Shown here: positions 1-64,000 of the stretch, piece after piece | Position numbering within the stretch: the first letter of the stretch is position 1 | How the letters are laid out: each line of letters opens with the position of its first letter | NCBI GenBank assembly: GCA_013239625.1 | Contig: MU053758.1 | Location: 2,170,001-2,234,000, forward strand | From: Lama guanicoe | Lineage: Eukaryota | Reading direction: 5' to 3' | Length of the DNA: 64,000 bases | Notes under the pieces: generated by a model | Databases searched by the model: none | What the model saw: the letters and a program-made list of their open reading frames with translations, nothing else | What the model was told of the DNA's origin: nothing | Position numbers and translations under genes: made by a program

Positions 1-850
1 GTTTATCAAATCTTACCATAGGGAAGGACTTATTAAACATTAAAGTAATGGAAGAAACCTTAAAATGGAGGACAGAATTTAGCTTCATAAAAAGTAACAG
101 CCTGCAATACATAGGCAAAATGAAAAGGAGAATCAAATGGGAAAAATAGTTGCCACATTTGACATATAATATGATATTCAAAATATATAAAAAGTTCTCA
201 TATATCAGTAAGAAAAGATAGATGAACACTCAGGACAAAAATGGGCAAAGGATAGGAGCAATTTATAAAGAAGGATATAAATTGCCAATAAATGTAGACA
301 GTTCAAACTAATAAACTCCAAATGCTAATTAAAATTACATATTTTTTTTTTTGACTGGCAAAGACTTTTCAAAAACCACTATTGGTAAGGTTTGGAGAAA
401 GAGACACCCTCATATCCTGAGAACACAAATTGGTGCACCCATTCTGTGGGTACGTGGCACTTCGGCAAATCTTACCGAATGTAATGTTCATACTCATTTA
501 CCCAGTAGTTCCACTTCAAGAAATCTATCCTATAGCTGTGTCTAATAAGTACACAAGGATATATTTACCAGCTATTCAAGCATCATTTCAAGCTATTCAG
601 CATCATTTTGCATATTAAAAGATTTTTTAAAAATCCAAATGTCCATCAGAAGAGGACTGACTTTGAAATAAGTTTTAGTGCGGGTTTACAATGGAAACTG
701 GGTAGCCATTAAAATGATGTCTCTGAGAAATATTTCATGACCAGAGAAACAGCTTTCTTATAAGGCAGAATACAAACCTGTATTTAACATTTGATTTCTA
801 TTTTGTACAAATAAAAGTGTGTGTATACACAAATTTTTTTCTTCTTGCCC
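1..850 (+). mobile_element. Old degenerate L1 (L1M-type) ORF2 3' region
   Basis: A-rich with L1-like motifs (aaaaatgggcaaagga..., caaatgtccatca...); boundaries approximate. Confidence 0.6.
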
Positions 851-1248
851 AGAGAAAAGGTAGAAATAATACTTGAATGTTAACAGTACTATCTCTGAGA
901 GGTGGAGTGATGGGAGATGCCTGTATTCTTCTTTATGCTTGTTCAATGTTCTCCGTATTTTCTGTGTTGAAAATATTTCCTTCTTATAATCAAACAATAT
1001 TGTCAAAAGTCTCCTGTAAGTCCCTTTTTTGAGTGCCCACCATCGTCTAAGCATCAGGACTAGGAGCCGAACAGATGTGGCACCATTTCAGTTTCACCAC
1101 TTCCTAGCACAGACCTTGCCCAGGTCACATAATCTCTGTGAGCCTTGGTTTCTCTCCCTTGAAGTTTGGACCTTTAGCTGTTCCTCTTATGATTGTGGTG
1201 GTGGGGTGGGGTATAGTGGGCGTGCCAGTCAGCAAGGCTTCTTGGAAC

Positions 1249-1427
1249 AGACTGCTAGATATTAGCAAATGAAATACAGGACACTCAGTTAAATTTGAAT
1301 TTTAGATAAAGGATTTTTTAGTGTATCTTCCATGTGATACTTGGGACATACTTAGACTAAAAAATTATTTGTTGCTTATCAGAAATTTAGATTTAACTGG
1401 GCATCCTGCATTTTAACTGGCAACCCT
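1249..1427. mobile_element. MER53-like palindromic MITE (DNA transposon)
   Basis: Arms cagttaaatttgaattttagataaa / ttatcagaaatttagatttaactg are inverted complements; ends ...ctggcaaccct. Confidence 0.8.
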
Positions 1428-1475
1428 ATCCTAGAATGGGCTGTATTGGCTCAGGTGTGAACAGGGAGAGCTTTC

Positions 1476-1489
1476 CCAGCAGAGGGCGC
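1476..1489 (+). promoter_or_regulatory. CTCF motif (CCAGCAGAGGGCGC)
   Basis: Full match to the CCASYAGRKGGCRS core; binding not shown. Confidence 0.55.
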
Positions 1490-1827
1490 TAGGGAAAGCC
1501 ATGAAGGTGTATTGGGGGCCATGATTAGGCTGGCTGGGTGGTTCAGTGGGTTCACTGATGGGACAGAGAGAACAGCCGTGCAGAAAGGCTTGACTTGGCT
1601 CTTTAAGGTGCTTGAACTTTGCTTCTCATCCCGTAACCTTGGGGAGCACTGGAGGATTTTGAATAAGGGAAAGAACCCAATAAAATTACACTTTAAGAAT
1701 AGACACTGGTTGAGGAATGGAAAGTTGCCGCGATTAGCGGCTGACAGGTGATAGGCAGGTAACCAGTTTCAGGTGAAATCCCTTGCATGTGGATGGGACC
1801 TGGAGTCATCCTACTTTTCCATCTCAG

Positions 1828-1980
1828 GTTCACTGCATCAGCACTGAGTTCACTCCTCGGAAAAAAGGTGGAGAGAAAGGTGTCCCCTTCCGCCTCCAGA
1901 TCGACACTTTCAAGCCCAGTGACAAGGAACTTCCGCCCGAGCACCTGCATTCGGCTGGCTGCCTCATCAAGGTGTTTAAG
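1828..1980 (+). CDS. CP2-like exon (153 nt): [54 protein letters not shown]-binding domain
   Basis: Acceptor ttttccatctcag, donor gtacag; length and sequence match the 51-aa TFCP2 exon 6 as recalled. Confidence 0.93.
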
Positions 1981-4900
1981 GTACAGGCCGTACGAGAGGC
2001 CCATTTCGCTCCCTCTCAGGGCTCTCACCCTGCCTTGCTGGCTGTGTGGATCTTGCTCTGCTTTGCTATGGACCCTCAGCGTGCGGTCCCGTCTCTGGGA
2101 CTATTTCCTTCTCTGTACACAGAGGGATGGATCTCTTTCCTAGAGCCCCCTCCTGTAACGTAAAGAGGGGGCTTCTAAGGTTTCCTTGTCACTCTCCTGC
2201 AGCCTAAAGGAGCTGACCGGAAACTGAAAACTGACCGGGAGAAGATTGAGAAACAGCCCTTGCATGAGAGAGACAAGTATCAGACTGCCTGTGAGAGCAC
2301 AGTCTTCATGGAGGTGTGTGTGTGCTGGGTGACAGGGTGGGTGACGGGGTGGGAGGCGGTGCACAGACGGGAAGGTCTGGAGAAGAGACCCTCATAGTAC
2401 AAATGGGTAAACTGGTCCTCAGGAGCTGTGACTACCCTAGGATCATCACAGGCCCCCACTCCCACCCCAACCCCGTGATTCCACCTGTTTCCTGCAAGCA
2501 CAAATTGCATAGTCTGTTGCTCAAGACTTCCAGGAGCTGACTCTTTCCAGGCCACCTCACTTCTGCTCCCTCTGCCTGGAGCATCTCCCTTCCTGCTGTA
2601 GCTCCTCCAGGAAGCCTTTCCCACTCCCCTTGTAGACCTGCTGGCTAGTTCACTTTCTTCTTTGTGTGGAAATTCGGTCTAATTGTCAGGGACCAAGTTT
2701 GGCCCAAGGAGGCCCCTTGTCAGCTCCTAATAGATGGAGGAAGGTGAACCAAGAGCCACCACTGCCCCCAGAATGTCTAGGCTAACCTTGCTGTTTGTTT
2801 GCCCACAGTGTACACCATGGCCAGAGCCCAGTTTGGGGCCCCACCCGCCTCTGAGCCCTCTTGCTTTGACCTCCCCACACTCCTGCAAGCTCCTGTCCCC
2901 GGAAAGGTAAGGCAGGATCTCACCCCTTTGGGGTGAGAGTGAAGAGGAGAGCTCCTCAGCCCAGGCACTGAGGGAGGGGCAGTTCTGAGGGTGGAGCTGA
3001 GGCAGCTCCTGGGGTATCTGTGGGTGACAACGGGGAAGGGCTGGGGGCAGGAGGCTGGCTGCACTGCTCCACTGAGCCTGACTCTTCTGTTCCCCACAGG
3101 CTCTGCTCCTCACCACCATTCACCGTGGACACCTCGAGGGGCAGCCCAGCTCGGGTGAGTCTGCAACCCCTAACGAAGTGTTCCAGCCTTCTCAGCAGTT
3201 TCATCTCTTTCCAGAATAGAGTGGCCCTGCCCCCTGGTGGACAGACGTGGCATGGCCACAGAGCACAAAATGGCACTTCCCAGGGCAGGATGGGCCTCCC
3301 TATCACTTGGGACCCCCAAGGGTAGGGGCTGTTTCCCTTCTGCCTTGTTCTTAGTCCGTGGGTCTACAGTGTTCCTTGAACTGCTCTCTTTGTGCCTCAG
3401 GATCTGAACCCTGGAGCTTCCATCCTAGAGACGCAGCAATGGTTGCATCTGCACCGGTTCTCCAACTATTGCCGGATGCTGGCCAATTTCACTGGTGAGG
3501 CTGGGGTCTGGTAGGGACTGTAGGGGACTGAGGGCAGGACATTTAGGCAGGAAGCCTGTCTCTGTCCTGGTTTGTTGTGTGCCCTTCAACTTTTATTTAG
3601 AACTGTGAGTTGGCAAGCACTACGCTTGCTAGGTTTTCAGAGAGGTTAAATAACTTGCCCAAGGACACAGAGCTGGCAAGTGGCAGTGGTGGGATTTGAG
3701 TCCAAGTCTGACTCCGATGTTTGGCCATACTAGGGCTATTTGTAGATGTTGTACTGTATCCCTTGCCGCCCTTTACCCCAGACCTCTTCATTTAATCTGG
3801 CCCTGTCTCACTCTGCAGGCACTGATCTGCTGAAGCTTACCCGCCAGGACCTTATCCAGATCTGTGGGGCTGCTGATGGGATCCGCCTTTTCAACACTCT
3901 TAGAGCCAGGTGCTGGGCACTGCCAACCAGGGTCCCCTTCCTACTGCAGTGGCACTTACCAACTCAGCTGGCAGTTGTGTATCACTCAGTTTCTAGGAAT
4001 GGAGATCGAATTTTCTTATCTTCTCTCCTCCCAGGGTCCAGCGTTCATTAAATGCCTCAGAAAATGCTGGGTGGCCTCTCCCCCTAGAAACCTGGGAGAA
4101 GGCAGGGTCTCTCCCTGAGGGACGGGAGCTAAAACTGGGACCCGTCAGTTCAAGTATGAATGTAGACTATTTTCCTGGCCCAGGCCCATCCGTCACCGGC
4201 TGACCTTGTATGTTGCTCGGGAGGTCTCTAGGCAAGAGAACGAGGTTCCTAAGAACCCTGACTCAGGTGAGGTTCTGGCCTCTCCAGAAGACAAGAAACT
4301 CAGGTGGGGCTGCATGAAACCTCTTCCAGCCTGGGGAAGGGCGATGCTCCACCATTCCTGGGACCCAGGATGCTCTTGGCATTCCCATCTACCATGAGTA
4401 TATTAGTCCTCTCCTTCCAGGATGTCTCCCTGGGCTTACTTTTCCATGTTCCACACTCCCACCCCATCTGATTTTGTCATTAGTTTTAGTACATGGGATG
4501 AAAATACTATTATCCTGCCATTGAACTTGGGTTTCAATCATTCATATGGTGTCCCATCTCCTTGTTAAACTGGGGGTTCCCCTCAGCCTGAGGCCTCCCC
4601 AAATGTGAGGAATAGGAGTTGAAAATGAAGTGGATTTATAAGCCTTTCTCTTTCTTTACTCCTTCTCTCCACACCCCCATCCTCCCCATGAGGCTGCCAT
4701 CTTGCCCTCTCCTTCTGGTTCTGGTTCAGAGGGATCTGAACCCCACCAACCACTGACCCCTGCCCCTGTGCCGCCCACATCCCCAGGCTTTTATCAAGAG
4801 ATCTCTCTGGATGAACTCAGTGCTGTAGAACTCATGGGAAAATTGGCTGAGTTCCTGGCCCTCCCAGCCAATCAGATCCACCGTCTCTTCCACCAGGGCC

Positions 4901-5743
4901 CTGGGGGCATCCTCATTCTCCTCAGTGATCAGGTAAAAGGCCCCACAAAGGCCTGGATCACTCTTCCACCTCAGGCCCAGTCTCCTCCTCCCTGCCCTAG
5001 CTTATTCTGTTTGGCTCAAAGAACAGAATTGTCTTAGTAACGCTTTATCCCTTGCAGGTCATTCAGAATCTTAAGGATGAATCATACTTTGTGGCTGTGG
5101 TGAAGAAAGGTAGGGGTTTTAGAGGGAGAGGTGTGTCCGGCAAGCCCTAGAAAGGATAAGATTGTTTATATTGGCTCCTAAATGAGATTGAAAGATTCCA
5201 TGAAGGTGTGTGTGTGTGGATGCTTTGTCCCAATCAAGGGGTAAGTATCTTCTGAATGCTAGCTTTGTGTCAGAGGGGATAGATTCATAAAAGACAGCTA
5301 TTTACTGCTTAGGGAAAATGCAACTGAGTAAATGCATTCTCATGAGGGAAAAATACCCTAGTTTCTACATCAGGGAGTTTTATTAGCAGGAGAGGTAAGG
5401 ACTCTGCTCTCCCCTCCCCACTATTGTAAGGGCAGGTGCTTGTTAGACACCACCTGGAGCAGAGCACTTCTGATCAGTTGGCTTGTGGCCTGGTTATTCA
5501 GATGCCTGCCCTCTGTCCCTCCCCTTTGCTGCGGTACCCAGGGAGGCTTCCTAAAGAGCTAGATTCACGGTGGGGCAGAAGACCACTTGGATGTGGCAGA
5601 TGCACTACAAGCTGTTTGGAGGTTTGGGAGCAGCATAGTCATGGTCGTTGGGTTCCCACATCATCCCAATGGTGCCCCCCACTTTTTTTTTTTAACTGCT
5701 TTCAGTGCAGAATCCAGATGGGTACTACCTGGTTCTGACCTAG
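1828..5743 (+). CDS. Divergent CP2/LSF (TFCP2/UBP1/TFCP2L1)-family transcription factor, 3' part: 10 exons, 921 nt = 306 aa + TAG; 5' exons lie upstream of the window
   Basis: join(1828-1980,2203-2313,2809-2906,3100-3154,3401-3494,3819-3909,4184-4266,4787-4932,5058-5109,5706-5743). All introns are GT-AG, phases are consistent and there is no internal stop. Motifs [60 protein letters not shown] are diagnostic of the LSF subfamily. Confidence 0.93.
2203..2313 (+). CDS. CP2-like exon (111 nt): [37 protein letters not shown]
   Basis: Acceptor ctctcctgcag, donor gtgtgt; PKGADRK recognition-helix motif. Confidence 0.92.
2809..2906 (+). CDS. CP2-like exon (98 nt): [32 protein letters not shown](R), Pro/Ser linker
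   Basis: Acceptor tttgcccacag, donor gtaagg; starts with C(S/T)PWP as in LSF proteins. Confidence 0.88.
3100..3154 (+). CDS. CP2-like exon (55 nt): (R)[18 protein letters not shown]
   Basis: Acceptor ttccccacag, donor gtgagt; needed to restore the frame between the phase-2 and phase-0 neighbours. Confidence 0.82.
3227..3240 (-). promoter_or_regulatory. CTCF motif (CCACCAGGGGGCAG)
   Basis: Full match to the CCASYAGRKGGCRS core on the minus strand. Confidence 0.55.
3401..3494 (+). CDS. CP2-like exon (94 nt): [31 protein letters not shown](G), SAM-like domain N-half
   Basis: Acceptor tttgtgcctcag, donor gtgagg; QQWLH..RFS....NF motif. Confidence 0.92.
3819..3909 (+). CDS. CP2-like exon (91 nt): (G)[29 protein letters not shown](R), SAM-like domain C-half
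   Basis: Acceptor ctctgcag, donor gtgctg; conserved DLLKLT/ICG/DGIRLFN. Confidence 0.92.
4184..4266 (+). CDS. CP2-like exon (83 nt): (R)[27 protein letters not shown](G)
   Basis: Acceptor tttcctggcccag, donor gtgagg; RLT.YV motif. Confidence 0.88.
4787..4932 (+). CDS. CP2-like exon (146 nt): (G)[48 protein letters not shown]
   Basis: Acceptor catccccag, donor gtaaaa; resembles the LSF C-terminal Y..I.L.EL...EL..K.A ... QGP.GI..L.SD pattern. Confidence 0.9.
5058..5109 (+). CDS. CP2-like exon (52 nt): [17 protein letters not shown]
   Basis: Acceptor tcccttgcag, donor gtaggg; matches the penultimate LSF exon (IQN...E..F). Confidence 0.88.
5706..5743 (+). CDS. CP2-like terminal coding exon: [12 protein letters not shown]
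   Basis: T-rich tract then ctgctttcag acceptor; 12-aa tail aligns with the LSF ...ND.YHIILK* ending; TAG at 5741-5743. Confidence 0.85.
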
Positions 5744-6108
5744 GCCCAGGGATGCCCCACTGCAAGAGAAGACTGGTGCCAGCCTGGTTCTCTGGGGTCC
5801 TTGCTCACTAGAAGCCCTGTTCAAATCTTCGGCTGCTTCACCAGGCTCCAGGTGAAGTGCCAGATCGTGTATCCTACCCCTGGGAGGAGACAAGCAGCCC
5901 CTAGGCTCACATTTCTTTCTGCTCAGAAGCAACAGTTGTTGGAACCCTGGGGACACAAGGGTCTCACCTCCCAAACTGAGCTGAGCTGGCCAAGCCTGTG
6001 AGGCAAAAAACCCAGTAATGTGGATAAGGGGCTTTTGCCCCAAGCTCTGCTGCTGAAGCAGAATGTGTTAATTCATGTTTATTTAAAATTTTATTCACCC
6101 ACTTTTAA

Positions 6109-6114
6109 ATTAAA
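6109..6114 (+). terminator. Candidate poly(A) signal (ATTAAA) of the CP2-like gene
   Basis: ATTAAA ~370 nt after the stop, followed by a U/GU-rich stretch (cttttcttttttgttagtttggg); a second ATTAAA at 6299-6304. Confidence 0.5.
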
Positions 6115-7766
6115 CATTAATTTAAAAGGAGATGTAATCTGACTTTTCTTTTTGTTAGTTTGGGCAAAAATTTAATCACTAAATCCTCCAAAAGATTATT
6201 CACTATTACATTCTTCAGTTCTGGAGATTTGGGAATTACTACAGCTGTTCTTGAACAGTGAGGCTACAGGGCTTTATTTATATTCTAAATGTAGTTGAAT
6301 TAAAATCGATCTTTTAACTTTGTTTCTTTCCCTATATTAAGGTCATAATTTCCTATGCATATTTTTCAAAGTTTAAATTTTAATACTGTTTCATTTTTAG
6401 GCCTATAATCTACCTGAAACTGATTTTTTTTGGTGTATCTTTTTTTTCCATGCAGAAATCCAATTTTATATTAAGTGCTTTTTTAAAAAGACAAGTGATA
6501 CTGGGCTGTATTGTATTCTTATACATTTCACCCCCTTCTCTGAAAATTTTATTATGAAAAATTTCAAACATACTGAAAATAGAAGACCAAATCATTTGCA
6601 TGGAGTGGAAAACAGGCCAAGGTGCCTTCATTGATAATTAACCTCATTTATCATTTACTGACCATGTCTGATGAGTCTTAAATCAGGTGGCCTCTGGTTA
6701 GGGAGGGCAGGAGGGAGGAATGCCCTAAACATTGGCAGAACTGGTGAACATAACTAAAGAACAGGAGAACACAAAGGCTGATTATAGAAGTTCAAAGACC
6801 CAGAACTTGCCTCCCTCAAAGCCCAGGCTGCTTCAATACAGACAAGACAGCAGGCACCTGGAACGGACCATGGGGCCCCAGATGACCAATCCCGACCAGG
6901 TTTTTACCTCATGCAAGATAAGTGGATTTCAAGTGGGGCCTATGATTTCACGGGGCTCCCTAAGGGTGTTGCAGGGCAGGGAAGATATACTGAGATTTTC
7001 TCCCCATTGTGTGGGGGAGGAGGGGATTATTTATTTACTTAAGTTGAAAAAACCTTTTGAACCCAGGACCTCATGCATGCACTCCACCACTCCTCCCTTG
7101 GATACCCTGAGATTTAAATCTACGTTGCTGATTTGGCTCCACTGCTTATCTCTACCAAAAGGAGAGGGACCCTGTTGCATTAGCCTCTGTGTATCTCTTA
7201 ACGGAGGAGCCTCTGGCACAGACTAGATACAGAAATATTTGTTGAAACAGGGAATAAAAGCAGGTAACATATGAGTGTTTATGATGTGCCACTATTATCA
7301 CTTAAATCTTCAGGATTCTAAAGCAGGTACATTATCCCGACTTTACCAGTGAATAACTGAGACAGATGGAGCTTTTAATTATGACACTACTCCCTCTCCT
7401 TCCCAGTCCAGGCAAGGCAAGGGCAATGCTCTGCACAGGTAAGGGACTCAGGTTGAACTGTTACTATCAAAGTAATTAAGACAAAGGTTTTTAGGAACTC
7501 TTGATTTATATTATGCCTTCCGCTTTTCTTAGAGACAAGTGGAGTTCAGGTTAAGTAAAGGCTATTGAAAAGGTACTAAGTAAAGATACTAAATAAGAAA
7601 TAAAGGGCATTAATTAAAGAATAAGAAAAAAAATAAGGATGCAAAAAAAGAAGCCCCTTCAGCCTCAGGAGCCTTTTACAGTTCAAGGGTTCAAGGAAGT
7701 TAAGAATCACAGCTCCAAGTCAGGCTATTTCCACAGCAAAATGAGAAGTCTTCACAGCTTATTTCC

Positions 7767-7772
7767 TTTAAT
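7767..7772 (-). terminator. FBXL20: Likely distal poly(A) signal of FBXL20 (ATTAAA)
   Basis: Minus strand reads ...TGTAACTATTATTGTTTCCTGTATG...GATGTAATTAAAGG: three UGUA motifs (plus-strand taca at 7773, 7799, 7818) just upstream, with U/GU-rich sequence downstream. Confidence 0.55.
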
Positions 7773-10700
7773 TACATCATAAACCAAAAATTAGAACATA
7801 CAGGAAACAATAATAGTTACATAACAATTTACTTTATATATTTATATATAAAAAACATTTTTTTTTTAGTCCAAAGATTTTAAAGCAAAAGGAATCCTCT
7901 ACTGCCACCTTGGATTTTATTTATTTTAAATAACCCTCCCTCCCCCCTCCCCATCCTCAAGCGCCAAAAGTACTGGGTGGAAACACAGTCACTTGGACAG
8001 CTAATGGAAGCTGGTGTTAGGTCACCATGTAGAAAACTGTGTTGGCCCCAGGGACTGGCTAAGTGCTGGGGCAGGCCTGGTGGAGAAATAAGCAAGCAGC
8101 AGCTCCCACACACTGAAGCTCTCACTCCAGGGCAGGCCAAATGGCTGGAAAAGGCTTAGGCCAGACAGCAATGTTTGGGATCAGATCCAGCCAGTCAACC
8201 ATCCCTCTGCATTTTACCCCCTCAGGGGAGTAGGGACAGAGGCAGGGCAGTGCAAGGGCGAAACAGCCTGGTTTGAAGATAAAAATTTCTCCCACAGCAC
8301 CATTTACCCACCCGTCTCTGTCCCCAAGCAGAATCTGACAGGCAGGGGTAGTCCTCACAGTTCTCTGAGCTCTGCACAGGCCCCGTTTCTCAGGTCTGTG
8401 CTCTCAGGGTCACTGGAAGGTGGGCAAAGGTGAGGGGAGCAGTTAGGAAGTGACCAAAGCAGGGTACTTGGAAACAATTCCTGGGAGGAAAAAGGAGGCA
8501 GCCAGAATGGGAGGCATACGAAGGTTGATCATAAAAGGGGAATGGAGAAAGGCAAAATTAAGAAGGCCTTTCTCCCCCTGTAGTAACTGGGCAGTCACAG
8601 ATCCTCGGGGGCCAGCTCCGAGCGCTACAGCATGGTGAGAAAAAACACAAGCATCTTCTGATGAGCCCCATCCTGTGGATCTTGTATATGTCAGAGGTTA
8701 GTGTGTAATTTGGGGGCAGGGGTGAGGAGGGGAGTAAGAGAAGAAATCTCAGGCTCACCTCTTCTTGCACTTACTAGAAATTAACAGTCATCAGAGAAGC
8801 ACAGATAAGAAATTATTCTTAAGGGAAGGAAAAAACTAATGTAAACCCAGAAAAGTAGCAGCAAAGGTTTCACTTATTACAGGTCTATTATGTAGCACTG
8901 GGAAAGAAAATCATTCAAGTCTTTAGGGGGAAAAGGTAAAGTGATAAATCAAACCATGCCAGTTAGAGACTCCTTTTCAAGTTAGGATTTTTCTAAGACC
9001 TTAGGTTCTCATTCGCTAGTGCTATAAAAAAAAAAAAAGAAAGAAAAAACAAAACAGAATAATGACTTTAGGGGCTGAGAAGGGTTAGGCTAAGGTAAGA
9101 AACACATACATGTGTATGAGCAGCAGTGTGGTACAGATCTGAATTAATAAGAATCAGAAGTATAGGAGACAACGACAAGCCAAAACTTAGTGGGGCAAAG
9201 TTTTCTTCTACTTTGATTTTAAAAAGTCACTTCAAAGATTCCCCTGGGCTCTTGGGGTATGGCAAAACAGAACAGGTATGTGTCTGGGCACCGCTCTTCT
9301 CCCATCTCTTCTTCAGGTGGGAATTCTCACTTACTGCCTACCTGCTCTTGCCCCAGTGAAAACCACACCTAGAAGCCACTGGAAAGCACTGGCGGTATTT
9401 TCAGTGGTGCCAATCCCCATCTGGATGACACCGGTTGGGTGTGTGGTTAGGTGTGTGGAAAACAGAAGCCCTCCTTGCCAATAAGAAGGGCATGGAGTTC
9501 ATTAGATGGAGAGGAAAGTAAATCTATTCACATGTGAGGCAGCTGTTTCTACATATTCAGGACAGATGCCTGTACCTGAAGCAAAGCAGCCCAGTTCCAG
9601 AACTGAGTCTCTCCTTTACTTTGAATCTTATCTAGCATTTTCCCATCCTGATTCTTCCAAACAAGACACTTGAAAAACGTGGAAAATAAAAAGGGCCAAT
9701 TGATACAGTTTTGGTTGCTCATGGTTCTTTTTCCTAAAAGGGCAATGAACTACCCTGGCTGAAGAAGCGGAGTCTCAACACCTGCAAACCAACCTCTACC
9801 AAGAGCTTAAGCAAGAAACACGAGGCAGAGATGGAAGAAGTGCATTATGGAATTTCTCTTAATATCCCACATGTGAGCTTGTCCAACAATTTTTTTTTCC
9901 TGCCGAAAATTAAATGTAACCCCCTTGGGCTCCCAAGATTCACTCAGACTCAGCTGAGAGGTTCTTATGGACTTCCCTAAGGATCAAAGGCTTCAGAGAT
10001 GCAGAACTGATGTTCCTAAGAATAAAAATGGACAGAACAGACTTGCTTTGGAGTGGGGAGCTGCAGAAGCCCTTCATGGAGAAAACTCACTTGCCTCATG
10101 GTAGTTTCTGGAAGGTAGGAAGTTTGTCTCAAGTGGGAGGGCAAGGTTAGAGCAGCATGTTCTTTGCTGGAGAGCCAAGATGTTAAGTGAGGGCATCTGG
10201 ATATAGCAAATACAAGCCAAATTTTATTCCCAAATTACCTAGGTTAATTATACCCTATCGACATGGTCTTATAAGCTCTCTGTATCTTCCAATCTTATAA
10301 TTAAACTTTATGACAGAAATAAAGAGGAGGAGAGGCTGAGACTCTTAATTCCCATCCTCCTCCTACTGCTTTAGGATTCTTTGGTCCAAGACAACTGTAA
10401 GGGGAGGGTTCTGCCTCATGATCTATTCTATACATCTTCTCAAACAACTCTCAACTAATTCACACTGCCTGGGTTTGAGGTGGTTAAAGATCCTAGAGCT
10501 GGTGGGCTGACAGAGAAGGGAAACTTTTTATAAAATTTTCTGGAAACTCAAAGCATACCACCGAAAGAGCCTGTCAGCCAGGATGCACGACGGGGATAGA
10601 AACCTAACCTTAAATCATGCACACAGGAGGAAAATGGCAGAGCAGACCAATTTCCTTTAAAACCCCTCCTCTCTCACTGGTGGCAACTGTCATGAGTAGT

Positions 10701-11459
10701 CTGACTTTCAGCACAATCAACATTAAATGGCCCAGGGTCAACCACAATCTGCAAGTGTTCCTCCCCTCTAAACAGCAGTCACCCAAGGATATGCTGCCCG
10801 CAGGCAGGAAACCACCTCTTCTTCCCAGAAACAGACTCACACTTCCTAACAACTTCAAACCAAGACAAGCTCCATCTCACACTTTGTTTAGCTCCCCCGT
10901 GGCATTCGTGGGTTATCAAACCAGTAGCAACGCATTTAACAAGGCAATCAGAAGAGAAAAAAGAACTTGACTGCTATACCATTTATAGCTATATAGAACT
11001 GTTCAGTTTGGAAAGCCCAAAATAAAGCATCATAAAAGTATTTACCAGGTTTTCCTCTAAAATATGTGATAGAAGGAATAAGAAAAATTTGACTTACATG
11101 TCTGCTAAATCAACTTAATGGATATGGAAATTTGTAAAAAACCATTCAAGAACTACATTTACAACCACTAAAGAACAGAACAGCAAGAGAAAACATTTTT
11201 TTACATAAAGCACAATGTAATGTGCTTTCATATTCCAAATATTGGAAAAAAGGATGAAGCCAGATATTCTTACTCCTCATATTTAACAATTTGATTTCAA
11301 ATTCATTAAGCAAGTATCAGTGATCACCCAGTGAAAAATAGCCTGAGCCACATAACAGCTACTGAATTCAAGGCTGCCCAGGATAGTGTGCCTAGATCAG
11401 GACAAGGGTCCAAAGAGGAAGCCAGAATGGAGACACAAGAATAGTCAGGGGGGTTGTGG

Positions 11460-11552
11460 GGGGAGGGTGCAGCTCAGAGGTGGAGTGTGTGTGTAGCATG
11501 CATGAGGTACTGGTTTAATCCCCAGTACCGTCATTAAAAAAAAAGAATAAAA
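11460..11552 (+). mobile_element. tRNA-derived SINE (camelid Vic-1-like), inside the FBXL20 3' UTR
   Basis: ggggagggtgcagctcag (A box)...ggtttaatccccagtac (B box) plus A-tail. Confidence 0.75.
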
Positions 11553-14500
11553 TCAGCAGCATCACTGAGACATGGAAGCTTTAAACAGAGGGCAAGGATG
11601 GGTATAGAAAGGAAATGGGAGAAGTCAATGCAAAAAACAAAAACAAAAACAAAAACAAAACTGGAATCATCTTGATGGGGTCAGTGAAAAAGATACAAAG
11701 AGATACTGATGGGAGTTTGGGCATGTTCAGCACTAGTTGCCCCAGACTCCTTGTAAGGTGCCTTATAATAAATGCTGCGTGTTCCTTCACCACAAAAACC
11801 AACCCTGTCCCAAACAAACAAACATACTGATGATGCTGAAAAATGTAAGGGGAAAAGGCTGCTTAGAAAAGAGACGATCTGGATGTACAGTAACTTTGAG
11901 GAAACCTTTTCACTAACCCCAAACCTCTTCTCTCCATTCACTGTATTTTTTCATTACTGAAAGCATATTGTGATGTGGCTGTGCAGTCAAATGGACCAAT
12001 AAATTCTTCCTAAGGAAGAGTTTTTCCTACATCTTTGAAGACTTATTGGATTTTCAAGAGCATCCCTGACACTGAGAAGGAAACATTCTATGTTCAGCTG
12101 GCCCTTTGTACCTGACCAAAACTTACCATATTCTGGGTCCTCAAAGTCCTAGTACATTTCATCAGCTGATGTGGGTTTCAGATTAGCATAAAAAATATAT
12201 GTTCTTCCAAGCTTGATGGGCCTGAAGTTTTCTTGAGAAAGGAACAAAGCTCCTGCCTGACCACACACATGCTAGTGCTGTGCACTCCAGGGCCCTTATT
12301 CCCTCACTGGACTCTGTTCTTGCCCAGACAGGCAAAGAATGTCTGGACAAGTCCACATGGAGTGGGTACACTCCTTGAGAAGAGAAACAGCATTTCCAAG
12401 ACATTCATGTACTGGTGAATAGGGTCTTTTAAACTCTTTAAGTAAATAAGTACCTCAATAGTCTCAACTATTGGGAAATTCAAATCCACACTCACTAATA
12501 AATCAGGAATCTCTGATCAACTTGTTCAGGCACTATCTTAAAAAATACTTATGTTATATCTGTATATGTGGGGTACAGCCAGGAGAGTAGGTCTCACTTT
12601 AAAAAGTATATTCCTCACCTGGTAATTTGAGAAAAGGGTAAGAGAAGGGAAATGAGAAATACAAGCAGTTTGAACTTTTAAAAGGGCATAATAATAAAAT
12701 GAGATTTAAAATAAAATTAACATGCTAAATAATAGTGGGTAGTACAGATTTCTAGGACTTTTCAACTGATTGCTTGTGGAAAAATAAATCACACTTTATT
12801 CCTACATATGCTGGTAGAACCAGCACCTACAGCATTAAAGCAAGTATTTTATAACAGCCTGGATCATGTGAAAGATGACCTAAAATCATAGGGGACTGCA
12901 CATTTAATGCCCTAAACAACCACCCCCTCAGAAAAATCTCCCCCCCCAAACACCAAAAAGTCACCGTATTGAAAATTACACAAGGTTTCTAACCTTGGGT
13001 TTTAGAAACTACTTCTTATACTTCAGAAATTCATTTTATTTCCCTCATCCTCCATGATTTTTTTGGTGGGGCGGGGTACAGGTAGAGCTTCTTTGACTCT
13101 GAGTCATGGGCACTGAATACCCTGACCTCAGCTCTGGTAACCAGGCTGGGCAGAGACACTGAACCCTCTACTTCCTCTCAACGTTCACCTGCTGCTGCTC
13201 CAATGCCTTCACCTGGCTACTCTTGTATTTCATTCACAGGAAGTCTGAAGCACAAAAGAGATATGGTTGACAGTTTCTGAAAAGATTCTGGTTCTCTGAA
13301 GCTCCAACATTAGATATGATACTATCAACACTGATGAACAGTTGATCAGCTGCTACAGGATCATTCTTCCATCTCTGAGAGGCTGAAATGGGGGGAGGGA
13401 GGAAAGAAACTGCCTGGCTCGACTGCACAACTCCTCCAGCAGCATTCCTGCTAAAGCGCAACAAACCTCACAGACACCAACCTGAGATGCCACTGATCAC
13501 ACCTAGATTTCAGTGAACATACATGTCTGAGCCTGGGTGGCAGTGACTTTCAGGTTCTGGGATTCTTTACTAATAATGTTATTTCTCTCTTTAATTAAGT
13601 TAGAGTGAAGGGAAAAATGTGCAAATACTGGGCATATCATGCGTATTATCATATATCACAAGATATAACAAACCAAAAGGCAAAGTTTGTTTTCATCAAA
13701 ATAGTTTTAGCTCAATTTCTTCTCTTAACTTTTCTTGCTTTTGTTACAGTTTCCCTTCAGACTGGCAAAGATTCAGGCAGGGTCCCCTAATGGTAAAATT
13801 TAGAATTAAAAAAATATTTATTGATAATGTCTCTTTTAAAAATGTCTGGTAACCCCAACTAATCATCCAAAATGCTAACTGTACACACAGTAACAGCAAA
13901 AGAGTAACAACTGTGAGTAAGCAGACTACAAACAGGTGACAGTCTGAGCAAGAGTGCGGGAGGGAGCAACAGAGAATGAAAGACAGGTACACAGGTGTGC
14001 TACAGAGAGTGACAATTTGAGTGAATAAGTAATCACATCTGGACCACAGTGATTTCAATGCAATCATTTAGGAAACCTCTGGGCCAAATACTAAAACACA
14101 AGAGGAGGAATGAACAAGCCTTCTTTGTGAGCATGCTCAGCATGTTGGCATGGAAACAAGGAAGCACAGAAGCTCTGTAGTCATCTCACACTGGATGGCT
14201 ACCATTTACAGGATGCAAATAAATTTTCTTTCTGGTCCCTGGATATAACATGTATTGTTTTCTATGCTTTCCTTGACCTTGGAGGACTACAGCTGCTGTT
14301 CCAAAATTGCCGAAGAAACCCCTTAACAAAATAAACCACAGTAGCAGTAACACTGGGTTTGCTGGAATGCCCCCTTCCCTCTACCTTGCTTATGATTTTC
14401 TTCTGGGCACATCCAACAGGAATGGTTAAGTTTTACCAATCCACGTGACAAAGCCAGCACGAACTCAGTCCCCGGGTCACAGAGCTAGAGGGGGTGGGGG

Positions 14501-14662
14501 TGAGGGTGGGTATGCGTATGTACGTGTGGCTCTGGGGATCTGGATGCTGCCCTCACTTTATAACCTTTGCCCGGAACACTGGGGTCGCTTCCAATGGAGA
14601 TCCACGGTAACTCTAGAAGTGTCATTAAATACTCAGTTCACCAAGGCTGACCACCTCCATTG

Positions 14663-14770
14663 TCATAGGATGATGCAGCATCTGCAGAAGCGCTGTCTGC
14701 TGCCCCCTACTGATGGGGGTGGAGTGACAGGTGCGAAGTAGGCGTGGACTTTAATATTGGGTAAATGGGT
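14663..14770 (-). CDS. FBXL20: FBXL20 exon 15 coding part: [35 protein letters not shown] (CaaX)
   Basis: Acceptor ttgtttcag; TGA at 14665-14663. Confidence 0.96.
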   Translation of the reverse strand, partial: THLPNIKVHAYFAPVTPPPSVGGSRQRFCRCCIIL

Positions 14771-17700
14771 CTGAAACAAGACAAAAACATTACTAAGAGA
14801 TAGGGCTTAAACAGAATGAGCAACGTTGCTTTTCAGAAAAACCACTGAGGACTGAGTGGACATGAAGGCAGGGCAGACGCTAAGCACAGTCGGGATGTTG
14901 AGAGGCCTGGGTTCTACTTTGTACCATCCCAGGTTATTCTAAAAGACAAACTCAGTTCATGTAACTTTGGTACCTGCTTCCCTAATAATAAAAATTGGGG
15001 AAAAACTTCATGCTAATCTCTTAACCTGTCCCAAAGGGATTCCTAGTTGGATTCTCATAGTTGGAAGAAATTATATAAGCTTAAAATAGTAATTTTTTTC
15101 AAGCCACTGTGGCAATATTTCTTCTGACATTTTAAGAAACCTCATTAAATCCTCTTTTAACAACATGCTTCTAGATTTTACTACATAGTTCCTAAATTCC
15201 TACTATGTTCAAGACACTGTGCTAGTTATGCAAAAGGAGGTACAAGGATGGTCAAGATGGAGATCCTACTCTTAGGGAACTTACAGTCTAGACATGCACA
15301 CAAATAGCTAATAGAGTGGAAAAGTGCTAAGTGACTCTTGAGGATTCAGAGATGCAAGAGACTCCTGACAGCCAGGAAGGTCCAGGAACCCTAGTGTAAG
15401 CAGGCCACAGGCCATAGAACAGGCTCCAGTTGACCCATGGCTCTCCTTGTTTGGTGTAGAAGAAATATGGGTGCAAGGCCTCCCTCCCTTATGTTCTCAG
15501 TCCTCTCGGTCTGAAGTGAGAGGTAGAACTCAAGATGAAGTATGGTGTTCCTTCATGCACTCACATGCCATAAGGCCAACATGGATATTCTTAGAGGTTG
15601 GTTGTAAGGGCCAAACTAAGCACAGTAAATTTCCCACAGCAGGTGTGAAGCAGATGTTCCAAAAAATGTCTGTTGAGCTGAATAATCCGACACAGATTTA
15701 TCCAGCCTTTTATAATCTCCTTGCTGATAACCTGTCTTTCAGTTTTTTGGCTATAGGTGGGTCTCTTTATTATGAAGGATAGGGCAGAAAGAAAAGGTAA
15801 AAAACTACCTGATTCATTTGTTGCCTTAAAAAAAATAAGAACCCTAGCAAAAGAATCCGATATGAAAGGAAATACAAATTAAATTGTTAAATCTCATTTA
15901 ACTAAATATTTTCTTCATGTTATTCCTTTCTTTCCTTTAAAAACAAAATCTGGCATGTGCTTTTTTGATTCTAGGCATGTTATTAGAGAGACTGTTGGAA
16001 GGAGACCTACTTTTCTTCCCTTCAGTGTGTGTTTTCCTACTAAATTTCCATCTGGAAAAACAGGTAAAAACTATCTTCCCTTAGGCTTGCTCTCCATCTT
16101 TTTTTCTTTGCTGAATGTCCAGGTAAATTAAGTATCACAGAAAACTAAATTTAAAAAGAGGAAATGGAGGATAAAAGAAAAGAGAAAAGAAAAGAAAAGA
16201 AGGAAGGGGTGCTGAGAATTTAGAGCCAGAGGGTGATTCCACCGTCTTTACCCTGAGTCTCTTGATTCCAGCCCGTGTGATTTGCTGGCAGTCATAGAGT
16301 TCTATCCGCTCAAGGCTGTGACAGCTCTTCAAGTGCTCCAGGGATGCATCCGTGATTAGCGGGCAGTTGTCCAGTTCAATCACCTCCAGCTGGTCATGGG
16401 CGCAGGCCCCGTTCCCCAGGTGACGAATTCCATCGTCTGTGATCAGCTCACAGTGAGACAGACTCTGCAGCCAAATAGAGCAAGGAAGGACACTAAGCGC
16501 TAGATCCATGTGGTGAAATGAAGAAAGCAAACTAGAGTTGCTGGGGTTCTGCTTCTGACAATCAATGATAGACATTTCTGTGTGGGATTCTAAATATTTT
16601 TTGTGAATTCCTGTAATGATTATGAAATAGTTCATAAACAAAATACATTATCCCGCCCTACCCTCTCCATATACAAATTATTAACACTTTTCTTCTCTAC
16701 AGGGACAAGGGGGCTCAGGCTCTTCCTGTAAAAAATTTTCTGGAATTTGGACTATATACTGAATACCTGGTGCAGGGACACGCCCAAATAGTTAATTAAC
16801 TGAAAATTATTCTTTTAGCTTTAAGATGTGGTTGTTTCTTCACTTTACCAATTTTCCTTAAATCTCTGGTTCCTCCATGTGAAACTCAGTACCACTGACC
16901 CAAACATAGTTTAATGTGCCACCAAACACCAAAAATAAGCCTAGATACAGAACAGTCAACCAGAATGCTTTCCCACAGTGTTACTGGAAACAGTAGCAGA
17001 GAACTCCCCCTACTGAGGCCTGGATTGCTTCTGTTTTATAGGAATAGTTGGTCTCAATGTGAAGCAAACTGCATTTGGGGCCACCTTTTCTCTGGAAATT
17101 TAAGCATCGTTCAGGCTGGAGTGTAATTCATGTGGGAGGGAGAACTCATACTCTCCATGTCAGTTTTCAATCTCCAAGCACTGATACAGAAAATATTTAA
17201 CTTTTCCAGTTCCCATCTCAGTTTCTCCCTTCATGCAGGTCCTCCCTTGGCCCTCTGTAAGTTGGCAAATTGGAGAACATGCTTTCCCAAAACGGTAGCC
17301 AGATACTAAGAGGAAAGTAAGAGCTGTGTTTTGATTAAATCCAATAAACATAAAACTTTCAAAGTCAAACTCACCAATACTTGAAGTCGAGGACAGTGTA
17401 TAGAAAGTTGGATTAATGTGCTATCTGTTATCTGAAAGAAACATGTAAGTTTATTTTAGGGCTAATTCCAAAAAATTCATGGACCATACCTCATTCTTGA
17501 CTACACTTGTATTCTAGATTGATACCCTGATACCAATCATCAAATAGCAGAATCTTGCTTGCAATCCCATCAGCTACCTGAACCTATTCTTTGAGAGCCT
17601 ATCCAGGCTAGTCATCATCTTTGAGCAGGACTGTTGAAAATCCTGTTTGTTTTTGAAATAAATGAAAAGGTGCCCTCTATAACTTCTACCCACTGGACAT

Positions 17701-20700
17701 TGTTCAACCTCCTTAGAATCATCACAGAAATGAATCAGAAGACATTGCTCCATGAAAAAAATTAATGTAGAAACATCCTCGCATTTTTACATATTTGGCC
17801 CACATATATTTTTAAAATTTATTTATTTTTATTTAAATTTTGTTGGGGGGGGAAGGTAATTATCTAGCTTATTTTTTAATGGAGATACTGGGGATTGAAC
17901 CTGTGCATGCCAGGCATGCACTCTTGCCATTGAGCTATACCGTCCCCGCACTGGCGCATATTTTTATAAGCCATGCCACAACTCAGGATTGATAACCTGG
18001 ATGTCAGTTATTTTTCCCAAGGGTGGCAGAAAGAGGCTGCTGGGTTAACTATGAATATTCAGTAAGAAAGAACTCCTGAAGGAAGAATAGTCTTTTATAT
18101 TTATCTTAGGACGGAAAGTAAATCAGTGTTTCCCCCCAACCCCAAATTCATCTCTAACTCTGAGATGATTATTGTAATACACCTAGCTTCATAGGGGCTA
18201 AGAAATGACAGGGGGTGGGGACTGGAGTGGGCAGGCATGTGCACATCACTCAGAAGGACCAACACTAGAAAGGACACAGGACACCAGACATGTGCAAGAG
18301 ACAGATGTATGTGAACAGTTTTAGTTTAGTAAGAGCTAACAGGGGCTATAAGTAGTGTCCAGATAACAAGTAATTTGGAAAAATCGACCTCTATAGATAC
18401 TGAAGTATCTTCTCTTCTTTATTTTTACCATAACAAAAAATCCATTGTTCTATCTTCTTTTTAGGAGTCCCCATTTAAAGTTACTCCTCAATCAACTAAT
18501 AATCTCAAAGTTCTTCAAATTGGTAATAAAAGAAGTTGCTGATAAGGAGGCCAGTCTTCCTGCCTGAAGGGCAGGATTCCGTTGGGGCTCCAGGGCTAAT
18601 GATGTATGGGGTCTCAGGTCCAGTTAAGTTAAAAAGGAGCACTGATACCTATCAGTGTGCTAGGGCTTTAATTATTTACTAGCATTATAACCCTGTAGGT
18701 CTAAATAAATATCTTAACATCTTTATGGCCTGAATGCTTGGGCCTTCTTTCTTTCCAATGGCAACCTTATTGATGGCATGTATTTCCCAGATTCTTAGCA
18801 CAAGTACCACGGGCACCTCGGCTTGGTATGCCTGGAGGACACCTCAATAAATAGACAGTCAGCAGTGCTGCCAGGCTCTACACTACAGCAGGGCAAGGGA
18901 ATTGAACATTGTGATGTGCATGTATTATATAAATTTCTATCATACTGTATTTCTAAGTAAAAATCCACAATCTTACCTGAACACACTCTTCCAGGTCCAT
19001 CTTTTCAAGCTCATGGCAGTTCTATGAAATATAGACCCAAACATTATAGTACAAACATTTAAAACATGGGAAAAATTTAAGGCCAGAAAACTAAGTAGTA
19101 TTAGATATACTGGTGAATTCCAGAGAGCTTCACAGTTGGTGTCATTCTAGTATCACTTCCTGTCTTACTCCATTAATTACACATTTTAAAGGGCCTCTAT
19201 CACAGTGAAATTTCTCAATTATTCCACATTTAAAGTATCTAACATCTTACAAAGGATGTACGATGAATGAAAATGATTTCTTGGGAAGCAAAGGGAGAAT
19301 ACGCCCTCATCTATGCCATGTGCTGTGCCCCCCACACCCTCCCAATCGGTATTCCATCAATCTCCCTAAAAGCAAATGCCTTTTCCTATGTTCCATTACA
19401 CTAGTCAAAGATAGTATAATTTTAAATACATAATATATTATTATACAGTGATTTATAAACCACTCTAAATATTAAAATCTTTTGGAGAATATAGAAAATC
19501 TCTTAATACCTCTTCATTTAAAATCAGGCTTATATATTTCTTTCAACATTATTCTCATCCACCAGTTGCATACCAAGTAACCAAATAAGTTTCTTTCACA
19601 AAGCACTAGGAAATTCCTGCTTAGTTTAACATATCATCTTATGAAAATGTGGAAAATCAAGTCTCACGAAGGAGTGTCATGTTGTTCAATTCATGCCTTT
19701 CCAGAGCAGCTGTCTGTAGCTACAAGACAAGAACTCTCAGGAACACCAGCCACAGAAGAGTTCCCCAACATCCCACACACTCACTTCTACTGCCCTTCCA
19801 CATTTCCCTCACTCCTCATTCTTCTGAAATAAAAATCCTGAACAAAAAAACCCTTATAAAACCTGAAGAAAATACTTACCCTGGCCAGAGTGGTAAAGCC
19901 TACATCTGTTAGTTGAGAACACCTTGCCACTTCTAATATTCTGTTAAAAAAAACAAAGTGAAAGTCAACCCCTTGGTCCCTGAAAACTGGGTTTATTAAG
20001 ACAGCAAGAATTTAAGAAAACCTCCTATTCCCTAAGGACTGCATAACAGAGTGACATTCACAGCTAAGCAAGTCTGTATACAGATCTTGCCATTCATTTT
20101 CATGGAGTCATCATAAAGTGGTCCTGTAAATACCACATTTCAGGGTGATGCAATCAGAAGAATATAATAGAAGCTTGTAGTTAATGCCAAAATGCATGAG
20201 AAATGCATTTAAAAGCCTTCTTGATGGCATACTGCTTACCCCCAGAGGGCAGCCTGCTCCTAGAAAACAAAGGAAATGGAGATAAATACTCTGTTTCAGT
20301 TAATCTGTTGCTAAAGTAAATTATTCCCTTTTCCTATTTTACATGTACGATCATTCAGATTTAAACAGCTATTAAAAATGTTATGAGGGGACTGGTTAAT
20401 TACGGGTCTGTCCCAAATACGATATTCCATGCTTATGGAAAATACACCCTTAAGCTTCCTGCCTCCCCCGAAAGGCGCCCAAGGCAGGCCCAGTGGAGAG
20501 GGGAGCTGAGCTGGTAGCCACTCTCCTATTCAGGAACGGCTGAACACCAAGCTAAGTACCAACCACTACACTGGGGAATCAAAAGTAGTAGCTCTTTGCT
20601 ATGAAAAGTCCGGCGGTGTCTGCATGACAGTACCAAAGAATATTATGTTTGCTTACAAATTACTTCCTATAGAAGTTGAAAAAAAAATAAAGCTAAAATA

Positions 20701-23700
20701 TAAGAAATTATTATTAAGGGGCAATCAATTAGAATGAATGCAGTATCTAATGGGAAAGCATGATCTGACTAAACCCAAGTTTTAAGTATCACATTTGAGA
20801 GCCTTTCTATTCTTAGAACAAACCACAAAAGAGACTGGAGCTGAACACCCCTCTCTTTCAAACAGAAAAAGATTAATATGTAATATTTTTAGACAGAAGA
20901 CTGGCTACCTCCTTAGCTCCTGAATGGCACTCTACTCTAGGCTTCTGATAGTATTAATTTTGACTAACAAGTCTATGATATATTAAGGAATTTTGATACT
21001 GTGGGCAAATTTTCTTTCTATAATTAAGGTTGGGCCCATAGTCTCGTGATTACAAAAAAAGTTTTAAGCTTGCATCCTTGCTCCTGCACTTACTAACTGT
21101 GAGACCTTGAACAGGTTACTTGACCTTTCTGTGCTTCGGTTTTCTCATCTATAATATAGAGATAATAACAATGCTTATATAGTGTTATGATGATTAAATG
21201 AATTAATATTTGTAAAGCATTTAAAAAATGCTAACATGTCTAATATATAATAATATACAACATAAGTTTTGGTTTAAAAACAAAAAAAGGCAACCTCAAT
21301 TATCTCCCCCCCAAACCCCAAAAAGGTATATGGGGATAGTTTGCTGTGTGCTCTTACAGAATCAATATGAGTTTGATCCCATTTGCATGCAACATAGCAT
21401 TCTTAGTAAATATTTAGCCAATCCCATATTTAGGCAGAGAAGTGGGGCCACAGAGAAATAAAGCTTGCTTTAAAAGACCATCAAACAAAAAGAAAAAATT
21501 ATAAAATAAAAGACCATCAGCACAAGGGAGGTTCTCCTCCAGGGCTGTTTTTTCTCTTTAAATGCTTCCTGCTATGTACCTGGCATCATTACTACAATAT
21601 AAATGACAAGAGTGGGTCTTCAAAAACTTTCTTCAGAAAGGAATTATATAAAAGCATTATAAGAGAAAACACCTTTATTTCTTTTCTCAAGTAATGAAAT
21701 AAAATGTTGATATTTTTCTAGTATGGATAGCAAGATATAGAAAATGAGGACTATTACCCCTTGGTTCAGGCCAATTACATGTAATCAGATAAGGTGCAAA
21801 GCAAGTAGGTGGGCATCTGAAAGGGTAGGAGTAGCCTTAGAGTGTCTACCTTAAAAATTTCAAGGTTCCAAGGAGTAAGTGTGAGTGAAGGAGGCCTCTG
21901 TTCCTTTCCTCTGATTTTTTGAGATAAACAAGAAATGTTTACCTAAGCCGAGGGCAGTTCTGACCTAAAGCATTCAGGATGGCATCTGTGATGTTGGAGC
22001 AGCCAGAGGCACAGAGGGACTGTAACTTATGGCACCCTCTGCATATAGTAATGAGACCTTCATCTGTGATTTGCTAAAAAACAAGAGAAAAAAAATGCAT
22101 AGGCATTAGTAACTTAGCAGAAGACAAAGAAAAAAAGTTACCTTTGTGAGATAAGTGACAAAAAAAATAAAAGTAGATATCATATTAATCATGTAGCAGA
22201 TCTAAAAGAAAATGAACACACTCTTGTTTTTTTCTAGTTCTCATTGATTTTAGTTTGCAAGAGAACCTGTGCTCAATTTTGGTGCAAAGGGAAGAAGCTA
22301 AAATGGGGTTCTCTTAACCTAATGGGATGAACGGGACTGGGAACAGCATGTGGTACGTCACGGTGTAGGTACAATTAAATGATTTTGAACCCAGAAAACA
22401 GATAACAACAGCGGTATTTTAATAGTATAAACACATTTACAAGTTCAAAATCGATATTAAGTTCCTGAAAAAAAAAAAAAAGACAACCAGTGGATGATAA
22501 CTGTGATCTCAAATCAACCACAGATCCATTTATTCTATATTTTAGTTTTATAACATAAAGAATAGCATAATCTAATGGAGATAGTTGTGCCCAATTCAAA
22601 TATAATTCTGTATGTTTTAAATTATTTTAAAATGAAAAAAAGAACACAAAAAGATGTTACATTAAAAAAAAAGATATCAGCACTTTAATTTGTCCTGCTA
22701 AATTCACTAATTTTGTGGAAGTCTCAGAATAAAGCTTTCCTGTCATTTCTGTTTAATCAAACGCTATCCTCAGGTTGTAAGAACTGAAAAAAAATCACAC
22801 TTTAAATAATCACTGCTTAAATCAGTATTTTCTCAATATTGTAGAATTGAAACAAAATGCACATGAAAAATGGATGCTAAGGCAGATACAAAATCTGTCA
22901 TGAGAAAACACTGTTGAGGCATATATACATGTACAAGTACCTAAAAGGGGGATGTATGGTTATTACTAAACAAGGATACATGAAATTAAAAGGGAGAAGC
23001 AGCAATCCATAAACATGCATATTTAGGAGGCCAATGGAATTTGTGTCTCACACAATATTAGGAAAACATTGGGAGGGCTGTGCTGCCTTTACTTTCCTAA
23101 TGTTTTAAGGTCTATAAGGGATTACCGAAAAAGAAAGATGAAGAAAGTCATATTAACCAATAATTTAAATTTTTAAGAGTAAAATCTACTAAATTTTTTT
23201 ATGTTTTTAAATTACTCAAGAAAAAGAGACTGCATTAAGAATGTGCTTTGGCCACTTCAATAGTTTTGGGCAGAAGTCTCATGAATGTTGAGAATCATTT
23301 CATGACATTGTACAGAGTGACTGAAGAAACAACTCATGCCCTAAGATCTGGGTAAAGGTAAACAGTAAGATAAACATATGACAGAGCTGGTTCTTTACAC
23401 TTTCCAAGTGTGATTTCTGCCTGCTAGAAGAGTAAACGAAAGGAGCTAAAATGGCAAATGGCAGATACGCTATATATGTATTTATATATATGGGGTGAGT
23501 GTGAGATACAGAGTGCACGTGTTGAGTGTAAGTATATAAATAAAATCTGAACATGTGTCTATCACTGTAAGATGGTGGTGTCATGTTTACAATAGTTGTG
23601 TAAGCTCTTTCTTTTAGGCCAAATATTTCAGTTACATAAATGAAAGTAGAATCAGAATTAAAAGGAATATCATACCTTTAACTCAGTCTCTAGGAGCCTC

Positions 23701-26700
23701 TTAGATCACTAACAGCACTGTACGGGTAGGGGCTGGAAGAGCAGGTTGCTTAAACTGCATAAAATGTGGTCCTGTATGTATCACCTTTAAACTAAGCAAC
23801 TACTATGTTCTAAAGTTTCAGATGGCAAACAACAAGGGGAAAGTATAATAATCAGAAGGCTTAACATAAACAAGGAAAACCCTCACCAACTTTTTTCATT
23901 GCTACAAGAGGCTCTCACTCCAAGGCAACACACATGTAATTTTCAAGGCAAGAGAGAAAAGCTAAAGGTGTGCTGTCAGTGCTCTAGGATCCTGAATAGT
24001 TTCAGCCAGTTCTCTGAGCAAAATTCAGGGGCTTTGTGATAGACACAAAAAGCTGACAGTCTAAACGAGCCAAATGTGAAATACAAATACTACTCCAAAA
24101 ATAATTTAAAGGGGACATTTTGCTTATTGTCTGCTTAGATCAGCAGTTCCCTATGGCTCACTGATAGATTTTAATCACTGTAATTGCAATTAATTTACCA
24201 AAAATATTTTACTTTAAATACTGAAGTTTGTGAATAATTTTCTTCTAAAAAGTAGAGTTTTCTTATGTAGAAAAAGAAAGGGGTGGAGTTACAGTTTAGC
24301 TTATTTGCCTTCTGTATAAGCCACCCTCTATCTCATCCATGTCAAAGCCCTCATGAATGAGTATCGTTGAGCATGCAAAAAAATCGCTGGTCTTTACAAA
24401 GGACTAAAACTCTTACAATAATATTATTGAAATGAATTACTAATACAGAAGGAATGCTTACTAAGCAAGTCTGCAAGTTCAAAGTCACCAGTTCAGGACA
24501 GTGTGCACCTATGTACTTGAGAGCTTCATCTTCTAGCTAGAAAGATTAAAAAGAGAGAGAAAAAAATGATTACTGACATTGCTTTAAATCTTAAAAATTT
24601 AAGAATATACACATTCATGAATACGTTCTAGATATAGCCAACCAAGTTGTAAAGGAAGAATGAACTGGAAACAACGAACTATGATCATATAAACATGTAA
24701 TTCATATGACTGGAACAGTTATCAGTATTTGTTATCAATTCTGACCACATCAAATTCATCTATTACCAAATCAAGGAAATAAATATTGCCCAATGTTTGG
24801 ATTTTTCTTTTGATAAATTAAACATGCCTGACAGTATTTTGCTGAAGGATTTCGAAACTAAAATAACTTTCACATTTCTACACTCCCTGTAAAGTTTTTA
24901 AAAAACAAACTTTTGGGAGCAGGAGTTGATAAACGAATCCAAAGTTTATCTGCTCCAGGAAGATCAGTGCTATGTGTAGAGTGCCGAGAACAGATGGCAA
25001 GTAGTTGATTATAATGATGCAATCCAATCAATATTTTTCAGGATTCCATAAATAACGAGAAACTCAAGCTGTTGTTTTAAGGCAGCCATACTTTTAAAGC
25101 TCTGTTTCAAACAATGGAAACCCTTCCATCATGGAGAAACAATGAGGGCATTTTAAATAGAATCCAAGGCTTGGTTTTAGTAATCATTAATAAAATAAGG
25201 TAATAAGAGCCTAGCCCTACCTTGTCAGTCCTTCCTAAATCCACTCTTGATCATTTCCTTCCAGATGCTACCATGTCAATTCTTTTTTTTTTCCACCCCT
25301 GTGTAACACTGAGATATTAAAATTTTTAATAACAAAATATGTTGGATTTGTGATGTGACTGGAGGGAAATAAGCACCAACACTATAAAATGTAGGTTGCT
25401 GTATACTTGGCACATTTAAGAAAAACTCGGTGGTTAAACAACCAGTGGAAATTGCCAAGACTATCTTCCTTGCTTATCCAGTTCAAGGTCTCAGGCAGTG
25501 ACAACATGGCAAGTTTTCTTTTCAGATTAAATTGCATGAAACCCTTCTTGCCTATGGTGCCTGTTCAGCATGATTTTGTCTCCCCAGCTTGCCTCCTCTC
25601 AAAATTTTATCTTTGGTCAGGTGTTAATTCTTATATTTTTTTTACTCTAGAGAAAACACTTTAATTTTTCAGTAAGCATATGTCTTTGGTCAATAATGCA
25701 CAACAACTACATATCCCTCAAGCCAACATCTTGGGGCTGCCCACCAAGTTCATGGTTCCTCTATCATTCACAAGTGCAACATGGAGTATTACCTGTGTGC
25801 AGCCTTTTAAGAATAAGGCTTTCAGACCTCCACAGCCTCTCACTAGTGCTTGGATACCATCCTTGGTTACTTGGTCACACCAGGAAATGTTTAATTGCTC
25901 CAACAGTGGACATCCCTCACTTAGGATAAAACAAAGTGAAACAAACATATAACTAAATCCAATTCCAAAGGCACAAAAGTCTCATTTTATTGGCTATCTA
26001 GTCAGGGATTTACTCAATGTAGATTGAGAATATAGGCAATTCCACAACAAAAAAAAGTGCGTTTATCAATGTTTGTGGTGTTCACGTGGGACTACATCAC
26101 TAGGAGGGCTATCTCAAATCTAGCTTAACTAAGAAGCACAAGCACAATACTGTTTCTGATACATTAGATCATTATGGAGGTTTCTATTTTTCAAATCTGT
26201 TCTTTTTGCACTTAGATATTTAAAGGTCTCTAGATAGGAAATGGAAATAAAGTGACTTTTTCTAGTTAACAGAGTAATTAACAAAGAGTCAGATTCAAAT
26301 TCACTAAATCAATTACTTATCAGGTACTAAGAAGGACAAAAATGACAAAGGATCTGTAAATTTTCCTTTTCTGGGAAGTATCCAGAGGACAATTTCCACA
26401 GAAATTTAGGATACATGGTATCAGACCTCTGCCTTCTACCGAACACCAGCTTCATCTTTGATCTTCGATTTCACAGTCAAACTATGGAAGAATCCCAAGC
26501 TCTATGGCATTCTTTGGAAAATATTGCTTTAATTGTTTTATAAATTGAAGCCAGGGGAATCTTGGTTCAAGTTCATTTGTCAACATCAATATTGTGACTT
26601 CAGGCAAGTTACTACAGGAAGCCTGCCAATACCATGATTAGTCTGAGATTAGCCATAGCCCTTCTATGTTCTTCCCAAACTGATGTACACTTCTGTCACA

Positions 26701-29700
26701 GTACTTATCATGCTGTGTAGTGGTTTTTTGTTTTTTTTTTTCATCCACTAGACTCTGAGCAACTTATGGTTAGCAACCATACCTTATTCAGTTACCTCCT
26801 ACGGTTGAATAACGGTACCCGACATTAAAAAATGTTTTAGATTTTCTTATCTGTAAAGTGTCAGTCATATGTACCTCACAAGATTTTCAAATAAATGAGA
26901 ACATTTATGTGAATTACTTATAAACTATAAACATCGTTATACTATCTTACTTATTATCATATAAGGCAAACAGCCCAAGATACATGTATGTGTTCAATAT
27001 TCATAAGGAAGGTATAGAAGAAGCCACATTTTCAGATTACTTATACTAATTACACTTTTTCTTTTAATAGCTTAATTCTTACTATTCATAAATGCAACCA
27101 ATACATGGGACCATAATCATTTATAAAAGGCTGATAAAAAGGTAAAAGTACAAAGAAATTTCACTCTTCTTTTAAGATATATCTTTTGTGATATACTTTT
27201 AAAAGTACATTAACATTAAAACAATGAAAACTTACTGAGTGCTTACTATATACTAGGAACTCTGCTAAGTACTTCCTTCATGTATAAACTGTACTGTTCT
27301 GTTCAGAAATCCTAGTTACTTCTAGCCATTTCACCTGAATGTGCCCTGTAACTTGGGCAAGTGGTAAAACAAAAGATCTATTCTGAACTACAGCACAAAT
27401 CTATAAAACATCATTTCCTTTAAGTTCAACTTTATTTCAGTTATTAAAAAAACAGTTCTGATTATTGGACATTCTTGTTGTAAAAAATTTACCTTAGAGC
27501 TTTTAGAGACATGTTTGTTATCGATGTACAGGAAGCCAAGTCAAGGTGCCTGAGCTTGGAACAGAACTTGCTAAGGCTAGTACAAGTACTGAAAAATGGA
27601 AAGAGGGAAAATAATGAATAAACATACAGAACACATCCTTAGTATATTACACACAATTCCCATTAAACATATGTATATACATATAACAACTGTAAGATTT
27701 CCACATCCCAAATAAAAGCAGTTGCAAATCCAGGGACCTTTCATGCTGATGAAGAGGCAGGTTCACAAAGGATTTAAAAAAGAAAAAAACTTGTGTTGTG
27801 TATGAGAATTTGCATTAAGGGAAGATGGTGCTTGACTCACATTTGGAAATGTTAATAGCTACTGACAGCAAACTACATTTGTGCTGATAAGATACATGTA
27901 TTTTGCAAATCCAGGAACACCAGAAAAGCTAGCTAGTAACTGCTAGCAAGCGGTGAAACATGAAGACCAAAAGATGCGACTGCTCTTTCACTCCTATCTC
28001 TGCTCAGGATGACCTTTGCAAGGCAGTAATGAAAAAACTGAATTTTTGCAAAGTATACAGAGGATGGACAGTGTTGGGCTGAAATACATTATGTAATATT
28101 ACTGCCTGCTTTCCTTTATGAATTTCTTAAAGGCTCTTTTTCCACAGTGGTTGAGTTTCTCATTTAAAATTCTAATCCAAACAAGACCCATACATTCCAG
28201 TTGGCTGATATGTTTCTTAGGTCTTTGTGTGGACTTATGTTTTCAGTTCTTCTGGGTAGATGCCTCGGAGAATTGCTAGGTTCTATACTGAGCTTATATG
28301 TGACTTTTTAAGAAACTGCCAAACTGTTTTCTAAAGTTGCTGTACCATTTTACATTCCCACAGCAGTGCATGAAGGTCCCAGTTTTTCCACATCCTTGCC
28401 AACACTTGACATTGTCTCTTTTTGACTACAGTCATTTTAGTGGGTATGGAGTATAATCCTCTTGTGGTTTTATTTTATAATTTTGTAATGAACACTCTTT
28501 CTTATGCTTATTAGCCATTCATCACTTTCCTTGGTGAAATGTCTAAGTGCTTAGCCCAATTTTTAATTGGACTGCCTTATTACTAATTGTTAAGAGTTCT
28601 CTATCTTTTCTCAATATACATATTCTTTAATTTCTCTCAGTAATGTCTTGTGGTTTTCAGTATAGAAATTTGGCATTGTTTTAGGATTATGTTATCTGAA
28701 AATAAGGACAGTTTTACTTACTTCATTCCTATTGGTATGCTCTCTCTCTTTTAAAAACTATTGCATTAGATAGAATTTTCAATAAAATGTTGAATAGAAA
28801 TGACATGAGTTAATGTCCTTGCTTTGCTCTTGATCTTAGGGTAAGGCATTCAATCTTTCACTATTAAGTATGATGTTACCAATAGGTTTTTCATGGATGT
28901 CTTTGATCAGATCAAGGAAACTCCTTTCTACTCCTAGTTTGTTGAGAATTTTTATCACGAATGGGTGTTGGATATCTTCATGTGCTTTTTCTGTATCTAA
29001 TGATGTATTAGTTGTGTAACAAATTACCTCAAAACCAAGCAGCTTACAACAACAATTATTTATTATCTCAGTTTCCATGGGTCAAGAATTCAGGCACAGG
29101 CAGCTTAGCAGGGTGCCTCTGGCTCAGGGTTTCTGACAAGGCTACAGTCAAGGTACTGGTCATAGCTGCATTCATCTCCAAGTTTAAATGGGTATAGATT
29201 CCCTTCCAAGCTCATTCAGGTGGATGTTGGCAGGCCTCAGAAGATCCAATTCCAAGCTCACTCATTTGGTTTTTGGTAGGATTCAGGTTTGCTGGCTATA
29301 GACCAGAGCTCCCAGTTCCTTGTCACATGGGCCTCTCAACAGAGCTACTCACAACAGGGCAACTTGCCTCCCCCAGAGCTGGAGCCCTGAGAGAAAGTAG
29401 AGCAAGACAGAAGTCACAGTCTTGGTAACCTAATCTCCAAAGCGACATCCAATCTCTTCTGCAGTAGTCTATTGTTAGAAATGAGTCACTAAGTCCAGTC
29501 CACGCTCAAGAGGAAAAGATTACACAAGGGTGCAAATACGAGGAGGCAGGTATTACTTGGGGGTCACTGTGGAGGCTACCTATCACATTGAGATGATTGT
29601 GTGTTTTTTGTCCTTTATTCAGAGGACAGTAAATCTCACCAGCTTCCTACTTATTTATGGCTCACAAGTCAAGAATGGTGTTGACATTTTTAAATGGTTC

Positions 29701-32700
29701 AAAGAAAATCAAAAGATCCTATTTTGTGACATGTGAAAATTAAATGAAATTCAAATTTCACCACCATGCAATAAAGTTTTACTGGGGCACAGCCACATTC
29801 ATTTGTTTATGTATTATCTATGGCTACCTTTGTAAAACACTGGTAGGGTTGAGTAGCTGTCACAGAGACTATGTGGCCAACAAAGCCTAAAATATTTCCT
29901 TATCCAGCTTCATATAGAAAAAGTTTGCTGATTCTTGCTTTATTCTATTTATTATGAAATATTACATGAACTGACTTTCTATTCTTTTTTAAATTGAAGT
30001 ATAGTTGATTTTTTAAAAAATTTATTTATTCATTTAATGGAGGCACTGGGAGTTGAACCCAGGACCTTGTATACACTAAGCATGCATTCTACCACTGAGC
30101 TATACCCTCTCTCTGAAGTATAGTTGACTTACAGTGTTGTATTAGTTTCTGGTGTACAGTGCAGTGATTCAGTTACACATATTATTTTTCATTACAGGTT
30201 ACTCCAGGCTGCTGAATACAGCTCCCTGTTCTATAAAGCAGGACCTTGTTGTTTATCTATTCTGTACCTAGTAGTTTGTATCAGCCAATTTCAAATTACC
30301 AATTTATCCCTCCCTTCCCCTTTCTCCCACTGGTAACTGTAAGTTTATTTTCTGTTGATGAGTCTCCTGTTTTGTAAATAAGTTCCTTTGTGTCATTTTT
30401 TAAAGATTCCACATATAAGTGATATCATATGAAACCTGTCTTTCTCTCACTTACTTCACTTACTGTGATAATCTCTAGGTCCACCCATGTTGCTGCAAAT
30501 GACATTATTTCATTCCTTTTTATGGCCGAGTAGTGTTCCATTGTGTGTGTGTGTGTGCGCGCGCACGCTGTCAATGGACATTCAGGTTGATTCCATGTCT
30601 TGGCTATTGTAAAAAGTGCTGCTGTGGACACTGGGGTGCATGTGTCCTTCTGAATTTCTGAGTTTTCTCTGGATATATGCTCAGGAGTGGGATTGTGGGA
30701 TCATACAGTAACTATTTTTAGTTCTTCAAAACCTCCATACTGTTCATCATAGTGGCTGTACCAATTTACAATCTCACCAACGAACTGATTTTAGGATGCT
30801 AAACTACACTTGTATGTAATTTCTGGGATAAAACCCACTTGGTTATGATCCAAAACCTTTTTATATGTTGCTGGATTTGGTTTCCTAAGAGTTTGTTCAG
30901 TATTTTTGCACCTCTGTTCCTGACAGCAAATCAGTAGATTTCCTTTTATTGTGATGTCTCTAATTGGCTTTTGTATCAGAAAAATACCAGCCTCTTAGAA
31001 CAAGTCATGAAGTGTTTCTTCTTTTACTTTATCAATGAGTTTCAGGATTGGTATTAAATCTTCTTTAAATATATGATGGACTCACCAATGAAGCGATCTG
31101 GGCCTGGGCTTTTCTTTGTGGGACAATTTTGAATTACTCAGTGAATTTACTTGCTATACATCTATTCAGATGGTCTATTTTTTTCTTGAGTCAAATTTGG
31201 TAATTTGGGCCTTCCCAGGAATTTGCTCATTTCATCTAGGTCATCTGATTTGTCAGCATAAAGTTATTTATGATTTTCCATGATAATCATTTTATCTGTC
31301 TTTTGGCTCAAGTATTTAGTCCTCCCCTTCATTCCTGCTTTTGATAATTTGAGTCTTCTTTCTTATTTTCTTAGTCTATGTTTGTCAAGTCTTAATTTTT
31401 TCCCCAAAGAACCAGCTTTTGGTTTCATTGATTTTATTACTGTTTCTGTTGCCTATTTCATGATATCCAATTCAATCTGCACTTTTCCCCCTTCTTCTGT
31501 GTGCTCTGGACTTTGTCCTTCTTTTTCTAATTTCTTAATGTTGAAGATTGTTATTGATTTGAGCTTTCTTTCTTTCCTCTTTATTGATAGGAATGCAGAG
31601 CTATATCACTATCTTGGCTGCATCCCATAAATTCTGGTAACTTTTTATTTTCATTTAGCTCAAAATTATTTAGAAGCATTGATGCTTAACTTCCAGATAC
31701 TTGAGGTTTTTCCACATTTTGTTCTGTTGTGAATCTCTAGTTTAATTTTTACTTTTTTTAAAGTTATTTTCTTATAGTTTGCTAATGGATTACAATATGT
31801 ATCTTAACTTACCACAATGTATTTCAGAACAATAACCTGATTCTCCCAAAACATAAGCATTTTGCTACAATAGCTCATGGTTCCCTGCACTCTCCTTTAT
31901 GCTATTACTTTCAAGTGTTTAAATATATATTACTTCTATATATGATGTAGACCTAACAATATAGTGTTATGATTATTGCTTTATACAGGCTTTTATTTTC
32001 TCAAGAAGACAGGAGAGAATTAGTCTTAGATTTACCCACATATTTACTAATTTACATATTTACTAGCAATTCTGATTACTCTTCATTTATCAGTTCCTAT
32101 GTATTTGAGTTACTGTTTGGTATTTATTTTCTTTGGACCTGAAGAGCTTTCTTTAGTATTTTTTGCAAAGCACATTTACTCACAACAAATCCTCTCCATT
32201 TTTGTTTATCTGGGAAAATCATTATTTTGCTTTCATTTTTGAAGGATAGTTTTCTTTTCAGAATACTGAATACATCACATGGCTCTGGCTTCCACTGTTT
32301 CTGATTAGGTTACACGTTAATCATATATTCCTTTTTTATACATGAGTTATTTTCCTTTTGCTGCTTACAAAATCTTCTCTTTTAGTTTGGCTCTAGGTTT
32401 GGATATCTCTATCTTTAATCTTCCTGGGGTTACTGAACTTAGAGTTGTAGATTAATGTTTATCATCAAATTTGGAAGGTTTTCTACATCAATTCCTCATA
32501 TATATACACACACACACACACATATATAATAAAAAATATATATACATATATATACACATATATATTATATATATGTATGTGTGTGTGTATACATAAATTT
32601 TTTTTTTTTGCCCCTCTCTGTCTTGTCTGGGATTCCCATTTCATGTATGCTGGTACTCATAATGTTATTCCACAGATCTCTGAGGCTCTGCCCATTTTAC

Positions 32701-32784
32701 TTTAATCTTTTATCTTTCTGTTCTTCAGACTGGAAAATTTCTACAAATCTATCTTTAAGTTGATTTTATTTATTTACTTTTGTG

Positions 32785-32818
<34 letters not shown>

Positions 32819-35800
32819 ATACCACACCTTCTTAACCCAGTCATCTGTCAAGTGGGCATTTAGGTTGTTTCCATGTCTTGGCTGTTGTAAATAGTGCTGC
32901 TATGAACATTGGGGTGCATGTAACTTTTCAAATTTGAGCTTCCTCCAAAGTTGGATGCCCAGGAGTGGGACTGCTGGATCATATGGTTAACTCTGTTTTT
33001 AGTTTTTTAAGGAATCTCCATTCTGTTTTCCATAATGGCTGCACCAAACTACATTCCCTCCAACAGTGTAGGAGGGTTCCCTTTTCTCCACACCCTGTCC
33101 AGCATTTATCGTTTGTGGACTTTCAAATGATGGTCATTCTGACTGTAGTGAGGCGATACCTTACTTTTGATTTGCATTTCACTGATAATTGGTGATACTG
33201 AGCATTTTTTCATGTGCCTATTGGCTATTTGTGTGTCTTTGTTGGAATTACTTGTTTAGGTCTTCTGCATTTTTTTCGATTGGGCCATTTGCTCTTTTGT
33301 TATTATGTTGTAAGAGTTGTTTCTATATTCTGGAAATTAAGCCCTTGTCAGTCGCATCATTTGCAAATATTTTCTCCCATTCTGTAGGTTCCTTTTTTTG
33401 TATCTTTAAGCTTATTGATTATCTGTTTTTCTGTTCCCACCCTACCCCCCACAGCTTTATGGACATATAACATTGTGTAAATTTAAAGTATACAGTGTGA
33501 TGATTTGATACACATATACATTGTGGAATGGTTACCACAATAAGGTTAGTTAGCACACTCTTCACCTCACATAAATACCATTTTGTTATTATTATGGTGA
33601 AAACATTTAAAATCTATCCTCAAGTATACAATACAGTACTGTTCATTACAATCATCGTGCTGTACATTTGGATCTCTGGAAATTATTTGTCTTATACAAG
33701 TTTGTATTCTCTGACCAACATCTTTCTCATTTTCTCTGTTATCTTTAACGTGCAATTTGAGACTGCTACTGAATTTTTTTAGATACTGTATTTCTATTTC
33801 CAGAATTTCCATTTGGCTCATATTTTACGACTTCTATCTCTATTGACATTCTCTATTTAAAAAGCCACTGTCATCATACTTTCCTTTTTTAAAATGGGGA
33901 TATAATTAATGTGTAACATTGTATTAGTTTCAGGTGTACAACAAACTAATTCAAATATATGTGTATATTGCAAAATGATCACAATGACCTACGTTACCAC
34001 ATATAGTTGCAATATTTTTTCTTGTGATGAAAATGTAAGATCTCCTTTCGATTAATTTTTAATAGTTTGGTTTCAGTGTACAGTAATGTGCATATTTTTA
34101 TTAAGGTTATCCTTAAGTATTTTATGTTCTTGGATGTTACCGTGGATGTTGCTATATTTAAAATTTCACATTCCAATTGTTCATTGATAGTATATGGATA
34201 CATAATTAATTTTTGCATATTGGCCATTTTTCCCAGGAACTTGCTAGAACAAGCCCTATCGTGCCATTTGTAAATTACTTTCCAATCTACATGTCTCCCT
34301 TTCTGGCTCCCCTTATTTCTTTTACAATTAAATACAATGTTAACAGTATATTTTTCATATATACAATTTATCAGGTTAAGGAAATTACCTTTTTCTAGTT
34401 TGTTTAGAGATTTTCTCATTAATGGGTGTTTAATTTTATAAAATGCCTTTTTTGGTTCTATTGAGATGATCACGTGATTTTTCTTCCTTGATCTGTTATT
34501 AAGTTGTAACTTCTAACACTGACTGATTTTGTATGTTAAAACAATCTTACATGTATGGGATAAATCCAAGTTGGCTATGATTTATTACCATTTTCATATA
34601 TTGCTGGATTCAACTTGATGATATTTCGTTAAAGATTTTTACTTGTCCATGTGGGATACTGATCTCTAGTTTCCTTTTCTTTCTTTTCTTACTTTTGAAA
34701 CCATGGTAATGATGGCATTATAAAATGAGTTAAGAAAGCTTTTCCTCCTGCTCTTTTATTTGGAAAGATTTTTACAAGACTGTTTCCTTCTAAAATGTTC
34801 AATAGGGAGTGGGTATAGCTCAGTGGTAGGGCACATGCTTAGCATGTATGAGGTCCCAGGTTCAATCCCCAGTACCTCCATGAAAAAAATAAAATACGAT
34901 AAATAAAATGTTCAATAGACTTTAATACTATCCAAGCCCGTAGCATTTTGTTTTGGTTTTTTGGATTTTTATTTTTGGTGGAAAGGTTTTTAATCATCAA
35001 ATTTCTAAAGATATACAGCAACTCAGATTTTCTATTTTTTAATAGTTTTGGTAATTTTTGCCTTTCAAGGAAATTATTCATTTCATCTTAGCTGTCAAAT
35101 TTATTGGCATACAATTGCTCATAATATTCTCTTATTATCCCTTTAATAGGTGTAGAAAATGTAGTGATATTTCTTTTTACGGTCTTGGTAGTGGCAGCTT
35201 TTGTTTTCTTTCTTGACTAATCTAGAAGTTGATCAAGCTTACTGATTTTATTTCAAAGAAACAGCTTCCAGTTTTATGGCTTTCCTCTACTCTCTCCCCA
35301 TTTTTTATTTCATTGATTTTTACCATTATCTTTATTTCCTTCCTTTTACTTACTATGGATTTACTTTCTTTTTCTAGTTTCCTAAAGTGAAAGATTTGAT
35401 TTTAAACCTTTCTTTTATAACACAAGCATTTAAAACTACACATTTTGCTCTAAGCATTGCTATTGGTGCATTCTACAAGTTTCAAATGTTGTGTTTCCAT
35501 TATGAGACAGTGAAATTTACTTTGTAATTTTCTTTGTAATTTATCCCTTGATGCGTGGTTATTCAGGTGATATTTAATATTCAAAATTTCCAGATATGTA
35601 TTATCTGATTCCTACTTTAATTCTAATTTAATTCTGTTGAGGCCATAGAACGTACTCAATATGATTTCAATCCTAAATTTACTGAAGCTTGTTTTATGGC
35701 TCATTATTTGGTGTCTCTTATTGAATATTCCAAGTGCACTTGAAAAGAACGCTTATTCTGGTACTTTCTGGTATAGTATTCTATAAATGTCAATTAGGAC

Positions 35801-38800
35801 AAGTTCATTGATAGTGTTGTTCAAGTCTTCTATAGCTTTACTGGTTTTTTTGGTCTACTTGTTTTATCTTCACTGAAAGAGCAGGGTACTATTTAGTATT
35901 TTTTCCATCTACTCCTTTTCCTGAAGTTTACATCATCTGATATTAACAACCACATCAACTTTCCTGTGATTAGTATTTGTGACAGTGTATCTTTTCCCAT
36001 CCTTTTAATCTCCATATTATTTTTATGTTTTCTTATAGTCTTGAGCATATTTGTAATTTTTTTTAAAACCGTTTATTGGTCATATTTTATAATCTGTTCT
36101 TTCTAGGTCTGTTTCTATTGACTGGTTTTTTTTCTGGTTCTTCTTAGTATCATTTCCTGCTTCTCTGTAGATACTGTAATTTTTTATTGAATGCTGGAAA
36201 TTTTGTGTCTCCCTTTAAAGAACACTGAGTTTTGATTTGGCAGGCAATTAAGTTAGTTCTTGGTCAAACTGATGCTAAAATTTTCCTTTTAACCTTTATT
36301 AGGGCAGGTCTAGTTTAGCTCCACTAACAAGATGTGACTTTTCTGCACTCTCTATTAAATGTCCCAAGGTGTTCAATGAGCCTTCTCCATTTGGGGTAGT
36401 TAGAACTTTCCCAGCTTTATTTAAGCTCTGGCAATCTCAGTAATTGCTCTTTAACTTATTAGATGTCCTTTGCCCAGCTTTGTGGGGACTCAATATGTGC
36501 AAATATAGTTTACTATTCAGCCAAATTTATGTAGATATCTGCAGCCCTGTTTTGAGTAGTTCCCCCTCCCAAGACACAAAGCGAGCCACTCTGGTCTCCC
36601 TGAACTTCAATCTCTTTCTCTTCAAATCAGCCAGAACTCTGTGCTCTGCTTGGGTTCCTTCTCCTTGTGCTGTTACATGGAAAATGCTACCAGGCAGAAA
36701 GCTGGGGTAATCATAGGGCTCACCCTCATTGTTTCTCAGTTCTGCTATGCATGTTTTCCAGCATCTCAAACTGCTTGTTCTCTGTGTTTTGTACAGTTTT
36801 ATAGCTGTTTATAACTTGAGGGCAGTTAACTGTCATTATCAGAAGTCTCTGTCTTTGATTTTTAGGTTGTATCATTTTTCTTTTAAATTGTGCTAGTGGT
36901 TATTTGACAATTTTTAAGATATTAAGTTTTCTTTTTAAAGGAGTGATAAAGTTAATGCACTTATGTTAAGGACTGCTTTGATTTCTTTCTTAATTCATGT
37001 TTCAATTATGTAAAACATTTACATGGCTATTAAAGTAAAACATGGTATTTCAGATGTCTCCTTCTCATTCCTGTCTCTTCATGTTTTCTCTCTCCTCACA
37101 AGTAATCATTTTCATTCATTTCTGATGATGAAAATATAAGTAAATATGGATATATATTATCTAAAGTAAGTGTCAGGTTATTGGTATAAATTTATGGTTG
37201 GGGAGGGGTTAGTAAATTTGTCTCTCATTGGTTTCCAAATCAATTTACATGAATAATATGTTTTAGGTAGAATTAATTAATAACCACAGTCCTTGTCTTT
37301 CAGACATTTTCTTGAATTAAAAGTTAACAAGTTGTGGCCTCAAAGAAAGGAATAAAACAAACAATGTGTATGTACCCTGTGCTTGGAGTGTCTTCCACTT
37401 TCCTTCATTCAAGCAATTCTAAAGAGCCCATCTCTTTTTTGAGGCCTTTTTGAAGAACAGGAAGATTCACTGAATAATCCAGGCCCCTCCCTGTGTAAAC
37501 ATGTTTCTTCAGTGGCTTCATTTCACCTCCTAATAGGCCACAACTTCCCTACATAATATTTAAATGCTATCTGATACATGTTATTACCAACAGATCCTTG
37601 GGCTGAATGTTTTTTATATCTACCTTCTATGTCTATTGGGTCTGTGACACTAAACTCTTATGAATGGATGTTTCGTTTCTTTTAAATTATGACTGACACA
37701 AGACATTGTATATTTAAAGAGTCATTTAAGAAACAGTCTCTATATTGATTATTATAAGCTATTTAGTCCTGTGTTTAAGCTTTTACATCTTCTTACAGAA
37801 TCATCTGTTCATTGTGTCTTTTGAATGATAGCTACTAATATCTTCTTGAAATATAAGCAGTCATAGTAATTTATATTATTATTATTTCTTACTGCACACT
37901 ACAATTTTAAAGTTTTACTTTAAATATTAAGACAGAATTTGTGCCCAATTCCTAAATAAGTTTCTTGTTCTATTTCTAACTTTAATGTCTCGTTCTCCTT
38001 TTAAAACATCTATAAGATCAAAATGAAATTTGCTAAATATACTTAGTAGCCTGCATTTAAAGCTAGGATAGGCAGGACATAAGGGGCTATGACTTACCCT
38101 TCTGAAACATAAATTACTTACGCATCTGTAGTCTTTGTACACCCATTCAGATTTAGTACTTCAATGTTCCTACAGTTTTGTGCAAAGGTCCTTACAGGAA
38201 AGAAACAAACAAAAGAGACTGAAGTGAAATGGGCACAATTCTCAGCATTAAAAATAATAATAAAAGATATCAATAATGGTAATATTGGATGTTGGTACAA
38301 ACACAGTTTACAATAAATTAATTTTCAACCATGAACTTTGAACATCGATCTTTTTGTCAACCAGTTAAAATTATCCTAACTTTGAGAAAGAAAGTTAAAA
38401 AAATTTACAAGGCTCCAAGAGAACCATTTATAATACAGGGAATCTGGCTTTTGGGGGAAGAGCACTTGTTCTTTTATTCTCTGAGTAGGAAGATGAAAAC
38501 TATTCTAGCCTTTTCTGGGTGAGATGGTGCGGCTCGGTGTTGTTCTTTACTTCAGGCAAGAAGATCAGTTAATCAATAGGTATGTTTTTACCTTAATGCA
38601 TTGTCTCCTACTCCAAGACACCCCCGAAGACTTAACTTTCGTAAAAAGCCCCCACATCTTTTTGAAATATTCTCCACTACGCGGCCCTGTTAAAAAAACA
38701 AAAGATAAAAAAGACAACCCATCATGTTGTTTTTGAAAAGAACACATTCTCATTTTTAAGCGGTTTCTACTCCTTTTTAAAGATCTAATTAAATCAATGG

Positions 38801-41800
38801 GGAAATTTCAACTTACTATGAGAAAGCTTTTCCGATTAATCCATCTACTTGAATCATGCCTAAACCTATATTATTATTTATTTTGTTTATCTTGTAAGAC
38901 ATTATGTATTTGCGGAAATGGTGCTCTGCAGTTCTCGTGTCACTACATTAATGTAGACTTCTCCCCTGGTTAAACTGCAACTTCTAAAGGACATTAACTG
39001 CTGTTTCTGTGTCCTTTCTAAATGATTTCCTGTAGTACATTAAATGCAGCAGAGGCTCAGTGAACAGTGAACAAAATCTTGCTGAATGATTCTGTGGGTC
39101 ACGTTGCTTTAAACATTCACATCCATGAAGATTAGAGAATTGTCAAGAAAACATAAAAATCCAGCATAATGTCAGTGGGCAATATTTTAAAAGCACTTTA
39201 TGAAGATAATGAAAAGTTCATGTGAGGTTTTTGTTGTTGTTTTTTTTAACTTCTTACATGGATCCTCAAGCAACTAAGATCCACCAGAACTTAAAAAAAA
39301 ATCCAACTGAAAAAAAATATAAATCTCATCTTAATCCTTATAACACAGTGAGGAAGTTATTATTTCTACTCTCCTGATAAGAAAACCAAGGAGCTCAAAT
39401 TCAGGTTAAAGTTTAAGTTTCAGCTATTATCATTCTCCATTTTGGAGAAAACAGGCAATACTAAGAGATGAAATATGACGGAGAAGTGAGAAAGGAAAAA
39501 ATCTCTCCACAGTACAAACAATCCAATAAATGACTTTGGCTTTATTCTTTCTTTATTCTCCACAAAAACTATCTGTAGGCTACCCAAGAACCCAAAATGC
39601 TAATCAAGAAGAAATCATGCAAATGTGCTTCAACATGTTGCTAACTTTATTTTTCAATAAACAAATATAAAAAGACTACCTTAAAATGAGCAAACACAGG
39701 TTCACATTTCCACCACAAAAATAAAAAAGTTTTTGAGTCTCATGAACACTACATAACTTGGTATGATTTCAGTAAAATAATTCTGCTTATTCTCAAAAAC
39801 TGAAGAAGTTTTTGGGAACACAGCAGGCTCCCATGAAGTTCAGATGCACTAAAATTAATAGTTTCTCTCTCCAGGGAAAGGAGATTTATATGGTTGGGGC
39901 TAATCTGTTCCATGCTGTAATTACATTCTAACGAGAGAAATGGGGCCACACACCACATAATTATACCTCAATATCCCTCTGGAAATCAAACAGGTCAATT
40001 CGCTGCCAGTTACTGCCATCCAGCGCCAGAACATTCCAGGCCTATTTTGAAGAAAAAGAATGAGTAGAAGTTGAGACAAAGGGGAAAAGTCAGCAATATT
40101 AAAGTTCACAATTCAACCTACCAATAATGGAAATTATTCAATATGAAATTGACCAAAAAATTTCCCAGGCCACCCCATACTATTAAATCCCAAAAGCTCT
40201 GTCTTCTTTCTGATTCATACTTGAATCTCCAAGTAGATTACCTCATAAATGAGCAGGTACAGAAATTAGCAGCTACAAAAGATCTTACGTTAGGAGGCTG
40301 GGGAAAGGACAAGTTGTGATAAGTATCACGGCCAGAAACTGTTTTCTTACTGGAGTTTCTAATCTCAAAATGAGATAATTCAGTTGATGAAAAGCAAATC
40401 TGTTATTCTACCCCTCAATAAGGTGAGGGCGAAACCAAAGAAAGAAAACAGTATTCTGAATGTACTGTCTTCAGTATATATACTACATTCAATATATATT
40501 TGCTATCCATAGCATCACTTGGTTGGACCTGAAACTGTGATGTGGTGACCTGGGCTTAGAAAAGGCACCATCATTTCTGCGTATTCATGACAGAGACTTA
40601 ATGCTTTCCTCATCACCATTTTTGCTCACTCAGATAGGCTTTTCAATTGGTCATTTTGCCCTTTGACTTGATTCAGTGGTAATTTTAAAACAGAGAAAGT
40701 TTTGAGACTTCTCATTAATTTCTTTAATAAGCTAAAGGGAGGCAAGAAAGTTTCTAAACTTTTGAACTTTTCAGGACAAGGTGAAAAATGACCCAAATAA
40801 GAGTTAACTTGTTGTGGATCATTCTGTATTTTAATCAGAAAGCCTTTAAAAGTTTTCCCTATTAAATTTAAAGTGTAAACAAAAGTTTTAATACTATTGA
40901 GTTATAAACTTCTAATATCATCTCTTATTACAACAAATCAAAATGCAGATGTGATACTGCAATTCTAAAGGGAAACTGTGTATATACTTATAAGCTCCAG
41001 GGTAACTGTCACACAGTCAGCAAGAAATATGTCAGGGGTATGAGGGTAAACAAAGTTGTCATTCCAGAAATCTTAAAGATTCCTCAGGATTTCAGTGTTA
41101 ACTTTTCTTCTTGTGGCTTCATGTTTTTCCAATGGTTTCTAACATGGCTAGTCATGGAGACAAAACTTTTTGAAGACTGTGTGTTTACTAGGGCTAAATA
41201 TACCTCTGATTTGGTTTGGTATTTTTCATTTCCTTATACTACTTTCTCCAGCAAGCAGGAAACATGCTAAACTGAGACTAAAATTAGGAATGACAAGTAC
41301 CTCTCTAGAGTTTTTAAAAAAGTTTTTTGGTGGAGGGAGGTAATTAGGGTTATCTATTTATTTATTTTTTAAGTGGTAGTACTGGGGATTGAACCCAGGA
41401 TCTCATGCATGCTAAGCATGCATTCTACTGCTGAGCTATATCCTCCCCTCTTTCAGAGTCTCTTTTAAAAGCAAATTACCTAAATATTCAAGTATAGAAA
41501 ATAACAGGATAACTACCTATATACTAACTATTCAGATTTAATGAAAACTGGCTTTGTGCTTCCTTTTAAGCTAAAACATATTAAGAGGGAAGAGGAACCT
41601 GCAAATGAAAACAACCATCAAAGCTCACTCAAATCAACATTCCTGAGATGAGCCTCTGCAACTAAATAGGTTTAGACACTGGTTTTGTTTTTCAGTTCAT
41701 ATGGAGCTTCCTATGGAGACAGCAAGGAAATCCCACTCATTTGTACCAGCCATGTCTACCACTATCAGGAACAGAAATGTCATGAATAGAAATCATCAAA

Positions 41801-44800
41801 GTACTACTGGCTGTTTCCAAAACAGCTGGTACACAGATTTAGTATGGCTTTTAAGATGCAGAAACTTCATTAAACTTCGGAATTCAAGGTGAATTTTCTA
41901 TGGCAAGTTTTGTGTGTGTATGTGTTTGTGTGTGTGCATGTGTGTGTGAGGGGATCAGTGTTGGAAATGTGAAGGAAAACATGGGCCTACTTATAAAGAT
42001 AAACTCAACAGTCTATGATACAACCATGTTACATATTCAGCACCTAAGACTGTACCTGGTACACAGTAGGTTTCCAATAAATATCTGTTAAATAAACAAG
42101 CAAAAAGCCACTGTCCAGTTTGTAAAAAAAAAAAATTGTAGGTACTCATTCATTTTATTAAGTTAATTATTACACATCTGGATTATTACACAAAAGAGAC
42201 CAGGAATGGTTCATAAAGCAGTTTTCCCACAACAGAGATTCTATCCTTAATATTAATGGCAGCAATAAGATTATGATGTTTCACTCTTTTGTCACACCAA
42301 TGTCAACTGACAAAAATGAATAAGCGTAATTCATAAACTGACTCTGAGAATAGAATATGGTTTGCTCTACAATTTCTAAAAAGTTAAACTCTGGTTATTA
42401 TCTTCTGAGAAAAAAAATATAGGGAGGTAACATGAGAATTAGACCCTCAGGAGCCTTCCAGGTATGTACATAAAATGAACTAGGAAAACATAATGAAACA
42501 CTATTTTATGACAATTTTGAGTAAAGCCTAACCTTTCAATTTGCATGTTTAATATTTTTTCCTTGAAAATGTTTCCTCTCTTTGTATTATACAAATAGTA
42601 AAGAGTTTCAAAAAATTAAAGTTAGAGACAGTACATACAGGAGAATTCAGGTTTGGGAAAGGCACGTGAAACAACCTCCTTGAAAACACAATATACAACT
42701 AACATCTGAAGTAAATGGTTCGCCTACTACAGAAGCTGATTATCATCAGTGTCAGGTGGGATGCCCTTGTAATCATGTCAGTCGTCCTTACCCTGGAGAC
42801 CTGAGCACAGCGACACAAGGTAACAACATCCAGAAAAGAAAATATCCTAAAAAGAGATGGAGAAAAACTTTATTATATGATAAAGTAGCTTCTCAATTTT
42901 TGTCTATAAATAATTGGCTATGTTAACACATGCACAAAAAGGCAGAAGTTCTTTTAAACAATCACACAGAAAGCTGGAGCAATTTATAAAAACAATACTG
43001 CCCATATAAAACATAGGGGCAGAAAGTAATCTTTGCCTTGATAATGTACATATCAGTACCACAAAATTTCAATTATTCACGTCAAGAGATGATAAGATAT
43101 TCCTACAGATAATTTTTTTTAAGTAAAAAAAACAATTTCCACACTGGTTATCAAAAGAAATAGGTTAGGGGAAGGATCTCTTAACAAAGAATTTTACAGT
43201 TATAAGGGAAAAAGATAAAATAATACTGATAAACTACACCTAAAACATAGTAACTATAAAATGTTAAATCTCTATATATTTAATTCTGATATGGAAAATT
43301 ATAAAACTCATTTAACACATCAATGTCAGGAAACACCACCTAAAATTTTTCTGCTCTAGAGAGGTTAAATATTTATTTTGAAGAATTATTATTTGAAATA
43401 ATTAATTTGCTTAAAGTATGATAATGCTCTACATTATAAGCCACCTGTAAAAACAGGTCAAAGCATCCTGGGAATAAAGTGAATGGGTCACTTCTGCTTA
43501 GAAGTTCTCCTTCTTCATAAACACCCTTAAAGATTATTTTGATCTGAGTAACAAGCGAAGGTCTTCTGCTAGTGGCAAAAAGTAAAAATACAGCATGCCT
43601 TTTAAAGTAAATTAATTTAAAGTTTTTTTGAAACTTAAAAAAATTGGATTATATACATAATATAAAACTTACCAGTTAACCATTTTTAAGTGTGTAGTTC
43701 AATGGCATTAAGTACATTCACACTGTTGTGCAATCAGCACCGTCATCCATTGCCAGAACTTTTGCATCTTCACAAACTGAAGCTCTGTACCCACTGGACA
43801 GTAACTCCTCATTTCCCCTTTCCCCCAAACCCATGGCAACCACCACTCTACTTTCTTCATCTGTGAATCTGACTACTCTAGGTACTTCATATGAGTGGAA
43901 CCATATGGCACGTGCCCTTCTGTGACTGGCTTATTTCATTTAGCATAATGTCTTCAAGGTTCATCCATGTTGTACCATGTATCAGAATTTCCTTCCTTTT
44001 TAATGCTGAATACTATTCCAATGTATAAATATACCACATTTTGTACATCTGACCATAGATGGAAAGGCTGGATACCCTTCTTCTTCTCTTGAGTCAGCCT
44101 TGCTACCACACCCTGATGGCTCTCCTTAGTAAAATAAATCTCCCACCTTCTTTAACACTGATTACCAACTCCATTCCCAAATAAATACATATACTTCCAA
44201 TCTAAGTACCTCAATTCTTAAAATAAGCTTATCTAATGCAAAAAGCATTCTTGTATTGCTTAAATGCTGCTGCTTTTCCCTGTCATCCACTATATACTAC
44301 CTTTATGTGGAGTTTCATAATCTAAGGATATTGTTTCCAGCAAATCACTACTAATCCCTCAGCAATTCATATATGTGTAAAACATAATATTACATATGGT
44401 GGAGGCACAAGTGAGAAATTTTACAGATAATGATCATAGTTAGCAAGATTCTCCACAGAAGAAAGCATAATAGATAGACATGAAACCTCAGGCTGGAGAC
44501 CTAGAAGACTATGAAGCATACAACTCAAAAATCATAATTCTGTTCTTAGAATGTACTGCCTGGGGTTCTAAACGTCAAAATTCCCATGACTTAGGTTTTT
44601 ACCTGGATTCTGACATATGGTACATTAAAAACACAGTTGCTGTGCTCCTCTATTCAAGTAATAAGAGCTTGGACTTTCCAGACCTGATCTGGCTCCCTGG
44701 TAAGACGGATATAGTAAGCCTCAGTGCTTAAGTCCCTTCTACACTCCACAAGTCATCTGTCTAAATGTCTGCTATTACTTAGTAACCTCTGACTTCAATC

Positions 44801-47800
44801 TATGTACTTGACTGTAGAGACAATTACCTTTAGAATGCCAAATGTAAGAACTAATGGGAAAAGCTGCCAGGGTTTTAACTACAGATATTTGGGGGGAATG
44901 GAGGGAGAGAAAGGAGGAGATTAGGGGAGGGGTAGGCTCACAGTGAGCATTCATTCTTCAAATATAGTATCATTAACCCAAATAAAAATATTCTTATACT
45001 TATAAATATGCATTTGTAAGATAAATCAAGGAGAAATGATATTGATATCTCTATATGATAGGCCAGAACAATAAACTAAATGTACTTAGCACCGTCCTGC
45101 TTTTCATCATCTTCAGGCGAGGTACCTTAGACTTAAACCCTTTACATAGTTCCTTCTAAGAATGCATATGTCTATAATCAGAATGGCTAAGATCACAGAA
45201 ATGAGAAAACTGAGCTGGAATAAAAGGTGTGCTATTGTTGAAGGATCCTGCTTGACTACTTCAGTAATCGCCCCCCACCCCTACCCCATCTCCTATCAAC
45301 AGATTGTTGGAAAAATGGCCTAGCTGTAGGGTGCCCACGTTTAAGCAAAGGAGGTCTCATCTTCCTCAGTCAACATAAGGAATCTCAGGAAGCAAAAAGA
45401 CCTTGGCCAGGTTTCTGAAACGTGGTGTGGAAGAAGACGGGGACTAATTATAAATAAATCTTACTGCTGTATAAAAAAGAAAGAGAAAACCCAAACCCTT
45501 AATACTAGATCCCTGGAAGAGAACATGGGGCTGGCTGTTAACGTAAATACTGAGAGTAGATTTTGGAATACGGTTATCCGTGGTATGTTCTGCAAAAATA
45601 ATTTATTCCAAACTTACTTTGGATTCAGTCTTATGACAAATATCCCCAACCTACCTCAGCAATACCTCTTAATGTAGTTCTTTTTATTAAATAAATTAAA
45701 AAGCATAGCATGGTCCTGAAGAGGGCTTAACAAAATGAGTAATTTCATTCACATCATGAGGATATCTACGGGCATGACTTTTGTAAAGTAATTTGATAGT
45801 GCCCATTAAAATAAAAAAACATACATACTATGTCCTGTAGAAGCAAAAGTATGAGTAAAGATAGTTATCAGAATGTTTGATTTGGTCTATTTCAGCAAGT
45901 TTCCTTAGCTCTCAATAGGGAAACATTTCCACTGTTTATCCCCATCACAGTCAAATCTGTGCCATCAGGAACCAGGCTGTGGTTCTCTCTACTCTGGGGC
46001 CATGTCAAATGGGTGAGGGCCTGGCAGGTGGGCTGCCACTCCCTTTGCCTCCCCTAAAACACCCACGCTGGAGCCCCCTCATCTTCCTTCATTGTTCCTC
46101 AATACCACCTCGTGGCCCCCGCTTCCCCTCTGGCTCAGCTCCCTCAACTCAGCCCCTCTGCCCAGCCCCCATCCCAGGCCTTCTCTGGCCCAGCCCCCTC
46201 TGACTGTCTTCCCTTCTCTTCTTCTTGTAGTTAGCAGCCATTATAAAAATTAAGTACAGCTACATGAACTGACTTAAAAAAGATGTCAATGATTATTAAA
46301 TGACAGGAACAAAACAAGTTGTATAAGTGTTCATATCATGTTTTCATTTTTGAGAAATATAAACTATGTATACATGAACGCATGCATGTAAGTGTTGTGC
46401 ACATCATATATCTAGATATAACAGGATATATGTTACTTTTGTGGGGGAAAAACAGGCTTTTTGTGGGGGGTGTTGCTGAGAGAGCAGGAATAAGGAAGCC
46501 ATTTGTTTATTCCTTTTATTTTTTTAAAAAGTGTTGGGCTCACAAGTAACATATTTTATTTGCTAAAAAAATTTTTTAAGGCACCGGATACAGATTTTTG
46601 GCCACCATGAGTTTTATAAAGCCTGCTTGAATTTAGGGTTCTTTTTTGTTTGTTTATTTTTTTTGTTGTTCTTTTTAAAATAAAAAAATTGCAGTTTAGT
46701 TGCTGTACAAGATTATGTAAGTTACAGGTATACAATATAGTGATTCACAAGTTTTAAAGGTTACACTTCATATATAATTATAAGATATTGGCTATATTCC
46801 TTGTACTGTACAATATATCCTTTGCAGCTTATTTTATACCTAATAGTTTGTACCTCTTAATCCCCTAACCCTATATTGCTTCTTCCCCCTTTCCCTCTTC
46901 CCACTGGTAACCACTAGTTTATTCTCTGTATCTGTGAGTCTGCTTCTTTTTTGTTACTGAATTTAGGGTTCTAATACTTGTCTACTATCTGGCAGAAAAT
47001 AAACTACATTTTCAAAGTTGCAAACTTCTTATTTCTCATAAGAGACCAACAGTTTGCAGGACTTGTTCACTGAAACTTTACTATCTTCAGACGCAGGTTT
47101 ACAAGGCCCCTTTTTTACATAAGACGACTTAAGGTTTAATTATGACATTATGGTTTTATTTATGATCTTGTGAGGAACTCTGCTAAAAGCAATGTATGCT
47201 ACCTGTAGCTATAATGGACTTATTTGAGCTTTGATTCTTTAGATGAGAACAAGTTATACATTAAGTTACAAGACCTCTCTATACTCTCTCATACTTGGTC
47301 ATTATGGTGAACACAAAGATGACATATTCTGTATTACTAAGTGAATCAGAGCAGGTAGACACAACCTGCTAGATCAGATAATCTTCAACCTCTTAAATCA
47401 GGGCTGTGCCTTGCTTTACCATTTCTTTTAAACTCAAATCTTGATGGAAAATGGCTCTTAAATAAACCAGATGCACACCCCTGACCATGAAGGAGAGCAA
47501 AATAGATTTCCTATGTATTTTTGAAATGATCTTGTCTCACATTAAGAAATATTAAGAGGACATATCAGAAATTTAGTCTTGTCATCCAGCTACTTACAAT
47601 TAACTACTATTTTAACCAAGATTATATTCAGCAGAAATTATGCAAACCTAATCTATTCATATCTGGTAATCCCATGAAGCACATTAAATTATTTAGTTCC
47701 TTAGATGCACAAGTTACTATTACTTTTTTTTCTTTTTGGTGGAGAGGGGCAATTAAGATTACTTATTTATTCTTAGAGGAAGTACTGGGGACTGAACCCA

Positions 47801-50800
47801 GGACCTCATGCATGCTAAGCACGTGCTCTACTACTTGAGCTATACCCTCCCCTACTACTACTTTATTATTAACAAAACTGAGTTGATTGAAAAGTTTTCT
47901 CTTCATTTCTAAATGAGATGCACCATGGGGATGTTAATGGGGTTTTCTTTGGCCTTGTCGAGCAACTGGTAATACCACCTTCTACGAACATTTTCCAGGC
48001 AAAAATCACCTTAGCTATGATCTGTGGTACAGAATTTTAAGCAATTCATTAACCATTTGGTTACATGCTGGAAATAATTACGATTTTTTTCTTGAGGAAA
48101 TAAAATTCAATGCAAAAGTAGACAGTGTTTGTTGGGGTGAAGTCATGGTTAGGCTTTTTTCATCAAAAAAGGACAAGTCTACTACCCATTCATCTGATTT
48201 GAAGTATAGGAATCAGTCATCAAACCACAACTAAGAATATTTCTATTCTAAGACTGCATAAGAAACATAATCCTTGTGCTACCCTAATCCTAGGAAAAGT
48301 CCACCTTTATAGTAATAATTATTTATAGAAAGCCATCTGAAGGACATTCATGGTTCTTGTTAAGTATGCAATATTCTATTTGTGGTGGGCACTGTGACTG
48401 ACTCTCCAACATCCATTTCATCCCAATTAACTAATCTGTCACAGTGATTGGTTCAGGTCTAAGCCAACTGAGCTAATGAGATCTGAGAAGAGGCTTTATT
48501 GGACTATCAATGCTAGCCCACCTCTCCCCTCAGAGTGAACAAAGGATGCTGTATTTGCTGGCATCCATCCTATGACCATAAGGAAAAGCAGTTTTAGGAC
48601 CATGCTGATGCTGTTCACAGCAGAATACAGAGAGAAAATTGCTGATGAAACCGTAGATCTTCTAAATCAATTAACCTTAGGATGTAGGTAGCCCAATCTA
48701 TCTTTGTACTCCCTTTTATATGAGATAACCTCCCTAACTGTGTAAGCCACATTGAGCTACAATTACTTGCAGCTGAAAGCAACCCTGGATCAACTGGACG
48801 ATCAGAAGAATGCATTCTTAGACATTATTATTTTGTTTTTAACTGTTATAAAGGGTACTACAAGATGTGACCATATAAAATCTGTGACTGATTTGGCCAT
48901 GGAACTTTATCCACCAAATTTAATTAGACTCCTATTTGAGAAATTTCTTTTAGAAACAAGTGGAAGGAAGAGCTGTTTTTATGGAATCATATGTATATTT
49001 CTTCTTTTCTGTTAAGAATATTTCATTTATGCTACCAAGAAGTTTAAAGCTAAATTTGGGACCCATCTATAGCAACCATGTAGGCTCGTAAAAGGGAGCA
49101 TCTGTTTTACTTTTTGGCTTTGGTTTTCTACTTTTCTTTACATTTCTCATGGTCCTGATTATTTATTGATATTTATTATAATTGATCCTGATCTAAGCCA
49201 CCTCAAATGCTCAAGACAAATTAATTAGTAAATAAAAATCAAACAGGTTTCAGTCATAGTTGACATACTAATTTACATATATTAGATTAAGATATTCATG
49301 AAATATTGCTAACTAATAAGACTTCAATCACTTTAATATAGAACATTTAAACCAAGAAAGAATGTGTATGAGTACAATTATCTGGACAAACTTAAACATC
49401 TGTCATGCACAGCTCTTTTCTAAAGAGTTCGCACCATATCAGCCACCAGGTGATGATGCCCTGTTGGAATCCGGATGGACATCTGACCCAAAGGCTGCCA
49501 ATCTATAGGATAATCACTAGGCTATGATGTTTTGGCCCCAAAGCTTTTCATTTCAGTGTCTGAGAGGTCCTGCTTTTCCTTCTGGTTTCCTTATTTCCCA
49601 AGGGTACTGGTAAATCAAAAAGAACTAAATATAATAGTCTTTCTTTTGTGGCTTTAACCACTATACATATGTTTATGACTTCTAAATCATACTGATAAGC
49701 TTTAGACCTGTATACATCTGCCTTTTGACATCTCTCCTTGGATATTCACAACTACCAAAACTGAACTCATTTTCATTATTTTCCTCCCATTAACCCCATT
49801 CCTCCTATTTTATTTATCTTAGTGAGTGTTTCCACCATCTACTTGGCAGGAAGCAAAAACACTGGGCATCACCTCTGACTCCTTTCCAATATGTACCCCC
49901 ATAAGCAACAAATCAAATCAACCAGCAAACATATTGCCAATCATAACTCTTAAGAACCTCTTGATCAAATCCATTTTCTGTCTAGCCTATCATTACCATG
50001 GGGCTCAGACCATCACTTCCTCCCAATAAAGGACAAAATTTTTTGTTTTAAATTGTATATAAATAAAAATTTGTTATGTAATTGTGTATTATCACAGCTA
50101 TTTTTATTATTACACTTTTTGTAAATATTATTTATTGTAAATTAAACTTATATACATAACACACACTATATATGTATATTAGAGAGAACACACATATTAC
50201 AAAATTTACTTTTTTACAGAGCGCAATCCAGTGAATTTTAATACATCCACAATGTTGTGCATTCATCGCTAATTTCAGAACATTCTCATCACCCCTAAAA
50301 GAAACCTTGTATACATTAGTAGTAACTCCTCATCGTCCCCTCACTGCAGCCCCTGACAACACCCATCTCTATGAATTTGTCTATTCTGGGCATTTCGTAT
50401 AAATGGATTAATACAGTATGTGACCTTTGTATTTGGCTTCTTTCACTTCGAGTGTTTTTAATTATACACTTACGTTGTAGCACACATCTGTACTTCATTC
50501 TTTTTATGACTGAATACTATTCCATTGTATAGATATACCACAATTTGTTCATCCATTTGTCAGCTGATGGACATTTGGGTTGTTCCCACTTCTTGATTAT
50601 TATTAATAATTCTGCTATGAACATACATGTATAACTTTTTGTGAATATATTTGAGTTTAGGAGTAGAAATGCTGAGTTATAGGAGGAAGGAGAGCATCCA
50701 TGAGGAGGGTGACCAAGCATGAGATACTGGACAAGCAGAGCGAAGGGGCAGCCTAGTGTGGATGTCACAGGTTGAGGGGGCTGGGAAGGACGTCCAAGCA

Positions 50801-53800
50801 GGTGATTCAGCATGAGGAGTTGGAGCCTGAAAGAAGTGAGGGTGTCCACACATTGGGGTGACCTATCATATGGTGTCAGAACGTGGGCCATGTGAACAGA
50901 GAATCCACATTTAGGAGAAACCCAGCATGGGTTTTGGAACACAAGCAGAAGAGAAGAGTGTCCATGTAAGAGGAGGGGGCTAGTCTGGCATGAAGTGTGT
51001 GAATCCAGTGGGGTGAAGATGGAATCCTTGCGCAAGAGGGAGATTATAATTAGGCAGACTGATTGCAATTAGGATGACTGATTACAATTAGGAAGACTAA
51101 GTAAATAACGAAATGTATTAAGGATAATGATAGGTCTGTCACTGACACAGAAGGGAGTTACAAATCTGGAAAGGGAGGAAACTAGACTTATATGTGTTCG
51201 ACTGGAAAATACAAAATAAAATATTAAGGACTACTGATGGGACATTAGGTCTGCACTTGAATGGTTTAGGAAGAAAAGTTTTTTTCTACCATACTGCAAC
51301 TTTTCTGTAATTTAAGACTGGTTAAGAAATATTCTTCACTTTAATAATCTGCATCTAGGATTTTATACGAATGAAATCATAAAGGATGGTTTCAAAGACT
51401 CACAAGAAGAAAGATCGCTATAGCTGTGCTACAACAGCAGATAACTGGGGGAAACACGGAACAGATTTTGAAAACTATGGTAAGGTTAGGAACAAAACAA
51501 GAATGGTCAATAGCATCACCCGGATTCAACATTTATTTTGGGGGTTTCTGGCTAAAATGATGCAAAAGAAATTACTCTAAATATTGGAAGAACTGTTTTT
51601 TTTTTCTCAGGAGATACAAATATATAGACAATCTAAGAAATAACTAAAAATTCCTAGAATTAATATTAAAAATGTGGATAAAAGATGCAAAAAATTGATA
51701 GCTTTCCTTACAACTAGCAAAAACAGAAACAAATTTATTAAGAAACTACCGAAATTTACTAAGAAACTTGCTATTTCTTGAGAAACTATTAAGAAAAGGA
51801 AAAAAAAAACTATTAAGGACATGAATCAAGACAAGAATAATTAACAAAACACAATGTTCTTGGATAGCAAAACAAAAACAACCCAAAAAGTTAATCTTGT
51901 TAATTCACAGTCACCGAAGAAAAAAGGTCAAGTCATAAAGGGTCTACAGAGTTCTTAATTATACCCAGAACTCTGTTAGGCAGAGAGAAAAATTCAATAA
52001 TACAAGATATCTGCCCTCTAGAAGCTTATAGTCTTGTAGAAAGAAAAATGTAGACACAGGGCAGTTTATGGTTAACTAATACAATGTGTGACCTGAAAAC
52101 ATAAGTGCTGCTGAAAAAGTCTTCAATAAATTCTCAAATATGGGACATACTGACTACTCCCTTATTAAGAATCTCCTATCCTGGCTTCTCAGATACCACC
52201 TTGTATTTACCACTTATTATACTTCTTTTCAAATGAAGGCATTTCTCAAAGTTTAGTTCTTATTCTTTTGCTTCACTGTTTACTAGTGTAGTTCATGGAT
52301 CACCTGCACCAATATACCCAGTTTTTGACAGAAATACAAATTCCTGGGTCCTGGTCCAGACCTACAGATTCAGAAGGCATCTGCAGTTTTTTTTTTTTTA
52401 AAACACTCTCTCCAGGTGATTCTTACTAATATTATGAAGGTGATTAACTTATTGCTTTCAAAAACATTTGTAAAATACATGAATTTACAGAGATCACCAA
52501 TTCAGATATTTTTAAAGGAAACTGCAGAACAAGTAAACCTACATGTTTTTAACCCCCCCAGTCATAGACTGAAATATATCAGGCTAGAGAGATGACAAAG
52601 TTTCATCATTAATTTACAAATTCAAATTTCTAGGTCAAGATGAATCTTTTAGTTAATCCATATCCACTGACAAAAAATGAACGTCAAAGATAGCACCTGC
52701 ATGAGTTTGTGATCTAATACTCAAAAGAAGTCAAGGTCAAGAATTATTCTTCAGTCAGAACTCTTGTTAAATGATTCAAAATGGAGGATGGGAATCAGGT
52801 AGAAAGGCGAAGGTGGAGGAACCTAACTCCTTGTACAAATCTGACTTTTGAGACCACGTTTGCTTTATACAGTCAAAAATAAACAAAATCAGTTCTATTT
52901 CTGGTTATGGCTGAGTGAGTTTCCACTGGACTAACCTTCTAGACACAACTACAAACTCTGAACAAAATATAAAATCAACCATCTGAAGGCAATAGAGAGT
53001 GAACAAATGCAGGTAGCTACTAATAGGGAAAAGGGGACAACAAGACACTTTCCTTTTTTTTTTTAATGGCTTTTATCCTGAGGGTAGGTTATACTTGGGG
53101 GCCCTGAGAACGTGGATAGACTCTGTGAAGAAGAGCCAGAGAACACAGTTTGGAACAACCACTGGCAATGGCTATAGCTAGGGTAAAGATCTTAGCTTCT
53201 AAATACTATTCTCCACCTAAAAAAAAATCCCAGAGCTCCTGCAGAAATGGATGATTCCAGGACTGTGTCAGGAAAAGTACAAGAAGGTTCTAAAATATCT
53301 CACTACGTCAAAAACAAGGGTGTATTCAAAGAACGATGGGCACATATTCCAAGAACACAGAGTGTAACTGTAAGGGGCTCCCATTGGCTAAATCTGGAAT
53401 ATTTTGAGCATTAAAACAAGGATAACCCAAATGGGATTACAACACACTAAATAAAACAGGAATTTATGAGCCTATGTTGATGTTAATATATAAAGAAACA
53501 AATGAGATAGAAGGAAAAACTCTTCTTTAGGGAATTCCAACTAATAAAATGTAGACGTAATGATGGAATTAGAAAATCACCATTTGGCAACCACGACAGT
53601 AATAGCTGTTTCAGGCAAGAATTAAACTACTGAGTCAAAGTTTGATGAGAAACAAGATATTTACATTATCAAAGTATTTCATCACAGGACATTCACTAAT
53701 TATAAAGGGGAAAATGTTAACATTACAGTAGAGAAATCTGGCAGATACTACTCTAACCAAATGATCAAAGTTAACATCCACAGGAATGGGACAAACAGAC

Positions 53801-56800
53801 ATCTTATGCCTATGACACAATACAGTGAGAAGGATACTACATTGTTCCTGTGGTGTTCCTACAAAACTGCATCAACTGAATTTAATCATGAGGGACATTC
53901 TATAAAATAAATGGTCTATAATCTTCAAAACTGTCAAAGTTCTAAAAGACAAAGAAAGACTGAGGGAGTATTCAAAATTAAAGTCATCTGAAGAGAAGGG
54001 ACAAATAATTGCAACCTGTGATCCAGGATGCAGCCTGAATCAGGAAGCAAATCTTTTTTCTCCTTATTTGTAAAGAACATGAATGGGACAATTAGTAAAA
54101 TAGGGATAAGGTCTATAGACTAGATAATATTATTATGTCAATGTCCATTTCCTCATTTTGATTACTGTATTGTGGTTATGTAAGAGAATGTCTTTCTTTT
54201 CAGAAAACACACACTGAAGTCTTGAGGGGTAAAAAGTGTCATCTGTAACTTACCTCAAATGATTCAAAAAAAAAAAAATAGAGACAGTGATAATGCAAGT
54301 GAGGTAACATCTGGGGAATCCAAGTAAAAGGTTTATGGAAATTCTTTGAACTATTTCTGTATCTTTTCAGTAAATCTGAAATTATTTAAAAACAGTAAGT
54401 TAGAAAAAAAGAAGTAAAAACTACATTAAAATCTCAAAGGAGTGAGAAGTAAAAAAAAAAAAACAAAACAAAAACACACACAATAGCCACTGGCTTATTA
54501 TCAGCCACATACATTTACTTGGGTCATCCTGCATTCTGCAAACTAATTCTTACATCCAAGCCTTGACTCATAATATAATTAATATGGAGAAACACATAAA
54601 CCTCAGGAAACAAAGTGATTTTTAAAAACAAATTTTACACTGTTTTCACAAATTTTCACCTGATTTCTTAAGATTATTTTCTAAATATTGTTTTCTTCTA
54701 TGATAGTCCTAGAGGACCCACATTCTCCTGTCTCCAAGATAGCCCTGATTTAGACAGAGATATGATTTTAAGACTATTAAACTAACTTCACAGTATCAAG
54801 CTGAGCCTCATGGTACTTAATGACAGGAAGACAAAAAAGACTTGAAAAAACAGACAGTATTTTCACATAGCCAGGTGGTTCTTAACTTCAAAACACAAAC
54901 TCTATTATCCCACATATATACATAACCTACACATAAGCATTGTGCCTAATATATATTTTATTAATAGTCCATCACTACCATGGTATCAAGGCAGCACAGG
55001 AGTTGCTGCTAAGAGTAATAGGGGCCAAACAAGGGCTGAAGTCTCTCCCTGACAGAACTAAAACATCCAATTTATTCTTCAGAGTATTCTGCTGTTGTTT
55101 CTCTAGGCAATGGAATGTTAAGCTTGGCAATATTAAAATCTCAATATAAAGAAACAAGCAAATCAGGGAGGAGATGAAATTTTAGAGACAAGCGGCATCC
55201 AATTATCCAATTTACTAATGGACTAATGCTAAGTTTGTAAATTCTCCAATATAGACAATATCATAAATGACAGCTAGCTCGTCAGGCAAGCCTTAAGGGG
55301 AAAAAATACTAATACCATGTATTATGCAAAAGAGCTTAAGCCTCAAATCTTGTAGTATACCTGAATCAGAAGATCCTTTGCTTCTCTCCACAAAGGGGAA
55401 ACAATAATCTATCTCAAATCTGAAAGGTCCTTCTCCCTCACTCCCCTTCTCTGTCTAGTTAATCGCTACTTACCCCTTTAAGACTCAGTTCATGTATCTC
55501 ACTTCTTTGGAAGCACCTTCCGAACTCTCCAAGATTGGTTGTAAAGTCCTACATGTGAACTTACTGTACTGCTCTAGGCAAACCTCGATATAGCTTTATA
55601 TTGATTATTTTCATGTTGATCTTTTCTACTACTCAGCAAGCTTCTTGAGGACAGTGATTCTTGTTTATTTCTATACCCAACATAATGTCTGGTACATTGC
55701 AGGCACTTGGTGAATGTTTGCTCCTATAGTAAAGCTTAAGGAAATTCCAACTATAACATTCTGGAAAAAGCAGAACTACGGAGATCAAAAGATAAGTGAT
55801 TGCCAGCGGTGAGAGGGAGAGATGAATGGGCATAGATTAGAGGATTTTCAGGGCAATGAAAATACTCTGCATGATATTGTAAAGATGGATATATACCAAA
55901 AAGGTTTAAAGGAATATAATTTAATTATTTCTTGACATCTCATGGCTTTCAGAAAGAACATCGATTGTCATCCTATGCAGTGAAACCCTCACAGGTGACT
56001 AAGTGACTAAAAGTTGTCTCTTCATTTGAATAAACAGCCCTGTGCTGTCATGGTTTTGAATGTTTCTATTTTTTCTTAATTGAAGAAATACTGATTTATA
56101 AAACTGTTTAAGTTTCATGTGTACAGATTCATACTTCTACTTCTGTATATCCCACAACAGTCTCACACCAAAGACTTATTTTCCACCTATTACCATACAG
56201 TTGATTCCCTTTACACCTCTTGTCCTCCCCACCACCCCCTTCTCCTCAGGTAATCACTGCTCTGGTCTCTGATTCTACATGTTTGTTTTTGTTCGGTTTG
56301 TTCATTTTTTAAAATTAATTCTTACAATTCTCCCTTACTGTCAGATAGCTGCTTCTTAAAATTCAGTGGACCCTCTATCAGCATTACTCTTATGATCCCA
56401 TTTTTATCTACTGCTATTCATATTCAAATCTGTATGAACTGTGTCTAAAGAAAAAATAAAGAGTAAACAGAGCCTGAGAAAAGGCGAGCATATAACCTCT
56501 GAGTAAAATGCACATTTGATCTTTCAGCTTTGCATCCTGTTTCTCTGATTTGTTCTGCATAACTGAGAAGGCTAGAAAATAAATGCTCGATAAGAGATTG
56601 CTTATTGGTTTTCTGTTTTTTGATTTAAGAACATCTGCCAATTTGCACCCTTAAGTTGAGAGGTGGTCACTTTTGGTAGTCTTAGAATGTAATCACATCA
56701 TTTTATAGTCTATGGGTGAAAAACAGAACCAATAGTAATATACATAGCATTTTTACAGCACTTTCTATGTCCCAGGCACTCTTCTAATAATCACTTTATA

Positions 56801-59040
56801 TTTATCAAAGCTTTTGATTCTTGGGCTAACCCTAAGGGGTAGGTACTGAAATCCTCAATTTATAGCTAGTAAATGACAGAATTCAGGTGTTCAGATCCCA
56901 GAGTCCATTTTCTTAACATTATGCCTTTAAGGAAAACACACACACACACACCTATCCACCCTGAATTCCGAGCAATTGAACTGAATTAAAAGCTACGACA
57001 AATCATCAATGTTGTAAGCTTTTTGGAATAGGATATAAGATAGCATGTATGCAGAAAAAAGTTAACATAGCAGACCTATCCTTAGAAAGGCCTGCTTGCA
57101 ATGCTGACCCTTGGATGGCAACATTTTACTTTTGTTGTCATAACTTACTGCTGGAGGAATGAAATACATCCCGAGTGACTAACTTCCCTGGGAAAGGACT
57201 CTTAGAAGCTCATGTCTGGTTTCCTCTCTATTTCACTCCATGCACTTTTTCCCTTTGCTAATTTTGTTTTGTATCCTTTCCCTGTAATAAATTATCTCCA
57301 CAAGTATAACTATATGCTGAATCTTGAGTCCTCCGAGTAAATCACCAAACCTCAGAGAAGTCTTGGGGGCTCCCAACATAGTGTGATTACCTATTCGAGA
57401 CAAAAAGTCCCAGTCAATTTATTCTTTCCATCTAAGTTGAGAAAGTTCATCTTCTACCAGCTCACACAGACATGTTACATGACAATTATGACCTAACACC
57501 CCAACAGTTGAAAAAAGTTTCAGATCCTTGTAAGTAATAATAATCCTCATTTTGAAACTGTACTTTGTTTTATAGCTAAAAGGGCATGTGTGGGCTCAAG
57601 CAGTCTTATATTTTTATAGTAATCAATATCATCCTCAGAAGGAATCTTTGAGAAACAAGTAAATTTACAGTAGCTCTTGGAAAACATACAAGAGTCTTTG
57701 TCTTATAAACACTGACATTCATCTTTCCAGAGGTACTCCTAAATAAATGCATATGGTTCTGCTCTGAAAGGAAGTACTGTCAATCCTGCTAACTGAATTT
57801 CACATTATGCAAACAGTGGATTCTAGCTTGCTAGAGCATTGATAATAAACTTTATTTCAAAAGGGAAGGAGGAAATTAATAAGTAAGCTAAAGTAAGTTA
57901 AAGTTAAGAGGAAACAAGAACACTTCCTTAATTCATTGGTAACTTGGCTGTGGCTTTGCATTTATAAGGAAATAGTATGGTCCTAACACAATTTTTCTCC
58001 TTGTAGAAATGTATGTTGGATCAAATGATACAATATTTAACTTAAAATCTAACCAAACCAAATGTTGTATGCTATTTATTATTAAACTGCATTTTAAAAA
58101 ACAGATAATACACAGACATGGGAAGAAATTCCAAACACACAAACTCAGAAGACACAGAAAGGCTGAACAACAAAATAAGTAATGACAGTAACAATTTAAC
58201 TCACAGAATTAAGACAAATATTCATGAGTTTATACTGCTATCAATAATTGAATAAATAAGTAAATGTAACAGAAGGGAAAGCTCTCCCTTACAACAGAAT
58301 TTCAAGTAATAGATGCAGAAGAATTATTGAAATACATAATCTTGGCACATATGGTAATTCTTTCAGGTAACATTAAGGGATGCTAACATTAATGGACAAA
58401 AATCAGTTAACACACAGCCTCAACACATTTCCCTACAAGATATTTAACAATTATAAAGAGACATAAGGATGGTAAAATCATAAGTGTAACATAGGGAAGT
58501 TTCAAATACTTTGTCTTTTTATCTTTAAAAGGCTGTAACACTTCTATACAGCACCTCAGTACGTGCAGTATTTTATTGCAAATATAAGTCACTTCATAAG
58601 ACACATTTTTGATACTGGGAAGTGGGAGGAAGGGATAGATTAGAATCATTCTTCAAAAATAAATCAGTACTATAATAAAATAAAATTAAAATTAAATAAA
58701 CTACCTCTTTTACATTATGTATAAGAATAGGGCAAAAGGAAAACTAGTAAACAAAATATATAGGTACAAATTGGGTGGGAGAAAATTGTTACTAAATTAA
58801 ACGTTCAAATATCTTAATTCATACCTAGAAAATACAGAATAAGATCATTTAACAATAGAATCAATAAATTAAAAAATTCAGATAATCTAGATCCTATACC
58901 TATATAGAAACAAGTCAAAAGATTTTTAAACAGGCAAATGTGATATACACACACAAAAAAACATAAAAGCAGACTTACCGTAATAGGAGTTCTTTGGGAA
59001 GTTTTTTATTGATCACAGCTTCATCGCTATTTGAGAACAT
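14663..59040 (-). CDS. FBXL20: F-box/LRR-repeat protein 20 (SCRAPPER), coding exons 2-15 (1269 nt = 422 aa + TGA); exon 1 is beyond the window
   Basis: 14 in-frame exons translate [27 protein letters not shown]...[14 protein letters not shown], matching FBXL20 as recalled (F-box, Cys-containing LRRs, CaaX), not FBXL2. Confidence 0.97.
16252..16464 (-). CDS. FBXL20: FBXL20 exon 14 (213 nt) [19 protein letters not shown]...[11 protein letters not shown]
   Basis: Acceptor ggctgcag, donor gtaaag; lies inside ORF 16135..16641. Confidence 0.96.
17375..17431 (-). CDS. FBXL20: FBXL20 exon 13 (57 nt) [19 protein letters not shown]
   Basis: Acceptor ttctttcag, donor gtgagt. Confidence 0.95.
17815..17948 (-). 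mobile_element. tRNA-derived SINE (Vic-1-like)
   Basis: actggggattgaacc...tgagctatacc.tcccc with a T-rich tail. Confidence 0.8.
18977..19021 (-). CDS. FBXL20: FBXL20 exon 12 (45 nt) [15 protein letters not shown]
   Basis: Acceptor tttcatag, donor gtaaga. Confidence 0.95.
19880..19940 (-). CDS. FBXL20: FBXL20 exon 11 (61 nt) [20 protein letters not shown]
   Basis: Acceptor ttttaacag, donor gtaagt. Confidence 0.95.
21060..21230 (+). mobile_element. MIR SINE fragment
   Basis: MIR core: cacttactaactgtgagaccttgaacaggttacttgacctttctgtgcttcggttttctcatctataa. Confidence 0.75.
21943..22073 (-). CDS. FBXL20: FBXL20 exon 10 (131 nt) [43 protein letters not shown](R)
   Basis: Acceptor ttttttag, donor gtaaac. 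Confidence 0.95.
24462..24536 (-). CDS. FBXL20: FBXL20 exon 9 (75 nt) [25 protein letters not shown]
   Basis: Acceptor ctttctag, donor gtaagc. Confidence 0.95.
25793..25919 (-). CDS. FBXL20: FBXL20 exon 8 (127 nt) [42 protein letters not shown]
   Basis: Acceptor ttttatcctaag, donor gtaata. Confidence 0.95.
27493..27588 (-). CDS. FBXL20: FBXL20 exon 7 (96 nt) [31 protein letters not shown](S)
   Basis: Acceptor tttttcag, donor gtaaat. Confidence 0.95.
29004..29587. mobile_element. MLT1-family (MaLR) solo LTR inserted in L1
   Basis: TG...CA termini; tgtgtaacaaattacctcaaaa...cagctt...ttattatctca and ggaggctacctatcaca ends; the L1 sequence resumes in register either side. Confidence 0.75.
29621..29937. 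mobile_element. MER58-like hAT-Charlie DNA transposon
   Basis: aataaagttttactgg..cacagccac..., aaagcctaaaatattt...agaaaaagtttgctga; 8-bp direct repeat CTTTATTC at 29613-29620 and 29938-29945. Confidence 0.75.
29979..30781 (-). mobile_element. 5'-truncated younger L1 (3' UTR plus ORF2 end)
   Basis: ttttaaattgaagtatagttga... 3' end; flanking GAACTGAYTTT at 29968-29978 and 30782-30792. Confidence 0.75.
30009..30113 (-). mobile_element. tRNA-derived SINE (Vic-1-like) with 14-bp TSD
   Basis: TSD TGAAGTATAGTTGA at 29995-30008 and 30114-30127. Confidence 0.88.
32498..32590. repeat. Compound (TA)n/(CA)n/(TG)n microsatellite
   Basis: Seen directly. Confidence 0.9.
32788..32816. repeat. (CA)n microsatellite
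   Basis: Seen directly. Confidence 0.9.
34806..34903 (+). mobile_element. tRNA-derived SINE (Vic-1-like) with 15-bp TSD
   Basis: TSD TAAAATGTTCAATAG at 34791-34805 and 34904-34918; A and B boxes intact. Confidence 0.9.
38122..38190 (-). CDS. FBXL20: FBXL20 exon 6 (69 nt) [22 protein letters not shown](A)
   Basis: Acceptor ttcctgtaag, donor gtaagt. Confidence 0.95.
38592..38686 (-). CDS. FBXL20: FBXL20 exon 5 (95 nt) [31 protein letters not shown](R)
   Basis: Acceptor ttttaacag, donor gtaaaa. Confidence 0.95.
39967..40041 (-). CDS. FBXL20: FBXL20 exon 4 (75 nt) [25 protein letters not shown]
   Basis: Acceptor aaatag, donor gtataa. Confidence 0.95.
41311..41448 (-). mobile_element. tRNA-derived SINE (Vic-1-like)
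   Basis: gtactggggattgaacccagga...gctaagcatg...tgagctata. Confidence 0.85.
41911..41948. repeat. Imperfect (TG)n microsatellite
   Basis: Seen directly. Confidence 0.85.
42792..42846 (-). CDS. FBXL20: FBXL20 exon 3 (55 nt) [18 protein letters not shown]
   Basis: Acceptor cttttttag-type, donor gtaagg. Confidence 0.95.
43625..44060 (-). mobile_element. L1MB-type 3' end
   Basis: accatttttaagtgtgtagttcaatggcattaagtacattcaca...ggcaaccaccactctactttct...ggttcatccatgttgta. Confidence 0.8.
46643..46957 (-). mobile_element. 5'-truncated L1 3' end with perfect 15-bp TSD
   Basis: TSD TGAATTTAGGGTTCT at 46628-46642 and 46958-46972; T-rich tail. Confidence 0.85.
47724..47852 (-). mobile_element. tRNA-derived SINE (Vic-1-like)
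   Basis: SINE body; near-perfect flanks tactattacttt / tactactacttt. Confidence 0.85.
48390..48790 (+). mobile_element. Old MLT1-like LTR fragment
   Basis: gtgattggttcagg...agccaa and the terminal ...acttgcagctgaaagca motif; boundaries approximate. Confidence 0.5.
50200..50680 (-). mobile_element. L1M(B/C)-type 3' end
   Basis: ORF2 C-terminus [25 protein letters not shown] plus 3' UTR motifs. Confidence 0.8.
52290..52430. mobile_element. MER5A-like hAT fragment
   Basis: agaaatacaaattcctgggtcc...ccagacctac...tcagaa...tccaggtgattct. Confidence 0.6.
52900..54400 (+). mobile_element. L1MC/MD-type fragments (3' region)
   Basis: acagtagagaaatctggcaga...taaccaaatgatcaaagttaacatc; gtattgtggttatgtaagagaatgtc; boundaries approximate. 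Confidence 0.65.
56070..56310 (-). mobile_element. L1 3' end fragment
   Basis: ttaattgaagaaatactgatttata...cccttctcctcaggtaatcactg... Confidence 0.65.
57060..57380 (+). mobile_element. ERV LTR fragment (MER21/MER68/MER77-like, family uncertain)
   Basis: ttccctttgct.attttg..ttgtatccttt..ctgtaataaa...tataactatatgctga...gtcttggggg.tcccaaca LTR 3' end. Confidence 0.55.
58979..59040 (-). CDS. FBXL20: FBXL20 exon 2 (62 nt) [20 protein letters not shown](R)
   Basis: Acceptor ttctgcag, donor gtaagt; start of the F-box. Confidence 0.95.
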
Positions 59041-59206
59041 CTGCAGAAACAAAATGATCATGTCAAGTGTTACTTAACATTTTACTATGTTCAACTCAAC
59101 AGTTTAGAGCTGATCTTAGGAGAAAGGTGAATAAGTACAGTGGGTGTTACAAGCCAAAGTATATTTTCAGAGACTCTTTAGGCTGAAAAATATCTTTGAG
59201 ACATTT

Positions 59207-59352
59207 ATTTATTTATTTATTTATTTTTGTTGCAGTGGGGGCGGCAATTAGGTTTATTTATTTATTTATTTTTAGAGGAGGTACTGGGGATTGAATACAG
59301 GACATCATGCATTCTAAGCAGGCGCTCTACCACTTGAGCTATACCTTTCTCC
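59207..59352 (-). mobile_element. tRNA-derived SINE (Vic-1-like)
   Basis: TSD GAGACATTT at 59198-59206 and 59353-59361. Confidence 0.88.
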
Positions 59353-59931
59353 GAGACATTTGTTCCTTGTCTTCAGAGAAAAATGACTAGCAGTCAGAAG
59401 GTTGATATTATGTGCCGGGTATTGTTTTAAGTGCCTTTTTATGTATTAATGTAATGAATCTTCATACTACCTCTAATCTTCACTTTACATGTAAGGAAAC
59501 TGCAGTTACAAAAGGTTTACTAGCTTAAAAATCGTATCACCACAGAGTGACCATTTAAAAATGCCATTAAGGTAAGGTCATTCTCCAAATCTAACTCACA
59601 TTAACTTTTTCATGGAGGTGTTCACAAACCTGGGATAGGGAACATTCTCTTCCAAGTTTTTACAAATCATACAGAAAACTAGTAATGCTTTATAACCACC
59701 ACCATATACATTCTGGATATACACAGTGATCATTTAACAAATTAATCAAATAACTCACAATGGATACATTTAAACAGAGCCACCAGTTTTTCCACAAAGG
59801 AGAGCAATCAGTGAATACTAATTTTGGACTGGTAGCAAGGAATATATTAAAATTATAGTTTAAGTAAAAGATGATGTAGGTCTCTAAGATTACAGGGGCA
59901 GTGGAAGTTAAAAAAAAAAAAACCTGGAGGT

Positions 59932-60090
59932 GGTAGGGTAAATCTCATTGGTAGAGTGCATGCCGAGCATGCACGAGGTCCTGGGTTCAATCCCCAGTAC
60001 TGCCATTAAAAATAAGTAAGTAGATAAATAAGAAAATAAACAAATACCTGATTATCTATCCTCACCACCACCAAAAAAAAAAAAAAAGAT
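59932..60090 (+). mobile_element. tRNA-derived SINE (Vic-1-like)
   Basis: ggtagagtgcatgc.gagcatgcacgaggtcctgggttcaatccccagtac plus bipartite A-rich tail. Confidence 0.85.
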
Positions 60091-61079
60091 AAAAAAGGAT
60101 TTTTCAAGAAGCTACAGAACTTTGTGATGGAAAGTTGGTTCAGTGCAGCAAACACACTATATTATAATAAAAGTAATGCTATTGCCTGACATGTACATGT
60201 TTTACAAAATAATCTGACACCAAAGAATAATCTGCTTCCCTAAAATATCTACTTATTAATGGAAGATTTTTTTTAAATCATATCCCACTTCTACAAGACG
60301 ACTTTCAAAATGAAGCCATCACATTTCCTCCTAAACAAGTTCTTCTCAAATTGCATGATTTCTAAGACTGTACCACTAAGATAATTTTTCTCTGGGTATA
60401 TTTAAAGGAAAGAATATATGAAGAAGGGGTTATAAAGTATACCTTGAATAATCTAGGGTTGATGACAAAGGAACAATGTGTTGCAAAGATAGCTAAGGTA
60501 TCCAAAGTTGAGACCTGGGGAACTTTTTGAGTTAGCACAAAATATGTATCTTGAGCTTGAGATCTCTGGGAAAAATGAAGTTTGTAAGTATACAACAGTA
60601 TCACTGAACACTCAATCTACTAGACTATGCCCAGCTCAAATCTACAAATGTAAAACATAATCACTTTGCTAAGCTCTTTATCTTGTATATTCAAAGTATT
60701 TGATTAAATGCTACATATCTTATCTAATAAGGTACTTTGCTCACTTGAATACAAACACTACTTAAATTGATAAAAATATAAATCACTATGTGTTGTTCAC
60801 ATAACTTCTACAACCCTAGATATCAAAAGGAATAGAAATCACATCTAGCAGCTAATGTCTTCCCTTGCGTCAGTCAATATAGATTAAATGCTGTTATCTT
60901 TGTGGGAACATGAATGTACACTGGCAGGGGATTGGGGGAAGGAACAGTGTCCTGGGAGTATCTGGGAAACACCAAGTGTATAGGACATTTGTCCAGATTT
61001 GTATTTCCCTCCCTTTCTTTCTGCACATATGTATCCTAACTCCCAAGTTTGCAAGAAAAAATAAGATCAAACGCTCACA

Positions 61080-61265
61080 AACTGCGGTCACCTGACTAGC
61101 AGCATCAGCATCAACCTGGACCTTGTTAGAAATGCACATTCCTGTGCTCTATTCCAGATCTATAGAATCAGAACCAGGGTGTGAGGGGTGGTGGAAGTAG
61201 AGGGGCAATTTGTAGTTTAACAAGCCCTCCAGGTGATACTAATGCTAATGATACTAATGAGACCC
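61080..61265. mobile_element. MER5A-like hAT DNA transposon
   Basis: agcagcatcagcatca.cctgg..cttgttagaaatgca...agaatcagaa...ttaacaagccctccaggtgat. Confidence 0.75.
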
Positions 61266-62399
61266 AAAGGACCAGATCAAATATATTGAGGATCTCAAGG
61301 CTTATATTAACAGTTCTAATACATAATCAGAAAATTTTATTATTTGAAGTGACACAGCACTGGAGCTTAGAAAATACTCTTAGAGGTAGATACCAAATAA
61401 TTTTAGACATTTTCTAGGAAACCCAATAGGCTTCTGTTCTAGTTCATGGCATTGTTTATAAAATAAATGTTTCACAGACGCAATAGTATGTTTTAGATAT
61501 TTTACTATTTCAGCTATATTGAAACTCTAGATTTTTCATGCAAAATATAAAAGGGTCAAAACCAATTAGATCAAGGCTATAATGAATTACAACAAATTTG
61601 TGATGGTTTTAGATATAACAGTTGTAGAGGAAGTGACTGTTCAAACATTTGACATTCTTAGGTTACCAGGTTTCCTATTAACCTGGGGATATATCAGCAT
61701 GCAATTTAATATTATCTATCCACAAACAATTATAAGGACATGGTCGGGGTGGGGGGGACCAAGAGAGCAACTAGATCGTTCTCTCTCGATTACTTGTTTC
61801 AAGGTAGGACATCATCCCCTAAACAAACAGATATTGCAACAGCCCTGTCTTCTAGGGATGGGCTACTCTTAAACAGGTTTTTAAAATCTAACAGATTTGG
61901 TTTTTCATACATTAGCATTTGTTCCTTTGTATAAAACTGTAATTGTTTTTCTATAAATGACATAGCTGAGAAATCTAACTTTGAAACCACCTGTTGCAAA
62001 TTGTAATTACATCATCTAAGAGAATATCTGAATAGTAACCTTTCCCCTCCTTTTTTTTTGCTATTATTTTTGACTTTCTAATCAGGTTTTAAATCTTTGG
62101 CCCATACTGGGCATTAGTTTAATAACATAATGAATTTAAATGCTTAGAACACACACAAAAAAAGACACAGGAAACAGGCTTCAAATTCAGTATCTGGGTG
62201 GGAAATGGCAGATGAGGTGAACAAAGGCAATAGGAAAGAAATACTTAACAGTGACCCCTGCTGATTAAATTAAAGTATAGCTACCAACTCCAAAAAAGGA
62301 AATTAAAGGCTCTAAAATCAATATTAGTCAAGCCTCATAGAAGAAATACAAAATCTAATGCATATTTTGGTAGAGAATACTAGTTATCCCAATATTCAT

Positions 62400-62750
62400 T
62401 CACTTATCTAGAGTAACAGAATTCCCAGTTTTTAGCCAGCACATGGCTGTGTGGAAAGAAGACTATTTCCCCTGTAGTCAATGGGATGTAAGAAAAAGTG
62501 ATGTGTGTGCCTCTTCTTTACTCCTTCCTCAATTCTGCTGTTTTAAATGTGATTTAGATGACTTAACTCCATCTTGTATCCTGAAGTTGAAGGCCTTAGT
62601 TTAAAGATAAGCAGAAAACTAGAAAAAGCCTGCAGATGATTGCAGAGACATCATGCCTCTGGACTTTTGTATCAGAGAAAAATAAATTTCTATCATATTT
62701 AAGCCACTTTTAATTTGGGTCTCTGTTGTAAGCAGCTAAATTTACTAATA
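62400..62750 (+). mobile_element. Old MLT1-like LTR fragment
   Basis: tctggactttt...gagaaaaataaatttctat..tatttaagccact...ttgggtctctgtt...agcagctaaa ending. Confidence 0.55.
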
Positions 62751-63819
62751 TAGTTTTTTAGAAGAATGTATTTTTTAAAAGATAATCTTTTGTTTCGCAA
62801 AATGAAAAAATAAAGGGTTTTGGAGATTGGTTACACAATACTGTGTCTTGCATACTTGACAATGGTTATGATGGCAAATTTTAAAGTTTAAAAATGAAAG
62901 TTTTTTTCCTCCACATTTTAACATTTCTGAATTTAGGAAACATCTTACAATTAAAATCAGAAACTTTTTTGTGGTGTATAAAATAATGGTATATTTTATA
63001 ATCCACAGCAACTTTTAATTACATACAGTAAGTAAAATATAACCAACAGGAAGAAAACAGAACTAAAATAGAACTAAATAGACCATTTGCTGCTTCTCCT
63101 CAAACAGGCTCTGTGCTTTTTGTTCATGCAATCTTCTACACAGCACCTTTGCAACCAAACTTGTCTGTTCTGTCATCAGAAATAATTAACGTCCAGTGGA
63201 CATGCTATCTATGTTGTGAAGCCTTTCAAAATCTCCCAAACTGGATTTGATTATTCCTTCTCCTCTGAAACCCCAAAGCACCCTGGTCTGATGTGGTGTC
63301 CATTATATCAGACTGTAAGCTCTGAGATGAAAGGGCCCTGTCTGTTTAGTTCACCACAGTAGTCAGAAACCAACACAATGCCTAGAAATTCCTGAACAAA
63401 TGAAATGTTATTTCTACTACAGTATCTGGAAATACTCCTCCTGTCTGTAAATTCCCAACAGTATTCTGTGGTTTTTTCACTGTGCCTCTATAGCAAAGTG
63501 CCTTGGAAGGGAGGGTGGTGGGGAGAGAGGGCAGGAGGGAGGGAGGAAAGAAGAAAGGATGGGAGAGAGGAAGGGAGGGAATTTAATAAACTGAACACTA
63601 CCCTAAATTTAGCAAACAACATGCAAATAACATCAGCACAACAACAGACTGAATACCATCATCACAAAAAATGATTAAAATAGTTAAAGAAAGATAAGTT
63701 TGGAGATTCGGCTTATGGCCCATTTATTTCAAGGGATATGAGCTACATTACATTCCTTGTTTAAAAAAAAGTGGTAATAATAGCTAAGTTTTCACCATTA
63801 TGGAATTTCATGTATATAT

Positions 63820-64000
63820 GCATTTTAAACAGTTTTATTATGGCATAACTCACGTACAATAAAATTCACTGGTTTTAAATGTACATTTCAACACTGTTTA
63901 GTTAATCTATAAAGCTGTGCAACCATCACTTACAATTCAGGGTTTTTTTTTATATTCACTAGCTTGTTTCATTTTTTAGATTCCACATATAAGTGATATC
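63820..64000 (-). mobile_element. L1 3' end (runs off the window)
   Basis: acagttttatt..gcataactcac.tacaataaaattcac...ttagattccacatataagtgat. Confidence 0.7.

Follow-up and report, generated by a model that had tools for sequence, protein, structure and literature searches.

Does the spliced reading frame at positions 1828-5743 of the 64,000-nucleotide stretch of DNA analyzed here (the window) belong to a member of the LSF/CP2 subfamily of Grainyhead/CP2 transcription factors beyond those that reviews count, and, if so, where did it come from? In one review, the LSF subfamily consists of TFCP2, TFCP2L1, and UBP1 only (PMC6213935), and a table in another gives six human family genes (PMC6585022). 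Judged from its sequence, the gene is a real, uncharacterized fourth member of the subfamily. We think it probable that it is an intact 15-exon sister of TFCP2L1 that survives as a copy from an early-vertebrate block or whole-genome duplication and has altered DNA binding.

The gene has an intact multi-exon structure

The whole gene comprises 15 exons and 14 introns (1434 nt, 477 aa), with all exons open and bounded by AG/GT sites and with no stop codon or frameshift. Its last ten exons lie in the window on the plus strand (Table 1), while exons 1-5, whose presence the sequence-only reading had left to be checked, are intact and lie 157 to 2161 bases upstream of the window start. Joining the ten window exons yields 921 nt encoding 306 aa without an internal stop, and the remaining two frames are rich in stops. 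An AG precedes each of the ten exons and a GT follows at nine of nine internal donors. These data confirm the earlier description of ten GT-AG exons in a stop-free 306-aa frame, its exon sizes of 153, 111, 94, 91, and 52 nt with a 12-aa tail are all right, and the 22-residue peptide that it quoted is found.

Over 294 aa, the product of the window exons matches the Vicugna pacos (alpaca) database model P0013 at 100% identity. In that model, the exon 14 donor is read through, giving a different 13-aa tail. The upstream-acceptor form of exon 13 (+19 aa) is used by the Camelus ferus model P0012, and the 12-aa exon 15 tail is kept from marsupials to placentals.

Table 1. Positions of features of the fourth LSF gene and its FBXL20-type neighbor in the window.
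Feature	Position	Strand	Remarks
Exon 6 of 15	1828-1980 (153 nt)	+	C-terminal part of CP2 DNA-binding domain
Loop codon AAA	1864-1866	+	Within exon 6; Lys (His in all canonical members)
Codon CTC	1963-1965	+	Within exon 6; Leu at LSF Q234 site
Exon 7	2203-2313 (111 nt)	+	CP2 domain end; 14-residue recognition-helix stretch
Exon 8	2809-2906 (98 nt)	+	Linker, Pro/Ser-rich
Exon 9	3100-3154 (55 nt)	+	Linker
Exon 10	3401-3494 (94 nt)	+	SAM-like domain, first half
Exon 11	3819-3909 (91 nt)	+	SAM-like domain, second half
Exon 12	4184-4266 (83 nt)	+	GRHL1_C-like C-terminal domain begins
Optional exon 13 extension	4730-4786	+	In-frame 57 nt (+19 aa), upstream AG acceptor; read from sequence
Exon 13	4787-4932 (146 nt)	+	C-terminal domain
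Exon 14	5058-5109 (52 nt)	+	AG/GT-bounded
Exon 15	5706-5743 (38 nt)	+	12 aa, then TAG
First ATTAAA polyadenylation-like signal 3' of stop codon	6109-6114	+	Consensus match only
Open frame with last coding exon, FBXL20-type gene	14663-14806	-	Ends ...RFCRCCIIL, then stop
Penultimate LRR exon, FBXL20-type gene	16255-16470	-	PDB FBXL2, E=7e-46
LRR exon, FBXL20-type gene	27492-27587	-	Paralog C1007:219759-219854, 75% identical

Domains and sister loci identify a seventh family gene

Pfam searches with the alpaca and cat orthologs recovered CP2 (~1e-51), SAM_3 (~1e-17), and GRHL1_C (~1e-12). The CP2 domain (PF04516) matches at E=3.7e-51 in P0013 and 4.7e-52 in P0021, and exon 6 alone matches it at E=2.6e-12. 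The SAM_3 match (PF18016), encoded by window exons 10-11, exceeds the curated cut-off, and GRHL1_C (PF25416) scores 46-50 bits where the cut-off is 27, with TFCP2 stronger at 82 bits. In the PDB, the TFCP2 DNA-binding domain structure 8y7v aligns over residues 53-268 (E=1.6e-105).

A profile search of the genome's contigs with PF04516 matched seven contig loci. All three canonical genes, which the sequence-only reading had named for checking, were located: TFCP2L1 on C12516 (exons 93-95% identical to Mustela TFCP2L1), TFCP2 on C8676 (exons 97-100% identical to guinea-pig TFCP2), and UBP1 on C1007. Three GRHL loci lie elsewhere in the genome, with exon-level identity of 45-54% to the window gene. 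Since these six loci are all present, the fourth LSF gene is the seventh family gene. Its locus (contig C1600) is separate from that of TFCP2L1, the gene whose name databases give it, and has a different neighbor. The alpaca fourth protein is 59-62% identical to its alpaca paralogs.

We also compared exon boundaries with those of the canonical loci. Exons 2, 4, 5, 6, 7, 10, and 11 match their counterparts in all three loci exactly in length and AG..GT flanks, making seven of nine matched exons identical in both respects; exon 3 shares its acceptor only and exon 13 its donor only, exons 1, 8, 9, 12, and 14 had no match, and exon 15 was too short. Because exon lengths and flanks equal those of the paralog loci, the gene is not a retrocopy. 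Likewise, a processed pseudogene is rejected by 14 introns at family-conserved positions and the lack of any stop or frameshift. The earlier statement that the exon structure mirrors that of TFCP2, and that the gene is neither a retrocopy nor obviously decayed, therefore stands.

Distribution and conservation

The orthologs listed come from amphibians, reptiles, birds, monotremes, marsupials, and most placental orders, and platypus and Gopherus species have both TFCP2L1 and the fourth LSF protein. Thus, the proposal that the copy was kept in this lineage is right as to its presence here, but with orthologs across tetrapods its retention is not special to the lineage. The orthologs are unnamed and inconsistently auto-labeled, as 'UBP1-like' or as 'CP2-like protein 1', a label that had been guessed correctly. 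All 120 matches listed for exon 6 are the fourth LSF gene; where the residues could be read, the loop site is Lys or Asn and the Q234 site is Leu, and the canonical His/Gln pair occurs in none listed. The loop/Leu signature is also found in 58 of 110 new proteins of a second list (54 amniote and 4 amphibian).

No ortholog from Glires, catarrhines, or ray-finned fish, nor from shark, coelacanth, or lungfish, is among the matches listed (the best 120 in each of three lists). Since each list comprises only its best 120 matches, this absence is weak evidence. On the basis of protein listings and of papers counting six human members, human and mouse apparently lack the fourth LSF gene, and this probably explains why it is unnamed and unstudied. 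Our literature search found no named or characterized gene corresponding to it; the earlier statement was that no named CP2 gene is known beside human FBXL20. The name TFCP2L2 was considered and rejected, as one paper gives it as an alias of GRHL1 (PMC7471608).

Identity of the alpaca protein is 91.8% with cat, 90.8% with elephant, 76.9% with opossum, 68.5% with tortoise, and 61.3% with axolotl, and the evolutionary rate of the gene is about four to five times that of TFCP2L1. These values bear on a rival reading, in which the frame would be an artefact of annotation or a copy that is decaying or has lost its function in this genome. Such a reading could draw on the read-through tail of the alpaca model and on platyrrhine models that look damaged, with Saimiri P0101 missing 13 conserved DNA-binding-domain residues and having a foreign tail, and Saguinus P0132 sitting on a branch of 0.82. 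However, 15 of 15 exons have open frames and canonical splice sites, identity to cat and elephant is 91-92%, and the canonical tail is conserved. Short database contigs, moreover, carry multi-exon ortholog stretches (P0007 has 311 aa on a 1,362-base contig), which requires spliced RNA or a retrocopy. We regard decay or artefact as scarcely credible.

Origin of the fourth LSF gene

In our main tree (27 rows, 464 columns, LG+C20), the fourth LSF clade, amphibians included, has support of 100/100 and joins TFCP2L1 at 100/99. Grouping it with UBP1 is rejected (dlnL 43.9, p-AU 0.0008). The trees give no sign of a recent duplicate nested in TFCP2, UBP1, or TFCP2L1, a possibility that the sequence-only reading had raised against itself. 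TFCP2L1 of tetrapods and ray-finned fish forms one group with support of 82/70 (69 in another tree), and the best trees place the fourth LSF clade, which has a long stem branch (0.49), outside it. A tree in which only tetrapod TFCP2L1 is sister to the clade is not rejected by the AU test (dlnL 1.18, p=0.219).

Two early trees joined teleost tfcp2l1 with the fourth clade (SH-aLRT 92 and 97), and the two have several states in common, among them EKI.K and replacement by Arg within E.EKYQ, as would be expected if the teleost gene were the true ortholog and fish had lost TFCP2L1 instead. This grouping dissolved once bichir, reedfish, and gars were added; ray-finned fish TFCP2L1 then groups with tetrapod TFCP2L1 and tracks the species tree. 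The common states arose in parallel, since polypterids keep the ancestral ones, together with a TFCP2L1-type EEPQLSPE stretch, and gar is intermediate. Given also that none of the 117 fish proteins listed has the loop or Leu signature and that gar Tfcp2l1 adjoins Gli2, as reported in PMC9292287, orthology with the teleost gene is very unlikely.

In the window, an FBXL20-type gene on the minus strand is convergent (tail-to-tail) with the fourth LSF gene. The only strong genomic paralog matches of its exons lie on C1007, plus strand, at 219.8 and 230.1 kb; that of the penultimate LRR exon (C1007:230085-230297, 75% identical) adjoins UBP1. UBP1 occupies the minus strand of C1007 between 275.8 and 237.4 kb and is thus tail-to-tail with this second gene, as had been claimed for a FBXL2-type paralog. 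We provisionally name the two neighbors FBXL20 and FBXL2 after one PDB match. The genome therefore holds two convergent pairs, the fourth LSF gene with its FBXL20-type gene and UBP1 with its FBXL2-type gene, and this mirrored, paralogous conserved synteny favors an ancient block (2R-type) duplication. Because the grouping with UBP1 is rejected, the gene cannot descend from a copy of the UBP1-FBXL2 block.

We propose that an ancestral LSF gene convergent with an FBXL2/20-type gene would have persisted twice, as UBP1 with its FBXL2-type neighbor and as the fourth LSF gene with its FBXL20-type neighbor. The fourth copy would then be a remnant of early-vertebrate block or whole-genome duplications, presumably lost later in ray-finned fishes, Glires, and catarrhine primates. 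Given the AU result of p=0.219 and the lack of a non-tetrapod ortholog among the matches listed, a whole-genome-duplication age rests on the paralogous synteny. The gene could instead be functional without being a 2R ohnolog, having arisen as a TFCP2L1 duplicate on the sarcopterygian or tetrapod stem and diverged fast thereafter. Consistent with this, orthologs among the matches listed are from tetrapods only, the MLFWH.QPEH N-terminus is common to both genes, and the 0.49 stem could artificially expel the fourth clade from the TFCP2L1 clade. Such a duplicate, however, would have had to land convergently beside FBXL20, the sole paralog of UBP1's convergent neighbor, the best trees set the fourth clade outside tetrapod-plus-fish TFCP2L1, and spotted gar Tfcp2l1 reportedly occupies the TFCP2L1 position beside Gli2. 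We consider this origin unlikely. Of the earlier designation as a fourth whole-genome-duplication copy, the fourth membership and the paralogous synteny hold, and a tetrapod-stem split from TFCP2L1 is not rejected by the AU test (p=0.219).

Substitutions in the predicted DNA-binding surface

The DNA contacts of GRHL1 listed in PMC5829564 include Arg427, Lys428, Lys386, Gly387, and Lys389. Our alignment shows that the equivalents of all five are retained in the fourth LSF protein. By contrast with other members, in which the loop His is invariant, all fourth-gene copies have Asn, Lys, or Gly in its place. The Q234 site is Leu in 18/18 amniote rows and Gln in 4/4 amphibian and 41/41 other rows. 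According to the same source, Q234L/K236E is a double, dominant-negative LSF mutant that is dead for DNA binding (PMC5829564); unlike this mutant, the fourth LSF protein has an intact Lys236 equivalent. The replaced loop His and the amniote Leu make a change in DNA affinity or specificity likely.

From its sequence, the fourth LSF protein would be a sequence-specific DNA-binding factor with a p53-like CP2 fold that oligomerizes through its SAM-like and C-terminal domains, probably forming mixed oligomers with other LSF proteins. It is conceivable, though doubtful, that the amniote protein is a natural 'Q234L-type' factor: with its oligomerization domains kept but two otherwise invariant positions of its DNA-binding surface changed, it would mainly modulate its LSF partners in mixed oligomers, serving as a specificity switch or a partial dominant negative. 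If so, species without the gene, including human and mouse, would run the LSF network minus a modulator layer. Teleost tfcp2l1, which has no such partner, shows parallel substitutions, hinting that TFCP2L1 can assume part of this role.

A constrained fourth member is present in dogs, cats, pigs, cattle, sheep, horses, camelids, bats, marsupials, birds, and reptiles. Since databases reuse the names TFCP2L1 and UBP1 for it, work on either gene may hit the wrong one in those species. Reviews stress redundancy and heterodimerization among members (PMC6213935, PMC6585022), and results from mouse knock-outs or on redundancy need not transfer to four-member species. The natural Leu at the Q234 site is a ready-made experiment on LSF DNA recognition, and the gene is apparently a clean case of an ancient paralog obscured by loss in the two main model mammals.

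Comparison with known family members

TFCP2L1 (CRTR-1, LBP-9) is the closest paralog and has the same three Pfam domains and exon boundaries as the fourth gene, to which pipelines have given its name. The two alpaca proteins are only 62% identical, whereas TFCP2L1 and TFCP2 are ~81% identical. The fourth protein differs from TFCP2L1 in a longer Pro-rich N-terminal stretch, in the substituted loop His, and in the Leu at the Q234 site, and its gene has an FBXL20-type neighbor, whereas TFCP2L1 lies by Gli2/Clasp1 according to PMC9292287. UBP1 (LBP-1a/b) has the same convergent FBXL2/20-type arrangement, domains, and exon structure, but is 59% identical and is not the sister (p-AU 0.0008). TFCP2 (LSF, CP2c) is 58.7% identical, and its recognition helix and loop contacts are kept; the N-terminal exons of both UBP1 and TFCP2 differ from that of the fourth gene. 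Relative to the engineered LSF double mutant, the amniote gene naturally carries one of the two changes and retains Lys236. GRHL1-3 belong to the same CP2 DNA-binding fold family (PDB 5mpf and 5mr7, E ~1e-21 to 1e-24) and have the GRHL1_C-like C-terminal domain, but the SAM-like domain, absent from GRHL proteins, marks the LSF branch (PMC2873413).

An intact LSF/CP2-type gene with fifteen exons

The ten exons that the sequence-only reading had placed at the left end of the window are correctly delimited, with AG preceding each of them and GT following all nine internal ones. Joined, they amount to 921 nt and give the claimed stop-free frame of 306 amino acids, which ends in TAG; the other two frames are broken repeatedly. 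Exon 6 alone matches profile positions 156-202 of 223 in Pfam CP2, so the start of this domain had to lie upstream. We scanned 60 kb upstream of the window using an ortholog, the Vicugna pacos database protein P0013 ('transcription factor CP2-like protein 1 isoform X1'), as a guide for the first five exons. All five were found there, each bordered by AG and GT; the upstream part of the gene is present. The complete gene comprises 15 exons, 1434 nt and 477 amino acids over a span of 7.9 kb, and its product agrees with P0013 in 466 of the 478 residues compared, the mismatches being the read-through tail of the P0013 model. CP2, SAM_3 and GRHL1_C all score above the curated Pfam cut-offs in the alpaca and cat orthologs. 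With E=1.6e-105, the protein aligns to the TFCP2 DNA-binding domain of known structure (8y7v), and because of this PDB sequence match the fold is already fixed.

Positions of the new gene, its neighbor and related loci (bare numbers are window positions; "contig" denotes positions on G000:C1600, of which the window covers 2170001-2234000)
Feature	Position	Strand	Remark
In-frame ATG	contig 2167806		33 nt before MLFWH start
Exon 1	contig 2167839-2167921		upstream of window; AG/GT
Exon 2	contig 2168414-2168565		upstream of window; AG/GT
Exon 3	contig 2168703-2168767		upstream of window; AG/GT
Exon 4	contig 2169523-2169628		upstream of window; AG/GT
Exon 5	contig 2169737-2169843		upstream of window; AG/GT
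Exon 6	1828-1980	+	AG/GT
Exon 7	2203-2313	+	AG/GT
Exon 8	2809-2906	+	AG/GT
Exon 9	3100-3154	+	AG/GT
Exon 10	3401-3494	+	AG/GT
Exon 11	3819-3909	+	AG/GT
Exon 12	4184-4266	+	AG/GT
Exon 13 extension	4730-4786		in-frame alternative acceptor at 4730
Exon 13	4787-4932	+	AG/GT
Exon 14	5058-5109	+	AG/GT
Exon 14 read-through	5110-5150		different tail
Exon 15	5706-5743	+	preceded by AG; ends in TAG
F-box/LRR gene, coding exons	14663-27638	-	last coding exon ends near 14663
F-box/LRR exon	16255-16470	-	
F-box/LRR exon	27492-27587	-	
A+T-rich stretch	28000-38000		G+C 0.30-0.37
TFCP2L1	C12516		93-95% identity
TFCP2	C8676		97-100% identity to guinea-pig TFCP2 exons
UBP1	C1007:275833 down to 237420	-	
FBXL-type match	C1007:219759-219854	+	75% identical
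FBXL-type match	C1007:230085-230297	+	75% identical
Three GRHL genes	C55226, C3031, C12520		45-54% identity

The ends and borders of the gene vary among models. The alternative acceptor of exon 13 adds 19 amino acids and is used by the Camelus ferus model P0012, and read-through of the exon 14 donor produces the tail of alpaca isoform X1. The alpaca model starts at the upstream ATG with an 11-residue N-terminal extension; the conserved MLFWH is the start in other species. Exon 3 is three residues short in camelids relative to other mammals (NTKLGYATRLLK in camelids, NPKLGDTTQWARLLK in cat), a deletion also seen in the Camelus ferus model.

When the whole genome was scanned with PF04516, seven contig loci matched; these were named by exon-wise searches (Mustela TFCP2L1, cichlid UBP1) followed by tiling. 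TFCP2, UBP1 and TFCP2L1, the canonical LSF genes whose presence elsewhere in this genome needed confirming, each lie on another contig. Since these three and the new gene sit at separate loci, the genome holds four LSF-type genes. A search of the Atlas gave family-level clusters only.

The sequence-only reading had also held that the new gene is not a retrocopy. In length and splice flanks, exons 2, 4, 5, 6, 7, 10 and 11 match their counterparts in all three canonical paralogs of this genome, the paralog sequences being tiled tblastn pieces with rough exon edges; exon 3 shares just the acceptor, and exon 13 just the donor. In this comparison exons 1, 8, 9, 12 and 14 had no match, and exon 15 was too short for it. 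The seven exons alike in length and flanks bear out the claim and indicate that the new gene is an ordinary intron-bearing family member.

Relationship to TFCP2L1

In early trees, teleost tfcp2l1 stood beside the new gene and its orthologs (the new clade), with SH-aLRT values of 92 in one tree and 97 in a 56-row quick tree. The configuration is a classic one, with two long branches lying among short ones. For the enlarged set, the poor fragments P0148, P0155, P0158, P0175, P0176, P0204 and P0239 (in both early trees) and P0213 and P0260 (in the 56-row tree only) were dropped in favor of full-length fish proteins. With polypterids, gars and basal teleosts added, ray-finned TFCP2L1 groups with tetrapod TFCP2L1 (support 69), its branching in line with the species tree. 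This regrouping is explained by the alignment, in which polypterids retain the EEPQLSPE stretch of the TFCP2L1 type along with ancestral states, gar lies in between and teleosts gained look-alike states stepwise. We therefore reject the teleost grouping, which is gone once bichir, reedfish and gars are included, as an artefact of long branches and parallel change. The teleost changes that parallel the new gene include EKMEK with Met replaced by Ile, EKEKYQ with Lys replaced by Arg, and PFLK in place of PIFK (P0401-P0517, P0482, P0511 and P0513). The 697-residue Acipenser protein P0407, which carries the source flag 'UNVERIFIED_CONTAM', was left out of trees from the 63-row set; it ranks high with a tfcp2l1 query, yet looks UBP1-like in the alignment.

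A careful tree and AU tests were computed on a 27-row subset of the 63-row set (464 columns, LG+C20+F+G4). The new clade, amphibians included (support 100/100, stem 0.49), groups with TFCP2L1 (100/99), and tetrapod and fish TFCP2L1 group together (82/70). Placing the new clade with UBP1 costs 43.9 log-likelihood units (p-AU 0.0008) and is rejected. Holding it with tetrapod TFCP2L1 alone costs just 1.18 units (p-AU 0.219), so the tree cannot date the duplication. From the common node, the alpaca new protein has accumulated approximately 1.08 substitutions per site versus approximately 0.23 for alpaca TFCP2L1, in keeping with the fast evolution that had been proposed.

Mirrored synteny with FBXL2/20-type genes

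The F-box/LRR gene on the window's minus strand ends in ...CRCCIIL, with a CaaX-like CIIL C-terminus, and its closest solved relative is FBXL2 (6o60_C, E=7e-46). From the human protein, we take it to be FBXL20 rather than FBXL2. A simple pattern found no F-box exon of this gene in the 64-kb window; the 5' part of the gene is therefore probably located beyond 64000. The A+T-rich stretch within its introns has an AT skew of -0.12 to -0.26 and may be a repeat insertion.

The stop codons of the LSF-type and FBXL20-type genes lie approximately 8.9 kb apart. The only strong paralogous matches in the genome to two FBXL20-type exons are those on C1007, on the strand opposite to UBP1, as expected from the earlier statement that UBP1 lies tail-to-tail with FBXL2. 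Given the opposed strands at both loci, both LSF genes are tail-to-tail with an FBXL2/20-type gene. Because the new gene is not UBP1-like, the pair is no recent block copy, and it is very unlikely that a lone copy of TFCP2L1 reached the mirrored site beside an FBXL20-type gene by chance. FBXL2 and FBXL20 both exist in fish. The simplest reading is that an LSF and FBXL2/20 pair was ancestral; duplications in early vertebrates would have produced further copies of it, of which those at two of four loci were kept. The proposal of a whole-genome-duplication copy thus gains from the mirrored synteny.

Distribution across vertebrates

Two sites are diagnostic of the new gene: a loop site that is His in canonical members, and the Q234 site, a residue of the DNA-binding-dead LSF double mutant Q234L/K236E (PMC5829564). 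A protein search with exon 6 gave 1163 matches, the best 120 of which are all the new gene (120/120); 104 of these read Lys/Leu and nine Asn/Leu (loop/Q234), with one site unread in seven. The matches listed include carnivores, bats, cetartiodactyls, perissodactyls, pangolin, eulipotyphlans, afrotherians, tree shrew, colugo, lemurs, one squirrel monkey, marsupials and monotremes. Their labels vary among 'CP2-like protein 1', which had been guessed in advance, 'upstream-binding protein 1(-like)', 'alpha-globin transcription factor CP2' and no name at all. Rodent, lagomorph, catarrhine and xenarthran proteins do not appear among the best 120 of 1163 (at least 82% identity).

A search with the tortoise DNA-binding domain gave 2306 matches, the best 120 of which add turtles, crocodile, squamates, tuatara and many birds, together with four amphibian orthologs (two salamanders, two caecilians) among the matches listed. 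The 110 new proteins in these best 120 comprise 54 with the amniote signature, four amphibian (Asn/Gln) and 52 canonical His/Gln. With Labeo tfcp2l1 as query, the signature was found in 0 of 117 new fish proteins listed, gars, bichir and reedfish included. The groups missing from these best-120 lists are only suggestive of absence of the gene. The platyrrhine proteins P0101 and P0132 are the only anthropoid models, and both look damaged, in line with decay of the gene among anthropoids. P0101 (Saimiri) lacks 13 residues of the best-conserved strand in the DNA-binding domain, and its C-terminus is foreign; P0132 (Saguinus) sits on a branch of 0.82.

Constraint and transcript evidence

The alpaca new protein is 90.5-91.8% identical to its cat, elephant and lemur orthologs over approximately 470 columns, 76.9% to opossum, 68.5% to tortoise and 61.3% to axolotl. 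Together with the fifteen open exons kept from amphibians to placentals, these identities indicate probable purifying selection, with faster change than in TFCP2, which is 90.4% identical between alpaca and Xenopus.

Some database proteins from short contigs cover many ortholog exons (e.g., P0007, 311 residues on 1,362 bases), pointing to spliced RNA in some mammal or to a retrocopy. In the RNA-labelled runs X1, X8 and X12, the contigs contain 0.21-0.37 of the words sampled from 1828-5743, where the exon share is 0.235; the fractions in X13 and X14 are small. The RNA runs with exon words carry a reproductive-tract label, and we draw no claim of splicing or expression from them.

The DNA-binding surface

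The DNA contacts listed for GRHL1 in PMC5829564 include Arg427, Lys428, Lys386, Gly387 and Lys389, and in our alignment the equivalents of these five are kept in the new protein. The His of RKHGGEKG belongs to an insertion in the minor-groove loop that is specific to CP2; invariant elsewhere, this residue is replaced by Asn, Lys or Gly in 22 of 22 new-clade rows. The Q234 site is Leu in all 18 amniote rows of the clade, and Gln in all four amphibian rows and all 41 others. Wider tallies from the protein listings agree at both sites. Since the Lys236 equivalent is intact, we infer that DNA binding may be altered rather than lost. The SAM-like and C-terminal domains are kept, and heterodimerization within the LSF subfamily is reported in part of PMC6213935, suggesting that the new protein could form mixed oligomers with other LSF proteins.

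Comparison with the described family

The earlier remark that no CP2 gene beside human FBXL20 is known by name agrees with the full-text literature, where we found no description of a fourth LSF gene; subscription journals and gene-tree databases lay outside this search. The name 'Tfcp2l2' in PMC3791366 is ruled out as a prior name, being a slip for Tfcp2l1. We conclude that tetrapods have a real fourth LSF/CP2 gene, which is intact, under constraint and without a name. Most likely it is an ohnolog of ancient origin and the sister of TFCP2L1, with loss in the lineages of human and mouse. Six human family genes are tabulated in a section of PMC6585022, TFCP2L2, L3 and L4 appear in a passage of PMC7471608 as aliases of GRHL1, 2 and 3, and the LSF subfamily is defined in a passage of PMC6213935 as TFCP2, TFCP2L1 and UBP1. 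The new gene adds an unnamed member to this known LSF/CP2 family.

Follow-up and report, generated by a model that had tools for sequence, protein, structure and literature searches.

The locus and its gene

The window, the whole stretch of 64,000 nucleotides of guanaco DNA that was analysed, carries exons 6 to 15 of a gene of the LSF/CP2 family of transcription factors, whose first five exons were located using 80 kb of genome upstream of it. The gene has 15 exons, all 14 of its introns are bounded by GT and AG, and the frame is open over 477 amino acids. The predicted protein is identical to a RefSeq record from Vicugna pacos (P0198), 'transcription factor CP2-like protein 1'; as automatic models under the TFCP2L1 product name, the gene is already known. 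Its features, together with one exon of a neighbouring gene, are as follows.

Locus L004, from about 2161 to 157 bases upstream of window base 1, plus strand: exons 1-5
1828..1980, plus strand: exon 6 (153 nt, phase 0-0), encoding minor-groove loop L10 and the final beta-strand of the CP2 DNA-binding domain
1858..1878, plus strand: loop RKKGGEK (R182-K188), with K184 in place of TFCP2 His201
1963..1965, plus strand: Leu217 codon (CTC), counterpart of TFCP2 Gln234
1969..1971, plus strand: Lys219 codon, counterpart of TFCP2 Lys236, retained
2203..2313, plus strand: exon 7, 111 nt, phase 0-0; recognition helix
2254..2256, plus strand: Gln240 codon, counterpart of TFCP2 Arg257; second amniote-stem switch
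2809..2906, plus strand: exon 8, end of the DNA-binding domain extension and Pro/Ser-rich linker
3100..3154, plus strand: exon 9, linker
3401..3494, plus strand: exon 10, first half of the SAM domain
3819..3909, plus strand: exon 11, second half of the SAM domain
4184..4266, plus strand: exon 12, start of the GRHL1_C domain
4787..4932, plus strand: exon 13, GRHL1_C domain
5058..5109, plus strand: exon 14, GRHL1_C domain
5706..5743, plus strand: exon 15, coding part including the stop
16252..16461, minus strand: exon of the FBXL20-like neighbour

Profile searches identify a CP2 DNA-binding domain (Pfam PF04516, 174 bits against a cut-off of 25), a SAM domain (PF18016, SAM_3; 64 bits against a cut-off of 22.6, E 1e-17) and a GRHL1_C domain (E 6e-13, above the Pfam cut-off), so that an earlier note, made from the letters of the window, was right to regard the oligomerisation region as well preserved. 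According to the accessible text of one study, the SAM domain is the feature that separates LSF from GRH (PMC2873413). The AlphaFold model has a mean pLDDT of 55, with the blocks of the DNA-binding domain mostly at 60-85, and places Leu217 in a predicted strand spanning residues 209-221; a fold search with this model returned a CP2 structure, PDB 8y7v, as the top match (E 4e-28).

Many exons of orthologs are contiguous on Logan contigs of 1-2 kb (P0007, P0028, P0219, P0406 and P0425), which indicates spliced RNA in several species. Words from window positions 1780-5900 recur, at fractions of 0.22-0.42, in 14 RNA or guessed-RNA runs, 5 of which are on record as RNA (2 studies) and labelled 'reproductive system'; this sharing of words is a lead and not evidence. 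Upstream, some 2402 to 2258 bases ahead of the first base of the window (in L004), there are CCAAT boxes and a TATAAA element 97 bases before the ATG, in DNA with a CpG observed/expected ratio of only 0.13. Such a CpG-poor promoter with TATA and CCAAT elements, about 100-150 bases before the ATG, suggests tissue-restricted expression.

Some records of the gene lack an exon: exon 6 is skipped in a turtle (P0231), and exon 7 in a Logan contig (P0028) and a marsupial model (P0112). Skipping of either exon (both are of phase 0-0) would remove DNA-reading elements yet can keep the SAM domain, and forms of this kind would lead to a natural inhibitor more directly than the leucine discussed below. 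In a TFCP2 record (P0123) the exon 6-7 block is tandemly repeated, through either an assembly artefact or back-splicing.

The leucine and its match to TFCP2 Gln234

Exon 6 is bounded by AG and GT, and its translation is the end of the CP2 DNA-binding domain. The CTC codon at 1963-1965 encodes Leu217 of the 477-residue protein. The earlier note had assigned this leucine to the position of TFCP2 Gln234, one half of the engineered dominant-negative LSF mutation Q234L/K236E, and the numbering is upheld by alignment both to the full-length TFCP2 record P0123, whose aligned residues are Q234 and K236 and in which the exon begins at V189, and to PDB 8y7v, which aligns without gaps across the Q234 segment. 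The alignment also confirms that K236, GGEKG and PKGADRK are all retained and that RKH has become RKK, with Lys184 replacing TFCP2 His201.

A fourth LSF paralog

The guanaco genome carries three further LSF exons, on contigs C8676, C12516 and C1007, and each has Gln (CAG or CAA) at the site. The first is TFCP2, by its match to 8y7v and by residue numbering; the second is TFCP2L1, by the position of K30 in FKQE as given in the accessible text of PMC2908540; and the third is UBP1, by elimination and by its neighbouring genes. Because TFCP2, UBP1 and TFCP2L1 are thus all present at separate loci, the window gene is a fourth LSF/CP2 paralog. Its distinctness from TFCP2L1 is evident both from the separate TFCP2L1 on C12516 and from its own tetrapod clade (support 100).

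In quick trees without bootstrap the window gene and TFCP2L1 are sisters (SH-aLRT 98-99), and the gene falls inside a vertebrate LSF clade (SH-aLRT 98). The stem branch of the paralog is long, at 0.33 changes per column. UBP1 as the sister, which synteny had hinted at, was rejected by the AU test (p-AU 0.01). A fast-evolving teleost LSF clade (P0291, P0292, P0300, P0307, P0333, P0365 and P0395), with Gln234 wherever the site is covered, joins the window-gene clade at SH-aLRT 84-86, and the alternative placement with TFCP2L1 is not rejected (p-AU 0.185); these sequences may be fish orthologs of the window gene or of TFCP2L1. No shark ortholog was identified among the family representatives examined.

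The neighbourhood has a counterpart at UBP1. The window gene stands tail to tail with an FBXL20-like gene, which is on the minus strand at about 14660-42900 (final exon near 14770, further exons near 16350, 27550 and 42830), and an exon of the paralog of this F-box gene lies 20 kb from the UBP1 exon on C1007; STAC-family matches occur 19 kb upstream of the window gene and also on the UBP1 contig. The neighbours, which from sequence we take to be FBXL20/FBXL2 and STAC2/STAC, thus stand as paralogs on separate blocks, STAC2-like and FBXL20-like here, STAC-like and FBXL2-like by UBP1. A link between UBP1 and FBXL2 also appears in a title from the reference list of PMC6213935. Mirrored neighbours fit an ancient block duplication. 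Five weak tRNA matches (30-44 bits) at 30038-30109, 34809-34880, 41374-41445, 47777-47849 and 59276-59348, the first three inside the span of the F-box gene, are probably the heads of tRNA-derived SINEs.

History of the site across lineages

Of the 294 amniote records examined among the matches listed, 5 lack the site and the other 289, many of them isoforms or near-copies, all have Leu, whereas all 11 amphibian ortholog records have Gln. Two of the searches used Leu-containing queries, which biases them toward Leu; an N-terminal query, blind to the site, listed 120 matches, comprising 111 amniote records with Leu, 4 amphibian records with Gln, 4 without the exon and 1 sturgeon record of another paralog. 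A leucine present in every amniote record with the site is neither chance nor a sequencing error. Conservation among orthologs, which the earlier note had suggested checking, therefore holds throughout amniotes (289/289) and stops at amphibians (Gln in 11/11); because amniotes are uniformly Leu and amphibians keep Gln, the change from Gln to Leu is placed on the amniote stem, ahead of reptiles, birds and mammals.

Across the protein, just three positions agree between the paralogs and amphibians but have changed to another, fixed residue in amniotes: E70, L217 and Q240. E70 was dropped from the signature because TFCP2L1 has Glu there too, which leaves Gln234-to-Leu and Arg257-to-Gln as the amniote-stem signature in the sequences compared. 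As one of so few fixed switches, with E70 common to TFCP2L1, the leucine points to a residue that is kept by selection, a point against the explanation favoured below. D83E was considered as a third co-evolving site and ruled out, Glu being present in TFCP2L1 and in 72 of the 83 Gln-bearing representatives that cover it.

Two other positions in DNA-reading elements have their own history. The His201 site is Lys in 171, Asn in 73 and another residue in 3 of 247 amniote records, and Asn in 4 of 4 amphibians; placentals have in this way an extra Lys in the minor-groove loop (His201 to Asn to Lys). In the recognition helix of placentals, Leu230 (window 2224-2226) replaces TFCP2 Gln247, a replacement that apparently also occurred separately in manakins and in a teleost clade.

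Does the leucine affect DNA binding?

In the GRHL1-DNA crystal, the DNA contacts of GRHL1 are T380, Q385, K386, G387, K389, C421, R427, K428 and R430 according to the accessible text of PMC5829564. By alignment they map to T177, R182, K183, G186, K188, K222, R228, K229 and K231 of the window protein: R182, K183, G186 and K188 of the loop match GRHL1 Q385, K386, G387 and K389, and R228 (2218-2220), K229 and K231, encoded by exon 7, match R427, K428 and R430. Across 36 amniote sequences, hand-picked from about 250 with sheep left out, conservation averages 0.997 at the nine contact positions and 0.900 over the domain (p = 0.003 when compared with random positions of the DNA-binding domain and 0.007 when compared with polar ones). 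Among 252 amniote records examined, R228 is retained in 232 of 237 and K219 in 247 of 248, the single K219 exception being a mis-spliced model; Glu236, as in the double mutant, is absent. The basic contact residues could also have been kept for other reasons, such as nuclear import.

Gln234 itself corresponds to GRHL1 Q416, which is outside the DNA contacts listed in the part of the paper available (PMC5829564). The same text places Q234 and K236 close to the interface and describes the Q234L/K236E double mutant as unable to bind. Absence from the contact list is no proof of harmlessness, because K236 (K418) is likewise unlisted and the double mutant is nevertheless binding-dead. K236 may match p53 Arg273, and Q234 may match p53 Glu271; neither parallel is mentioned in the portion of Ming et al. 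that was available. No account of Q234L alone was found in the openly accessible papers searched.

The wider family is informative about what the site accepts. Of 150 representatives, 12 lack the site and 9 are amniote orthologs; the other 129 divide into 113 with Gln and 16 with Ile, Val or Leu, and Gln is the residue in TFCP2, UBP1, TFCP2L1 and GRHL1/2. With aliphatic residues in 16 of 129, the site would seem to tolerate them in other lineages; with Gln kept in 113 of 129, some effect of Leu on affinity is possible. In thirteen of the 16, position 236 is altered as well, to Gln, and each of these thirteen retains the Arg/Lys/Lys of the helix. This group of LSF proteins with Ile or Val at 234 and Gln at 236 (P0303, P0308 from the copepod Tigriopus californicus, P0315, P0317, P0319, P0321, P0324, P0329, P0353, P0378, P0379, P0380 and P0404) keeps loop L10 and the recognition helix. 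The LSF of a spider (Parasteatoda) combines Leu at 234 with Lys at 236 and an intact recognition helix, and one aliphatic representative (P0341) is apparently mis-spliced. Both full-length non-orthologs that pair an aliphatic 234 with Lys236 also lack Arg257, a hint that an aliphatic residue at 234 may be coupled to the loss of Arg257.

Oligomerisation

LSF/CP2 factors bind CNRG-N6-CNRG as oligomers. The SAM domain of the window protein has a mean conservation of 0.87. When the C-terminal halves of the window protein and TFCP2 were folded together without an alignment, the modelled pair gave an ipSAE of 0.34 against 0.00 for the best of three controls, with runs agreeing in at least 83% of contacts and a partner pLDDT of 83. 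In a calibration set without close relatives of the partner, 51 of 78 solved pairs came up to the mark, as did 2 of 108 mismatches, but only 5 of the 78 solved pairs did so with a value of 0.60 or less, as did all 4 of the mismatches that passed. Two studies report, in their accessible parts, that mouse members of the family form heteromers (PMC2908540; PMC9223585), which makes pairing with TFCP2 plausible beforehand. The hetero-oligomerisation proposed in the earlier note is thus credible from family behaviour, and the model adds weak support to it (0.34 against 0.00). Pairing with TFCP2 does not separate an activator from an inhibitor.

Distribution, losses and significance

Most other tetrapods sampled have the paralog: it is present in horse, pig, dog, cat, camelids, bats, whales, elephant, lemurs, marsupials and monotremes, and also in birds, reptiles, salamanders and caecilians; within and near the primates it is listed for lemurs, squirrel monkey, tree shrew and colugo. 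The accessible texts count three CP2 genes in human (PMC5829564) and three in mouse (PMC2908540), and no rodent, rabbit or Old World primate name is among the matches listed, in which few members are shown per cluster. By this pattern the paralog has likely been lost in rodents, rabbit and Old World primates.

Individual lineages carry changes at the contacts themselves. A sheep cluster (P0044, P0095, P0419, P0420 and P0425) has Gln for the base-reading Arg (TFCP2 R245, the equivalent of R427Q in GRHL1), two sheep models lack the start of exon 4, and one sheep record comes from a Logan contig of transcript size. The Arg is retained in goat. In GRHL1, R427Q abolishes binding. Other ruminant changes are scattered: R182W in takin, R182Q and G225R in reindeer, and T177P in deer. 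The sheep and ruminant changes are either decay or a truly binding-dead form. A further record, P0270, resembles the squirrel-monkey ortholog with exon 6 disrupted and is possibly a decaying copy.

The overlooked fourth paralog is of greater consequence than the leucine. The openly accessible papers searched contained no description of a fourth LSF gene in vertebrates. Its sister, TFCP2L1, is a naive-pluripotency and kidney factor, and since both share one RefSeq product name, expression tables for livestock and wildlife can confuse the two. Since the family works through heteromers, the output of TFCP2L1 or TFCP2 could be changed in species that have this additional partner, whether it is an activator or an inhibitor. 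Amniote Leu and amphibian Gln also form a natural pair with which to ask which half of the dominant-negative mutation kills binding.

Interpretation

The explanation we favour, with a probability of about 0.65, is that the codon belongs to an intact fourth LSF/CP2 gene, sister to TFCP2L1, whose product is likely a DNA-binding and oligomerising protein and in which Leu217 is likely a second-shell packing change, not an off-switch. The leucine would lie in the last beta-strand, with Lys236 two residues further on and the base-reading Arg eleven; a hydrogen bond would be lost there and the outer face of the strand packed differently. Affinity or stability could be adjusted by such repacking while loop L10 and helix alpha3 go on recognising DNA, and DNA binding through these two elements would be retained; most of the damage in Q234L/K236E would come from the charge reversal (K236E). 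In homo- and hetero-oligomers the protein may serve as an activator or modulator of tissue-restricted occurrence, with SUMO at K37 (YLKQE) probably damping its activity, as at TFCP2L1 K30.

The obvious rival is a natural dominant negative or weak binder, in which Leu lowers affinity and the protein dampens oligomers of TFCP2, UBP1 and TFCP2L1 through its SAM and C-terminal domains. The residue is the same as in the engineered half-mutation, it is derived and fixed in all 289 amniote records, the SAM domain is well conserved (0.87) with a weak model of TFCP2 pairing (0.34 against 0.00), and the gene is apparently dispensable or decaying in some lineages. The idea nevertheless seems unlikely to us: constraint is stronger on the contact residues than elsewhere in the domain, something that a binding-dead protein would not need, K236 is retained in 247 of 248 records, and placentals even gain a Lys in the minor-groove loop. 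As the earlier note had itself allowed, the single substitution has no known loss of binding attached to it, only the double mutant being described as dead in the accessible text (PMC5829564). Its further step, from the leucine to weakened binding or inhibition, is not supported, given the constrained contacts, a Q416 outside the contact list and aliphatic residues in other LSFs; nor is it refuted, since Gln is kept in 113 of the 129 other representatives. A more elaborate scenario, in which the coupled switch of Gln234-to-Leu and Arg257-to-Gln on the amniote stem made a weak-binding partner that damps or redirects TFCP2, UBP1 and TFCP2L1 oligomers, serving most amniotes as a tissue-restricted brake on TFCP2L1, missing in human and mouse and fully binding-dead in sheep, is speculative and rather improbable.

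It is similarly doubtful that the protein is a binder retargeted by Leu234, Gln257, the changes from His201 to Asn to Lys and Gln247-to-Leu toward another site preference or half-site spacing. These lineage-specific changes do fall within or beside the two DNA-reading elements, and the stem branch is long (0.33 changes per column); the base-reading Arg, the Gly and the helix Lys are unaltered, however, and position 201 lies in a two-residue insertion not found in GRHL1. Far less probable is a neutral change in a dead or decaying gene, or an artefact of the gene model. Sheep do have Arg245-to-Gln, with some records lacking part of exon 4, a number of gene models from ruminants and seals carry a low-quality flag, and rodent and Old World primate names are absent from the matches listed. 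The window copy, by contrast, has an intact frame and splice sites, the DNA-binding domain is 90% conserved across amniotes with the Leu invariant, and spliced transcripts occur in several species, so that for this copy the reading is largely refuted.

Comparison with known systems

With its sister TFCP2L1 (CRTR-1, LBP-9) the window gene shares an MLFWH-type first exon, the CP2-SAM-GRHL1_C layout, 71% identity over 178 residues of the DNA-binding domain and a SUMO-type xKQE motif at the matching place (LKQE in the window protein; K30 of TFCP2L1 in the accessible text of PMC2908540). TFCP2L1 has its own locus (C12516), however, and the window protein differs from it in having Leu for Gln234, Gln for Arg257 and Lys or Asn for His201, a divergent loop before the last strand and a longer branch. 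UBP1 (LBP-1a/b) has the mirror neighbourhood, with an FBXL2/20-type gene tail to tail and a STAC-family gene on the contig, and 67% identity in the DNA-binding domain, but it has an MAW-type first exon and Gln234, and the sister pairing is rejected (p-AU 0.01). TFCP2 (LSF, CP2c; PDB 8y7v) is the top sequence and fold match in the PDB and its exon boundaries in the DNA-binding domain coincide with those of the window gene, whereas overall identity is 55%, the first exon is different, TFCP2 has Gln234 and the window protein has no poly-Gln tract.

Two further forms of LSF can be compared. Like the engineered LSF Q234L/K236E, the window protein has Leu at 234 and intact oligomerisation domains; unlike it, it keeps Lys236, and so is without the charge reversal, and its mapped contacts are under purifying constraint. 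LSF-ID / LBP-1d is an exon-skipped isoform, and records of the window paralog that skip exon 6 or exon 7 (both phase 0-0) likewise exist. Those skipped isoforms delete DNA-reading elements, whereas the full-length Leu protein keeps them.
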